From Balanoglossus misakiensis (Eukaryota; Animalia; Hemichordata): 64,000 nt of DNA. The notes beneath the pieces were generated by a model. The model did no database searches, had not been told where the DNA came from, and saw only the letters and a program-made list of their open reading frames with translations. Below, in pieces: positions 1 to 64,000 of this stretch; the stretch's first letter is position 1; the number at the start of each line of letters is the position of its first letter. The position numbers and the translations under genes were made by a program. Location of the stretch: assembly GCA_040954595.2 (NCBI GenBank), contig CM082579.2, positions 13,455,834 through 13,519,833 of the forward strand, in the 5' to 3' direction.

Positions 1-545
1 AAGGATGAGAAAAAATGCATTGATTTAATAGCGTGGTTGGTAAACTCGAAATTGTATACTCACACCGACAAAAAGCCAGGATGTAGAGGTCAAAAGGGGT
101 CATAAAAGTGGCATGATATAGCACAGTTGCCAGTGGTGTAATGTTTATATAAACTGTGCAACTTCATTCATATTTCTTAGTGGCAGTAATGTTATTATAA
201 ATATAAACTGACATCTGAAATCACTTTGCGATGTCGAAATTCAGTGGGAAGAAACAAACGCCAAAAGTTACCACATTTTATACTGACACTTATTTGTTTT
301 GTACAGTTTACCCTATGGATCCAGCTATCATAGGAATAGGTGCAATAATTGTAGCTTTGGTGGGCTGGTTGATCGCTTATGGGCTTGATCAATCATCCCA
401 TCTAGGCTACAATTATTGCAGATATCATAGGAAGGGCACATTGGGAACCCCCCCCCCCCCCTCACACACACACACACACACACACAATTTGGGCGACAAC
501 ACAATATATATATATGATGCAGTCTACAAGTTGCACCGAAATATC

Positions 546-1400
546 TTTAGGTCCCATTTGTACATACTGGTGGTACCTCATGAGATCGGTTGCGTCTGTA
601 TGGATGTATGTCCGTTCACATCAAAAACTTGAAAACCGCTGAGCATATAACCTCGATATTTGGTGTGCAGATGCAGGCAGGGCTGTAGATGGGAGTTTGT
701 TCAAATGAAGTTGTTGGGAAAAACGTAAATTTGGCCAAAACTCAGAAACTCAACAACCACTGGTCATATTGATTTGAAAATTGGTATGCATGTACCTTAT
801 ATTAACCTCACACAGTTGTGTATGTTTTGAACTAATAGTTTGAATTTTCTATAATTTATGTATTTTTTTGTCTTTTTCCACATTTTTGGTAAAAAATCTA
901 CTTTTCTGGAATTGATGACCTGACTTCTTTGAAATTTAGTATGGGGCTTCATATAGGTGATGTGAGTTATCAAAGTTTTGTTTAAATTTGCTGCAAAATT
1001 TGCAAATTTATAATTTTGGTGCAAATTTTGCCTTTTTGATCAATTTTTTTCTGTAAAACCATTTGTCAGATTGCTTTGAAATTTGGTAGGCATAGAGATG
1101 TGTGTTTGTCAAATCAATTTGTAGAATTCAATAGTATATTTTTGGGGTGAATATTGCCATTTTTGGTCAAAACTCTTTCTCAGAACCCTCTACCCCATTG
1201 CTTTGAAATTTGATTTGAAGGTTCCATGGTGAGTTGTCATGATGATTTACAAAACCTATGATGAAAGTGTCAATGTTTTGTGGGGGCAATGTCTTGTATT
1301 TTGGGGGTATATTTACCAATTTTGATAAAAAATTATATTTCTCAGAAAGTGTACACTGTATGGCTGATTTCTATAAATTTTAGTTGTAAGTTAATGGGAT
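546..1400 (+). mobile_element. Helentron/HINE-like non-autonomous repeat (5' part clear, 3' end uncertain)
   Basis: Starts TTTAGGTCCCATT, followed by a short GTAT/GGAT tract and a degenerate core. Same family as the reverse-oriented element at 3215-3696. Confidence 0.5.
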
Positions 1401-2335
1401 TGGCTTCTTTAGAATTATTATGAAATCATATCATAGGTAATTTGGAATTTCTACTGGGCTTGCGTTTGATATTTTATTTTTTACGCGCAGTGCACGCAAA
1501 GAGCCAATTTTTTTTTCGTGAAATTGTATTTGAAATACGTGCAACAAAATAGCGATAGACAAGCAGGCTTTCAGATAAACATACTTGAATGAGTTCTCCC
1601 TTCATGTCTAGATGGCCCAACACAAAAAATATCATTTAGAATGTAGCGAATAAAGTACATAAACATCATGAAAGAGACTGTGTACAGTGGTCCCCCCCCC
1701 CCCCCCGATACATATTAAGTACAGACAAGGTATGGAATTCTTGTGTTATATCATCAAGGAAAATGACCCAGAAGCCCTACTTGCTTTGTTATATCTAATG
1801 GCTTCTGTGTGCATAAATTATAGCCCGACACGTGTCAAGTTTGTGGCCTAGGTTACCGCACGTACATCATTGTGCGTCCTGCTACAGCATACAAGCGCGC
1901 GTACGCGTACATGTGTACAGGGCGCCTGACCGGCCAACCTTGACAAGGCGCTCCAGATAGCCTCGCCCGCTGTTATCTTTCAATGGATTTTTTGTGTGTG
2001 CATGTCACGCAACTGTGACAAAATATTTGCGCGCACACATTGTAGTTTTGTGTTATTTAGTGTTATTTTAAATGGGTGTCACACCGATTTAATCAGCCTC
2101 CATTCAAAGAGTACACAACAGTCGTGTTATGCATTAGCAAAAGATGATAAACTGATGCGGATACAATCAATATAGCTTAATGGTGATGATTCTAAAGCAG
2201 AAGGCTAATTGTCATTAGTATCATACATGCAGAGCCTGAATTTGCCACTTTCTATTGTTCTCACCAAATTTAGTGTAATAACCCATAAGTACCACCCTCT
2301 AATTTTAAAGAACACTAATTATGGAAGCCCATTAA

Positions 2336-2420
2336 CCCTTTCACAACCAAGGTTCAGTCAAAACCCATTGTTTTCTATGAAAAGGTTTGACCTGTATAGA
2401 AGGAACTTGGGGTGAAAGGG
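2336..2420. mobile_element. 85-bp piggyBac-like MITE
   Basis: TTAA-CCCTTTCAC...GTGAAAGGG-TTAA. A related, decayed copy lies at ~4652-4736. Confidence 0.6.
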
Positions 2421-2828
2421 TTAAAGGGACAAAGTCGCTCTTTTTGACTTTTGACTCACTTGCTTTTATTAGAGGTTCCTACCTTTAAATGTTTCATAAA
2501 ATGTTTAATCAAATCTGTCTACAATCAGAGTAGACATTGTTTACATATACCTTTTGTTAAATGATTGTTGTTGTATTTCAGATTGTTGTCAGGAGCAGGT
2601 GAGAAATATGGTATGATTTCTGAAGGTCTGAGTACTGCATTGCAGTTATTTGACGATATGAAGAGTTTACGATATTCAAGGTAATTATGGTAAAATTCTG
2701 AGTTTCAAGATCATTCTCTACATATGGCCCTGACTTTTTTTGGTGGTTTATCTGTTTTTGTAAAGTTCACCATGTCAACCAGGAAATGATTCCATACAGA
2801 CAGTGGAGTACAACTGAGATGTGAAGTA

Positions 2829-3843
2829 CATTGAAACCTGCCTAGGAAGGACACCTCTGGGACCACAAAATGTGTCCTTAATAGAGAGGTGTCCTTAAAG
2901 GGACAAATTCTCTCCCTCGCTGCCCCTTTTCCATGAATTAGGTTTGTTACAGGGCACCATTTCTGTTATTCTACATGTGGATATATAGTGAATCAATGTT
3001 TCACCACACACAACTTCAACCCTGCTTGTAGCCACCAGAGTGATAAAAAACACACGCCAATAATCAGTCTCTATCATTTATTCATTTTATGCGAGTTTTT
3101 ATGCTCATATCATTCAAGTGGTATGGAAATTGTGTATGGTTGAACGTTCATTAACTACATATACACATGTACATTAATATAAAATGTCTCTTGTATCAAA
3201 CATAATGGAAAAAATCGCGTCAAGGACACAGTGGTCCCATTGAGGGAATACACAAGAAAAAGTCTACACCGGAGTAAATGGCGATATACTGACAGACACA
3301 CACACTAAATAGAACAGCTGGCCTCTTTAAAACTTAGCCAGTTATGTAATCATTCAGGAATTTCCTGTGTATATAAACAACTCAATAAAGTAAATACACA
3401 CCACTTCGCAAAGCAATCTGACCAGTAGTTCTTGAGTTACTGAGTTTTGACTAAGTTCACATTTTTCCAGCTAATTTGCATATTTTTGGCAACGACAACT
3501 TCATTTGAACAAACTCCCATCTACAGCCCAGCCTGCATGTGCACACCAAATATCAAGGTGATACACACAGTGGTTTTCAAGTTTTTGATGTGGACGGACA
3601 TACATCCATACATCCATCCATACATACATACATACAGACGCAACCAATCCCATAAGGTCCCATGGTATATAGGCCTATACCAATGGGACCTAAAAAGGGC
3701 AGCGAGAGAGAGACTTTGTCCCTTTAACAGAAATGTGCATGTAATATTCTATTCAAACCATTACTCTTGTCTTGAACAATCTTTCCTTAATAGAGAGGTG
3801 TCCTGATTAGAGAGATGTCTGTATTAATTGACAGGTTTCACTG
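2829..3843. mobile_element. Tc1/pogo-like MITE carrying a nested insertion
   Basis: TA-CATTGAAACCTG...CAGGTTTCACTG-TA imperfect TIRs, with internal GGACACCTCT/AGAGGTGTCC motifs. Confidence 0.5.
3215..3696 (-). mobile_element. HINE/Helentron-like element inserted in an A/T run
   Basis: Absent from the paralogous site at ~13100 (ATGGAAAAAAAGGGCAG). Has sub-terminal inverted repeats (GGTCCCATT / AATGGGACC), an ATAC/ATCC microsatellite and a small terminal hairpin. Confidence 0.7.
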
Positions 3844-3988
3844 TATTATCAACATTTTCAGTTTCATAATCCTTCTGGATGTCTTTGTCAGAAAATTTTG
3901 ACAGCAGCCAAAAACTTTCTCTGCCATACTCACAATAAGAGAAAGCTTGCACCTGTGTTTTACTGTTAAATTACCACACCACAAAATA

Positions 3989-4193
3989 CTGTAAAACGGG
4001 TTATTTTCGCAAGCAACTAATTTTTGCGAAATACGCGAGAGCCAACAAAATGTGAAAATAAAAAGTTGCGTAAAATGTTTTTCGGAGATAAAGATGCAAT
4101 GAAATACAAGAACATGAAAATTAATCCTCGCATAACAGTTGCCTCTTTTAATATCGCAAAAATTTCCTGTCACGAAAATAATCCGTTTTACAG
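3989..4193. mobile_element. TA-flanked MITE
   Basis: TA-CTGTAAAACGG...CCGTTTTACAG-TA. Related partial copies at ~13390-13582 and at the end of each 1.6 kb unit. Confidence 0.6.
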
Positions 4194-4348
4194 TAATATT
4201 GAAGGTCAGAATGCTTTTGATGAGAGAACAATACACCAGTTGCAAAGTATCTTGACTAACATAAAAATGATTGAATTTTCTGAAGAAGTTATAATCTCGC
4301 AGTTGGTGTATTGTTTCCTCATCAAAAGCATTCTGACCTTCAATATTA
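4194..4348. repeat. Foldback element with ~50-bp inverted arms (second copy ~13588-13741)
   Basis: TAATATTGAAGGTCAGAATGCTTTTGATGAG...CTCATCAAAAGCATTCTGACCTTCAATATTA. Confidence 0.75.
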
Positions 4349-5276
4349 TTCTGTTGAGTTTTACATGCAATCTAGTCTATATATGTTCAGAGGCGATTTT
4401 ATCATCGGTAACAGATCCTAAATACTAAAAGAGCATAAAATGACTGCGACAGATACTTTGTTAGTTGTAACAGGTGTGAAATAAGAATTTGGATAACATT
4501 GACAGTATTTTGGCTATTGTTGGGGGGGGGGGGGGTGGAGCAATAAGTGATTTTGAAACCCCATGTAACACCTGTCTTACCATTAATATGACTGCATTTA
4601 TGGTACCATAAGGAATGCTAACAAAATGACTGGGGAACCCTGGTTACATTACCCTGATCACCACAATGGTTCAGTCCAACAGCATTGTTTTCTATGGTAA
4701 GGTTGGACCTCTGAAGAGGGAATTGGGGTGGAAGGGTTAAAAAAAAAACACTGACTGACAATACTGCCAATAACAAAATATTGTTTTATCTTCTCTTTGT
4801 ATACAGCACACCAATACAGAAACATTGTATATTGATCTGCAACTCTCCTCCATATCCTTTGCCAAGTCAAGATAGTATTAATTACAGTGGATTTACTGCA
4901 GAACAATTGGCTGCCATGTTGGGTGAGGTAAGTAAGCGATGTAAAACATTTCATACAACACTGCATACTAACAATAGTCATATCAACCTGACAAGGGAAG
5001 ATGAAAAAAAACACTAAGCCCCATTGAACAGCTGTATTTTCTTGGAATCTGGTTTTATAATAAACTTTGATTGATTGAAATGTGTTTTACATCTAAATGC
5101 ATCGTTTTGGGAACATTTTCTAGAATGTATGTGATTATTAAATTGAACTTGTATATTTGCTGGGGGCAACTATTTTTTCATTAAAGATGAGGAATGCCCA
5201 ATGTTCGGATTGTCTTCAAAAAGATGACAACAACTCAAGTCTCAAACACTCTTTGTTTTGAATTTTGAATTGTTTT

Positions 5277-8200
5277 TGTTGCATCAGTAACGACTTCACA
5301 TGTGGATGCCACATTTGATTCTTAGCAAATGTTGTATTTTGACAGAGAGGAGTCCATTCCTCAATCATATCACCCCGCAAACGGCCTGAACTCCAAAAAC
5401 TTAGCGACAACGCGTGAAGTACAGATGGTACCTATGAAGGATTATGCGGCTGATCCACACCACATGATACTTCTCAAAGGTTATCAACTTGCTGGTAGGT
5501 ATCTGTTGCTATGCAAATATTTGCAATCATACCATCCTGATTCTAAAGTTCACAGGTCAAATATATAACTTGTTTATGTGGCCATTTACAACCAATTCAT
5601 CATTTTGTGGTTTGTTAAGATTTTTATTACTCTAAATTGGTACTTCCATAAAATGGTTGTAATATATTTAATAATATTTATTACACATCACAAATTATTA
5701 TGCGCTCTTGGTTGGCTAATACTAAATATGATAGTACTTCATGACCTCTGCACACGAACTGTGCCTTACAGAAGTTATTTTCGCGAGTGATGCAGTGTAT
5801 TCTGTTGCAGTACTTTCACAAGCCAAGCATTTTATTCCCCATCATGTCAATGCCTGGCCAATGAATTACACATCCTCCTGAAAATTGCTGGTAGGTGAGA
5901 AATCAGTTTCCATGGTTGCATCCTGGATGAAACACTGGTACAGGTTCAAGACAAGTTTAGTGACATTGTGTAAATCCACAGAAGAATTTCACATCAACTC
6001 TATAATCTTCAATTTTTCTCATGATTGTGTTTCAGAAAAATCTGTGTCAAGTGGTGATACATAAGAGGTTGTCATCATGAAACCTAAAACCATAGCAACC
6101 ACTTCAGTGTCTACAACCACTACCACAACACAGCCATTGAAACCCGCATCAACAGTTACCATGTTTACAGCATCTACCTCCAGTATGACCTCAAATCCTC
6201 TCAAATCAACTGTTGGAAGTTCAACTCCAGGTAAAGTCTCCAGTGTTGCTTATGAGACATTTGTCAAATTAGGTCCGCACATAATTAGACCACCAAGTGA
6301 AGTGTGAGATATAGTAGAATATTGCCATGTTGATCTTCACTACAATATTAGTTAAAGTTATATAGCACTCTGTGATCAACGAGTTGAAAATACAGCATGA
6401 GCTGTAGTCCCCTTCATCAGCTGTACACGTAGAATGAACAGAGAAACAGAGAATCATGGGGTATTCAAAGTAGGAAATATGTGCAGGACCAGGTGCATCG
6501 ATCAGAAAAATTTCCTACAGTGGATTTTCTATCTGAGGATGGTGACTTCATGACCGCGATATTGTGCCCTAGAGCGAGGCACTTTACTTCTCATTGCTCT
6601 TGGGAGACTGGCTTTGTAGAGGTGATTTGCACCTGTTCTAGTCTTTCTACTAGACATATTTTCTGTGTTTGCGATTGATGAATTACTGTCTAATGGGAAA
6701 TTTTTGTAAACTTCGCGAGAACCAACAAATGCGAATTAAAAAGTCATATAAAAATGTTTTTCGGGGATATTGGTGAAGTTAGTGAAATATAAGAATGCGA
6801 AATTTAATTGTAGCATAACAGCTGTCTCTATTGATATTGCGAAAATTTCTTGTCACAGAAATTTCCCGTTTATTTAGTGTGTGTGTCTGTCAGTCTGTTG
6901 CATCAGTAACGACTTCACATGTGGATGCCACATTTTGATTCTTAGCAAATGTTGTATTTTGACACAGAGGAGTCCATTCCTCAATCATATCACCCCGCAA
7001 ACGGCCTGAACTCCAAAAACTTAGCAACAAAGCGTGAAGTACAGATGGTACCTATGAAGGATTATGCGGCTGATCCACACCACATGATACTTCTCAAAGG
7101 TTATCAACTTGCTGGTAGGTATCTGTTGCTATGCAAATATTTGCAATCATACCATCCTGATTCTAAAGTTCACAGGTCAAATATATAACTTGTTTATGTG
7201 GCCATTTACAACCAATTCATCATTTTGTGGTTTGTTAAAATGTTACTCGAAATCGGTACTTCCATGAAATGGTTGTAATATATTTAATAATATTTATTAC
7301 ACATCACAAATTATTATGCGCTCTTGGTTGGCTAATACTAAATATGATAGTACTTCATGACCTCTGCACACGAACTGTGCCTTACAGAAGTTATTTTCGC
7401 GACTGATGCAGTGTATTCTGTTGCAGTACTTTCACAAGCCAAGCATTTTATTCCCCATCATGTCAATGCCTGGCCAATGAATTACACATCCTCCTGAAAA
7501 TTGCTGGTAGGTGAGAAATCAGTTTCCATGGTTGCATCCTGGATGAAACACTGGTACAGGTTCAAGACAAGTTTAGTGACATTGTGTAAATCCACAGAAG
7601 AATTTCACATCAACTCTATAATCTTCAATTTTTCTCATGATTGTGTTTCAGAAAAATCTGTGTCAAGTGGTGATACATAAGAGGTTGTCATCATGAAACC
7701 TAAAACCATAGCAACCACTTCAGTGTCTACAACCACTACCACAACACAGCCATTGAAACCCGCATCAACAGTTACCATGTTTACAGCATCTACCTCCAGT
7801 ATGACCTCAAATCCTCTCAAATCAACTGTTGGAAGTTCAACTCCAGGTAAAGTCTCCAGTGTTGCTTATGAGACATTTGTCAAATTAGGTCCGCACATAA
7901 TTAGACCACCAAGTGAAGTGTGAGATATAGTAGAATATTGCCATGTTGATCTTCACTACAATATTAGTTAAAGTTATATAGCACTCTGTGATCAACGAGT
8001 TGAAAATACAGCATGAGCTGTAGTCCCCTTCATCAGCTGTACACGTAGAATGAACAGAGAAACAGAGAATCATGGGGTATTCAAAGTAGGAAATATGTGC
8101 AGGACCAGGTGCATCGATCAGAAAAATTTCCTACAGTGGATTTTCTATCTGAGGATGGTGACTTCATGACCGCGATATTGTGCCCTAGAGCGAGGCACTT

Positions 8201-11200
8201 TACTTCTCATTGCTCTTGGGAGACTGGCTTTGTAGAGGTGATTTGCACCTGTTCTAGTCTTTCTACTAGACATATTTTCTGTGTTTGCGATTGATGAATT
8301 ACTGTCTAATGGGAAATTTTTTGTAAACTTCGCGAGAACCAACAAATGCGAATTAAAAAGTCATATAAAAATGTTTTTCGGGGATATTGGTGAAGTTAGT
8401 GAAATATAAGAATGCGAAATTTAATTGTAGCATAACAGCTGTCTCTATTGATATTGCGAAAATTTCTTGTCACAGAAATTTCCCGTTTATTTAGTGTGTG
8501 TGTCTGTCAGTCTGTTGCATCAGTAACGACTTCACATGTGGATGCCACATTTTGATTCTTAGCAAATGTTGTATTTTGACACAGAGGAGTCCATTCCTCA
8601 ATCATATCACCCCGCAAACGGCCTGAACTCCAAAAACTTAGCAACAAAGCGTGAAGTACAGATGGTACCTATGAAGGATTATGCGGCTGATCCACACCAC
8701 ATGATACTTCTCAAAGGTTATCAACTTGCTGGTAGGTATCTGTTGCTATGCAAATATTTGCAATCATACCATCCTGATTCTAAAGTTCACAGGTCAAATA
8801 TATAACTTGTTTATGTGGCCATTTACAACCAATTCATCATTTTGTGGTTTGTTAAAATGTTACTCGAAATCGGTACTTCCATGAAATGGTTGTAATATAT
8901 TTAATAATATTTATTACACATCACAAATTATTATGCGCTCTTGGTTGGCTAATACTAAATATGATAGTACTTCATGACCTCTGCACACGAACTGTGCCTT
9001 ACAGAAGTTATTTTCGCGAATGATGCAGTGTATTCTGTTGCAGTACTTTCACAAGCCAAGCATTTTATTCCCCATCATGTCAATGCCTGGCCAATGAATT
9101 ACACATCCTCCTGAAAATTGCTGGTAGGTGAGAAATCAGTTTCCATGGTTGCATCCTGGATGAAACACTGGTACAGGTTCAAGACAAGTTTAGTGACATT
9201 GTGTAAATCCACAGAAGAATTTCACATCAACTCTATAATCTTCAATTTTTCTCATGATTGTGTTTCAGAAAAATCTGTGTCAAGTGGTGATACATAAGAG
9301 GTTGTCATCATGAAACCTAAAACCATAGCAACCACTTCAGTGTCTACAACCACTACCACAACACAGCCATTGAAACCCGCATCAACAGTTACCATGTTTA
9401 CAGCATCTACCTCCAGTATGACCTCAAATCCTCTCAAATCAACTGTTGGAAGTTCAACTCCAGGTAAAGTCTCCAGTGTTGCTTATGAGACATTTGTCAA
9501 ATTAGGTCCGCACATAATTAGACCACCAAGTGAAGTGTGAGATATAGTAGAATATTGCCATGTTGATCTTCACTACAATATTAGTTAAAGTTATATAGCA
9601 CTCTGTGATCAACGAGTTGAAAATACAGCATGAGCTGTAGTCCCCTTCATCAGCTGTACACGTAGAATGAACAGAGAAACAGAGAATCATGGGGTATTCA
9701 AAGTAGGAAATATGTGCAGGACCAGGTGCATCGATCAGAAAAATTTCCTACAGTGGATTTTCTATCTGAGGATGGTGACTTCATGACCGCGATATTGTGC
9801 CCTAGAGCGAGGCACTTTACTTCTCATTGCTCTTGGGAGACTGGCTTTGTAGAGGTGATTTGCACCTGTTCTAGTCTTTCTACTAGACATATTTTCTGTG
9901 TTTGCGATTGATGAATTACTGTCTAATGGGAAATTTTTTGTAAACTTCGCGAGAACCAACAAATGCGAATTAAAAAGTCATATAAAAATGTTTTTCGGGG
10001 ATATTGGTGAAGTTAGTGAAATATAAGAATGCGAAATTTAATTGTAGCATAACAGCTGTCTCTATTGATATTGCGAAAATTTCTTGTCACAGAAATTTCC
10101 CGTTTATTTAGTGTGTGTGTCTGTCAGTCTGTTGCATCAGTAACGACTTCACATGTGGATGCCACATTTTGATTCTTAGCAAATGTTGTATTTTGACACA
10201 GAGGAGTCCATTCCTCAATCATATCACCCCGCAAACGGCCTGAACTCCAAAAACTTAGCAACAAAGCGTGAAGTACAGATGGTACCTATGAAGGATTATG
10301 CGGCTGATCCACACCACATGATACTTCTCAAAGGTTATCAACTTGCTGGTAGGTATCTGTTGCTATGCAAATATTTGCAATCATACCATCCTGATTCTAA
10401 AGTTCACAGGTCAAATATATAACTTGTTTATGTGGCCATTTACAACCAATTCATCATTTTGTGGTTTGTTAAAATGTTACTCGAAATCGGTACTTCCATG
10501 AAATGGTTGTAATATATTTAATAATATTTATTACACATCACAAATTATTATGCGCTCTTGGTTGGCTAATACTAAATATGATAGTACTTCATGACCTCTG
10601 CACACGAACTGTGCCTTACAGAAGTTATTTTCGCGAGTGATGCAGTGTATTCTGTTGCAGTACTTTCACAAGCCAAGCATTTTATTCCCCATCATGTCAA
10701 TGCCTGGCCAATGAATTACACATCCTCCTGAAAATTGCTGGTAGGTGAGAAATCAGTTTCCATGGTTGCATCCTGGATGAAACACTGGTACAGGTTCAAG
10801 ACAAGTTTAGTGACATTGTGTAAATCCACAGAAGAATTTCACATCAACTCTATAATCTTCAATTTTTCTCATGATTGTGTTTCAGAAAAATCTGTGTCAA
10901 GTGGTGATACATAAGAGGTTGTCATCGTGAAACCTAAAACCATAGCAACCACTTCAGTGTCTACAACCACTACCACAACACAGCCATTGAAACCCGCATC
11001 AACAGTTACCATGTTTACAGCATCTACCTCCAGTATGACCTCAAATCCTCTCAAATCAACTGTTGGAAGTTCAACTCCAGGTAAAGTCTCCAGTGTTGCT
11101 TATGAGACATTTGTCAAATTAGGTCCGCACATAATTAGACCACCAAGTGAAGTGTGAGATATAGTAGAATATTGCCATGTTGATCTTCACTACAATATTA

Positions 11201-11720
11201 GTTAAAGTTATATAGCACTCTGTGATCAACGAGTTGAAAATACAGCATGAGCTGTAGTCCCCTTCATCAGCTGTACACGTAGAATGAACAGAGAAACAGA
11301 GAATCATGGGGTATTCAAAGTAGGAAATATGTGCAGGACCAGGTGCATCGATCAGAAAAATTTCCTACAGTGGATTTTCTATCTGAGGATGGTGACTTCA
11401 TGACCGCGATATTGTGCCCTTGAGCGAGGCACTTTACTTCTCATTGCTCTTGGGAGACTGGCTTTGTAGAGGTGATTTGCACCTGTTCTAGTCTTTCTAC
11501 TAGACATATTTTCTGTGTTTGCGATTGATGAATTACTGTCTAATGGGAAATTTTTGTAAACTTCGCGAGAACCAACAAATGCGAATTAAAAAGTCATATA
11601 AAAATGTTTTTCGGGGATATTGGTGAAGTTAGTGAAATATAAGAATGCGAAATTTAATTGTAGCATAACAGCTGTCTCTATTGATATTGCGAAAATTTCT
11701 TGTCACAGAAATTTCCCGTT
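5277..11720 (+). repeat. Tandem array of 4 near-identical ~1617-bp units, each with two MED25 pseudo-exons
   Basis: Matching ORFs recur at 5329/6949/8566/10183 and 6077/7693/9310/10927. Confidence 0.97.
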
Positions 11721-13896
11721 TTACAGTTCATAAATAAATCAACTAGATCTTTTTACTGCAGATGCCACACCAACTAATCATCTGTTACCTGGACGACCAA
11801 GTCAAATTGGAAGTCAGTCTCCACAACAACTGTCATCCTCTCAACAGAAACTGACTCAACCGAGTCAGCCCCAGATGCAGGGCCAAGGTAAAAGGTCATC
11901 AATGCCTGTTGCCCAGCCTACCAGTTTACCAAACCAACCAGTATCCACTGTCACAGCAAACAGGACACAACAACCCAATGTGACTGCCTCAAGTATCCCC
12001 ATGAGACAATTTTTGTCCACTCAGGTACAGTTGTTGTCTATGTGATTTAAATTAGCTGTTTCTAGTTACCCATCTTGTGAATTGAAAGCTTTTTATGACT
12101 GTTTCACATAGCCTTGTGTTACCATTTTCTATACAGTAAACTATTGTTTCAAAACACATTCAAAACTTCTGTTTTGGTTGCTAGAAACCCATTGTGAATG
12201 CAAAGACTCTTTTGGATAATGCCTGAGACTCAGTGATCAATTTCAATTTTTAATGAGATTAATGTTGATAAGCCCTAATGTGGGTATGTGTGTTGAAAAT
12301 AGGACTTAGAGAGTTGCAAGCTCAACATCGAATCAAAAATTGAAGTCATGAATTTAAAATGGGGTTTTGAATACTGGCCTTGATAATGCTTCATATTAAC
12401 TAGGTTTGTTACTCTTTTTGGACAGGCAACTTCACCACCAAAGATGACTTCCCAGCATGCACCAGCTGCTGCACTGAAAGTCGCAGAGGGTGTCATGCAA
12501 ATGGCAAATGCTAGTCAGTTCAGTAAGATGCCACCAATTGCTGCTGTGAATCCTATCAACTCACAGTCACGACAGAAATGGCCACAAAGAGGTAGGTACA
12601 GTCAAACCTGTCTATACTGGCCAGTCAAGGGACTTCCAAAACTGACATTTATAGACAGGTGGCTTCTATAGACTGGTCAATAAATGTGCAATGTACATGT
12701 ACATGAAATGAAACAAAGTTGCCACTACATAGAGGTGGCCACAAACACATAGTTGACTGTCATATATGTTATGTTGCCATGGCAGTCATTTACCATGAGT
12801 TCGATTATACATTGCCAAAACCGGAGGAAAAAAATATTCAAGTTCCCCTTTTCATATTCTCCATCAATGGTATAATACGCCAGTGTCATGACCACACACA
12901 ACTTCCACCCTGCTTGTAGCCACGAGAGTGAAAAAAACCTCACCAATATGAACAATCGGTCTCTATCATTTATTCATTTTGGGCGAGTTTTTATGCTCAT
13001 ATCATTCAAGCGGGATGGAAATTGTGTATGGTTGAACATTCATTCACTACATATACATATGTACATTAACATAAAATGTCTCTTGTATCAAACATAATGG
13101 AAAAAAAGGGCAGCGAGAGAGAGACTTTGTCCCTTTAATAGAAATGTGCATCTATTTCAACTATTACTTCTGTCTTGAACAATCTTTCCTTAATAGAGTG
13201 GTGTACTGATTAGAGAGATGTCTTATTGACAGGTTTCACTGTATAATATCAACATTTTCAGTTCCATAATCCTTCAGTGTTTGCCAGAGAATTTCGACAG
13301 CACTCAAAAACTTTCTCTGCCATACTCACAATAAGAGAAAGCTTGCACCTGTGTTTTACTGTTAAATTACCATACCACAAAAAACAGTTTGTTTTTGCGA
13401 GCAATAAAGTTTTCACGAAATATGCGAGAACCAACAAACGTGAAAATAAAAAGTCGCGTGAAATGTTTTTCGTAGATAAAGATGCAATGAAATACGAGAA
13501 TGTGAAAATTAATCCTCGCGTAACAGTTTGGTCTTTTAATGTCGCGAAAAATTTCCTTTCATGAAAATAATCCGTTTTACAGTCTGGTAATATTGAAGGT
13601 CAGAATGCTTTTGATGAGAGAACAATACACCAGTTGCAAAGTATCTTGACAAACATGAAATGATTGAATTCTCCAAAGAAGATATAATCTCGCAGTTGGT
13701 GTGTTGTTTCCTCATCAAAAGCATTCTGACCTTCAATATTATTCTGTTGAGCTATACATGCAATCTAGTCTATATATGAACAGAAACATTGTATATTGAT
13801 CTGCAACTCTCCTCCACATCCCTTGCCAAGTCAAGATAGTATTAATTACAGTGGATTTACTGCAAAACAATTGGCTGCCATGTTGGGTGAGGTAAG

Positions 13897-16341
13897 CAGT
13901 GTTTTCTCCAGGACGCGCGATTGCGTGATTCCCCCTCGATTCCCCCTCTTTTACACTTGAATCGCCCCTTGAACTTGTTACAAGGGGCGATTCAATCGCC
14001 CCTTTCTAGAGCAGCCCACCTAGCCAGTACTTGTGCGTCCATGCCTCCATAGCATGCACTGTCAGTCAAAACACTGGGAAAATGGCCGATATTACTGCAT
14101 GCTGGCCTATCAGTGTTAGCGGTAGGATTTCAAAAGCATTAGCCATTTTGGCTAATGACACCTAAATTCAATTAGCCAAATTAGAAATTGATTAGCCATT
14201 TTTTTCGCAATTTTATCCTGCTTGACAAATAAATTTGTAGACACGAATGTTTACTTCTACTTAAAATAAATACAACACAAATGACATTTTCTGGATTGCT
14301 TTTGTTTATAACAACAATACTTGTATGGTACACAAATGTTTGTACCATCACATTTTTACACAACACTTATTTTCACACAATGATATGCAATAAAAGGATG
14401 ATACATCTACAGTGTTTTCTCTTGACCGAGCTTTTTGAGCAATTGTCTGCCGCCTAAAAATCACGCAACTGCCTACTTGCCATTGACTTGAAACATAGAC
14501 TAAACACATCCAGCAATATACTGAGAACGAGGTCTGTGATAGCGACCTAAGTGCAGGGTTCGACACTGCTATAAAATGTTCACTTTCCCGCAGGACCAGT
14601 AAAATGTATAATTCAGTGGTCCTGTGAAATATTTGCTAGTCACGTCAACAAGTCTCATGATTTTCACATTTTTCGTAGCAAAGGGAATCTGGAAAGGGAT
14701 GTATTGAGAGGTATGCATATGGCATGCTGGAAATGAGGCCACATGTACAATTGTCACAGGAGGTACTAAATTTTAAACCAAACTCAAGCAAGGTACATAA
14801 TTTAATTAGTCTTAAAAAAGATGCAAAATATAAGAAGAACACTAGAATTGAAGCCAAACTAGCAAAGCCAGGTGAGACTTTGGCAGAGAAAATTCTCAGT
14901 TGCTGTTCGTTTTACTCTTGTGGTTGGATAATTTCGGTGAGTACTTTTGGGTCTACCTACAGTCAGGGTCTGTAGGTAGACCCAAAAGTACTCACAGTAC
15001 AGATGCCAAAATACTAAATAAGAGCATGGGAATTTATCTTTTCTGAAACTACTTTGGCTTTGCAATCGCCTTATCAAAAAGAAACTTCCATAAACAACCT
15101 GTATACTTGACGCGTTCAAGTCAAGGCAGACCTAAATGTATCAATTTGTAAGCATAACCCATTCAAAACATGCAAATTAGGAAAAGACGCACATGCATTC
15201 TTTGCGTCCCCAGAGACACATACAGGAAATCAAGCGAGTGCGGTCACTAACTGGAAGAGCTGAATCCAATGCATTGCCTTACGATATTCAAGATACAGGG
15301 GGTGATGATCATTAACAGAACAACGCCAAACAAAATGGATGCCGCGAGAAAGCCTGAGTTACGATCACGATCGAAGCTGCCGGGATCAAATTCGGACTTC
15401 GCCAAAGTGACGAATTGGGTGCAAAATAAATTCGCCAAATTGAATTTCATTTCGCTATAGCGAATTTGGCGAGCGCTAGCGCGAACACTGCCTATACATT
15501 TTAACTTCCCACCCCCAAAACTATGTTGTAGATGTCTTTCACATTCAATTATGTGTACTTTAGCTCCAGGGCTATAGTGTGCAATTATTGGAACAGCCAA
15601 AGAGTTCTATCTGGACACCGTCTAAATTTAGAGCACACATTCAAGTGAACTTGTTGTTATGGTGACCTTTGAAATTGGGTTGGCAGAACGTAACAATTTT
15701 ATGCAAATTAAGAGAACTGCGTTCATGCCATGGCGATTATCAAGGATGTATAATTTTTCCGTGACCTCGTTTTCTTACTTAGGAAGGAAAGTTATTCAAT
15801 ATGTACAGAGACTGTTTACTTTGAGTAGTGTGCCTAGCCACGTACAGATGGGGAAGTGTACTGCAGAAATCTGAAGGAAAATATACCACTTCAATTTATT
15901 CCACTATTAATGGTTTCACAATCTAATATTTTGGCAGCTAAACTGAAACTTTTAAAAGCAAACAAGATAATTTTTTCCCAGGTATAGTATTAAAGAAAGA
16001 CACTATTGTTTTTGCAGTTGCATTCATTTTATTCATTTCACTCTCCTTGCCAGGGGAGCAGTTCTTAGTCACTCTCCTACCACTTGTATAAAAAATTTCA
16101 GGAAAGTTATTTTCAGCTCTCCAGCATTTTTTAAATTACACGCCCTGAAAGTTATGCAAGCTGGATTGTTCCTCTGCAAAACCTACTAATTTATTATTCA
16201 AAATGGTCATTACTTGATATTTACCTAAGTAACATAAATTATGCAAATCATGATTCCCCCCTATTTTGACCAAATCCCCCCTTAATTTTAGACTAAGGGG
16301 GAACATTCCCCCCTTCTCTCAACATCCTGGAGAAAACACTG
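13897..16341. mobile_element. Non-autonomous DNA transposon, hAT-like termini, 2.4 kb
   Basis: Perfect 17-bp TIR CAGTGTTTTCTCCAGGA / TCCTGGAGAAAACACTG, subterminal ATTCCCCC/ATCGCCCC repeats, flanks GGTAAG / GGTCAG. Absent at the paralogous site 4928-4940. No transposase ORF recognised. Confidence 0.85.
14937..14995. repeat. Perfect 26-bp inverted repeat with a 7-nt loop
   Basis: GTGAGTACTTTTGGGTCTACCTACAG-tcagggt-CTGTAGGTAGACCCAAAAGTACTCAC. Confidence 0.95.
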
Positions 16342-16675
16342 GGTCAGCGATGTAAAGGAGTAGCTCTAAGTGAGCGCTGTTTAAGGTGCGGTGGGGACAG
16401 TAGGGGTCTGTGTGCCAGCCAATCATATGCTGTCTGAAGCCCGCCGGAGGGAAAGTTTCCCGGGCTTGTCATTGCCACTTTTGCATTCGGCGGAGCAGCA
16501 GGCTGGACACGGGACGCTATTCCCTTCCGTAGTGTCAAGCGACACTGACAGCGGACTGTACGTTTATTCAAGTGGTACACTTTGACTTTCACGATCCTTG
16601 AGACAGCGGAACTGACCCATTCAGAGGTATTGTCACGATTTCTGAGATTATCGCTAACCTACCTTATCCACAGTT

Positions 16676-18022
16676 TTGAGACTTGGCTCGAACGCTCCCC
16701 CGATTGACACTGCTACTTTTGCCGCGTCGGACTGGCGAGAAAAAAGGGCAACGCTGAAGACACCTCAAACGCTACCTACGGGTAGGCCCGTGCCTGATCC
16801 TTCGCTCATTATATCTGGGTCTGTACCTGAATCAGTGCCCGCGCCGGACTCTGAAGTACAAAACTGGGCCGATCAACATGGGATCTTACTGCCAACTCTG
16901 AATGTGTTAGCGGCCAACGGGTTTACTACGATGCAAGTGGTCAGATTAATTCAGCATGACGATTTATATTTCATGAAGATATCTCCTCTTGCCCAGTTTC
17001 GGCAATTGGACGCAGCGCTTATCGAGCTTGCCTCACAGAAACGTACGACCGCTCGACGGGCAGATGTGGCGGGAGATCGAGATGCCACCCAAGTCGCTGA
17101 CCGGAACCGTGCGCCCTCGCATACGACGGCCGGACAACAATACACAGACAACATGGTGGCCCCCAGTACATCAGACTCCCACGAAGCCAGTTCAGCGAGC
17201 GCGAAGACCGTCGACTCCGAACAGGCACAAAAGGCAAGTCGAGGAGAAGTTGGACTGGACTCGCTGCTTCAGGCGTTGAATATCAACGCGGGACCACTGA
17301 ACAATGACCTGACCCCGCCCAGGAAGATACCTCAGCGCATGGACTTAGAACCCATGGTGTATTTAAAACCGGCGTCCATGGCAGGTTTGAAATTTTATGA
17401 CATTGTTGACTATGTACCAAGCTCCCTACAGGCTAAGGTCGACCAAAAAGTGCTGGCCTTTGGAGCGGGGGAAAACAAACTGGTGTTTGAATCGGGTCCA
17501 TCAAAACCAAAATTAGGGTTGGTGACCCCTCAGCAATGGTCTGCGGCCAACTCTCGCATTTTGTACGAACTCATTTCAAAGCACAATTACAACCTTACTC
17601 AAGTACAAGAGTATTCAGCATACACCATTAAAGTGTGTCAACTGGCAGACCGATATGAATGGGTGTCTGTTTTGCATTATGATCGGGAGTTCCGTAAACT
17701 ACAAGCAGCCTATAATTTACCATGGGGAACTGACTCCCAACATTTGTCCACTGTGTATTTGAGGGAAAAAGGGGCAGTGCAAAACAAAGCACGGGGGTCA
17801 TATCAGGTCAAAAATGGTAAGTCTACTTCTGCGGCGCCCGTTGATGTCAAGACAGGACAACCCATTTGTATCGGTTACAATAAAGGGGATTGCAAGTTCG
17901 GGGTAAAATGTAATTACAGTCATATATGTTTGGATTGCAAAAAGGGCCATTCCAAAATCAACCACCCAAACTTGTCAGGGGGGAACCAAAGAGCGAGAAC
18001 AAGCCGCTTCAAGGGTAACTGA
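16676..18022 (+). CDS. Ngaro ORF1 (gag-like) with C-terminal CCCH/CCHH zinc-finger cluster; true start uncertain
   Basis: 448-aa ORF with YEWVSVLHYDREFR and CIGYNKGDCKFGVKCNYSHICLDCKKGH, plus a SAM-like segment near the N terminus. Confidence 0.85.
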   Translation: MRLGSNAPPIDTATFAASDWREKRATLKTPQTLPTGRPVPDPSLIISGSVPESVPAPDSEVQNWADQHGILLPTLNVLAANGFTTMQVVRLIQHDDLYFMKISPLAQFRQLDAALIELASQKRTTARRADVAGDRDATQVADRNRAPSHTTAGQQYTDNMVAPSTSDSHEASSASAKTVDSEQAQKASRGEVGLDSLLQALNINAGPLNNDLTPPRKIPQRMDLEPMVYLKPASMAGLKFYDIVDYVPSSLQAKVDQKVLAFGAGENKLVFESGPSKPKLGLVTPQQWSAANSRILYELISKHNYNLTQVQEYSAYTIKVCQLADRYEWVSVLHYDREFRKLQAAYNLPWGTDSQHLSTVYLREKGAVQNKARGSYQVKNGKSTSAAPVDVKTGQPICIGYNKGDCKFGVKCNYSHICLDCKKGHSKINHPNLSGGNQRARTSRFKGN

Positions 18023-18221
18023 CCTGCCCACCCCTCCCCCCTTCCCTTCAGCCTTACGTTATGAAGCCTGGGTTACTGAAATTTTCCCCAATGACCCAGA
18101 CAAAGATTTTATTCTTGACGGGATTGAACAGGGTTTTTGCATTGTCGATCCTGGTTCTAATATCCGCCCTGCTGAGACAAATAATTACAAATCTGCAACG
18201 GACCCCTCATTTCGTGTTGCA

Positions 18222-19579
18222 GTGGAGGAACAAATTTTGGTTGAGTTGAGTGAAGGTCGTTATGAGGTCACATCTGACAAACCAACTATTGTAAGCGCAC
18301 TGGGGGCCATTCCCAAACAAAACTCACCAGATGTTAGACTGATTCATGATTGCAGTCAACCGCCCAATTTTGCAGTCAACGACTATGCAACTAATCCTTC
18401 GTTTTCCTTCCAAACCTTTGGGGAGGCCACCAAATTAATTAAGCCAGGGTCCTTTTTAGCTAAGGTGGATTTGAAGTCTGCATACAGGTCTGTCCGTATC
18501 CATCCATCTATTAATAGTGCTACTGGGTTGAAATGGACCTTTTCTAACATGCAAGAGGCTACTTATATGTTCGACACGAGGCTCCCATTTGGAGCCAAAA
18601 AGGCCCCCATCATTTTTCACCGTCTCACCCAAGCTGTGCGTAGGATGATGCATCGCAAGGGTTATGTTTGTTTAGTGGTCTACCTTGATGATTTCCTCAT
18701 TGTTGCAGATACTTACCAGGAGTGCCAAATTGCCCTGAACACCCTTATTTCATTGCTTCGTAAGTTAGGGTTTGCTATTGCTTGGGGTAAGGTTGAGAGA
18801 CCCACTCAACGGTTAGTATTTTTAGGTATTGAAATTGATACCCGCGCTTTTACTGTTGCCTTGCTGCTGCCAAAGCTTCATGAGCTTTATTCATTGCTGC
18901 TTATTTTTCACACAAAAACACATGCATCCCGCCGCCAGCTGCAATTCCTTGCTGGGAAATTAAACTGGGCTTGCCAGGTCATTGTCGGAGGTAGGACTTT
19001 CCTCCGTCGCATCCTGGATTGCATTAATAATCTCCGCCAACCTTCTCATAAAGTTATCCTTGGTAGGGAATTTAAGGCCGATCTTGATTGGTGGATTCGC
19101 TTTTTACCACATTTTAATGGCACTTGCAAGATTCTGAATACAGACCCTATAACTGATGTGCATACAGATGCTAGCAACACCGCTGCCGGTGCTTATTTTA
19201 AGGGGGATTGGGTGTACACCAGGTGGGCTGACTGGCCATCTACTTCACACTTCATATTAATTACAAAGAGGTGCTGGCTGTTGCAGTGGCAGCACAAAGA
19301 TGGGCACCTGTGTGGGCAAATCATAGAGTTGTAATTCACTCGGACAGTATGTCTGCTATGGGTATGCTTAATAAGGGGACATGTCGCCATCCATTCATGA
19401 TGTCTGTGCTTCGTTCTCTATTTTGGCTCTCAGCTTCTTACAACTTCAGCATTCAAGCAGTTTATGTTCCTGGTAAACTCAATCACATTCCTGATGCCAT
19501 TTCCAGGTTGCATCAACCAGGTCAGTTCATGAGGTTGCATACACTGCTCCACCCTTATGGAGAGCTCCATCTTAGCTAG
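18222..19579 (+). pseudogene. Ngaro reverse transcriptase-RNase H with one frameshift at ~19240-19255
   Basis: RLIHDCS, KVDLKSAYR, RLPFG, YLDD. RNase H TDAS, then HINYKE, HSDS and DAISR in the shifted frame. The reading frame extends upstream (EAWVTEIFPNDPDKDFILDGIEQGF). Confidence 0.92.
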
Positions 19580-19669
19580 CTTCCCACTTCACATGCCTTA
19601 TACTGCTGCTACCTTTCTTACTCGTCAGATCCAGAGATCAAACAGCTGGAGGAACATCTGGATAGGGAA

Positions 19670-20635
19670 GTGGCCACATATAGAGGAAGTGCCTTTGCAG
19701 AAAATACACAGCGCACATACTCTGTCCACTGGAAGTCATACATCTCCTTTTGTGTTATGATGGGTTACCCCCCTTTGCCAGCCAGTAGTGACCTGGTTTG
19801 TCGTTACACAGCCTACTTAGCTCGCCGTCTAAAGTTCAACTCAGTGAAGCAGTATTTAAATATTATTCGTATTTTGCACTTAGAGCATGGCTTCGCCAAT
19901 CCACTCCAAGACAATTGGCTGCTGACTATGCTGTTAAAGGGCATAGCCAAAGTTAAGGGAACTACAGTTGCCAGGAAGCTGCCTCTCACCCCCACATTGT
20001 TATTGGGCATTCACAGTCAGTTATGTTTTTCATCAGCCTTTGATTCTGTCTTTTGGGCAGCCTGCCTTGTGGGTTTCTTTGGGTTGCTGCGCAAATCCAA
20101 TTTCTTAGTTCCTTCAGGCTCTAAGTTTGACCCAGACAAACATCTAACTAGGGCTTCCTTCCAGGTGCATGCATGGGGTCTCACCATCATTATTCAATGG
20201 ACCAAAACGCTACAAACTCGGGATCGGGTTCTTCAAGTTCCTCTCCCATGGATTCGCAATCACCCATTATGCCCTGTTTCTGCAGTCCTTAGGGCATTTC
20301 AGCATTCTAAGGGGGCGCCCCCTACAGGCCCAGCCTTTGTCATCCCTGCAGGTAATGGTAGCTTCCGCCCGCTCACTGTCCCACAGTTCATCTCAAAGCT
20401 CCGCACCCATCTTAGTCGCCTAGGGGTGCAGGTCAGTGAATATTCTTCACACAGTCTCCGTCAGGGAGGGGCATCCTGGGCAATACAGTGTGGGGTTCCC
20501 AGTGATATAATTAAGCTGATGGGGGATTGGAGGAGTGACGCATACCTTTGTTACTTGGTCCTCCCCCTCCCTTTCAAAGTTAACTCTGTTAAGCTTTGTG
20601 CCAAACAGCTTCCTTTTTCTACTTCTACATTGTAA
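19670..20635 (+). CDS. Ngaro tyrosine recombinase
   Basis: LLRKSN (R), WTKT (K), LCPV, HSLRQGGA (HxxR), GDWRSDAYLCY (W, Y). Confidence 0.93.
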   Translation: MATYRGSAFAENTQRTYSVHWKSYISFCVMMGYPPLPASSDLVCRYTAYLARRLKFNSVKQYLNIIRILHLEHGFANPLQDNWLLTMLLKGIAKVKGTTVARKLPLTPTLLLGIHSQLCFSSAFDSVFWAACLVGFFGLLRKSNFLVPSGSKFDPDKHLTRASFQVHAWGLTIIIQWTKTLQTRDRVLQVPLPWIRNHPLCPVSAVLRAFQHSKGAPPTGPAFVIPAGNGSFRPLTVPQFISKLRTHLSRLGVQVSEYSSHSLRQGGASWAIQCGVPSDIIKLMGDWRSDAYLCYLVLPLPFKVNSVKLCAKQLPFSTSTL

Positions 20636-22638
20636 GCAAGTTTTCTATGACTACCACTACTATATTGGGTTTTTGGGAGAATTTTGTAGTAAACACAGAC
20701 AGACTTCAACTGTCCATTAGTATGTGTTTTTGTCAGTATTAAAGTTTCCCCCAAAGTTGTGCCCAATTTGTGTGTCCCAGTGTGGTTTGTGTGTGAGAGC
20801 CAGTGTGCCTTAAGGAGTAGCTCTAAGTGAGCGCTGATTAAGGCGCGGTGGGGACAGTAGGGGTCCGTGTGCCAGCCAAACATATGCTGTCTCAAGACCG
20901 CCGGAGGGAAAGTTTCCCGGGCTTGTCATTGCCACTTTTGCATTCGGCAGAGCAGCAGGCTGGACACGGGACGCTATTGACCCACCCTCCCACCACACAT
21001 TCCAGGGAATTTCTGCCTGTCTTTGTTGCTTTATATTATTTATATTTATTGTATTTATTAAAAGCATTGTTTGTATGCTTTGCATTATTTTCATAGTTCT
21101 TTTGATAGTGTAGTTTTCAGGGGGAGAATTTTGTAGTAAACACAGACAGACTTCAACTGTTCATTAGTATGTGTTTTTGTCAGTATTAAAGTTTTCCCCA
21201 AAGTTGTGCCCAATTTGTGTGTCCCAGTGTGGTTTGTGTGTGAGAGCCAGTGTGCCTTAAACATTTCATACAACACTGCCTACTAACAATAGTCATATCA
21301 ATCTGACAAGGGAAAATGAAAAAACACATCTTTTCAAACTAGCTTACTGTGCGGACCAATTTCATTAAGCTCCATTGAACAGCTATATTTTCTTGAATTC
21401 TGGTTTTATAATTAATTTTGATTGATTGACATGTGTTTTACATCTAAATGCATCGCTTTGGGAACATTTTCTCGTATGTATGAGATTATTAAATTGAACT
21501 TGTATATTTGCTGAGGGCAACTAAATGTTCAGTAAAGATGAGGAATGCTCAATGTTTGGATTGTCTTCAAAAAGATGACAACAACTCAAGTCTCAAAAAC
21601 TCTTTGTTTTGAATTTTGAATTGTTTTTGTTGCATCAGTAACGACTTCACATGTGGATGCCACATTTGATTCTTAGCAAATGTTGTATTTTGACAGAGAG
21701 GAGTCCATTCCTCAATCATATCACCCCGCAAACGGCCTGAACTCCAAAAACTTAGCGACAAAGCGTGAAGTACAGATGGTACCTATGAAGGATTATGCGG
21801 CTGATCCACACCACATGATACTTCTCAAAGGTTATCAACTTGCTGGTAGGTATCTGTTGCTATGCAAATATTTGCTATCATACCATCCAGATTCTAAAGT
21901 TCACAGGTCAAATATATAACTTGTTTACGTGGCCATTTACAACCAATTCATCATTTTGTGGTTTGTTAAGATTTTTATTACTCTAAATTGGTACTTCCAT
22001 AAAATGGTTGTAATATTTATTACACATCACGTATTGTTATGCGCTCCTGGTTGGCTAATACTAAATATGACAGAACTTCATGACCTCTGCACACGATCTG
22101 AGGCTTAAGGAAGTTATTTTCGCGAGTGATGCAGTGTCTTCTGTTGCAGTACTTTCACAAGCCAAGCATTTTATTCCCCATCATTTCAATGCCTGGCCAA
22201 TGAATTACACATCCTCCTGAAAATTGCTGGTAGGTGAGAAATCAGTTTCCATGGTTGCATCCTGGATGAAACACTGGTACAGGTTCAAGACAAGTTTAGT
22301 GATATTGTGTAAATCCACAGAAGAATTTCACATCAACTGTATAATCTTCTATTTTTCTCATGATTGTGTTTCAGAAAAATCTGTGTCAAGTGGTGATACA
22401 TAAGAGGTTGCCATCGTGAAACCTAAAACCATAGCAACCACTTCAGTGTCTACAACCACTACCACAACACAGCCACTGAAACCCGCATCAACAGTTACCA
22501 TGTTTACAGCATCTACCTCCAGTATGACCTCAAATCCTCTCAAATCAACTGTTGGAAGTTCAGCTCCAGGTAAAGTCTCCAGTGTTGCTTACGAGTCATT
22601 TGTCATAATTAGACCACCAAGTGAAGTGTGAGATATTG

Positions 22639-22830
22639 AACACCTATTGCCTGGCCATGAGGGCCATAGCGGCCGTTTATTACACCCGAGGGGCTGTGAG
22701 TTACCAGAATCACATGCTATTTCTCGAGGCCGTAGGCCGAGGGAAATAGCGTATGATTCTGGTAACTCACAGCCACGAGGGTGTAATAAACGGCCGCTAT
22801 GGCCCGAATATAGGCCAGGCTATAGGTGTT
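22639..22830. repeat. Long imperfect palindrome with a GGCC-GTA-GGCC apex
   Basis: Arms AACACCTATTGCCTGGCC...GCTGTGAGTTACCAGAATCA and TGATTCTGGTAACTCACAGC...GGCCAGGCTATAGGTGTT; loop 22732-22734. Confidence 0.95.
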
Positions 22831-23040
22831 TTATAATAAACCTCATGCTAACAGTTTATGTTTGCAATATTGAACAAGTTTAATTAAATACCTTGAATAC
22901 GAAATACAATAAATTCAACATGAACGGATGCTATAACCCGAATAAAACAGCTTACGGCTTATTATAATGTAATATGCAAAATTTGGTAAGCTGACAAAGT
23001 ACAACTTTTGACAGTAAATTGGCTTCGGATTCCATAAAGC

Positions 23041-24402
23041 CTAATTGTTGTGGATGTTGACGACGCATCCATGAAAGTTATAGTTCACTACTTTCTTACT
23101 ACCGCTCACTTCTTGTTGAGTAACAAAATTAACCGGCGGCGGCGGAGAAGAAGTAGTCAGTTCACTCAGAAATGACCGTTGCAAGGGCGATGCCATTATC
23201 GGAGCTAGCGACGACTGCGGCTGTTCTATTGTTTGTGCGCCTTCTATCTGTTCGTTTGTCGACGAACTTCCTTGAATAGCACTGGAAAGTGTACGGCTCA
23301 TTTCTCGCTTCTTGTCTTCACCAACTCTGCTATAACTTCTGATACTGGTCTCTGATTTGTGACCACTAACTCCCATGATATGCCGTGCCTCAAAGCCTTT
23401 GTCGTCCAGCGTTGTCACAGTGGTAGCACGCAAACAGTGGTTGGTGTACGTACGAGAACATTCAGCTTCGACAGATATTTTCTTCATTTTGTCGGCGAGC
23501 GTATTTTTACCAACTGCTATGCTGTCATACCAAACAGAGTCATCTTGACTTTTCAGTGCTGGTTTTGGTCGCTGCCAAAAAGCCTCAGAGTTTGGGTTTA
23601 GCTTTGTTAAATACAATTCAAAAGACCAAACTGGACATAGCGAGTTTTCAGGAGTCTCGTACATCCTCCCTCCTTGACTCATTTCCGCGTCGTCTATACA
23701 GCCACGGTGATTTTTCGTCAGCATATCTTTACAGAGCGACACATATTTCAGGCCCGTTGAATCACGTTGGACGACGAAGTGCGACTTCGTCATGTTACGT
23801 AGATTTTCGCGGCCGCGATTGCATAGATACATCATAATATCAACGAAAACCTTGTTTTGTAACCCGCGTGGCGTTGACTTGTCAAGTGCAGACGACAACA
23901 TCATTTTTGTCATGTCATCTTTGGTAATGGGTTCTTTATGTTGCGTTGCACCCTTACCCTCGCCTTTCAGTTTTACAAGCATTGCAGTGAATACATCATT
24001 GGCAGGCTTGAAAATCTCACTGTGGATGATGTCGGTGCCGCACTGTTTCAGAAAATATCGTTGTAAGCCATATCGTATTGTTATCATTGACTTACTCGAA
24101 TACAGCTGTGCGTTGTTCTGTCGAACCCCAGCGTAGAAATCCCGCAGCGTGAGACACAAATCGGCTGGCGCAGTCTTTTCCACGTCGGATATGGTAGTAC
24201 CAATTTCTTCACAAAACGAAGTAAAAATCCTCGTTGCGTATTGAATTACATATTTGGTGTTACGTGAATCCTTGTTGTCGACAAGGTGTTGCAGTTCTTG
24301 CTCCGACAAAAGGGAAAATCTTGCAATTTTCTCTTTAGGTTGGCATACGACATCTTCAGCGGTGGCCATTGTGCTAGCAGACGACGCGACGTTGATTGAC
24401 AT
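23041..24402 (-). CDS. Crypton tyrosine recombinase (DUF3504 / KCTD1-ZMYM-QRICH1-related family), intact 453 aa
   Basis: NRGRENLR, TKNHRG, LCPVWSFELY, WYDSIAVGKNTL, YTNHCLRAT, SGHKSETSIRSY give a complete R-K-HxxR-H-Y set. Intronless. Confidence 0.92.
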   Translation of the reverse strand: MSINVASSASTMATAEDVVCQPKEKIARFSLLSEQELQHLVDNKDSRNTKYVIQYATRIFTSFCEEIGTTISDVEKTAPADLCLTLRDFYAGVRQNNAQLYSSKSMITIRYGLQRYFLKQCGTDIIHSEIFKPANDVFTAMLVKLKGEGKGATQHKEPITKDDMTKMMLSSALDKSTPRGLQNKVFVDIMMYLCNRGRENLRNMTKSHFVVQRDSTGLKYVSLCKDMLTKNHRGCIDDAEMSQGGRMYETPENSLCPVWSFELYLTKLNPNSEAFWQRPKPALKSQDDSVWYDSIAVGKNTLADKMKKISVEAECSRTYTNHCLRATTVTTLDDKGFEARHIMGVSGHKSETSIRSYSRVGEDKKREMSRTLSSAIQGSSSTNEQIEGAQTIEQPQSSLAPIMASPLQRSFLSELTTSSPPPPVNFVTQQEVSGSKKVVNYNFHGCVVNIHNN

Positions 24403-25378
24403 GACCCTGTGACGTCACGTTGGTCACGTGACCGGTTTATATTTTTTCTGCTATTGCCCTATCGGTTCATAGTCGATTCTATTTTCCTATCACGTGACGG
24501 ATTCTGGCGAATCACGGCACAGTATTAGCATGAGGTATATTATAAAGTAGAATATTGCCATGTTGATCTTCACTACAATATTAGTTAAAGTTATATAGCA
24601 CTCTGTGATCAACGAGTTGAAAATACAGCATGAGCTGTAGTCCCCTTCATCAGCTGTACACGTAGAATGAACAGAGAAACAGAGAATCATGGGGTATTCA
24701 AAGTAGGAAATATGTGCAGGACCAGGTGCATCGATCAGAAATATTTCCTACAGTGGATTTTCTATCTGAGGATGGTGACTTCATGACCGCGATATTGTGC
24801 CCTTGAGCGAGGCACTTTACTTCTCATTGCTCTTGGGAGACTGGCTTTGTAGAGGTGATTTGCACCTGTTCTAGTCTTTCTACTAGACAAATTTTCTGTG
24901 TTTGCGATTGATGAATTACTGTCTAATGGGAAATTTTTGTAAACTTCGCGAGAACCAACAAATGCGAATTAAAAAGTCATATAAAAATGTTTTTCAGGGA
25001 TATTGGTGCAGTTAGTGAAATATAAGAATGCGAAATTTAATTGTAGCATAACAGCTGTCTCTATTGATATTGCGAAAATTTCTTGTCACAGAAATTTCCC
25101 GTTTTACAGTTCATAAATAAATCAACTAGATCTTTTTACTGCAGATGCCACACCAACTAATCATCTGTTACCTGGACGACCAAGTCAAATTGGAAGTCAG
25201 TCTCCACAACAACTGTCATCCTCTCAACAGAAACTGATTCAACCAAGTCAGCCCCAGATGCAGGGCCAAGGTCAAAGGTCATCAATGCCTTTTGCCCAGC
25301 CTACCAGTTTACCAAACCAACCAGTATCCACTGTCACAGCAAACAGGACTCAACAACCCAATGTGACTGTTTCAAGTA

Positions 25379-26567
25379 CAGTGGAACACCGATTATCCGA
25401 ACCTGTTGGGCGGGTTAGATTTTGTTCGGATAATTGATTGTTCGGATAATCGATTTTGGCACGTCCGAACAAAGGAAATTGACCACACCATTGGGGCATG
25501 CATATGTTACGATGTGTCCCACATGCACATGCATTTTCCATGCACTCACAAAAAGAAGTTAATATAAATAATAAAACACAATTCGTCTTCTTTTATATAA
25601 AAAATACATATATTAAGAGTTCAAAAGGTTAAGAAAGAAAAAAAGACGAAGTCAAAGCTGCAATGTTCTGATTCGTTCAACATCGTATGTAGCCGGTCAT
25701 CGTACCAAACCATGAACGTGCGTAGGCCTTCCATGGCCACGGTAGATTTCGCTAGAGCTGGTGTCTCGTTCTCTTTATCGTCCTAATTTTTCATGCCATG
25801 AGTTTATTTCTGAGAAACAAAGTCGATGATTTCATCATACGTTAATGTTTCGAAGCTGTCATAGTTCTCGCTAGTCTCCAAATCGTCGATGTCAGTGACA
25901 ATCAAACCAAGCAAAAGAAGCTCTCCGCACGAGGTCACTTCCGCAAGTGACGTCTTGGCTGTCATTCATATCGGCGCTGCCATGGTCACCGACGGCGACC
26001 CGACACGCCTTCACTGTGTCGCGGAATGAAGTCCATGCGTTTGAAAAGCCGTGTCTTTGATGTTGACACCTCGGACGATCTCCGCCGTCTGCTCGCACGA
26101 GTCGAAGACGGGCGATCTCATCCAACCCATGGCTTTCATTTGTATTATCAACGACAGTGCTAAGCTTATTTCGGCGATAAATCTACTTCACACTATCAAA
26201 AAATTGACCAAAGCCGTGCCGACGCGACAAGTGACTTTTCGTGTTTTACACTTGAGTGTGAAATCCTAGTGTCGAATGTTACGATACCCGAAAGTGTGAC
26301 ACTCTGTTGTCGTAAAATGATTGAAATATTCAATGATAAAGACATTTTTAACACGTCCCACCGCCCTTTACAACAGAAACAATTAGAACTGACCCAAGAA
26401 ATCTGTCCGAAATGACAGTTTTCCTGCGGAAATATCACAGACCGCCGAGAAAACAGGTGCTTGGCATGGCTAATTAAATGTTCAGGGACCGTACCCGGGA
26501 CCGTACCAAAGCGTTCGGATAATCCGAAATTCGGATAATTGGTGTCCGGATAATCGGTGTTCCACTG
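25379..26567. mobile_element. pogo/Tigger-like (Tc1/mariner) non-autonomous element inserted in a MED25 pseudo-exon
   Basis: TA target duplication, TIR CAGTGGAACACCGATTATCCG, subterminal TCGGATAAT repeats. Empty site TCAAGTATCCCC at ~11989-12000. Confidence 0.93.
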
Positions 26568-29500
26568 TATCCCCATGAGACAATTTTGTCCACCCAGGTA
26601 CAGCTGTGGTCTACCTTCTACTTTTTGAGATTCAAATTAGCTGTTTCTAGTTACCCATCCTGTGAATTGAAAGCTTTTTATGACTGTATCGCATAGCCTT
26701 GTCTTACCATTGTCTACACAGTAGACTATTTATTTTCAAAACACATTCAAAACTTCTGTTTTGGTTGCAAAAAAGCCACTCTGTAAATGGAAAGACTCTT
26801 TGGATAATGCCACAGACTCATTAATCAAATTCAAGTTTTAATGTGATTAATGTTGATAAGCCCTAAAACCTGATCCCTTCCAAATGTGAGTATGTGTGTT
26901 GAAAATAGGACTTTGAGAGTTGTAAGCTCAACATCGATTCAAAAATTGAAGTCATGAATTAAAAAATGTGGTTTTGAATACTGGTCTTGATAATGCTTCA
27001 TATTAACTAGGTTTGTTACTCTTTTTGGACAGGCAACTTCACCACCAAAGATGACTTCCCAGCATGTGCCAGCTGCTGCACTGAAAGCCACAGAGGGTGT
27101 CATGCAAATGGCAAATGCTAGTCAGTTCAGTAAGATGCCACAAATTGCTGCTGTGAATTCTATCAACTAACAGCCACAGCAGAGATGGCCAGGTACAGAT
27201 TCAAAGCCACAACGAGGTAGGTACAGTCAAACCTGTCTACAGTGGCCAGTCAAGGGACTTTCCTAAACTGGCATTTATAGACAGGTGGCTTCTATAGATA
27301 GGTCAGTTAATGTGCAATGTACATGTACATGAAATGAAACAAAGTTGCCACTATAATAGAGGTGGCCACAAACACAGATTTGACTGTCATATATGTTATG
27401 TTGCCATGGCAGTCATTTACCATTAGTTTGAATATACTTTGCCAAAACCTGAGGAAAAAATATTCAAGTTCCCCTTTTCGTATTCCCCTATCAATGGTAT
27501 AATACAACAGTGTCATGGTAAAATTTTGTGACATTTTTGCTAACTGCTAAAGCCCAAGTAATATTGTTTTTTTCAGTATTTTTCAGCGAAGGAATTAACC
27601 CTAGTTTCTTGTTCTGCTATGGATAGCTTTATGAAATGTTCAGTCTTTAGCTTCTATACAAAACTTGTACATGAGTAATGGCCATTGTGAATATTAAATG
27701 AACTCAGACGAGAATTCATTTTTCAACAATAACAATGCTGATCAATATATAAAACGCCTTTGTTTGAAAACCAAACTCTGAATAAATTCTTAATGTTTTA
27801 CAGAGTAGAATAAAGCTGATATCCAAAGTTAAGGTTGAAGTTATTGACGTTTTAATACTACTGTGTTTACTTATCAGCAGGTATGCAGTCAACGATGCGA
27901 ACAGGAGTGCAGTCAACACAACCGACAGTACCTAATGTGAGCGACAGCAAAATCCACCTGTCACCACTGGCACCAATGTTGTTCCAACTCTGATACAGCC
28001 ACAAGTACATGTACAAAACCAGTCATTGGTATGTTATGTTATGAGCTGAGTTGTAATACCCACCTATCCCTTTTGCCTGGCAAGTGACAGTTTATCACTT
28101 TTCAGTATTTCAATGGAACTGTATTTGGATAATTTGTTACCTAACATGACATCAGAAGATGGCAGCTTGATGTCTTAACTGAGGACATTGGATGACCAGT
28201 AGATAAAGATTTTCTTTGATATCAATGACATCAGACGCAGTTCCGTTGGCATCAAATTTCCAGCTGACGGGGAATTTCAGCAACGTGGTGCAAATGACGA
28301 CTGTGCAGATGAATACCAAGATGCTGTTGAGGCACCATGCCTGATACATATTACCTGTCTGGTGGTTCTAAAGTATAAACACATCCGGAAAAAAATATTT
28401 TACGGGATACCAATTGCGACAAATTATTCCCATCTTGTTATAAATCTGAGCCCAGGTGTCTTTGGTGTGAGATTCCAGTAGTCAAGAGTAGGCTTACCTT
28501 GAATAATGTAATGCTTGTAAATAATTTCTAATTTCTTCTTACCCTCCAGATATGAATGTCACAGTGGTGGAAATGCGTGCCAACACTATTGTCAGAATAC
28601 CCATGGTAGTTATCTCTGCGCTTGCAGACCAGGATTCTATCTGCTGGAGGATGGCTATGCATGTGGCGGTATGTAACTGTGGATATTGATCTCTTCTGTG
28701 GCTACACTGTTTGGGAATTGTATATTGCTATGGTTACAATCAGCTAAACACACATCCTGTCAGTCCATTGCACACATTTTAAAATTTGAAATCAACCGCA
28801 CACTCGTACTGAACACATGTTTGTTGAAATTGTATCTCAGAATTTTTCCATTTATAATTATGCATAATATAAACAAATTAACAAATGTGAAATTTTATCT
28901 TTGAAAATTTGTTTGCAAGGGTGAAAAAGTAATCTGTTTTTTTAAAAATCAGACAAAGTTTTGCTGACAGGGTACACGAGTTTCAGGGGATTTTGTTAAA
29001 ATGAGTATGGGCAAATCAACAGCTATCAATGGATGCACCACAGGAGTAGGTGTTGGTTCAAAACGCCTTTGGTACTTACAATCGTCCGGATCATATCAAA
29101 ACGCGATGTGTTTGAATGCGACTGCATTTACTGACATCGAGAATGGCGGCCACATTGTGATGACCGCGTCGATCGATGCGCGCGATGAACGTACGTGACT
29201 GACCTCCCTTGTCATGATCTTGCGTGTTTTGATATCTGCACGTCATCTCTGACGCATAAAGTAGTCGGAACAGCGAAAGGTTTTCACAAATTTTGTCAAA
29301 ACTGCGTCGAAATGGCTTTCTGACATTGACTTCCGTGTCTACGCTGTGGACTCACTAAGTATGACTGTTCAATGACGTTTTATGAATGGACCAATCCGGT
29401 TACGTATGGTAATGCGTCCCGGGTCAAAAGTCAAGTATTGTACTTCGGCCAGTAAAACTTGCAAGGGTTGTAGATTGCGGTGAATAAATATAAATAAATC

Positions 29501-31354
29501 GTGGAAAATTTGTATTAAAATCGTGATCTCTAAAAAAAGAGTGAGAACTTGATTTTGAGTGATATTGCAGTACAAAATTACAAAAAAATACTTTTTATAC
29601 CTTGGGGAAGTGTTAATTATTCAGAAAAAAAATATATTCTGAAATTTTCCAACTTCAGAATTTTTCCAACTGCAACAGAGGATATGATTATTTCATCAAC
29701 TAACATGTAAAAGTTATTTAAAAAGTCAACTATGTCAATTAATGCATTATCTGGAAAGATACCTTTTACGTGTCATGAATTACTATAGTTAATATATAGA
29801 TAAAGGCCTTCATGCAATATTACATACACCAACACTTCATTTTGCAGTACGTGAGCTGCGGTGTACTGGCTTTTGCACTTGTCTGAGCTGCAGAAAGTCT
29901 TATCATATTGAAATTTACAGAAGGCATTGTTCCCTGCTGTTTTAGAGCTGTGAGTTAACTGCGTAGAGCTGCCGTTTGTCTACACAATGTTCTAAAAAAG
30001 CTGTCAAAGAGAATTTGGTCTGCTGCCAACAAATGACAGCTCAGAACAACCATTGCAGACCTGCAGATGAGCTGTGGATAGCTGACACAGCTCTAAATCA
30101 GAGCTGCAGCAGCTCTCTGCAGATCTGCAGGTTTGGTAAGGGATGTAGATGGTGAAAGGACGTGACAAGACTCGAATCTGAATCAGAATATGAATCTTGG
30201 GCTGTGGAACGTGAAACGTGAAACTTGAAACGTGAATCTTGAATTAGGCTTACCCTAATTTTTAATGGGTATATTCTTGATAACTCATCACCATGAATGA
30301 TCATTTCAAAACTTAACAAGGCATATGGCTAAAGAGGATTCAGTGTTTGTGCACCTTCTATCTGCAATGCTGGATCTATTGACAGTTTTCAAAGGGGTTT
30401 AAAGACTCGTCTTTTTATTCAGTACTTTCTATTTCATTCCATTGCTTTTTTGGTTAATAGGGACTGTCTTTCAGAACTCTTTGGTTTGTTTCGTGTTTTT
30501 AAGTGTAATTTATTATCCTTTAAGCTTTCACTTGTTTTCTAATTTTATTATTTTCTGTAGAAAATGCACTGAGATGTATGTGTATTATGTTTGTCAGGAA
30601 ATAAATAATAATAAAATTAAAAATAATAAACTGTCTTTGATTTCAGATGTCAATGAATGTATGGAGAGAGCAGATCTTTGTGAAGGCCAGTGTGTGAATA
30701 CAGCAGGCTCTTTTTATTGCACTTGTGTTGTGGGATATTGATTGGTCAATTGAGAGTGTACAGGTAAGACCAGCACAATATGTGGGCAACGAAAGGTCCT
30801 GTATCTGTAACTTTTGAATTTTTATTCAATATTATTCTGGGTGTCACCCATCATTTCTTGTTCAGCTCGGTGAAGCTAGGTCTGTAACTTTTGAATTTTT
30901 ATTCAATATTATTCTGGGTGTCACCCATCATTTCTTGTTCAGCTCGGTGAAGGTAGGTAAGCAATGTTGTTATTGTTTAAACATTGTATTCAAGCCTGGG
31001 TCTGGACTTGGATGCAATTTGTCAATAATAACAGTGATTGGTAACTGCATGTTTACATAACTGGCTAACTGTTAAAAAGACCAGCTGTTCTATTTGGTGT
31101 GTGTACAGTACACATGCCATTGGCAGCTTATGGCTCAGTCAGTGTTTGCCTGTTGATTTCTCTATGTGTGTGTGTCTGTCTGTCTGTCTGTATATGTACT
31201 CCGGTGTAGACTTTTTTATTGTGTTATCCCTGAATGGGACCACTGTGTCCTTAACGCGATGTTTTACACTCAGCAGCGATATTTTGTCTAACACGAGTCA
31301 AAATATCCCCAACTCGTCTGAGAAATCTTATCCCAGGTCCTAAGGTTGTGAGAC

Positions 31355-31752
31355 TAATAGAATCTCACACTCCCAAGGACTTGGGATCATATTTCTCACA
31401 TGTGTTGAGGATTTTCTGTCCCAAACAAGCTGCAGGCGAATGTGGGACAAGATATCCCCGACGAGTGTGAGAAATACGATCCCAGGTCCTTGGTGTGTGA
31501 GATTATTTTTCTCACACGGTCACAAATTAGCCAAATTCGTTAAATAAATGACTCTTGAACTGTCATCTGGTACATTGTAGATTCAGTATCGCGTCATTGG
31601 ATAACATTTAGCACATGTTGTTAAAGAACTCTTTGTCATCCAATCAGCGCTCGCATCATATACAGCTCTCGATTCAGTGAGAATGTGGGATTGATTTGTT
31701 CTCACACTCTGTCTGATCCAACACTCTCAGCATGCCAGGAGTGTGAGAATCT
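31355..31752. mobile_element. Degenerate non-autonomous Crypton-like hairpin element (copies ~35678-36071, ~46250-46646, partial ~51059-51416)
   Basis: Hairpin ~31361-31504, internal GTGTGAGAT-TATTT-TTCTCACAC, right end GTGTGAGAAT. Confidence 0.55.
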
Positions 31753-34132
31753 ATTACGAGTTTGAAATCTTAGGTGAAGAGTTTATCAATTTCACTGCCA
31801 ACCCTGTAGGGCATTCTGGGATATGTGTTCATGCCAAAGCACAAACAGCCATGACCTGACAGCTCAGTTTGTAGATCATTTCTACAAATCCACAAAGAGA
31901 CTCAAAGTTTAGAAATGTTGTGTCGGTTAGAAATATTAGACGTATCACTGTTAATACTTTATTTCAAAGCCATGTGAATTTGTTCACATTAGGGAAATTT
32001 TTTAAAGGAAGGGAGGATTGGTATTGACTTGAATAATTACAATGGATGTATTGTCCACCTCTATATAGTGCCCACTTTATTCTAGTCCCTGTGTAATTTA
32101 TATCTACATTAATTGACTTTTCTACCAGGTATGATGGCCACCTGTCTATAAAGGCCAGTTTAGGAAAGTCCCTTTACTAGCCATAATGGACAGGTTTGAC
32201 TGCACTTGTGTTGATTTCTGTCTGTAATACGTGTAACACAATCATAAAATTTTTCATAAAGAGGGCACACTTCCAAAATAAGGTGTCATCTCCAAGCAGA
32301 CAATGTGAAAAAGGAGGCCGGTAGGTTACAGAGTACTGCTCGAGCTCATCTACTTTGTTGTATACATGATACAAGTTGCGTGTAAAACTGACCTTACAAT
32401 AAAATGTGGCTGTGGAAAGTCTGTCCCAACTATAGTGTTGATACACAAGACAAAGTTTTTACTCTTTGACCAACTGGCCTCATGTTTGCGTCTTGGAAGG
32501 GCACCCTCTTTATGAAAAAGGCATATGATATCACTACAAGGAATAAATTAACATGATAGAACATTGCTGATTAATGTCATAGATCATGATAACATGAATG
32601 CATAGCAATGTTTTGGTACAATTTGGTACATAAAGAAATGGACTACTGTGACAGTATTGACTCTGGGCACTACGTAGATGATTCCCAGCCTCAAAATTCT
32701 GACTTGCTTCACCGTTGGAAGAAGTCAGTTTTCAGGTTAACATGTATATTTGTACAGAGTGTGGCATTAGTGAGTGGTTGCATCACATCAATGCATGACA
32801 AAAGGTCATCACTGTGTAAGACTCAGAAATAGAATTTGAATACAAATCCTATTAAACAAAATATTCTAAAATTTACATGTTATTTTAACACCTGTTTACT
32901 CCTATAAAAGTGAGTGCACGTGTTTTCGAGGTCTCTTCAATTCAGAAGCCACTGTGTAGGCCTTAGTTGGTGCATGCAGCTCGTAGACTTAGAAATTAAG
33001 TTTGGTTCAACTCAAACGCTTCAAGTCCAGTTGACCATCTCACACTTCTGACACTGGTGGGATTCAAACCAACGCCATCGAAATGACTGCAGGTGCCTAA
33101 AACCCCTTGACTGTAGGACACAAATGCCTGACAGTGATATAACTATGTTATAATGTTACATCGACAATACATACGTTTGGAGATATGTTGTCTCAAATGA
33201 TCAAATTGAGACAAATTATCCCCATCTTGTTATAAATCTGAGCCCAGGTGTCTTTGGTGTGAGATTCCAGTAGTCAAGAGTAGGCTTACCTTGAATAATG
33301 TAATGCTTGTAAATTATTTCGAATTTCTTCTTACCCTCCAGATATGAATGTCACAGTGGTGGAAATGCGTGCCAACACTATTGTCAGAATACCCATGGTA
33401 GTTATCTCTGCGCTTGCAGACAAGGCTTCAATGTGCTGGAGGATGGCCATGCATGTGCAGGTATGTAACTGTGGATATTGATCTCTTCTGTGGCTACACT
33501 GTTTGGGGATTGTATATTGCTATGGTTACAATCAGCTAAACTCACATCCTGTCAGTCCATTGCACACATTTTAAAATTTGAAATCAACCGCACACTCGTA
33601 CTGAACACATGTTTGTTGAAATTGTATCTCAGAATTTTTCCATTTATAATTATGCATAATATAAACAAATTAACAAATGTGAAAACTTATCTTTGAAAAT
33701 TTGTTTGCAAGGGTGAAAAAGTAATCTGTTGTTTTAAAAATCAGACAAAGTTTTGCTGACAGGGTACACGAGTTTCAGGGGATTTTGTTAAAATGAGAAT
33801 GATAGAGAGTGTTAAAATTCCTAGATTCTGAGATTGCCATGGATATTGAGGACTTTGACGTAAAAACAATTAATTGATCAAGAAATATGTGGTTAAGTAT
33901 ATGTGTGATCAACCTCACACTATACTATAAGACTGTCTGATATATTTATGCACAAGTACAATGTATTTTCACTACTTATATGCATAACTCAATCAAATTA
34001 ACATAATTTATCGACCTATAGCTAAATAAATTACCACAGCAAAGAATAAATATACACTTAGAAAATTCATATAGTTTTCATCTCATTTTAAAGAAATTAT
34101 AAATGCTTCTCCGAGGGGTACAATAATTTTTA

Positions 34133-34655
34133 GGGTAAGCCTAATTCAAGATTCACGTTTCAAAATTCACGTTTCATGTTCCACAGCCCAAGATTCATAT
34201 TCTGATTCAGATTCCAGTCTTGTCTAATATGTTTATGCTGCCGTAACCAGGGGTGTGAACGATTGTTTATTGTCCTCGATCCCCGCCCAAGCAAGGTTCC
34301 CCAAATATTGAAATTTACAGAAGGCATTGTTCTCTGCTGTTTTAGAGCTGTGAGTTAACTGCGTAGAGCTGCCGTTTATCTACACAATGTTCTAAAAAAG
34401 CTGTCAAAGAGAATTTGGTCTGCTGCCAACAAATGACAGCTCAGAACAACCATTGCAGACCTGCAGATGAGCTGTGGATAGCTGACACAGCTCTAAATCA
34501 GAGCTGCAGCAGCTCTCTGCAGATCTGCAGGTTTGGTAAGGGATGTAGATGGTGAAAGGACGTGACAAGACTCGAATCTGAATCAGAATATGAATCTTGG
34601 GCTGTGGAACGTGAAACGTGAAACTTGAAACGTGAATCTTGAATTAGGCTTACCC
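34133..34655. mobile_element. Mutator-like (MULE) MITE; second copy 38456-38978, right half only at ~29906-30255
   Basis: ~90-bp TIRs beginning GGGTAAGCCTAATTCAAGATTCACG, with an exact 9-bp TSD TAATTTTTA. Confidence 0.85.
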
Positions 34656-37600
34656 TAATTTTTAATGGGTATATTCTTGATAACTCATCACCATGAATGA
34701 TCATTTCAAAACTTAACAAGGCATATGGCTAAAGAGGATTCAGTGTTTGTGCACCTTCTATCTGCAATGCTGGATCTATTGACAGTTTTCAAAGGGGTTT
34801 AAAGACTCGTCTTTTTATTCAGTACTTTCTATTTCATTCCATTGCTTTTTTGGTTAATAGGGACTGTCTTTCAGAACTCTTTGGTTTGTTTCGTGTTTTT
34901 AAGTGTAATTTATTATCCTTTAAGCTTTCACTTGTTTTCTAATTTTATTATTTTCTGTAGAAAATGCACTGAGATGTATGTGTATTATGTTTGTCAGGAA
35001 ATAAATAATAATAAAATTGAAAATAATAAACTGTCTTTGATTTCAGATGTCAATGAATGTATGGAGAGAGCAGATCTTTGTGAAGGCCAGTGTGTGAATA
35101 CAGCAGGCTCTTTTTATTGCACTTGTGTTGTGGGATATTGATTGGTCAATTGAGAGTGTACAGGTAAGACCAGCACAATATGTGGGCAACGAAAGGTCCT
35201 GTATCTGTAACTTTTGAATTTTTATTCAATATTATTCTGGGTGTCACCCATCATTTCTTGTTCAGCTCGGTGAAGGTAGGTAAGCAATGTTGTTATTGTT
35301 TAAACATTGTATTCAAGCCTGGGTCTGGACTTGGATGCAATTTGTCAATAATAACAGTGATTGGTAACTGCATGTTTACATAACTGGCTAACTGTTAAAA
35401 AGACCAGCTGTTCTATTTGGTGTGTGTACAGTACACATGCCATTGGCAGCTTATGGCTCAGTCAGTGTTTGCCTGTTGATTTCTCTATGTGTGTGTGTCT
35501 GTCTGTCTGTCTGTATATGTACTCCGGTGTAGACTTTTTTATTGTGTTATCCCTGAATGGGACCACTGTGTCCTTAACGCGATGTTTTACACTCAGCAGC
35601 GATATTTTGTCTAACACGAGTCAAAATATCCCCAACTCGTCTGAGAAATCTTATCCCAGGTCCTAAGGTTGTGAGACTAATAGAATCTCACACTCCCAAG
35701 GACTTGGGATCATATTTCTCACATGTGTTGAGGATTTTCTGTCCCAAACAAGCTGCAGGCGAATGTGGGACAAGATATCCCCGACGAGTGTGAGAAATAC
35801 GATCCCAGGTCCTTGGTGTGTGAGATTATTTTTCTCACACGGTCACAAATTAGCCAAATTCGTTAAATAAATGACTCTTGAACTGTCATCTGGTACATTG
35901 TAGATTCAGTATCGCGTCATTGGATAACATTTAGCACATGTTGTTAAAGAACTCTTTGTCATCCAATCAGCGCTCGCATCATATACAGCTCTCGATTCAG
36001 TGAGAATGTGGGATTGATTTGTTCTCACACTCTGATCCAACACTCTCAGCATGCCAGGAGTGTGAGAATCTATTACGAGTTTGAAATCTTAGGTGAAGAG
36101 TTTATCAATTTCACTGCCAACCCTGTAGGGCATTCTGGGATATGTGTTCATGCCAAAGCACAAACAGCCATGACCTGACAGCTCAGTTTGTAGATCATTT
36201 CTACAAATCCACAAAGAGACTCAAAGTTTAGAAATGTTGTGTCGGTTAGAAATATTAGACGTATCACTGTTAATACTTTATTTCAAAGCCATGTGAATTT
36301 GTTCACATTAGGGAAATTTTTTAAAGGAAGGGAGGATTGGTATTGACTTGAATAATTACAATGGATGTATTGTCCACCTCTATATAGTGCCCACTTTATT
36401 CTAGTCCCTGTGTAATTTATATCTACATTAATTGACTTTTCTACCAGGTATGATGGCCACCTGTCTATAAAGGCCAGTTTAGGAAAGTCCCTTTACTAGC
36501 CATAATGGACAGGTTTGACTGCACTTGTGTTGATTTCTGTCTGTAATACGTGTAACACAATCATAAAATTTTTCATAAAGAGGGCACACTTCCAAAATAA
36601 GGTGTCATCTCCAAGCAGACAATGTGAAAAAGGAGGCCGGTAGGTTACAGAGTACTGCTCGAGCTCATCTACTTTGTTGTATACATGATACAAGTTGCGT
36701 GTAAAACTGACCTTACAATAAAATGTGGCTGTGGAAAGTCTGTCCCAACTATAGTGTTGATACACAAGACAAAGTTTTTACTCTTTGACCAACTGGCCTC
36801 ATGTTTGCGTCTTGGAAGGGCACCCTCTTTATGAAAAAGGCATATGATATCACTACAAGGAATAAATTAACATGATAGAACATTGCTGATTAATGTCATA
36901 GATCATGATAACATGAATGCATAGCAATGTTTTGGTACAATTTGGTACATAAAGAAATGGACTACTGTGACAGTATTGACTCTGGGCACTACGTAGATGA
37001 TTCCCAGCCTCAAAATTCTGACTTGCTTCACCGTTGGAAGAAGTCAGTTTTCAGGTTAACATGTATATTTGTACAGAGTGTGGCATTAGTGAGTGGTTGC
37101 ATCACATCAATGCATGACAAAAGGTCATCACTGTGTAAGACTCAGAAATAGAATTTGAATACAAATCCTATTAAACAAAATATTCTAAAATTTACATGTT
37201 ATTTTAACACCTGTTTACTCCTATAAAAGTGAGTGCACGTGTTTTCGAGGTCTCTTCAATTCAGAAGCCACTGTGTAGGCCTTAGTTGGTGCATGCAGCT
37301 CGTAGACTTAGAAATTAAGTTTGGTTCAACTCAAACGCTTCAAGTCCAGTTAACCATCTCACACTTCTGACACTGGTGGGATTCAAACCAACTTCATCGA
37401 AATGACTGCAGGTGCCTAAAACCCCTTGACTGTAGGACACAAATGCCTGACAGTGATATAACTATGTTATAATGTTACATCGACAATACATACGTTTGGG
37501 GATATGTTGTCTCAAATGATCAAATTGAGACAAATTATCCCCATCTTGTTATAAATCTGAGCCCAGGTGTCTTTGGTGTGAGATTCCAGTAGTCAAGAGT

Positions 37601-39993
37601 AGGCTTACCTTGAATAATGTAATGCTTGTAAATTATTTCGAATTTCTTCTTACCCTCCAGATATGAATTAATGTCACAGTTGTGGAAATGCGTGTCAACA
37701 CTATTGTCAGAATACCCATGGTAGTTATCTCTGCGCTTGCAGACAAGGCTTCAATGTGCTGGAGGATGGCCATGCATGTGCAGGTATGTAACTGTGGATA
37801 TTGATCTCTTCTGTGGCTACACTGTTTGGGGATTGTATATTGCTATGGTTACAATCAGCTAAACTCACATCCTGTCAGTCCATTGCACACATTTTAAAAT
37901 TTGAAATCAACCGCACACTCGTACTGAACACATGTTTGTTGAAATTGTATCTCAGAATTTTTCCATTTATAATTATGCATAATATAAACAAATTAACAAA
38001 TGTGAAAACTTATCTTTGAAAATTTGTTTGCAAGGGTGAAAAAGTAATCTGTTGTTTTAAAAATCAGACAAAGTTTTGCTGACAGGGTACACGAGTTTCA
38101 GGGGATTTTGTTAAAATGAGAATGATAGAGAGTGTTAAAATTCCTAGATTCTGAGATTGCCATGGATATTGAGGACTTTGACGTAAAAACAATTAATTGA
38201 TCAAGAAATATGTGGTTAAGTATATGTGTGATCAACCTCACACTATACTATAAGACTGTCTGATATATTTATGCACAAGTACAATGTATTTTCACTACTT
38301 ATATGCATAACTCAATCAAATTAACATAATTTATCGACCTATAGCTAAATAAATTACCACAGCAAAGAATAAATATACACTTAGAAAATTCATATAGTTT
38401 TCATCTCATTTTAAAGAAATTATAAATGCTTCTCCGAGGGGTACAATAATTTTTAGGGTAAGCCTAATTCAAGATTCACGTTTCAAGATTCACGTTTCAT
38501 GTTCCACAGCCCAAGATGCATATTCTGATTCAGATTCCAGTCTTGTCTAATATGTTTATGCTGCCGTAACCAGGGGTGTGAACGATTGTTTATTGTCCTC
38601 GATCCCCGCCCAAGCAAGGTTCCCCAAATATTGAAATTTACAGAAGGCATTGTTCCCTGCTGTTTTAGAGCTGTGAGTTAACTGCGTAGAGCTGCCGTTT
38701 GTCTACACAATGTTCTAAAAAAGCTGTCAAAGAGAATTTGGTCTGCTGCCAACAAATGACAGCTCAGAACAACCATTGCAGACCTGCAGATGAGCTGTGG
38801 ATAGCTGACACAGCTCTAAATCAGAGCTGCAGCAGCTCTCTGCAGATCTGCAGGTTTGGTAAGGGATGTAGATGGCGAAAGGACGTGACAAGACTCGAAT
38901 CTGAATCAGAATATGAATCTTGGGCTGTGGAACGTGAAACGTGAAACTTGAAACGTGAATCTTGAATTAGGCTTACCCTAATTTTTAATGGGTATATTCT
39001 TAATAACTCATCACCATGAATGATCATTTCAAAACTTAACAAGGCATATGGCTAAAGAGGATTCAGTGTTTGTGCACCTTCTATCTGCAATGCTGGATCT
39101 ATTGACAGTTTTCAAAGGGGTTTAAAGACTCGTCTTTTTATTCAGTACTTTCTATTTCATTCCATTGCTTTTTTGGTTAATAGGGACTGTCTTTCAGAAC
39201 TCTTTGGTTTGTTTCGTGTTTTTAAGTGTAATTAATTATCCTTTAAGCTTTCACTTGTTTTCTAATTTTATTATTTTCTGTAGAAAATGCGCTGAGATGT
39301 ATGTGTATTATGTTTGTCAGGAAACAAATAATAATAAAATTAAAAATAATAAACTATCTTTGATTTCAGATGTCAATGAATGTGTGGAGAGAGCAGATCT
39401 TTGTGAAGGCCAGTGTGTGAATACAGCAGGCTCTTTTTATTGCACTTGTGTTGTGGGATATTGATTGGTCAATTGAGAGTGTACAGGTAAGACCAGCAGA
39501 ATATATTGGCAACGAAAGGTCCTGTATCTGTAACTTTTGAATTTCTATGGCATAAATACCATACCTTTGATCCAACCTATAGCCTAATATATCTCGCCCT
39601 CTAACGACCGCTGAGATAAAAAACTTTCCCCTGATTACGTCATACTCACCGAGTACATATACCACCTGTCCAGCCGTGAATATTCAGTATTATTATCTCA
39701 GCACGAGACAGCGGACATCTTCTCTCTTGAGGTGTTGGATTTTTGTCAAGAAGTGCTCAGCCCTTCGACCATTGCTGCTTTTCGCCTGAGGTTTTTCGAT
39801 TGGGGAAGTAGATAAGTAACGACTTATTTTCTAAACTGCTTGCTTGTGTTATTTTGGCACTTGCAAAGTTTGTTTTTCGGATTTTTCCCACACGTGTACG
39901 GGTCAGTGTGTAGGGCTTCTGCGGTATTGTCTTTTCATATAGCCTTCAGAAGCCATTTTTGCCCGTGCATTTTTTCGTGTTTTCACTGGAACC

Positions 39994-41734
39994 ATGACGG
40001 AGAGAGTTTCTGACACCGCGTCGCGGTCGTCTTCTCGTACTCCTTCGGAAATAGAAGACTCTCAACTGCCTATTCCGGGTCAAGCTTTCCATTCAGCGCA
40101 CTCTGAAGAGCCTGATGTTTGCTAGGGGGTCATCTCAAGATGGCGGCCATGCTTCTGCTAGGGCTTCGCTCGCTTCGAAGCGATCCAAGTTGGATTCATC
40201 AGCTGCTAGGACGGTTGCAGAAACTCCTGTTTTGCCGGTTTCTTCCTTTTTGGATGCAGCAGTTCCGGGTCCGTCTCATTTGGGAGGTGTTTCATCGGCG
40301 CAAACTGTTCAGTCAGGTGTTTGGCCGAATTATGCAGGTATGTCTTCTAGGTATTTTCATACGGTTCCTACCTCCGTCTTGGCTAATCCAGTGCCTTCGA
40401 CGTCCATAGGTAGTGCCGGTAGTGTGTGGGGAGGGCTTCACGGCCCACCCCCTATGTGTGTACCAGACCAATTAGCTTCGGGAGTCGCTCAGGCTGGTGG
40501 GAATTTTCCCCCTCCGGGCTTCCAACAGTCGTGGGGTTTCCCATGGACTTGTCCTCCCTCTAATTTGGCGGCACCACTTCAGTCCACAAGCTGGGGTATG
40601 CCTGCTCAAGCTAATCGGGTCTCTGTGTTGGGCCAAAATCCTGTGCACAGTGGTCACACTGTCCCTGCCCCTCCTATTTCCTCCTTCGATGTTTCACAAT
40701 CGGAGTCAGAGGGGCATGATGAGGACGAAGACAATTTGTCCGATCAAGAGGAAACTAGTCGCGCCAGTCAATGGGCTGACGCGGTTATGCTAGTGTATAA
40801 TACTGTACCCCCTGAGGAATGTCCCCCACCCACTGCTGAAGTGTCGGCAGAACAGCTGACGGCTTCTTTTGAACATGTGTTGGGTAAGGCAGCTGATCTG
40901 GTACACCGAAAGCTACCTTTTATTCCTCGTCTGTCGTCTCTGATAGACACGGTACATGCCGAGATTAACGGCACCAGGGACTTTTGTTACACTGCTAACA
41001 AGAAACCTCGTTGTTACCCTCAAGGGATGTCAAGTCATGTTTTCCCATTGGTGTCTAGACCTCAGGGTAGTCGCGTGTTTGATCTTACACGTGGACCATT
41101 CTACCACTCTGCACCAGCGGTTGATTAATCCGCAAAGCAGTTGGTAAGAAATAAAGAGGTTTTGAGGAATTATGTGATTAGGGCTGAGGATTTTGCCCGC
41201 TTAGAGGCAACTACTCGTCTTTTCGCAAGGATCTCTAATTGCACTTTTCTGTTACTCTCAGCTTTAAGCAGAGAGCTTAAACCCATGCAGGAGGGTGAAT
41301 CTACTCCTCAGATAGCAGAAAATTGGCAGCATGCCAAACTGTTGTTAACTGAAGCTGCTAAGGCTGTGGTTTATCAAGCAGAATTGAATTCTCGTATGGC
41401 AGCGTCTCAAGTGTTGATGACGCGTGACCATCTTATCAGTCATCTTCCTTTGGAAAGGGAGGCAGCTCGTACTGCCCGTCTTCTCCCATGGTCAGGTCCA
41501 TTGGTTTTTAATGGGCAATTTGATGCTGTTCTTAGAACAAATGAGGAGTTGCTTAAGCAGAAGTTGGCTGTAGAACAGTTAGCAGTAGCACAAGCTCAGT
41601 CTTCTGTCTCTGGGTCAAAGTTCACCGGCAAACGGAAGTTTGCTAGGAAGAGACCATTTAACAAGCAAAGGAAGGGTCAGCCCTTTCGTCAGCAGACTAA
41701 GCCCCCCAAAGTGGCTAGCAGCCAGCACAAGTGA
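39994..41734 (+). pseudogene. DIRS gag-like ORF1, disrupted
   Basis: The ATG 39994 frame shifts near 40115. ORFs 40115-41128 and 41141-41734 are in the same frame, separated by one TAA. RDHLISHL...RLLPWSGPLVFNG resembles the DIRS gag C terminus. Confidence 0.7.
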
Positions 41735-43829
41735 CTACACAAGTCAGGACAAAGGGGTAATGGGGTCACAATCTGTGACTATGCCCCAGACACCATTGCC
41801 ACAAGTAGCAGTTGGGGGTCGTCTGAAACATTTTGTCCAGGAATGGCAGAAAATTACAGACGACCAAACAGTCCTCTCTTTAGTTTCGGAAGGGGTTCGT
41901 CTGTTCTTCAGGACGTTTCCACCCCTTTCGTTGTATCCTCCAAGTCATTTGGTATCGCACCCTTCCCCTCCTATGTGGAGGGCCATACAGGGGCTGTTGG
42001 AAAAAGGGGCCATTCAAAAGGTCCCTTTACCAGTTCAGGATACGGGGTTTTTCAGTCGTGTTTTCCTTATTCCAAAGAAATCACAGGGATGGAGACCCAT
42101 TTTGGACCTGAGCGTGCTCAATCAGTACATTATAATCGAGTCTTTCCGTATGGAAACCACTCGAACTATTCGTCAGGCTCTCTCCACGGGAGATTGGGCA
42201 ACGACGATAGACTTGCAGGACGCTTATTTCCACATTCCTATCCATGCTCACTTCCAGAGGTACTTTCGCTTTGCGATAGGGAGCAAACTGTTCCAGTTTG
42301 TGGCTCTTCCGTTCGGTTTGGCCACTGCCCCGGCTATTTTTACACGGGTAGTAGGGGCGTTGATGGCTTTTCTTCATTCCCGAGCAGTACAAGCCAATCC
42401 ATACCTGGACGACTGGTTGCTACACAATTCCAGTTTCCAGTTGACACTGGCAGACACACAAACCACACTACGGGAGACCGTTCGTGTGGGGTTCATTCCG
42501 AGCACAGACAAGTCTTGTCTAATCCCCTCACAGAGGATCCAGTTCATTGGCATGGTCATGGATCTGTCCAAGGGTTTAGTTTTCCCTACGGAGGAAAACC
42601 TGTTGAAATTAGAACAACAAGTGCATCGGATCAGTTCAGAGTCCATGGTCCAAGCAAGCACATTGCTCAGCATCCTGGGTCGCATGAACTTTCTAGCCGA
42701 GGCAATACCTTTAGGCAGACTACATATGACGCCAATTCAACTGTTCCTGTTGGCTCATTGGAGGCCGGTATCCGGTCAGTTGACAGACCTTATTCAGGTA
42801 AAGCCACCTCTAGTTTCACACCTGCAATGGTGGCTAGACAGGGGGAATACTCTCGAGGGAAATCTCCTAGTATCCCCGTTGGCGACGGTGTCACTGTTTG
42901 TGGACGCATCTCTCCAAGGATGGGGTGCACACTTGGGAGACAGGACAATTTCAGGGATATGGTCAGTCGACCAGTCAGTGCGGCACATAAATTGGTTGGA
43001 AATGAAGGCAGTACAGTATGCACTTCTCCACTTTCACCAAGACATTTGCGGCAAGGTGATTCTGATCAGGTCAGACAACACCACAGTAGTCTCATTTATA
43101 AATCACCAGGGCGGCACCAGATCACCCAGCCTGTGTTATCTGGTATGGGACATGCTGAATTGGTGCCAGACGAACAGCATCACGCTGAAAGCACTCCACG
43201 TTCAGGGCACAAGCAACATTCTGGCAGATGCTCTATCACGGGACAAGTTCTATCCACTAGAGTGCGCTCTACGGCAACCGCTAGTAGAGCAGATTTGTCT
43301 GATTTGGGACAGGCCCCACGTAGACCTATTTGCGACAGCCAAGAATCGCAAGTTCCCGATTTACGCGTCACTAAGGTCGGAACCACAAGCACTAGCATGC
43401 GACGCTCTGTCAATCAGCTGGAAGGGAATGTTGGCATATGCATTTCCCCCACTACCGTTGATCTCCAGGGTAATTTCCAAGGTAGCACACGAAGAATGCG
43501 AAATACTTCTAGTTGCACCACTATGGCCAACACGTCCTTGGTTTCCAAGACTACTCCAGTTACTGGTGGACTGTCCACTGACATTACCACAGAATTGCAT
43601 GGAGGAGACTGTTCGGCTGCCTCCGGTAGCACAACACCTTCACCTCCACGCTTGGAGACTGTCAAGCTCAGTTTGCAGGCAAGAGGCTTTTCTGCAGAAG
43701 CTGCCTCGCGCATCGCACAACACCGACGAGCATCCACCACGGCAGCATATGATTCAAAGTGGTGTTCCTTTCGTCATTGGTGTGAGAAAAGGTCGATTGA
43801 TTTTCTCAGACCCACGCCTCCTCAGCTAG
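41640..43829 (+). CDS. DIRS RT - RNase H - DNA N6-adenine methyltransferase-like polyprotein
   Basis: VGGRLKHF, WRPILDLS, IDLQDAYFHIPI, LPFGLATAP, YLDD; FVDAS, HINWLE, SDN, ADALSR; DLFAT, YAFPP, APLWPTRPWF. Confidence 0.95.
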   Translation: MLGRDHLTSKGRVSPFVSRLSPPKWLAASTSDYTSQDKGVMGSQSVTMPQTPLPQVAVGGRLKHFVQEWQKITDDQTVLSLVSEGVRLFFRTFPPLSLYPPSHLVSHPSPPMWRAIQGLLEKGAIQKVPLPVQDTGFFSRVFLIPKKSQGWRPILDLSVLNQYIIIESFRMETTRTIRQALSTGDWATTIDLQDAYFHIPIHAHFQRYFRFAIGSKLFQFVALPFGLATAPAIFTRVVGALMAFLHSRAVQANPYLDDWLLHNSSFQLTLADTQTTLRETVRVGFIPSTDKSCLIPSQRIQFIGMVMDLSKGLVFPTEENLLKLEQQVHRISSESMVQASTLLSILGRMNFLAEAIPLGRLHMTPIQLFLLAHWRPVSGQLTDLIQVKPPLVSHLQWWLDRGNTLEGNLLVSPLATVSLFVDASLQGWGAHLGDRTISGIWSVDQSVRHINWLEMKAVQYALLHFHQDICGKVILIRSDNTTVVSFINHQGGTRSPSLCYLVWDMLNWCQTNSITLKALHVQGTSNILADALSRDKFYPLECALRQPLVEQICLIWDRPHVDLFATAKNRKFPIYASLRSEPQALACDALSISWKGMLAYAFPPLPLISRVISKVAHEECEILLVAPLWPTRPWFPRLLQLLVDCPLTLPQNCMEETVRLPPVAQHLHLHAWRLSSSVCRQEAFLQKLPRASHNTDEHPPRQHMIQSGVPFVIGVRKGRLIFSDPRLLS

Positions 43830-44719
43830 CAGATTTTTTCCTCTACTTGTTTAAGGAGAAAAAGACAGCAGTGAGCACTATTAAGGCGTACCGTTCAGCT
43901 ATAGGTAACACACTTCGATTGTTGGGTGAGGAAGTTACTACCCTGGACGGGTCTATTTCTGCTTTGATTAGTAATTTCTCTTTGGCGCGACCAGTTGTAA
44001 AGTCACTGGTTCCCCAGTGGAGTTTATCTTTGGTTCTACATGCTTTATTAGGAGCTCCATTTGAACCTTTGCAAACAGCAGAGATGAAGTTCTTGACGTA
44101 CAAGACTGTTTTTCTTTTGGCATTAGCTACGGCAGGTCGCCGTAGTGAGCTTCATGCCCTGTCTATGGCTTCAGCTCATATTCGTTGGTCAGCAGACAGT
44201 GTCACTTTGCTTACTGACCCAGCTTTCTTGGCAAAGAATCGGATTGCGGATCTGCCACAATCGCCTCTGGTTATTCCGAAACTGACGAAGTTAGTCGGTC
44301 AGCGTTCAGAGGATAGGTTGCTCTGTCCTATCAGAGCACTGAAGTATTATTTGCAGAGAACAAAAGACAGGAGGGGAGAGCAGACAAGACTGTTTATCTC
44401 CATTAGGGTTACACCCAGTATGTCTATTTCACAGTCGACTATTTCCAGATGGATCGTCGAGACTATTAAGTTTGCTTATTCTAGCCCTTCAGAAGAAGCA
44501 ATTAGCTGGGCTAAGGTGTCAGCTCATGAAGTCAGAGCTCTTGCTGCTTCATGGTCACTTTTTTCAGGGACTTCCATGGCTGATTTATTGTCTGCAGTCC
44601 AGTGGAGATCACAGACTACTTTTTCCTCTGCTTATCTGCGAGATATGGCAGCGGAAGCAGATGGCTTATTTTCCTTGGGTCCTATCTGTGTAGCTCAAAG
44701 AGTAGCTCACAGTAAGTAA
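41843..44719 (+). CDS. DIRS tyrosine recombinase ORF overlapping the RT ORF
   Basis: The C-terminal ~350 aa carry AGRRSELHAL, FLAKN, LCPIRALKYY, HEVRALAAS and QWRSQTTFSSAYLRD. Confidence 0.92.
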   Translation: MAENYRRPNSPLFSFGRGSSVLQDVSTPFVVSSKSFGIAPFPSYVEGHTGAVGKRGHSKGPFTSSGYGVFQSCFPYSKEITGMETHFGPERAQSVHYNRVFPYGNHSNYSSGSLHGRLGNDDRLAGRLFPHSYPCSLPEVLSLCDREQTVPVCGSSVRFGHCPGYFYTGSRGVDGFSSFPSSTSQSIPGRLVATQFQFPVDTGRHTNHTTGDRSCGVHSEHRQVLSNPLTEDPVHWHGHGSVQGFSFPYGGKPVEIRTTSASDQFRVHGPSKHIAQHPGSHELSSRGNTFRQTTYDANSTVPVGSLEAGIRSVDRPYSGKATSSFTPAMVARQGEYSRGKSPSIPVGDGVTVCGRISPRMGCTLGRQDNFRDMVSRPVSAAHKLVGNEGSTVCTSPLSPRHLRQGDSDQVRQHHSSLIYKSPGRHQITQPVLSGMGHAELVPDEQHHAESTPRSGHKQHSGRCSITGQVLSTRVRSTATASRADLSDLGQAPRRPICDSQESQVPDLRVTKVGTTSTSMRRSVNQLEGNVGICISPTTVDLQGNFQGSTRRMRNTSSCTTMANTSLVSKTTPVTGGLSTDITTELHGGDCSAASGSTTPSPPRLETVKLSLQARGFSAEAASRIAQHRRASTTAAYDSKWCSFRHWCEKRSIDFLRPTPPQLADFFLYLFKEKKTAVSTIKAYRSAIGNTLRLLGEEVTTLDGSISALISNFSLARPVVKSLVPQWSLSLVLHALLGAPFEPLQTAEMKFLTYKTVFLLALATAGRRSELHALSMASAHIRWSADSVTLLTDPAFLAKNRIADLPQSPLVIPKLTKLVGQRSEDRLLCPIRALKYYLQRTKDRRGEQTRLFISIRVTPSMSISQSTISRWIVETIKFAYSSPSEEAISWAKVSAHEVRALAASWSLFSGTSMADLLSAVQWRSQTTFSSAYLRDMAAEADGLFSLGPICVAQRVAHSK

Positions 44720-45268
44720 TAGCCTGGTTCTTTCTGTTGGAATTTTGTTTTTTCGGTTCAAGTCCCACCGCCAGTTGTTCCTTGGGACTCTGTAGGCTAT
44801 AGGTTGGATCAAAGGTATGGTATTTATGCCATAGAAACAAAACATTTTTTATTTTCGTTTCTGTTAGTAAATACTTACCTTTGATCCAACCAGATACCCA
44901 CCCGCCTCCCCACACTTGACCTGTGACTGTTTTTCCATTATTCATAAATTTTGGATGGGTCCTCAGTGCGTGGGCAGCATAGTTTCGGCCTGAGCAGTTA
45001 TTTCTCGTGCTGAGCAATACTGAATATTCACGGCTGGACAGGTGGTATATGTACTCGGTGAGTATGACGAAATCAGGGGAAAGTTTTTTATCTCAGCGGT
45101 CGTTAGAGGGCGAGATATATTAGGCTATAGGTTGGATCAAAGGTAAGTATTTACTAACAGAAACGAAAATAGAAAATTTTTTGTTTTTATTCAATATTAT
45201 TCTGGGTGTCACCCATCATTTCTTGTTCAGCTCGGTGAAGCTAGGTAAGCAATGTTGTTATTGTTTAA

Positions 45269-45870
45269 AGCCTCAGTATTTCTCGTAGGGGCAAAATTTT
45301 GTTTGAAACGGCATCTATAATTTCTAAAAGTAGATGATAATTGATACTGAATCGAACAGTCATCATCCCCAGCTCTGCTCATAAACTCATACAATTTACA
45401 ATATAACGAGTGAAGAATGACTTTCTGTCCGGACAGAAAGTCACGTGAGTCAGGCTCCTGTTGACACACGTGACTAGTGCGCATGCGCACTCCAATGTGA
45501 ATCTATGCGGAAGAGGTTTGGTCGCCCCAAATCAAGCGACTCAGCGAAGAAATGCGCACTAATTCGGCGAAATTTTGGGAAGATAACTTTATGGGAGAAA
45601 TCAGTCGATGGAACCAGATCAAATCCGAAAATGGTCTGACCATCAAATGTCAAAGTGGCACGTTTGCTGATCGACGTGTACAACATTTCCGTTGTAAACA
45701 AACCCGCGCATCATTTCAAGTGTTACGGAAAATATTTACAGCTTGCATGTAGCTACAGTTGCCCAAACCTTTCTTCTATCTTCATTATGTAGTATTCCAT
45801 GATGAATGTACAGGAAAAACGGGCATTTTTCGATGATGAAAAATGGATACACACGAGAAATACTGGGGCT
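45269..45870. mobile_element. Kolobok-like MITE
   Basis: TTAA-AGCCTCAGTATTTCTCGT...ACGAGAAATACTGGGGCT-TTAA. Empty site TGTTTAAACATTG at ~35297 and ~30974. Confidence 0.88.
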
Positions 45871-47800
45871 TTAAACATTGTATTCAAGCCTGGGTCTGGA
45901 CTTGGATGCAATTTGTCAATAATAACAGTGATTGGTAACTGCATGTTTTCATAACTGGCTATCTGTTAAAGAGACCAGATGTTCTTTTTGCTGTGTGTAC
46001 AGTACACATGCCATTGGCAGCTTATGGCTTAGTCAGTGTTTGCCTGTTGATTTCTCTATGTGTGTGTGTCAGTCTGTCTGTATATGTACTCCGGTGTAGA
46101 CTTTTTTATTGTGTTATCCCTGAATGGGACCACTGTGTCCTTAACGCGATGTTTTACACTCAGCAGCGATATTTTGTCTAACACGAGCAAAAATATCCCC
46201 AACTCGTCTGAGAAATCTTATACCAGGTCCTAAGGTTGTGAGATTTATGGAATCTCACACTCCCAAGACTTGGGATCATATTTCTCACATGTGTTGAGGA
46301 TTTTATGTCCCAAACAAGCTGCAGGCGAGTGTTGGACAAAATATCCCTGACGAGTGTGAGAAATATGATCCCAGGTCCTTCATGTATGAGATTATATTTC
46401 TCATACGGCCACAAATTAGCCAAATTTATCTGAAAACATTGAATAAATGACTCTTGAACTGTCATCTGGCATGTTGTAGTTTCTGTATCGCGTCATAGGA
46501 TAACATTTAACACACGTTATTAAAGAACACTTTGTCATCCAATCAGCGATCGCGTCATATAAAGCTTTCGATTCAGTGAGAATGTGGGATTGATTTGTTC
46601 TCACACTCTGATCCCACACTCTCAGCATGCCAGGAGTGTGAGAATCTATTTAGATCTACGAGTTTGAAATCTTAGGTGAAGAGTTTATCAATTTCACTGC
46701 CAACCCTGTAGGGCATTCTGGGATATGTGTTCATGCCAAAGCACAAACAGTTATGACCTGACAGCTCAGTTTGTAAATCATTTCTACAAATCCACAAAGA
46801 GACTCAAAGTTTAGAAAAGTTGTGTCTGTTAGAAATATTAGAAATATTACTGTTAATACTTAATTTCAAAGCCATGTGAATTTGTTCACTTTAGGGAAAT
46901 TTTTAAAGGAAGGGAGGATTGGTATTGACTTGAATAATTACAATGGATGTTTTTGTTCTCTATTTTCAGATGTGAATAATGAGTGTTCAGATTCTGTTTG
47001 TGCTGGAGGGTGTCTCAATGCAGAGGGTGGATTCAGCTGTAATTGTGGTGATGATGGTTTCTCTCTGAGTGCAGATCATGTCAATTGTTTAGGTAAGTTT
47101 TTTTTGAGTGGGGAGGGGATAGACCAACAATTGCTTTGCATTTCCTGCCTCAAAAGGGCGCTTACACAAGTTGTAAGTGGCAAAGATTACAGCGAGTCAC
47201 CATGTAAAAAAAATAATAAATAAAAGTTATCAGGCACTTTCCAAAGTTACACATTTAGAAAAAAATGAGTTTGTTGTCTCGTGTGTGATATTTTTGGCTA
47301 ACAAAACACTAGCGTCTAATGTGGTTACTACATTGTTTGTTTATCAGTATACAGTACTGGTACAGATAAACATATGATATGACCAAGTTATATGCCAGAT
47401 GATATTTATCAAGTTTCACACAATTTTGCTCTCTTGTCGTATATTTTTTTCAAAGCCAACTGTACATGTAATTCAGATGTATTCATTCAAACACAATTTA
47501 TCATATTTGTGTTTTCCCCACAGATGACAATGAGTGCGATCAAGCTGGTTGGTCACCGTGCCAACAAGTATGTTACAACACACCAGCCAGTTACCAGTGT
47601 GGTTGTAGACCAGGATTTAAGTTGCACAGAAATCAACATACATGTGTTGGTGAGTATCTACAATTTGGAGAGAAAGTAAGATGTATGTGTTTGTACTATG
47701 TAAGTGTCTAATACATGTACATGTATATGTGACACTGAAATCATACATTGTACAGTCAGTCATTGGTAAATGTCTGCTATTCATGACACAAATCAACATA

Positions 47801-47986
47801 CAGTCAAACCTGTCTGAGTGGCCACCTCTATGAAACAGCCACATATATATAGTGGCCACTTTATTCTGGTCCCTGTGTAATTTACATCCGCTTTAATTGA
47901 CTTTTCTACCAGGTATAATGGCCACCTGTCTATAAAGGCCAGTTTAGGAAAGTCCCTTCACTAGCCATAATGGGCAGGTTTGACTG
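47801..47986. mobile_element. pogo/Tc1-like MITE (copy 52532-52717; partial relatives at ~12599, ~27223, ~32055, ~36375)
   Basis: TA-CAGTCAAACCTG...CAGGTTTGACTG with GGCCACCT internal repeats. Confidence 0.7.
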
Positions 47987-50279
47987 CACTTGTGTTAATT
48001 TCTGTCTGTTATACATGTAACAGAACACTTCATGAATCATGACATTATAGGCGTTTTCATAAAGAGGGCACACTTCCAAAATAAGGTGTCATCTCCAAGC
48101 AGACAATGTGAAAAAGGAGGCCAGTAGGTTACAGAGTACTGCTTGAGCTCATCTAGTTTGTTGTATACATGATACAAGTTGCGTGTAAAACTGACCTTAC
48201 AATAAAATGTGGCTGTCGAAAGTCAGTCCCAACTATAGTGTTGATACACAAGACAATTGAGTTTTTACTCTGGCCTCGTGTTCGCGTCTTGGAAGGGTAA
48301 CATGACTGCATAGCAATGTTTTATTACAATTTGATACATAGAGAAATGGACTACTGTGACAGTATTGACTCTGGGAACTATGTAAATGATTCCCAGCCTC
48401 AAAATTCTGACTGTCTACAATTATATTTTTTAGCATTTTTGTTGTGTATATCAACTGCACTTTCAAGTACAGTCAAACCCGTCTAACACCAAAGGGACTG
48501 AAGAAATTATTCAGATTGCAGGTGTCCAATTTAAATTTTCTCTCCTGTCACAAAAATTTCATGGGAATTCTAATTCTAAAAGGAAAACTCATTTGATAAA
48601 AGATCTCAAAGTCAAGTTTTGGATGTGGCTCCAGTTCAAGTATTGTATGTGATTAATTTTCTGGAGCTCAAGTCTGTATACTTAAAGTAGAGTTGGTCAC
48701 ATGGACTTGGGTAATCTGAGTGTGGTCAGAAATTGAACTTACACACATTGATTGAGTTAAGAACATGTCTGGTGTATTACTGTAATATGACTAGATACTG
48801 CAAATGCATTAACTATAAGCGTTTGTTAAAATATGCAGTTTTCATCGACATATCTGATTCACAAAATTAAATACACATGTTCATTAAAACCCACTATGAT
48901 AGAGCGCCCCCACTGTTCAGAATGTCAATGTTGAAGTCCTACATCTATGACGTCATGCCTAGCTGTCAATGTTAACTGATATGTACTTGTACTACTAGTA
49001 AATGGAAGTACTTTAAAGTAAAGCTCAGATGCAAGGGTTTTGTAAAATAAATATAATATTAAAACGTTGCCATCATTTTAGTCCTTTGGAACAGCGGTCC
49101 AATTGACTAATGTGATCACTCTGTGTGCGGCATATGGCATATTAAGCATTTAGCATTTTTCAATCAGAAGCCGTTAATCCTGTGATTAATTCTGCTTCTT
49201 GCAACATTGATTTTAAATCACCACACATGAATATTTTTGTCCAAAGGACTGTGGTGCCCAAGTTTTTATGATGAGATAATCAAACAGTGAAATTCACTGA
49301 AGAAGTGTGTGAGCACTTGCCCTATCATTGTTCAATGAAAGGTGACCACCAAACTCAGCAAGACGCCTTGAGCATACCAACAACAACCAATGTATTGAAA
49401 ATACTTTCTGAAACCTTTCAGTCGATGTTGCTTGATGTATATTGTATGACTGGACTCGATCATTAGGTTTTTTTGCATTGACATTTTCAACAGCGTATCA
49501 AACTATTTTTTATTTGAGTTCATCATCGTAGTGATGGTACGTGCCATGCTTTTGTTTCTTCGTGTGTGAAGTGACATCATTGTTGACAGTTACAATCTGA
49601 TCAGGTGACATGCCACATTGGTATATTTTGTCAACATCAACAGTATTGTTTTAATGTGGTTGACTGACATCACTTGGGGTTGGATAAAGTGCTTTCTGAG
49701 CAATATTATAACAGCAGCTATCAAGAATGTAAAAAATATTGAAAACAGGCCATATCCTTAGCATTCCCTTTCATATTGTGTCTGCATTGCAATTGGTGAT
49801 GTACAAAGTCCTTTTGACAACATGCATGGCTGGTTTGTTGTTGTTTTTTGTAAGAAACAAGTCTTTGATTTCCTGACTGCTAATTGCTGTCTTTGTACTA
49901 CACTTCTAGTAATATCTCCATTTCTAGCTTTGCACCTCACATTTAATAAATAGACTTGTGGATGTTTTGACACTTCTTGACAATGAAAGTGTATGGTTGC
50001 AGTGATCAAATGATACACAAATCAAAGGAACAAAGAGTGACTTTTCATTCTTTTGAGAACCTTGCATTCTTATATTTAAATGCTTGCCCACTGGCCCTAG
50101 GTGTAAAATTGCAAAATTTTATCCATTTACTATATTAAAAAAATATTGTGCCAAAGAGTTGGAAGTCCAAATATCTTTACTTAATAATTTAATACTTTAA
50201 TAATTACTCACAGTTTCCCTTAAGGTTTGGCCAACCTCTGGTGAAAGGATGACTTGTGATATAGTGTTTTAAATTGGAA

Positions 50280-50730
50280 TATAATATGAGGTTATTACGA
50301 AAATACCGCAAAGTATGCACAAGGACATTAGCGCCAAGTATCTCCCGACGCGTAGCGGAGGGTGATGCGCTGCGCTAATGTCCGAGTGCATACTTTGCGG
50401 TATTTTTGTAATAACCTTATTATTATACATCTTACATCTCCGTTAGTTCTTGTGTTGCATGTTACTTGGCTTTTAAAACGCCCAAAATGCCGATACAATC
50501 GATCGTAAACCGCTCAGCTGAAACAGTGAGCAGCCTTCTTTCTTTTTTGTTTACGTGCGTTGGAGCGGGGGTGTCTTGAAACCGTCTGCATAACAACACA
50601 TACCTGTACAAAGTGAGTTGGGGTGCCTTGAAACTTGGGGCGTATTTAACACGCGTTACGTATGTACTATTCCGTACAGCTTTTTTAGTGCACGCTAAAT
50701 TCTACTGTTCTCGGTGCCAGATGTATAATA
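50280..50730. mobile_element. Non-autonomous Crypton-like element, 451 bp
   Basis: TATAATA direct repeats at both ends, ~140-bp hairpin with a CGC-GTA-GCG apex. Internal TATTATACATCT (50421-50432) is inverted to the right end AGATGTATAATA. Confidence 0.75.
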
Positions 50731-53700
50731 AATACATATATTTTAAATATTTCATATTTTCAATCTAAAAGAGGGAGCTGCTTCCTCAAAATATAATTGA
50801 CTGTCAGAATGAAAGGCAAGCAATTCAGGCAAGTTAACTCTAACACAACAACTCTTCAATTAAATAATTGACATCAGACAACCACAAAGGCGATATTCAA
50901 TTAATTTGTATGAATTCAAATGCAGTTAACAGATTTAAAATTACTGGTAGGCGTAGATTTTGTCAGCGTTTTCCTTCATGAGTTACTTTGCTATTAGTTT
51001 GTTCTGTGTAGTTGAATTGAACAGTGTTTGGTCTGTTCATAGTACTGTACAAGTGTCATATTTCTCACATGAGTTGGGGATTTTCTGTCCCAAACAAGCT
51101 GCAGGCGAATGTGGGACAAAATATCAATGACGAGTGTGAGAAATATGATCCTGGGTCCTTGGTGTATGAGATTGTATTTCTCACACGGCTACAAATTAGC
51201 CAAATTCGTTAAATAAATGACTCTTGAACTGTCATCTGGCACATTGTAGATTCTGTATCGCGTCATTGGATAACATTTAGCACATGTTGTTAAAGAACTC
51301 TTTGTCATCCAATCAGCGCTCGCATCATATACAGCTTTCGATTCAGTGAGAATGTGGGATTGATTTGTTCTCACACTCTGATCCAACACTCTCAGCATGC
51401 CAGGAGTGTGACAATCTATTACAAGTTTGAAATCTTAGGTGAAGAGTTTATCAATCTCACTGCCAACCCTGTAGGGCATTCTGGGATATGTGTTCATGCC
51501 AAAGCACAAACAGCCATGACCTGACAGCTCAGTTTGTAGATCATTTCTACAAATCCACAAAGAGACTCAAAGTTTAGAAATGTTGTGTCGGTTAGAAATA
51601 TTAGACGTATCACTGTTAATACTTTATTTCAAAGCCATGTGAATTTGTTCACATTAGGGAAATTTTTAAAGGAAGGGAGGATTGGTATTGACTTGAATAA
51701 TTACAATGGATGTTTTGTTCTCCATTTTCAGATGTGAATAATGAGTGTTCAGATTCTGTTTGTGCTGGAGGGTGTCTAAATGCAGAGGGTGGATTCAGCT
51801 GTAGTTGTGGTGATGATGGTTTCTCTCTGAGTGCAGATCATGTCAATTGTTTAGGTAAGTTTTTTTTGAGTGGGGAGGGGATAGACCAACAATTGCTTTG
51901 CATTTCCTGCCTCAAAAGGGCGCTTACACATGTTGTATGTGACAAAGATTACAGCGAGTCACCATGTAAAAAAAATAATAAATAAAAGTTATCAGGCACT
52001 TTCCAAAGTTACACATTTAGAAAAAAATGAGTTTGTTGTGTCGTGTGTGATATTTTTGGCTAACAAAACACTAGCTTCTAATGTGGTTACTACATTGTTT
52101 GTTTATCAGTATACAGTACTGGTACAGATAAACATATGATATGACCAAGTTATATGCCAGATGATATTTATCAAGTTTCACACAATTTTGCTCTCTTGTC
52201 GTATATTTTTTTCAAAGCCAACTGTACATGTAATTCAGATGTATTCATTCAAACACAATTTATCATATTTGTGTTTTCAAGCTGGTTGGTCACCATGCCA
52301 ACAAGCATGTTACAACACACCAACCAGTTACCAGTGTGGTTGCAGACCAGGATTTAAGTTGCACAGAAATCAACAAACATGTGTCGGTGAGTATCTACAA
52401 TTGGGAGAAAGTAAGATGTAGGTATTTGTGCAATGTAAGTGTCCAATACATGTACATATGTGACACTGAAATTACACATTGTACACTCAATAATTGGTAA
52501 ATGTCTATTATTCATGACACAAATCAACATACAGTCAAACCTCTGTGACTGGCCACCTCTATTAAACAGCCACCTCTATATAGTGCCCACTTTATTCTAG
52601 TCCCTGTGTAATTTATATCTACATTAATTGACTTTTCTACCAGGTATAATGGCCACCTGTCTATAAAGGCCAGTTTAGGAAAGTCCCTTCACTAGCCATA
52701 ATGGACAGGTTTGACTGCACTTGTGTTGATTTCTGTCTGTAATACGTGTAACACAATCATAAAATTTTTCATAAAGAGGGCACACTTCCAAAATAAGGTG
52801 TCATCTCCAAGCAGACAATGTGAAAAAGGAGGCCAGTTGGTTACTGTTGGAGTACTGCTCGAGCTCATCTACTTTGTTGTATACATGATACAAGTTGCGT
52901 GTAAAACTGACCTTACAATAAAATGTGGCTGTCGAAAGTCTGTCCCAACTATAGTGTTGATACACAAGACAAAGTTTTTACTCTTTGACCAACTGGCCTC
53001 ATGGTTGCGTCTTGGAAGGGCACCCTCTTTATGAAAAAGGCATATGATATCACTACAAGGAATAAATTAACATGATAGAACATTGCTGATTAATGTCATA
53101 GATCATGATAACATGAATGCATAGCAATGTTTTGTTACAATTTGGTACATAAAGAAATGGACTACTGTGACAGTATTGACTCTGGGAACTATGTAGATGA
53201 TTCCCAGCCTCAAAATTCTGACTTGCTTCACCGTTGGAAGAAGTCAGTTTTCAGGTTAACATGTATATTTGTACAGAGTGTGGCATTAGTGAGTGGTTGC
53301 ATCACATCAATGCATGACAAAAGGTCATCACTGTGTAAGACTCAGAAATAGAATTTGAATACAAATCCTATTAAACAAAATATTCTAAAATTTACATGTT
53401 ATTTTAACACCTGTTTACTCCTATAAAAGTGAGTGCATGTGTTTTCGAGTTCTCTTCAATCCAGAAGCCACTGTATAGGCCTTAGTTGGTGCATGTAGCT
53501 CCTAGACTTAGAAATAAAGACGCCTCAAGTCCAGTTGACCATCTCACACTTCTGGCACTGGTGGGATTCAAACCAACGCCATCGAAATGACTGCAGGTGT
53601 CTAAAACCCCTTGACTGTAGGACACAAATGCCTGACAGTGATATAACTATGTTATAATGTTACGTCGACACTACATAAGTTTGGGGATATGTTGTCTCAA

Positions 53701-54587
53701 ATGATCAAATTGAGAAAAATTATCCCCATCTTGTTATAATCTGAGCCCAGTTGTCTTTGGTGTGAGATTCCAGTAGTCAAGAGTAGGCTTACCTTGAATA
53801 ATGTAATGCTTGTAAATAATTTCTAATTTCCTCTTACCCTCCAGATATGAATGAATGTCACAGTGGTGGAAATGCGTGTCAACACTATTGTCAGAATACC
53901 CATGGTAGTTATCTCTGCGCTTGCAGACAAGGCTTCAATGTGCTGGAGGATGGCCATGCATGTGCAGGTATGTAACTGTGGATATTGATCTCTTCTGTGG
54001 CTACACTGTTTGGGGATTGTATATTGCTATGGTTACAATAAAACATGCATCCTGTCTGTCCATTGCACACATTTTAAAATTTGAAATCAACCGCACACTC
54101 GTACTGAACACATGTTTGTTGAAATTGTATCTCAGAATTTTTCCATTTATAATTATGCATAATATAAACAAATAAACAAATGTGAAATTTTATCTTTGAA
54201 AATTTGTTTGCAAGGGTGAAAAAGTAATCTGTTTTTTTAAAAATCAGACAAAGTTTTGCTGACAGGGTACACAAGTTTCAGGGGATTTTGTCAAAATGAG
54301 AATGATAGAGAGTGTTAAAATTCCTAGAAAGAGATTGCCATGGATATTGAGGACTTTGGTGTAAAAACAATCAACTGATCAATTAATATGTGGTTACGAA
54401 TATGTGTCATCAACCTCACCTTCTATCCACAATGCTGGATCTATAGACAGTTTTAAAAGGGGTTTAAAAACTCGTCTTTTTATTCTGCACAATTTCATTC
54501 CATTGCTTTTTTTGGTTTAAAGGGAATGTCTTTCAGAACTGTTTTGGTTTCTTTGGGGTTTTTAAGTGTAATTTTTTTATCCTTTAA

Positions 54588-55043
54588 AGAGCATATCTTA
54601 GCTCGAAACACACTTTGAGGATAAATAATAATTGGGCGTGTGTGTTAAATGCTGGTGTCCTTTTACTTATTTCATATGGATAAATAAATGTTAAATTTAA
54701 AAATGTTCAGGGCCTGAGAAAAAACTTCTGTTTGGGCCACGCCCATTTCTGTGACGTCACAAGAGGAACCCATTTACGTTTGCAAGACTGTACATTGCAG
54801 TGGTTGAATTGCAATCATACATGTCTGTGATCTAAACAGCTTTGCTGGGTCAGCCTCTGGATCCCCCGTTCCATTCAAAATAAATGTACATATATACCTT
54901 TTCATCTAGGGGAGATGCGATTATGAAAAAAATAACACTACTCGGCCCGGTTAGGCTACGGCTACGCATTGCAAGCAGTACACAACATGCAATGGCAGCG
55001 GATGTGTATAGGCACCTTACACATACAATGATTGCTGCCTCGA
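54588..55043. mobile_element. Left end of a probable Kolobok-like element (right end not found)
   Basis: Homology to the EGF intron breaks exactly at CCTTTAA|AGAGCATA (paralogues read CCTTTAAGCTTT). TTAA followed by AG is Kolobok-like. Confidence 0.45.
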
Positions 55044-55047
55044 TTAA

Positions 55048-55842
55048 GATGGGTCCCCCGTATCTTTTTGCTCGTTTCTATGGGCCTTTATAGGACACTA
55101 CACTCAATTTTGATCGAAACCGTTATGAACGTCCGACAAGGGGCTTGTAACTAGTTAAAAATACACACGATCGTGTGCACACCCCCTGTCCGAGTATGTT
55201 TACGGCAGCTACCGCCCGGCCATAGGCCGCCACGCTAATACGGCAAAGCAGCGGTCAGCGATGGCGTGCGCGTCATGTAACCACAGTAACTGGATCGAAC
55301 GCTAAAAATCCAATGTTTTGTACACAGAGATTTTGTACCGTTCACGAAAATCCCTAAGGCTTTTTTCATAGGCCACGTACGCCAGTCAAATTTGACCTGC
55401 TTGTTGAGAACGCACTTCCACACAGTGTGACGGATCGTTTTTTCGGTTTTCGTCGTGCTAAGAAGCGATACCGGTGGAAGAGTGCGTCCAAAAACACCTA
55501 AAATCGATGACTTTTTCCGCTGTGGTACGGGTATGCTGAAATCGTAGGATACAACGATAATATTCAAAAACAAAATCCGTCACGATCTTCCCTGGTTCAA
55601 GCAACTAATGAATACGTATCAAGTTCGTTTTTGAGGTCACGGAATAAAAAGCCTTAGGCTTTTGAAATTTGACCTAGCTAATTTGCATATCAATGGCGTC
55701 AGGGGGCGCGCGCTCACAATCGTGCAGATTTTCAACTAGTTACCAGCCCCTTGTTAGACTCTGAAAACGGCTTAGTCCAAATCGGGGTGTAATGTCCTGC
55801 AAAGGCCCATAGCAACGGGCAAAAAGATCCGGGGGACCCATC
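55048..55842. mobile_element. TTAA-flanked MITE with long imperfect TIRs (Kolobok-like)
   Basis: TTAA-GATGGGTCCCCCG...CGGGGGACCCATC-TTAA. Inverted similarity extends ~140 bp. Confidence 0.8.
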
Positions 55843-56407
55843 TTAAACCGTGGAATATTGCCCAGATGTTTAGGACTAGAGTGTTGGGTCTCAATCTACT
55901 TATCTTGGACAATGTCAACTTATTGACAACTGATATATCGTGGTCTTTTGGCGATTTTCGATCACTGCCTCAACAGACAAAATACGCGCGTGTTATTACA
56001 AGGGAACTCCATCAGCGCCGATGCGTGTACACGCAGTCAGCAGCGATGACACATATCGCGCCGCGATGTATATGTACCATGCCAGCACTAAAATTCTGGC
56101 TTCTAAATTACATGTAAGCTATCTTGGTTTTGCAGATAGGGTTACATGACGAAGTCGCTCTGCCAATCTGGTTCAAAACTTGACCCCATCCTGCTTTGTG
56201 GGGTAATTTTACCAGTCCCCGTGGTGAAAGAACATATAGAGACTCTGATTGTGGACCTCTGGAGCGCTAATTTGGTTTCTAGCGTGCAAAAACTACATTT
56301 CTCTCTGTAGCGGGCTTGCCCGTTGGACCCGCACGTTTAGTCTGTTCCGGTGCTGTTACGTAACGATCTTGGGGAGGAATCTGAGACCACAGCTGGTGGC
56401 CCTCAGT

Positions 56408-57605
56408 ATGACTCAACGATGCGAGGACTGCGGTGAGCTCTCTTCGCGAGTAAGGCTTTGCCAAGGTGACATGTGCCTTTGTTCTGGCTGTAATAAGAAA
56501 CGCTTCGGAAACACCATGGGAGGTGGCAGCGATACGAAGTCTGACGGAGGGAAAGGGAGAACTACCTCAAACGGAGTGGTAATTAACGAGCTTTTATGCT
56601 TTTTGGTGAACAAAATTGATTTATTGACGACGGACATGTTGGTCAAAATATGTTGCGACCATTTCGGTGATGAAGAGGTAGAGTCTGCCAAAAAGACTTT
56701 GTTCGAACTCTGCCATAGTGACGGCGGGAGATTTGTAAAGCGTCAAGGACCCAATAAGCGACATAATAATGTAATGGATATGGTTAAACTACTACATGAA
56801 CTCGACGACGAAGATATGCCTTGCTTCGTCGCAAAGGACATATCCAAGCTACCTGCAATAGACGTGAACCACGTGGACATTACAACTTTGCTGGCGGAGC
56901 TGAAGTCCATGAGACGGGAGATGTCGGAATTGAGAGACGGCAAAGCTCTACCTGAAATGAAAAATTTGGCCACTGAGGTACATATTTTGCGGCAAGAAAT
57001 CCGGGAAATGAAAACCAGCATCGATAAAGGCCATAAACAGGACTCAACTCAGCAGGTGGGCTGTAACGCGCTAGGTGTCTCGTCACCCCCCGTATTTCAG
57101 CAGTGTTCTACAAACAATGAGCAGCACCCGGCGGCCATTACAAATTCCTATGCAGGCGTTCTTCAGTCAACGTGCACTTCAGATGGTGGAAATGCTAACA
57201 AAGGTGTAGATGTGTCGCGCACTCGCCGTATATCAGCCATAAAAAAAATCTAACACACCTGACAAGGAGGATGAGATCGGTTTTACCGTTGTAACCCGTA
57301 AGCATAAAAGACGACCTCAACACGCTATTGGGACAGCGAAACGAAGTGAGGAGTGCCCCATTAGAGCAGTTCGCCCAAACCCACCCTTCAAGTTTTTTGC
57401 TACAAGGTTTGCTCCGTCTACCACCCCAGTTGACATCGAGCATTATGTCAAATGCCGTCTTCAGATATCAGTAAAATGTGAGCAGCTAGTCTCTAAATAT
57501 GACTCGTACAAATCCTTCGTCATCGAAACGACACGGGACCTGGCAGACAGTGTTCGCGACCCGTCACTCTGGCCAGAGGGCATTCTTATCCGCAAATTTT
57601 ATTAA
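56408..57605 (+). pseudogene. LINE ORF1, frameshifted near 57200-57250
   Basis: N-terminal CxxC...CxxC; NELLCF...AKKTLF...FVAKDISKLP core; coiled coil; then FFATRF...YKSF...WPEGILIRKFY in the shifted frame. Confidence 0.8.
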
Positions 57606-57612
57606 TATTTTT

Positions 57613-60420
57613 ATGACTTTACGCTTATGTTCATACAATTGCCGTGGGATTAAATCATCCATAGATTCGATCAAAACACTTTGTGACACTCATGACGTCG
57701 TCCTCATTCAAGAACATTAGCTGAGCAAAGCTGAACTCTCGCTGTTGTCTAATATCCATCAGGAATTCAACGCTTGTGGTATTTCGGCCATTGATGATAA
57801 TGTCGGCTTTCGGATTGGACGTCCGTTCGGTGGTGTTGCCATCATGTGGCGGAAGTCACTGGGTCACAGTGTAACTATTAAGTACCTAGATGATACTAGA
57901 CTTCTGGGTTTTGAAATCATTACGTCTTCTGTGAAATTGTTTATTATTTGTGTTTACCTACCTGTTTGCTCTAGTGAGAACTACGACACATTTATGGCCT
58001 ACCTGGCAAAAATAAGCAACGTTATTGATGAAGCTGACAGTGGGAATGTTATTATTATGGGTGACTTCAATTCGAACCTGGGCACATTGTTCGGAAACGA
58101 GCTGGGTATATTTTGTCAGGAAAACAATTTGCACATTTCAGATGTAGAAAAGTTAGGCCGCAGCGGTGAGAACTTCACGTACATCAGCGAAGCCCATGGG
58201 AGTACTTGCTGGTTAGATCACATTTTGAGTACACATGCAGTTCATAGTGCCATTACTGATATTCATATTCTTCACGACTTTGTCTCATCAGACCATTTCC
58301 CTCTTTCAGTAGGGCTAAGATTATGTGGCCTTGTTCGCTCTGAGCCTTTTCAGTACAATTTGAGCAACCCCAATGAGAATTTTAGATGGGATAAAGCAAC
58401 CTTGCATAATTTGCACTCATACAAGGTACATACCAGGCATTCACTTTGTAACTTGGAGATGCCAGTTGAAGTTTTGGCATGTCGGGATCCTAACTGCAAA
58501 AGCACTGACCACATCTGTAGTTTGCATAAGTTTTACACTAATATTGTTACTTGTTTGAAGTCAGCTTCAACGAAATGTATTCCTAAGGCGAAACCAAATG
58601 GTCATTTTAATATAGTGCCCGGATGGAATGAGCATTTGCGGGATTTTCATAATGCGGCCCGTGATGCCTTCAAGATTTGGATTGGGCATGGCAAGCCTAG
58701 GTCTGGCCCGTTGTTTGACCTTATGCGGAAAACGCGTGCCAAATTTAAGTATGTCCTCAGATCTTGTAAGAGAGAAGAAAGTATTGCAAGAGCGGATGCC
58801 ATGGCAGAAAGTTTGACTCAAGGGGGTGTCCGTAAATTTTGGAATTCAGTTCATAATACAATGGGTGGGCGTGCCACTCTTCCCACCAGTGTGAGCGGCT
58901 GTAGTGGCCACGATAACATTGCTGGTATGTGGAAAAATCATTACGAAAGTCTTCTTAACTCTGTTAGTGCTTGTCGTGAAAAAATGTCTGTCCTGTCTTT
59001 ACTAGATAGAATAGATTTTCATAAAGATATGATTGTTACAGCTGATGAGATTAAAAATTGTATAAATAAGCTAGAAAAGGGTAAATCATGTGACAGTGAT
59101 GGCATTGCTTCAGAGCATTTAATTTATGCTGATTCCATACTTTATGTAATCTTGAGTCTCTGCTTTACTAGCTTTTTCACTCATGGTTATTTACCAGACA
59201 AGTTTATGCATGCAATTATTTGTCCAATTGTTAAAGACAAGTCTAAGGATCTTACTTCTGTGGACAACTATAGACCTATTGCACTGGTAACGGCCCTTTC
59301 AAAATTGCTGGAATTGTGTATTTTGTCAAGAATAGAGTCTCTAATTGTAACTAGTGATCTGCAATTTGGTTTTAAACGTGGCCACTCTACAGATATGACT
59401 ATTTTTGTTCTCAAGGAAGTGATTGACTTCTATAAAAGGCATAATACACCTGTCTTTATGTGTTTCATGGATGCCACAAAGGCATTTGACAGGGTTAATC
59501 ACTGGACACTGTTTAAAAAATTGTTGAACAGGGACATCCCTTTATACATAATTCGTATTTTACAATACTGGTATAGCGAACAACTCTTTTTTGTGCGCTG
59601 GGCCTCTGCCATTTCTGTACCATTTAATGTTACTAATGGGGTGCGACAGGGAAGCATTCTTTCACCCAATCTTTTTGCTGTTTATGTTGATGACCTAAGT
59701 AAAATGCTTCTGATGTCGGGTGTTGGGTGTAGTCTGGTAAATACTGTTATAAATCATTTATTTTATGCTGATGATCTAGTATTAGTCTGCCCTTCAGCTA
59801 AAGCCCTTAGGAAGTTGATAACTATTTGTGAATATTATGGTAACGAACATGATATCATTTTCCATACTATAAAAACCGATTGTATGGCAATTTTTCCAAA
59901 GTCATGGAACCCAGTTAGAGTCCCAAATGTGTATCTTTATGGTAAAAGTCTAAATTTTGTGGATACTAAGAAGTACCTTGGTTATATTGTGTCTTCCTCT
60001 GGTGATGACAATGCGGACATTCAAAGACAACTTCGTTGTGTTTATGCTAGAGCCAATATGCTCATACGTAGATTTAGTCATTGTTCACAACGTGTGAAAT
60101 GTACGCTCTTTAAGAGTTTCCTGTACAGTATGTATTGTATGAATGTGTGGTGTAACTATAACACCAAATGCATGTCAAATCTGAAAATTGCTTATCACAA
60201 TGCACTGCGTTTGATCTTTGAACTGAAACGAGACATTAGCATAAGTTACAATTTTGTCACAAAGGATATTATGAACTTTAGCTCGTTGCATCGCAAGTTG
60301 TTATACTCTCTTGCCACAAGACTTTTGAACAGTAGTAATGCTGTTGTATATGCCTGCACTCACTCTGACCTGTATTTCCATTCAAGATTTTGGAAGCACT
60401 ATAGAAACATTCTGTACTAG
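57613..60420 (+). pseudogene. LINE ORF2 (AP endonuclease + reverse transcriptase) with one premature TAG at 57718-57720
   Basis: SYNCRG, IQEH*L, GGVAI, GDFN, WLDHI, SDHFP; NYRPIAL, QFGFK, DATKAFD, GVRQG, YADD, KYLG. Confidence 0.93.
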
Positions 60421-61379
60421 GGGATGAGGACCGACCTTCCGCCCCCTCTCGCCGCGACGTTGTAGTATTTTATTATTTTTTCTACAGATTTTAATGTGTG
60501 TGTTCTTGTTTTTTACTTCTCTTGCTGTGTTTTTATGGGCTATGAGCCTGAAATAAAGATTATTATTATTATTATTATTATATGCCTTTTTGGTGATGAC
60601 AAACAGAAACATTTATGACTTGTCGCTGTAATCATGAAAGTTCCTTCACATGCTTCATACTGCATTATAACAAAATGAAACCATACAACCAACAGCAACA
60701 GGCGATCATGCCGGGCCGACCCACTCACGCTCACAAAGCATGAAACATTTTCATTGATACACACGAATATCCAAGTTTGGAAACGGTTTTCACTCACACG
60801 AGGCAAAATTTATTCAACACATTTTGTTTCAAAATTTGTACAGTGTGTTTTGGAGCCGATGAGTCGGACATAGTGCGTTCAAGTTTTCACATTGATTGCT
60901 GTCAACCTTAATTATCGAAGTTTGCGGTCCCTGGGTACCGGGTAGCCAGACGAAAGAGTGAATAATTATAAGCAATCTCGACATGATGTCGGCCAGCGCA
61001 AAATTGTGTTTACGCATCCTGCCAGTTCACCTACTACTGTGTAATCGCGGTCGCTGGAACACTGAATGAACACCAATATCGGGTATAAACGATCAGTTGT
61101 GCTCTGAATTGAATATTGATCACTGGTCGACCTCTCCTACTGACAGGCTTCTATTTTCCTGTAAGGGTGTGGATTGTCTTCTCGTGATTCAAACCTGGCC
61201 GATTATCATTCAACGGTCATGCATTGACAGTTACGGCCGCCGCCGCCGGATGGCTTCATATCCACCGTACAATATCGATGATCGTGGCATAGACTTTCAT
61301 TGGTTTTCGGGGAATTCACACGGGTGACTTCCGTCTAGGTAATGTGTTGCTGCAACCACGGCAACCACCTCTTTTTCCC

Positions 61380-62400
61380 ATTGTGGTATTACACAGAAAA
61401 GCACGAAAACACCGTATGTGGAAATTTCAGAAAATGAGCATTTTAAAAGCATGTCAGGCATTTTTTGGTACAAGCTGGGAACAAGTTGTTTTTGGATATT
61501 TCGAATACGCTGATTTCGAATTTGCCTGTTCCCAAAAATTCTTTTCACGTTTTCATGTCGAAAATGGCAAATTAATTTGTGACGTCATAATTTCAAAATA
61601 CCTAAAAGAAAACGCTGTTTGTAGCCATTATGGTGCAATATCACAGGTCAACACCATAATAGTCTATTGAAATCGTATTCTTATATTCATTTAAATACTT
61701 TTAAACAATTTGTTTAATTTAGAAACATTTGGTGAATTGGTAAAAATGCTAATTTATGTTAATTAGGTGACACACCCATCTAAAATCAATGGGTCTACAA
61801 AAGAGAGCCAACGGTGTTAAGTGAGGTGTCTATTCCAATGTTTTCAGGGTCAAGGAATTCAAATATGCAATCGGTTACCTTGTCAGACAAGGTGCAGCAT
61901 GGAAAATATGCAAAATTAGCTTAATTAGTCATGATGTCATGCTAAAATTGACAACTGAAAGCTAAAGATACGACTATGGCCTGTGAGGTGTCTATTCATA
62001 TGTTTTTTGACAAATGTTTGCATTTTAATGAATAACTGAAATGAAACTTTCCATATTAGTATGTAATAGCATGTAAAAAACAACAAAAACAAACAAACTA
62101 ACAAACAAACAAACAAATAAACATACACAACAAGGATTTAGTTTAGACTGTACATGCTCGCTGGTAACATCGTGACCAACCGCTCCGTTAAAAAACACCA
62201 GAACAAAGAACGTATGAACGTTTAGGTCCACAATTCACAAGTTATTGAACTATGAATGTATGTTCAATGCTGTGAAAAGCCAAAAACATACTTTTTGCCC
62301 AAAAAAATGACATTTGTTAACGTACAAGTTGTTCATTAATAGCGAAAGCACCGTATGGCCACACTCACATTATGCCAGCACCGTATATTCATGCTTGGTT
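61380..62400 (-). repeat. Microsatellite-bearing interspersed repeat (HINE-like), boundaries approximate
   Basis: (AAAC)n at ~62085-62122, repeated GTGAGGTGTCTATTC core and repeated CACCGTAT motifs. Confidence 0.35.
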
Positions 62401-62572
62401 ATAAGACGTTGAATGCACACTGATGGCCCGACGTCCTCATTGTTTTTTTGAAACCCGGTCTCTAACAACAATTTCTCTTCATAAGTAAAGAGTGATGTGT
62501 ATTTTTATTACGGTTTTATATATGATACTGTGTGCAAAGTGAAGATTGTGTGTCAGTGAGGCAACATATATA

Positions 62573-63403
62573 CAGGGTTTTACATGACGCGCATTTCTGC
62601 GTCCTTTACGCACAAAACTGGGCGTGGGACCCGTCAAAAACTAAACCATGCGTCCCTTGGGACGCATGAAATATGTCTATTGTTGAGACCCTTGTTGCAC
62701 GTTTCCTGATATCTAATGGGTGTACGCGTACACAGAGAGTCAATTAAACAGTTAATGACCTTATGACCTGTAATCGATACTGATAACAGTTTCATAGCAA
62801 ACTTGTAGCAAACTTGGTTTATTAATGAATTTGATACAGTTTACATACACGCAGTCACCCTCTTGGGAATTATAAGTTACACTACGATATCACGCCTATA
62901 TCGCACTTTGCTGTGTGCAAGCAGTGAACTACCAAGACTCCTATTGCTCTGAAACCAACTCCGTCCATGAGTACCAGCAGTCTTAGTTTTGTTGAAAACC
63001 CTGAACTTAAACTTTAAATATAGATTCAGCTGCAAATTTCTCGAATAAGACTTTAAGAAGACCAAGTTGAGAGTACATGTACTGGTATTCTCCATATTAT
63101 ATGCTTTAGGTCAAAGGGTCACTCATAAGGTGATGTTCAAGATGGGACCCCTAGCCATACTACAGTTGATCTTGGAATTACTCCCTATATCTTGTAGACA
63201 ATATCATTTTATGATTTGGATTGGTATTGATTCTTACAACCGTTGCCCATTCACAGAAGGATTTTCTAATTTCCAGCATTGATAAAATGATAAAATATTC
63301 TGGTGAAATAAATTGGGACCCCCATGGTTTGATGTAGGACCCCCATTTTTCAACACTAGGAGTCCCAGGGACTCCCAAAAGTAAAAAGCGATGTAAAACC
63401 CTG
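62573..63403. mobile_element. Non-autonomous DNA transposon with CAG...CTG termini
   Basis: TIR CAGGGTTTTACAT / ATGTAAAACCCTG, flanked by TATATA on both sides. Confidence 0.8.
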
Positions 63404-64000
63404 TATATACATGTATATTTAATCCACTTGGGTGTCGTACTTGGCTCAGATGTGTGTTAATGTGTACTAAACAAATTCAGAGAGCGAGCCGCCAATACAG
63501 ATAATCTCACCCACAAAATACCAATTATAAAAAAACAAAATAAATTCATATTACAATATTTGAAACAAGAAACTGCTCAAAGAGTAATTTTCAAAATATT
63601 TATCATCACTAAACTAGTTATAGGGGTAAATACAGGATCGAGATTCAGTCGCTAAAGAAATTCAAGTTTGGTAATAACACCGGTTACAACAAACTTAGTT
63701 AAAACATTGTATAGCCATAGATATATTATAATAGTGGCCTGGCATAAACAAAATTTTCATAACATTTGGGCATTTTGTGATAAAAGTTTAACAAGTAAAG
63801 CTCAGTTGATTCGTTCTTTTCCCCATAAAAATATCTTTGATGAACAAAATTCCAAATTTAGTCAACCCAGGAAAAACGGCATCTTGTTTCTCAACCTTAT
63901 AAATTGATCTGACCAGTTTGAATCAGTGCAGAATCTAGCTTTTCTATTTTATCTTCATCAAATGATTCATGCAAATAAAGAATCACTTCCCCATAAAATG

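Follow-up and report, generated by a model that had tools for sequence, protein, structure and literature searches.

A CryptonA element of Balanoglossus misakiensis whose terminal hairpin and inner junction copy may form a folded single-strand recombination site

The window analyzed here, 64,000 nucleotides of the genome of the hemichordate Balanoglossus misakiensis, contains a CryptonA element with a predicted intact tyrosine recombinase, a hairpin at its left end and, abutting that hairpin, an inverted copy of its right end. On balance, we lean toward the view that the two ends constitute one composite recombination site formed by the folding of a single DNA strand, like attC of integrons and attP of CTX phage. 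Animal Cryptons have been reported to be without terminal repeats, and a search of published papers did not find the combination of a hairpin and an inner junction copy.

Results

Boundaries, target site, and mobility of the element

The element sits in a single unit of a tandem host repeat of 1617 bp, and comparison of paralogous units indicates that it was inserted without target duplication. The features discussed below are as follows, with positions counted from the first base of the window.

22637..24545, no strand assigned: whole CryptonA element, 1909 bp, delimited by empty sites and by a run contig that skips these bases
22637..22638, plus strand: initial dinucleotide, TG, which the inner copy does not contain; unpaired in the predicted single-strand circular fold
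22639..22731, plus strand: arm A, the outer arm of the hairpin; GA steps lie at 22659-60, 22688-89 and 22726-27
22732..22734, plus strand: triloop GTA with a closing C-G pair; sequencing runs include a GCA variant
22735..22830, plus strand: arm A', the inner arm of the hairpin; GA steps lie at 22739-40, 22777-78 and 22806-07 opposite those of arm A
22831..22851, plus strand: inverted copy of the right end (B'), adjoining A'; B' and the end of A' make up the inner junction copy
23041..24402, minus strand: tyrosine recombinase ORF of the DUF3504/CryptonA type, 453 aa, with R196, K230, H322, R325, H348 and Y357
24525..24545, plus strand: right end (B), present in every deletion derivative listed
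6296..6330, plus strand: unoccupied target in a paralogous unit of the host repeat; others lie at ~7912, ~9529 and ~11146

Four paralogous host units in the window are empty (junctions at 6312/13, 7928/29, 9545/46 and 11162/63), and a contig from a sequencing run omits precisely 22637-24545 (1909 bases). Target and element differ at two adjacent positions, and comparison with the empty sites and with relatives places the exchange point between them, with no old flank carried along; judged in this way, the ends of the element are fixed. At the joint, three of the four adjoining bases are identical between the flank and the right end. Copies were examined through sequencing-run contigs and metagenome relatives, and the left end is joined to other flanks in 33-38 run contigs. 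The element is mobile, multi-copy and devoid of a true target-site duplication, and its targets appear to be short and A/T-rich.

The recombinase

The sole long ORF of the element (24402-23041) is stop-free and matches the DUF3504 profile at 44.1 bits, against a cut-off of 29.7, and homologues at 40-56% identity occur in echinoderms and molluscs. H322, R325, H348 and Y357 align to the H-x-x-R, H and Y of XerA, while R196 and K230, found in 55/56 and 56/56 aligned homologues, respectively, were assigned by position and conservation. As its sequence retains the catalytic R-H-R-Y (R196 by conservation), the gene is classed as that of an intact CryptonA tyrosine recombinase, not as a domesticated DUF3504 gene. 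The initial annotation had described an intact Crypton whose ORF keeps its catalytic residues, and both statements are borne out by these residues, the open frame and the empty sites. No polymerase or Rep protein is encoded among the ORFs of the element, and an ORF and domain check found no gag, reverse transcriptase or RNase H.

The terminal hairpin and the inner junction copy

Bases 22639-22830 fold into a hairpin of 192 nt (-94.7 kcal/mol) with a c-GTA-g apex at 22732-22734, in agreement with the ~190-bp left hairpin noted initially. None of 200 shuffles gave an equally low energy (mean -27.3, z -19.7), and the minus strand of the region folds likewise (z -18.5). The stem contains three tandem GA/GA mismatches that had been overlooked (22659-60/22806-07, 22688-89/22777-78 and 22726-27/22739-40). 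Tandem GA stacks are described as unusually stable in DNA (PMC8163305), GNA loops as a mark of single-stranded telomere hairpins (PMC5449611) and C-GNA-G triloops as a known DNA motif (PMC3201870). Apparent compensatory variants within the family at 22671/22795 and 22684/22782 were not counted; short contigs can be placed on either arm there.

The segment 22830-22851 is 95% complementary to 24525-24546, and the inverted match across the gene spans only 21-22 bases, one of the two copies being internal. The internal copy of the circle junction that had been proposed is present but not exact: relative to that junction it is without TG 22637-22638 and carries one mismatch per side (22839 versus 24537 and 22821 versus 22648). 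In the circular lowest-energy fold, 24526-24545 pairs with 22850-22831, 22639 onward pairs with 22830 downward and 22637-22638 stay unpaired. The model thus shows the left end of the plus strand paired with A' and the right end with the adjoining B', so that the ends would meet across from an unbroken inner strand, two bases staying unpaired. The circular fold energies of the two strands are near-equal (-436.9 and -438.2), and because the energy model gives no clear preference, the preference for one strand rests on the mismatch pattern. The initial annotation had offered three uses for this layout, of which the folding back of single-stranded DNA is the best supported.

Gene-less derivatives

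Abundant gene-less derivatives in the run contigs retain the hairpin, the inner copy and the right end. The 10 internal-deletion joints of run X2 all have their left break within 22846-22857 and resume within 24312-24500, the derivatives probably being interrelated; a 508-nt contig from a second organism represents one whole derivative, and in one derivative the upstream end of the gene is reduced to 46 bases. An exception, in run X1, is a derivative with a joint from 22735 to 24500 at a depth of 418, which has lost A' and B'. The derivatives fuse the hairpin end to the right end, and comparison with the empty site reveals a single insertion. Because they keep all three parts, the hairpin is not a separate MITE lying beside the Crypton, an objection that had been anticipated, and both the hairpin and the inner copy belong to the element. 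The sequences required in cis would be small, ~215 left-end bases plus a right end as short as 46 bases. The right-end mismatch to the inner copy is not among the variable positions listed for run X2, and the left mismatch stands at ~8%. Neither a circle junction nor a strand-changing (inversion) joint occurs among the run-contig joints listed, although contigs cannot prove absence of either.

Hairpins of relatives

The predicted layout of hairpin plus inner junction copy recurs among many relatives. A hairpin lies downstream of the gene in 19 of the 40 related loci with 1 kb of downstream sequence and upstream in 7/31. It was expected in other copies of the element, and this holds for the derivatives and for about half of the long related loci; it does not for the remaining long loci (20/39), irrespective of whether the gene is intact (Fisher p 1). 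A well-supported clade without the hairpin (L021, L022, L032, L038, L045 and kin) appears in a quick tree of metagenome relatives only, and the sensitivity of the hairpin scan was only 15/26. Single-protein scans of metagenome and viral contigs gave no match, and an alignment-based scan of the viral contigs gave one weak locus.

When one chosen copy was taken from each of 12 hairpin clusters, the isolated 2x2 mismatches on the antisense strand comprised 26 GA/GA, no TC/TC and 14 others. GA/GA occurs in 10 of these clusters (sign test p 0.002, the clusters being not fully independent), and 50/52 GA steps stand in a Y-GA-R context. This confinement to the antisense strand points to one folded DNA strand. 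An apex motif defined as GA, a short stem, a 3-4 nt loop, the stem and GA matches 11 metagenome loci, all of them antisense and downstream of the gene (loops GAA in 9, GCA in 1 and GTCA in 1), with no match in 347,142 bases of shuffled sequence. Arm covariation, which had been proposed as a check, is evident as compensatory change at 48/55 consensus pairs in 12 hairpins, themselves picked for folding. The energy model favors the antisense hairpin over its complement in only 14/21 loci.

An inverted copy of the far end near the hairpin base was detected in 8 of 22 testable loci (p 0.002), the match being not significant in the other 14, and an exact 11-nt far-end copy is present in five copies of one further family. 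In L082, a distant locus whose element limits are uncertain, the gene is reversed relative to the hairpin, the GA strand is the sense strand and no far-end match was found (p 0.056). A second hairpin in the window, 31347-31516, has no far-end match; a third, 4194-4348, is without GA/GA and was left out of the counts. Near-direct 6-bp repeats are present at both ends of several relatives, and L019 has a 6-bp direct repeat.

Discussion

If the ends of the element act as one folded site, replication would expose the strand, which would then fold, and the recombinase would cut and join both ends to release a single-stranded circle. A single strand exchange between the folded junction and an A/T-rich duplex target might follow, leaving a four-way intermediate for host replication to resolve, as for integron attC and CTX phage attP. 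The two-base bulge may select the strand to be cut, while the GA/GA pairs and the GNA loop may favor folding of one strand and break the palindrome in double-stranded DNA. Exchange of one strand only, followed by replicative resolution, gains indirect support from the strand-specific GA/GA and the fixed ends.

A more conventional route would pass through a double-stranded circle and two strand exchanges at a short, near-identical core, with the hairpin and the inner copy as accessories (binding sites, a cruciform or regulatory sequence). The published model, which has direct repeats of 4-6 bp (PMC3212892), takes this form, and it is consistent with the active CryptonF insertions that have been described (PMC9977147). 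It expects near-direct 6-bp end repeats like those of several relatives, and the bases common to the flank and the right end beside the joint, the direct repeat in L019 and the half of related loci without a hairpin all agree with it. We nevertheless consider it rather unlikely, because it gives no account of opposed GA/GA on one strand only and leaves the abutment of B' and A' and the retention of B' in derivatives unexplained, and because the products here switch between two adjacent mismatched positions, unlike those of 6-bp heteroduplex repair. Less likely still seems a DIRS-like route. Here a transcript of the element would be copied into antisense single-stranded cDNA by the reverse transcriptase of a DIRS or Ngaro element, and the inner copy would serve as template or splint for the ends that are missing. 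The strand built for folding is antisense to the gene and is thus the cDNA strand, the window contains DIRS-like and Ngaro-like elements, and DIRS-1 has antisense, single-stranded cDNA, an essential internal complementary region (ICR) and, according to a section heading of the report, reverse transcriptase supplied in trans (PMC7192593). However, copying in each cycle would erase the two extra bases and the two mismatches between the ends and the inner copy, and the window's own DIRS matches its ICR gap-free at the junction. A derivative with merely 46 bases of the upstream end of the gene and the sense orientation of the GA strand in L082, whose limits are unsure, also speak against this route.

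It is very improbable that the inner copy serves as a third double-stranded site for inversion of the gene segment, or that a linear strand is replicated from the hairpin as primer, as had been suggested initially. In favor of this reading, B and B' are inverted repeats flanking the gene, and the gene and hairpin of L082 lie in opposite orientation; the joints listed for the run contigs include no strand-changing one, however, and all 11 apex-motif matches share one orientation. Priming is opposed by the position of the hairpin at the 5' end of the strand that carries the stabilizing GA/GA and GNA loop, and by the coding content of the element, which includes no polymerase or Rep. RNA is also stabilized by tandem GA pairs, and the folded strand is consistently antisense, so the hairpin might instead function in antisense RNA as a silencing or protein-binding signal. 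We give this the least credence, since C-GNA-G triloops are described as a DNA motif (PMC3201870) and the match of the inner copy to both ends across the junction would be left unexplained.

Such a folded single-strand site would bear on how Cryptons multiply. In the sole Crypton family observed to be active, clean excision and copy gain are reported (PMC9977147), and if a folded single strand is integrated and then resolved by replication, copies could increase in number with no target duplication. Because the present copy encodes a predicted intact enzyme, has exactly defined ends, is matched by an empty target and would need little sequence in cis, the question is testable with oligonucleotides. 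More tentatively, hairpin-ended CryptonA elements in general might move as folded single-stranded DNA through one strand exchange by the tyrosine recombinase, and the ICR of DIRS might be the same kind of single-stranded attachment site, so that DIRS cDNA could integrate without a second strand and one mechanism would link Cryptons, DIRS and bacterial integrons. If true, the folded single-strand route would extend integron-type recombination to eukaryotes, hint at how DIRS elements integrate and provide a one-gene single-stranded DNA integrase. The layout is also a structural signature for spotting gene-less Cryptons among unclassified repeats.

Comparison with known systems

With CryptonA as described by Kojima and Jurka (2011; PMC3212892), the element shares a single DUF3504-type recombinase gene, a length of ~2 kb, the lack of target duplication, the animal host range of its homologues and many gene-less derivatives. 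Unlike the published members, it has a terminal hairpin and, directly next to it, an inverted copy of the opposite end. That article reports that no terminal repeats were found in animal Cryptons, every CryptonA row being given as 'n.d.', and a 2026 paper again states that Cryptons are without terminal inverted repeats (PMC13465315). As these reports record that repeats were looked for without success, we treat the hairpin and the inner inverted copy as a new feature rather than grounds for exclusion from CryptonA.

DIRS-1-type elements share a tyrosine recombinase and an arrangement that repeats the outermost sequences of the two ends side by side, in inverted form, at an internal site near one end, and a single-stranded intermediate has been shown for DIRS-1 (Malicki et al. 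2020; PMC7192593). In the Crypton, too, an internal region is complementary to both termini, with a two-base gap. The analogy with the ICR drawn initially holds for the layout, whereas the Crypton has no gag, reverse transcriptase or RNase H, its inverted arms form a local hairpin and not long terminal repeats around the genes, and its inner copy leaves a two-base bulge where the DIRS of the window (39542-45186) matches its junction gap-free, with TTT at both ends.

The likeness to integron attC x attI recombination would lie in the working principle. attC is reported to act as a single strand in folded form, poorly conserved in sequence, in which extrahelical bases set the strand choice and one strand exchange is followed by replicative resolution (Bouvier 2009, PMC2727003; Loot 2012, PMC3458562). 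It is one local hairpin, whereas the Crypton site would combine both ends with the inner copy. The Crypton recombinase is not closer to integron integrase than to Cre; its predicted fold is nearer to Cre (rank 2 versus rank 36), which counts against the folded-site reading. Single strands of CTX phage arise by rolling circle. Its attP(+) borrows the host XerC/D and uses the fixed dif site (PMC3442271), whereas the Crypton encodes its own enzyme and apparently uses short A/T-rich targets. In the predicted fold of the Crypton, as in attC and CTX attP, the site is rebuilt by intramolecular pairing with unpaired bases, and this geometry is conserved.

Results

Judging from its sequence and predicted structure, the 453-aa product of the ORF in the Crypton element is an intact CryptonA recombinase. 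In Pfam, DUF3504 scored over its cut-off and Phage_integrase and QRICH1 under theirs. Named homologues occur in echinoderms, molluscs and a horseshoe crab. Aligned with XerA, the protein shows the matching C-terminal H-x-x-R, H and Y, and R196, K230, H322, R325 and Y357 are found in 54–56 of 56 aligned sequences, which bears out the initial annotation of an intact YR gene. The predicted model (pLDDT 81) matched a QRICH1 complex, Cre, XerA and the Tn1549 integrase, with the integron integrase ranked lower. Several CACGTG/TGACGTCA-type palindromes at 24400-24500, just upstream of the recombinase start, are possibly its promoter.

22637-24545, CryptonA element
24402-23041, minus strand, recombinase ORF
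22639-22830, hairpin with loop GTA (outer arm A, 22639-22731; inner arm A', 22735-22830)
22831-22851, B', inverted inner copy of the right end
24525-24545, B, right end

The Crypton interrupts a 1617-bp host repeat unit, and comparison with four other, empty units sets its limits at 22637 and 24545 with zero target duplication; a contig of sequencing run X2 omits exactly 1909 bases, the whole element. The host unit occurs in tandem at 5277-11721 and 21259-25378 and contains a threonine-rich reading frame. The GTA-loop hairpin reported at the left end was confirmed (z -19.7 relative to 200 shuffled sequences), and 22830-22851 matches 24525-24546 in inverted orientation over 22 nt. Because the empty units and the X2 contig bound the element, the inner copy can be equated with the would-be circle junction minus the element's first two bases, with one mismatch per side; the proposed copy of the joined ends thus stands, but not as a complete one. 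In a circular fold, the right and left ends pair with B' and A', respectively, leaving 22637-22638 unpaired, and the modelled energy is about equal on both strands.

An alignment scan for relatives gave 271 confirmed metagenome matches, 80 of which were used together with two from genome contigs. Of the 40 loci long enough to test, 19 had a hairpin of at least 60 nt no more than 1 kb downstream of the catalytic region (upstream, 7/31), independently of gene integrity (11/23 intact, 8/16 broken). Hairpin loci are scattered across a quick tree in which one 11-row clade has none of this type, and a relaxed scan with a sensitivity of 15/26 found no hairpin in 38 other loci; the layout is therefore widespread, while its universality among relatives is not established. 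Eight of the 22 loci that could be tested have an inverted far-end copy near the hairpin base, each at p 0.002; in four of them (L004, L011, L027, L074) it starts 5-22 nt from the called base. The other loci tested gave no significant match. Among 21 of 26 hairpin loci examined for the two-base offset, the left end was readable in 15, where TA (12), TT (2) or TG (1) precedes arm A under a parse that presupposes the offset. This element, through its empty site, and the L019 family of five copies are the only cases in which the offset is independently established; in L019 every left end has TA, although TC stands at two right flanks, these two sharing a flank.

The 26 hairpin loci form 13 clusters, of which 12 are represented here by one chosen copy apiece; the hairpin of the L011 cluster is truncated by the contig end, and that cluster was therefore omitted. 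Read antisense to the gene, isolated 2x2 mismatches were GA/GA in 26 cases, TC/TC in none and other in 14, with GA/GA in 10 of the 12 clusters. The Y-GA-R context, which favours sheared pairs, holds for 50 of 52 GA steps. The apex motif recurred in 11 metagenome loci, all antisense, as well as in this element and L082, and never in shuffled DNA. Tandem GA stacks in DNA are described as very stable (PMC8163305) and single-stranded telomere hairpins as carrying GNA loops (PMC5449611). The arm covariation asked for was present, with compensatory change at 48 of 55 consensus pairs across the 12 hairpins, but the mismatch pattern carries more weight as evidence because any maintained palindrome would give such changes. 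A basal mismatch of sister copies is perfectly paired in L019 and L055, which suggests occasional arm-to-arm repair.

Hairpins of related or other design were also noted.

L082:2493-4110, broken distant Crypton recombinase with a GA/GA hairpin upstream, on the sense strand; the contig is filed under a bacterial genome bin and looks like animal DNA
50280-50735, gene-less, sequence-unrelated element of the same design (GA/GA hairpin, C-GTA-G apex), with a 13-nt inverted match, 50420-50432 to 50719-50731
31347-31516, 35670-35839 and 46239-46403, three occurrences of one long hairpin in which some GA steps face each other; no far end was found
4194-4348 and 13588-13741, a further long hairpin that lacks GA/GA, adjoining a short inverted-repeat element (3987-4195)

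Host-family data came from contigs of four of the five sequencing runs found, two of the five covering most of the element; within the ORF, the contigs depart from this copy at two positions, by a silent change and an Ile-to-Val substitution. Summed depth in X2, which is not a copy number, was ~67,000-118,000 at the element ends versus 540 across the gene. The 14 X2 joints listed comprise one empty site, three small low-depth deletions within the hairpin and 10 internal deletions (left break 22846-22857, right break 24312-24500) that retain the hairpin, almost all of B' and the right end. These ten derivatives are probably related to one another and hence not ten independent events. Among the X1 joints listed, one derivative (22735 to 24500, depth 418) is a counter-case, lacking A' and B'.

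Discussion

The hairpin with its inner copy is a genuine, conserved feature. Repbase reportedly notes a hairpin structure for some Eulor repeats, and the hairpin by itself may already be known. A search of the literature on Cryptons, CryptonA and Eulor repeats, with Repbase, Dfam and subscription papers outside its scope, found no description of the combined layout. In the portions available, one paper reports no terminal repeats in animal Cryptons (PMC3212892) and another classes human Eulor5/6 as CryptonA, hairpins going unmentioned there (PMC5753468).

We lean somewhat toward a recombination site folded from a single strand; each catalytic step in this scheme, as well as the origin of the strand, is inferred. 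The fold would make one duplex site with a bulge out of both ends and the inner copy. Once a single exchange with a target has taken place, pairing would persist on both sides, between the flanks and the opposite strand of the target and between the ends and the inner copy. Homology past the cut would hence be unnecessary, in line with the observed exchange point, a switch between two adjacent positions mismatched between target and element. A cut on the inner strand instead would invert the gene and place the two extra bases internally; no such isoform was seen. Among the competing explanations, all of them less probable, a classical double-stranded circle comes first. Neither a circle joint nor an inversion joint occurs among the joints listed for the run contigs. 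Borrowed reverse transcription appears rather unlikely. Inversion or hairpin priming is improbable, and an RNA role of the hairpin is slightly more improbable still. The single-strand mechanism is testable.

The window also contains retroelements, one of them a DIRS.

39542-45186, DIRS retrotransposon; ITRs 39553-39708 and 45003-45153; ICR 44793-44891; TTT at both ends; empty site near 35210
16355-21260, Ngaro/PAT-like retrotransposon; direct repeats of split type; one ORF for reverse transcriptase and one resembling a recombinase
57721-60420, ORF for endonuclease and reverse transcriptase from a LINE-type element

The initial annotation's analogy with the DIRS ICR holds in part. The Crypton layout agrees with the ICR description in PMC7192593, but it has a bulge and no reverse transcriptase, whereas the ICR of the true DIRS matches its own junction gap-free, with a few substitutions elsewhere; the inner copy is ICR-like in bringing the ends together, and the element is not a DIRS. 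CTX attP(+) is built likewise, as a duplex site from a fold with a bulge (PMC3442271), and the Crypton fold resembles attC, in which extrahelical bases set the strand choice and a single exchange is resolved by replication (PMC2727003; PMC3458562).
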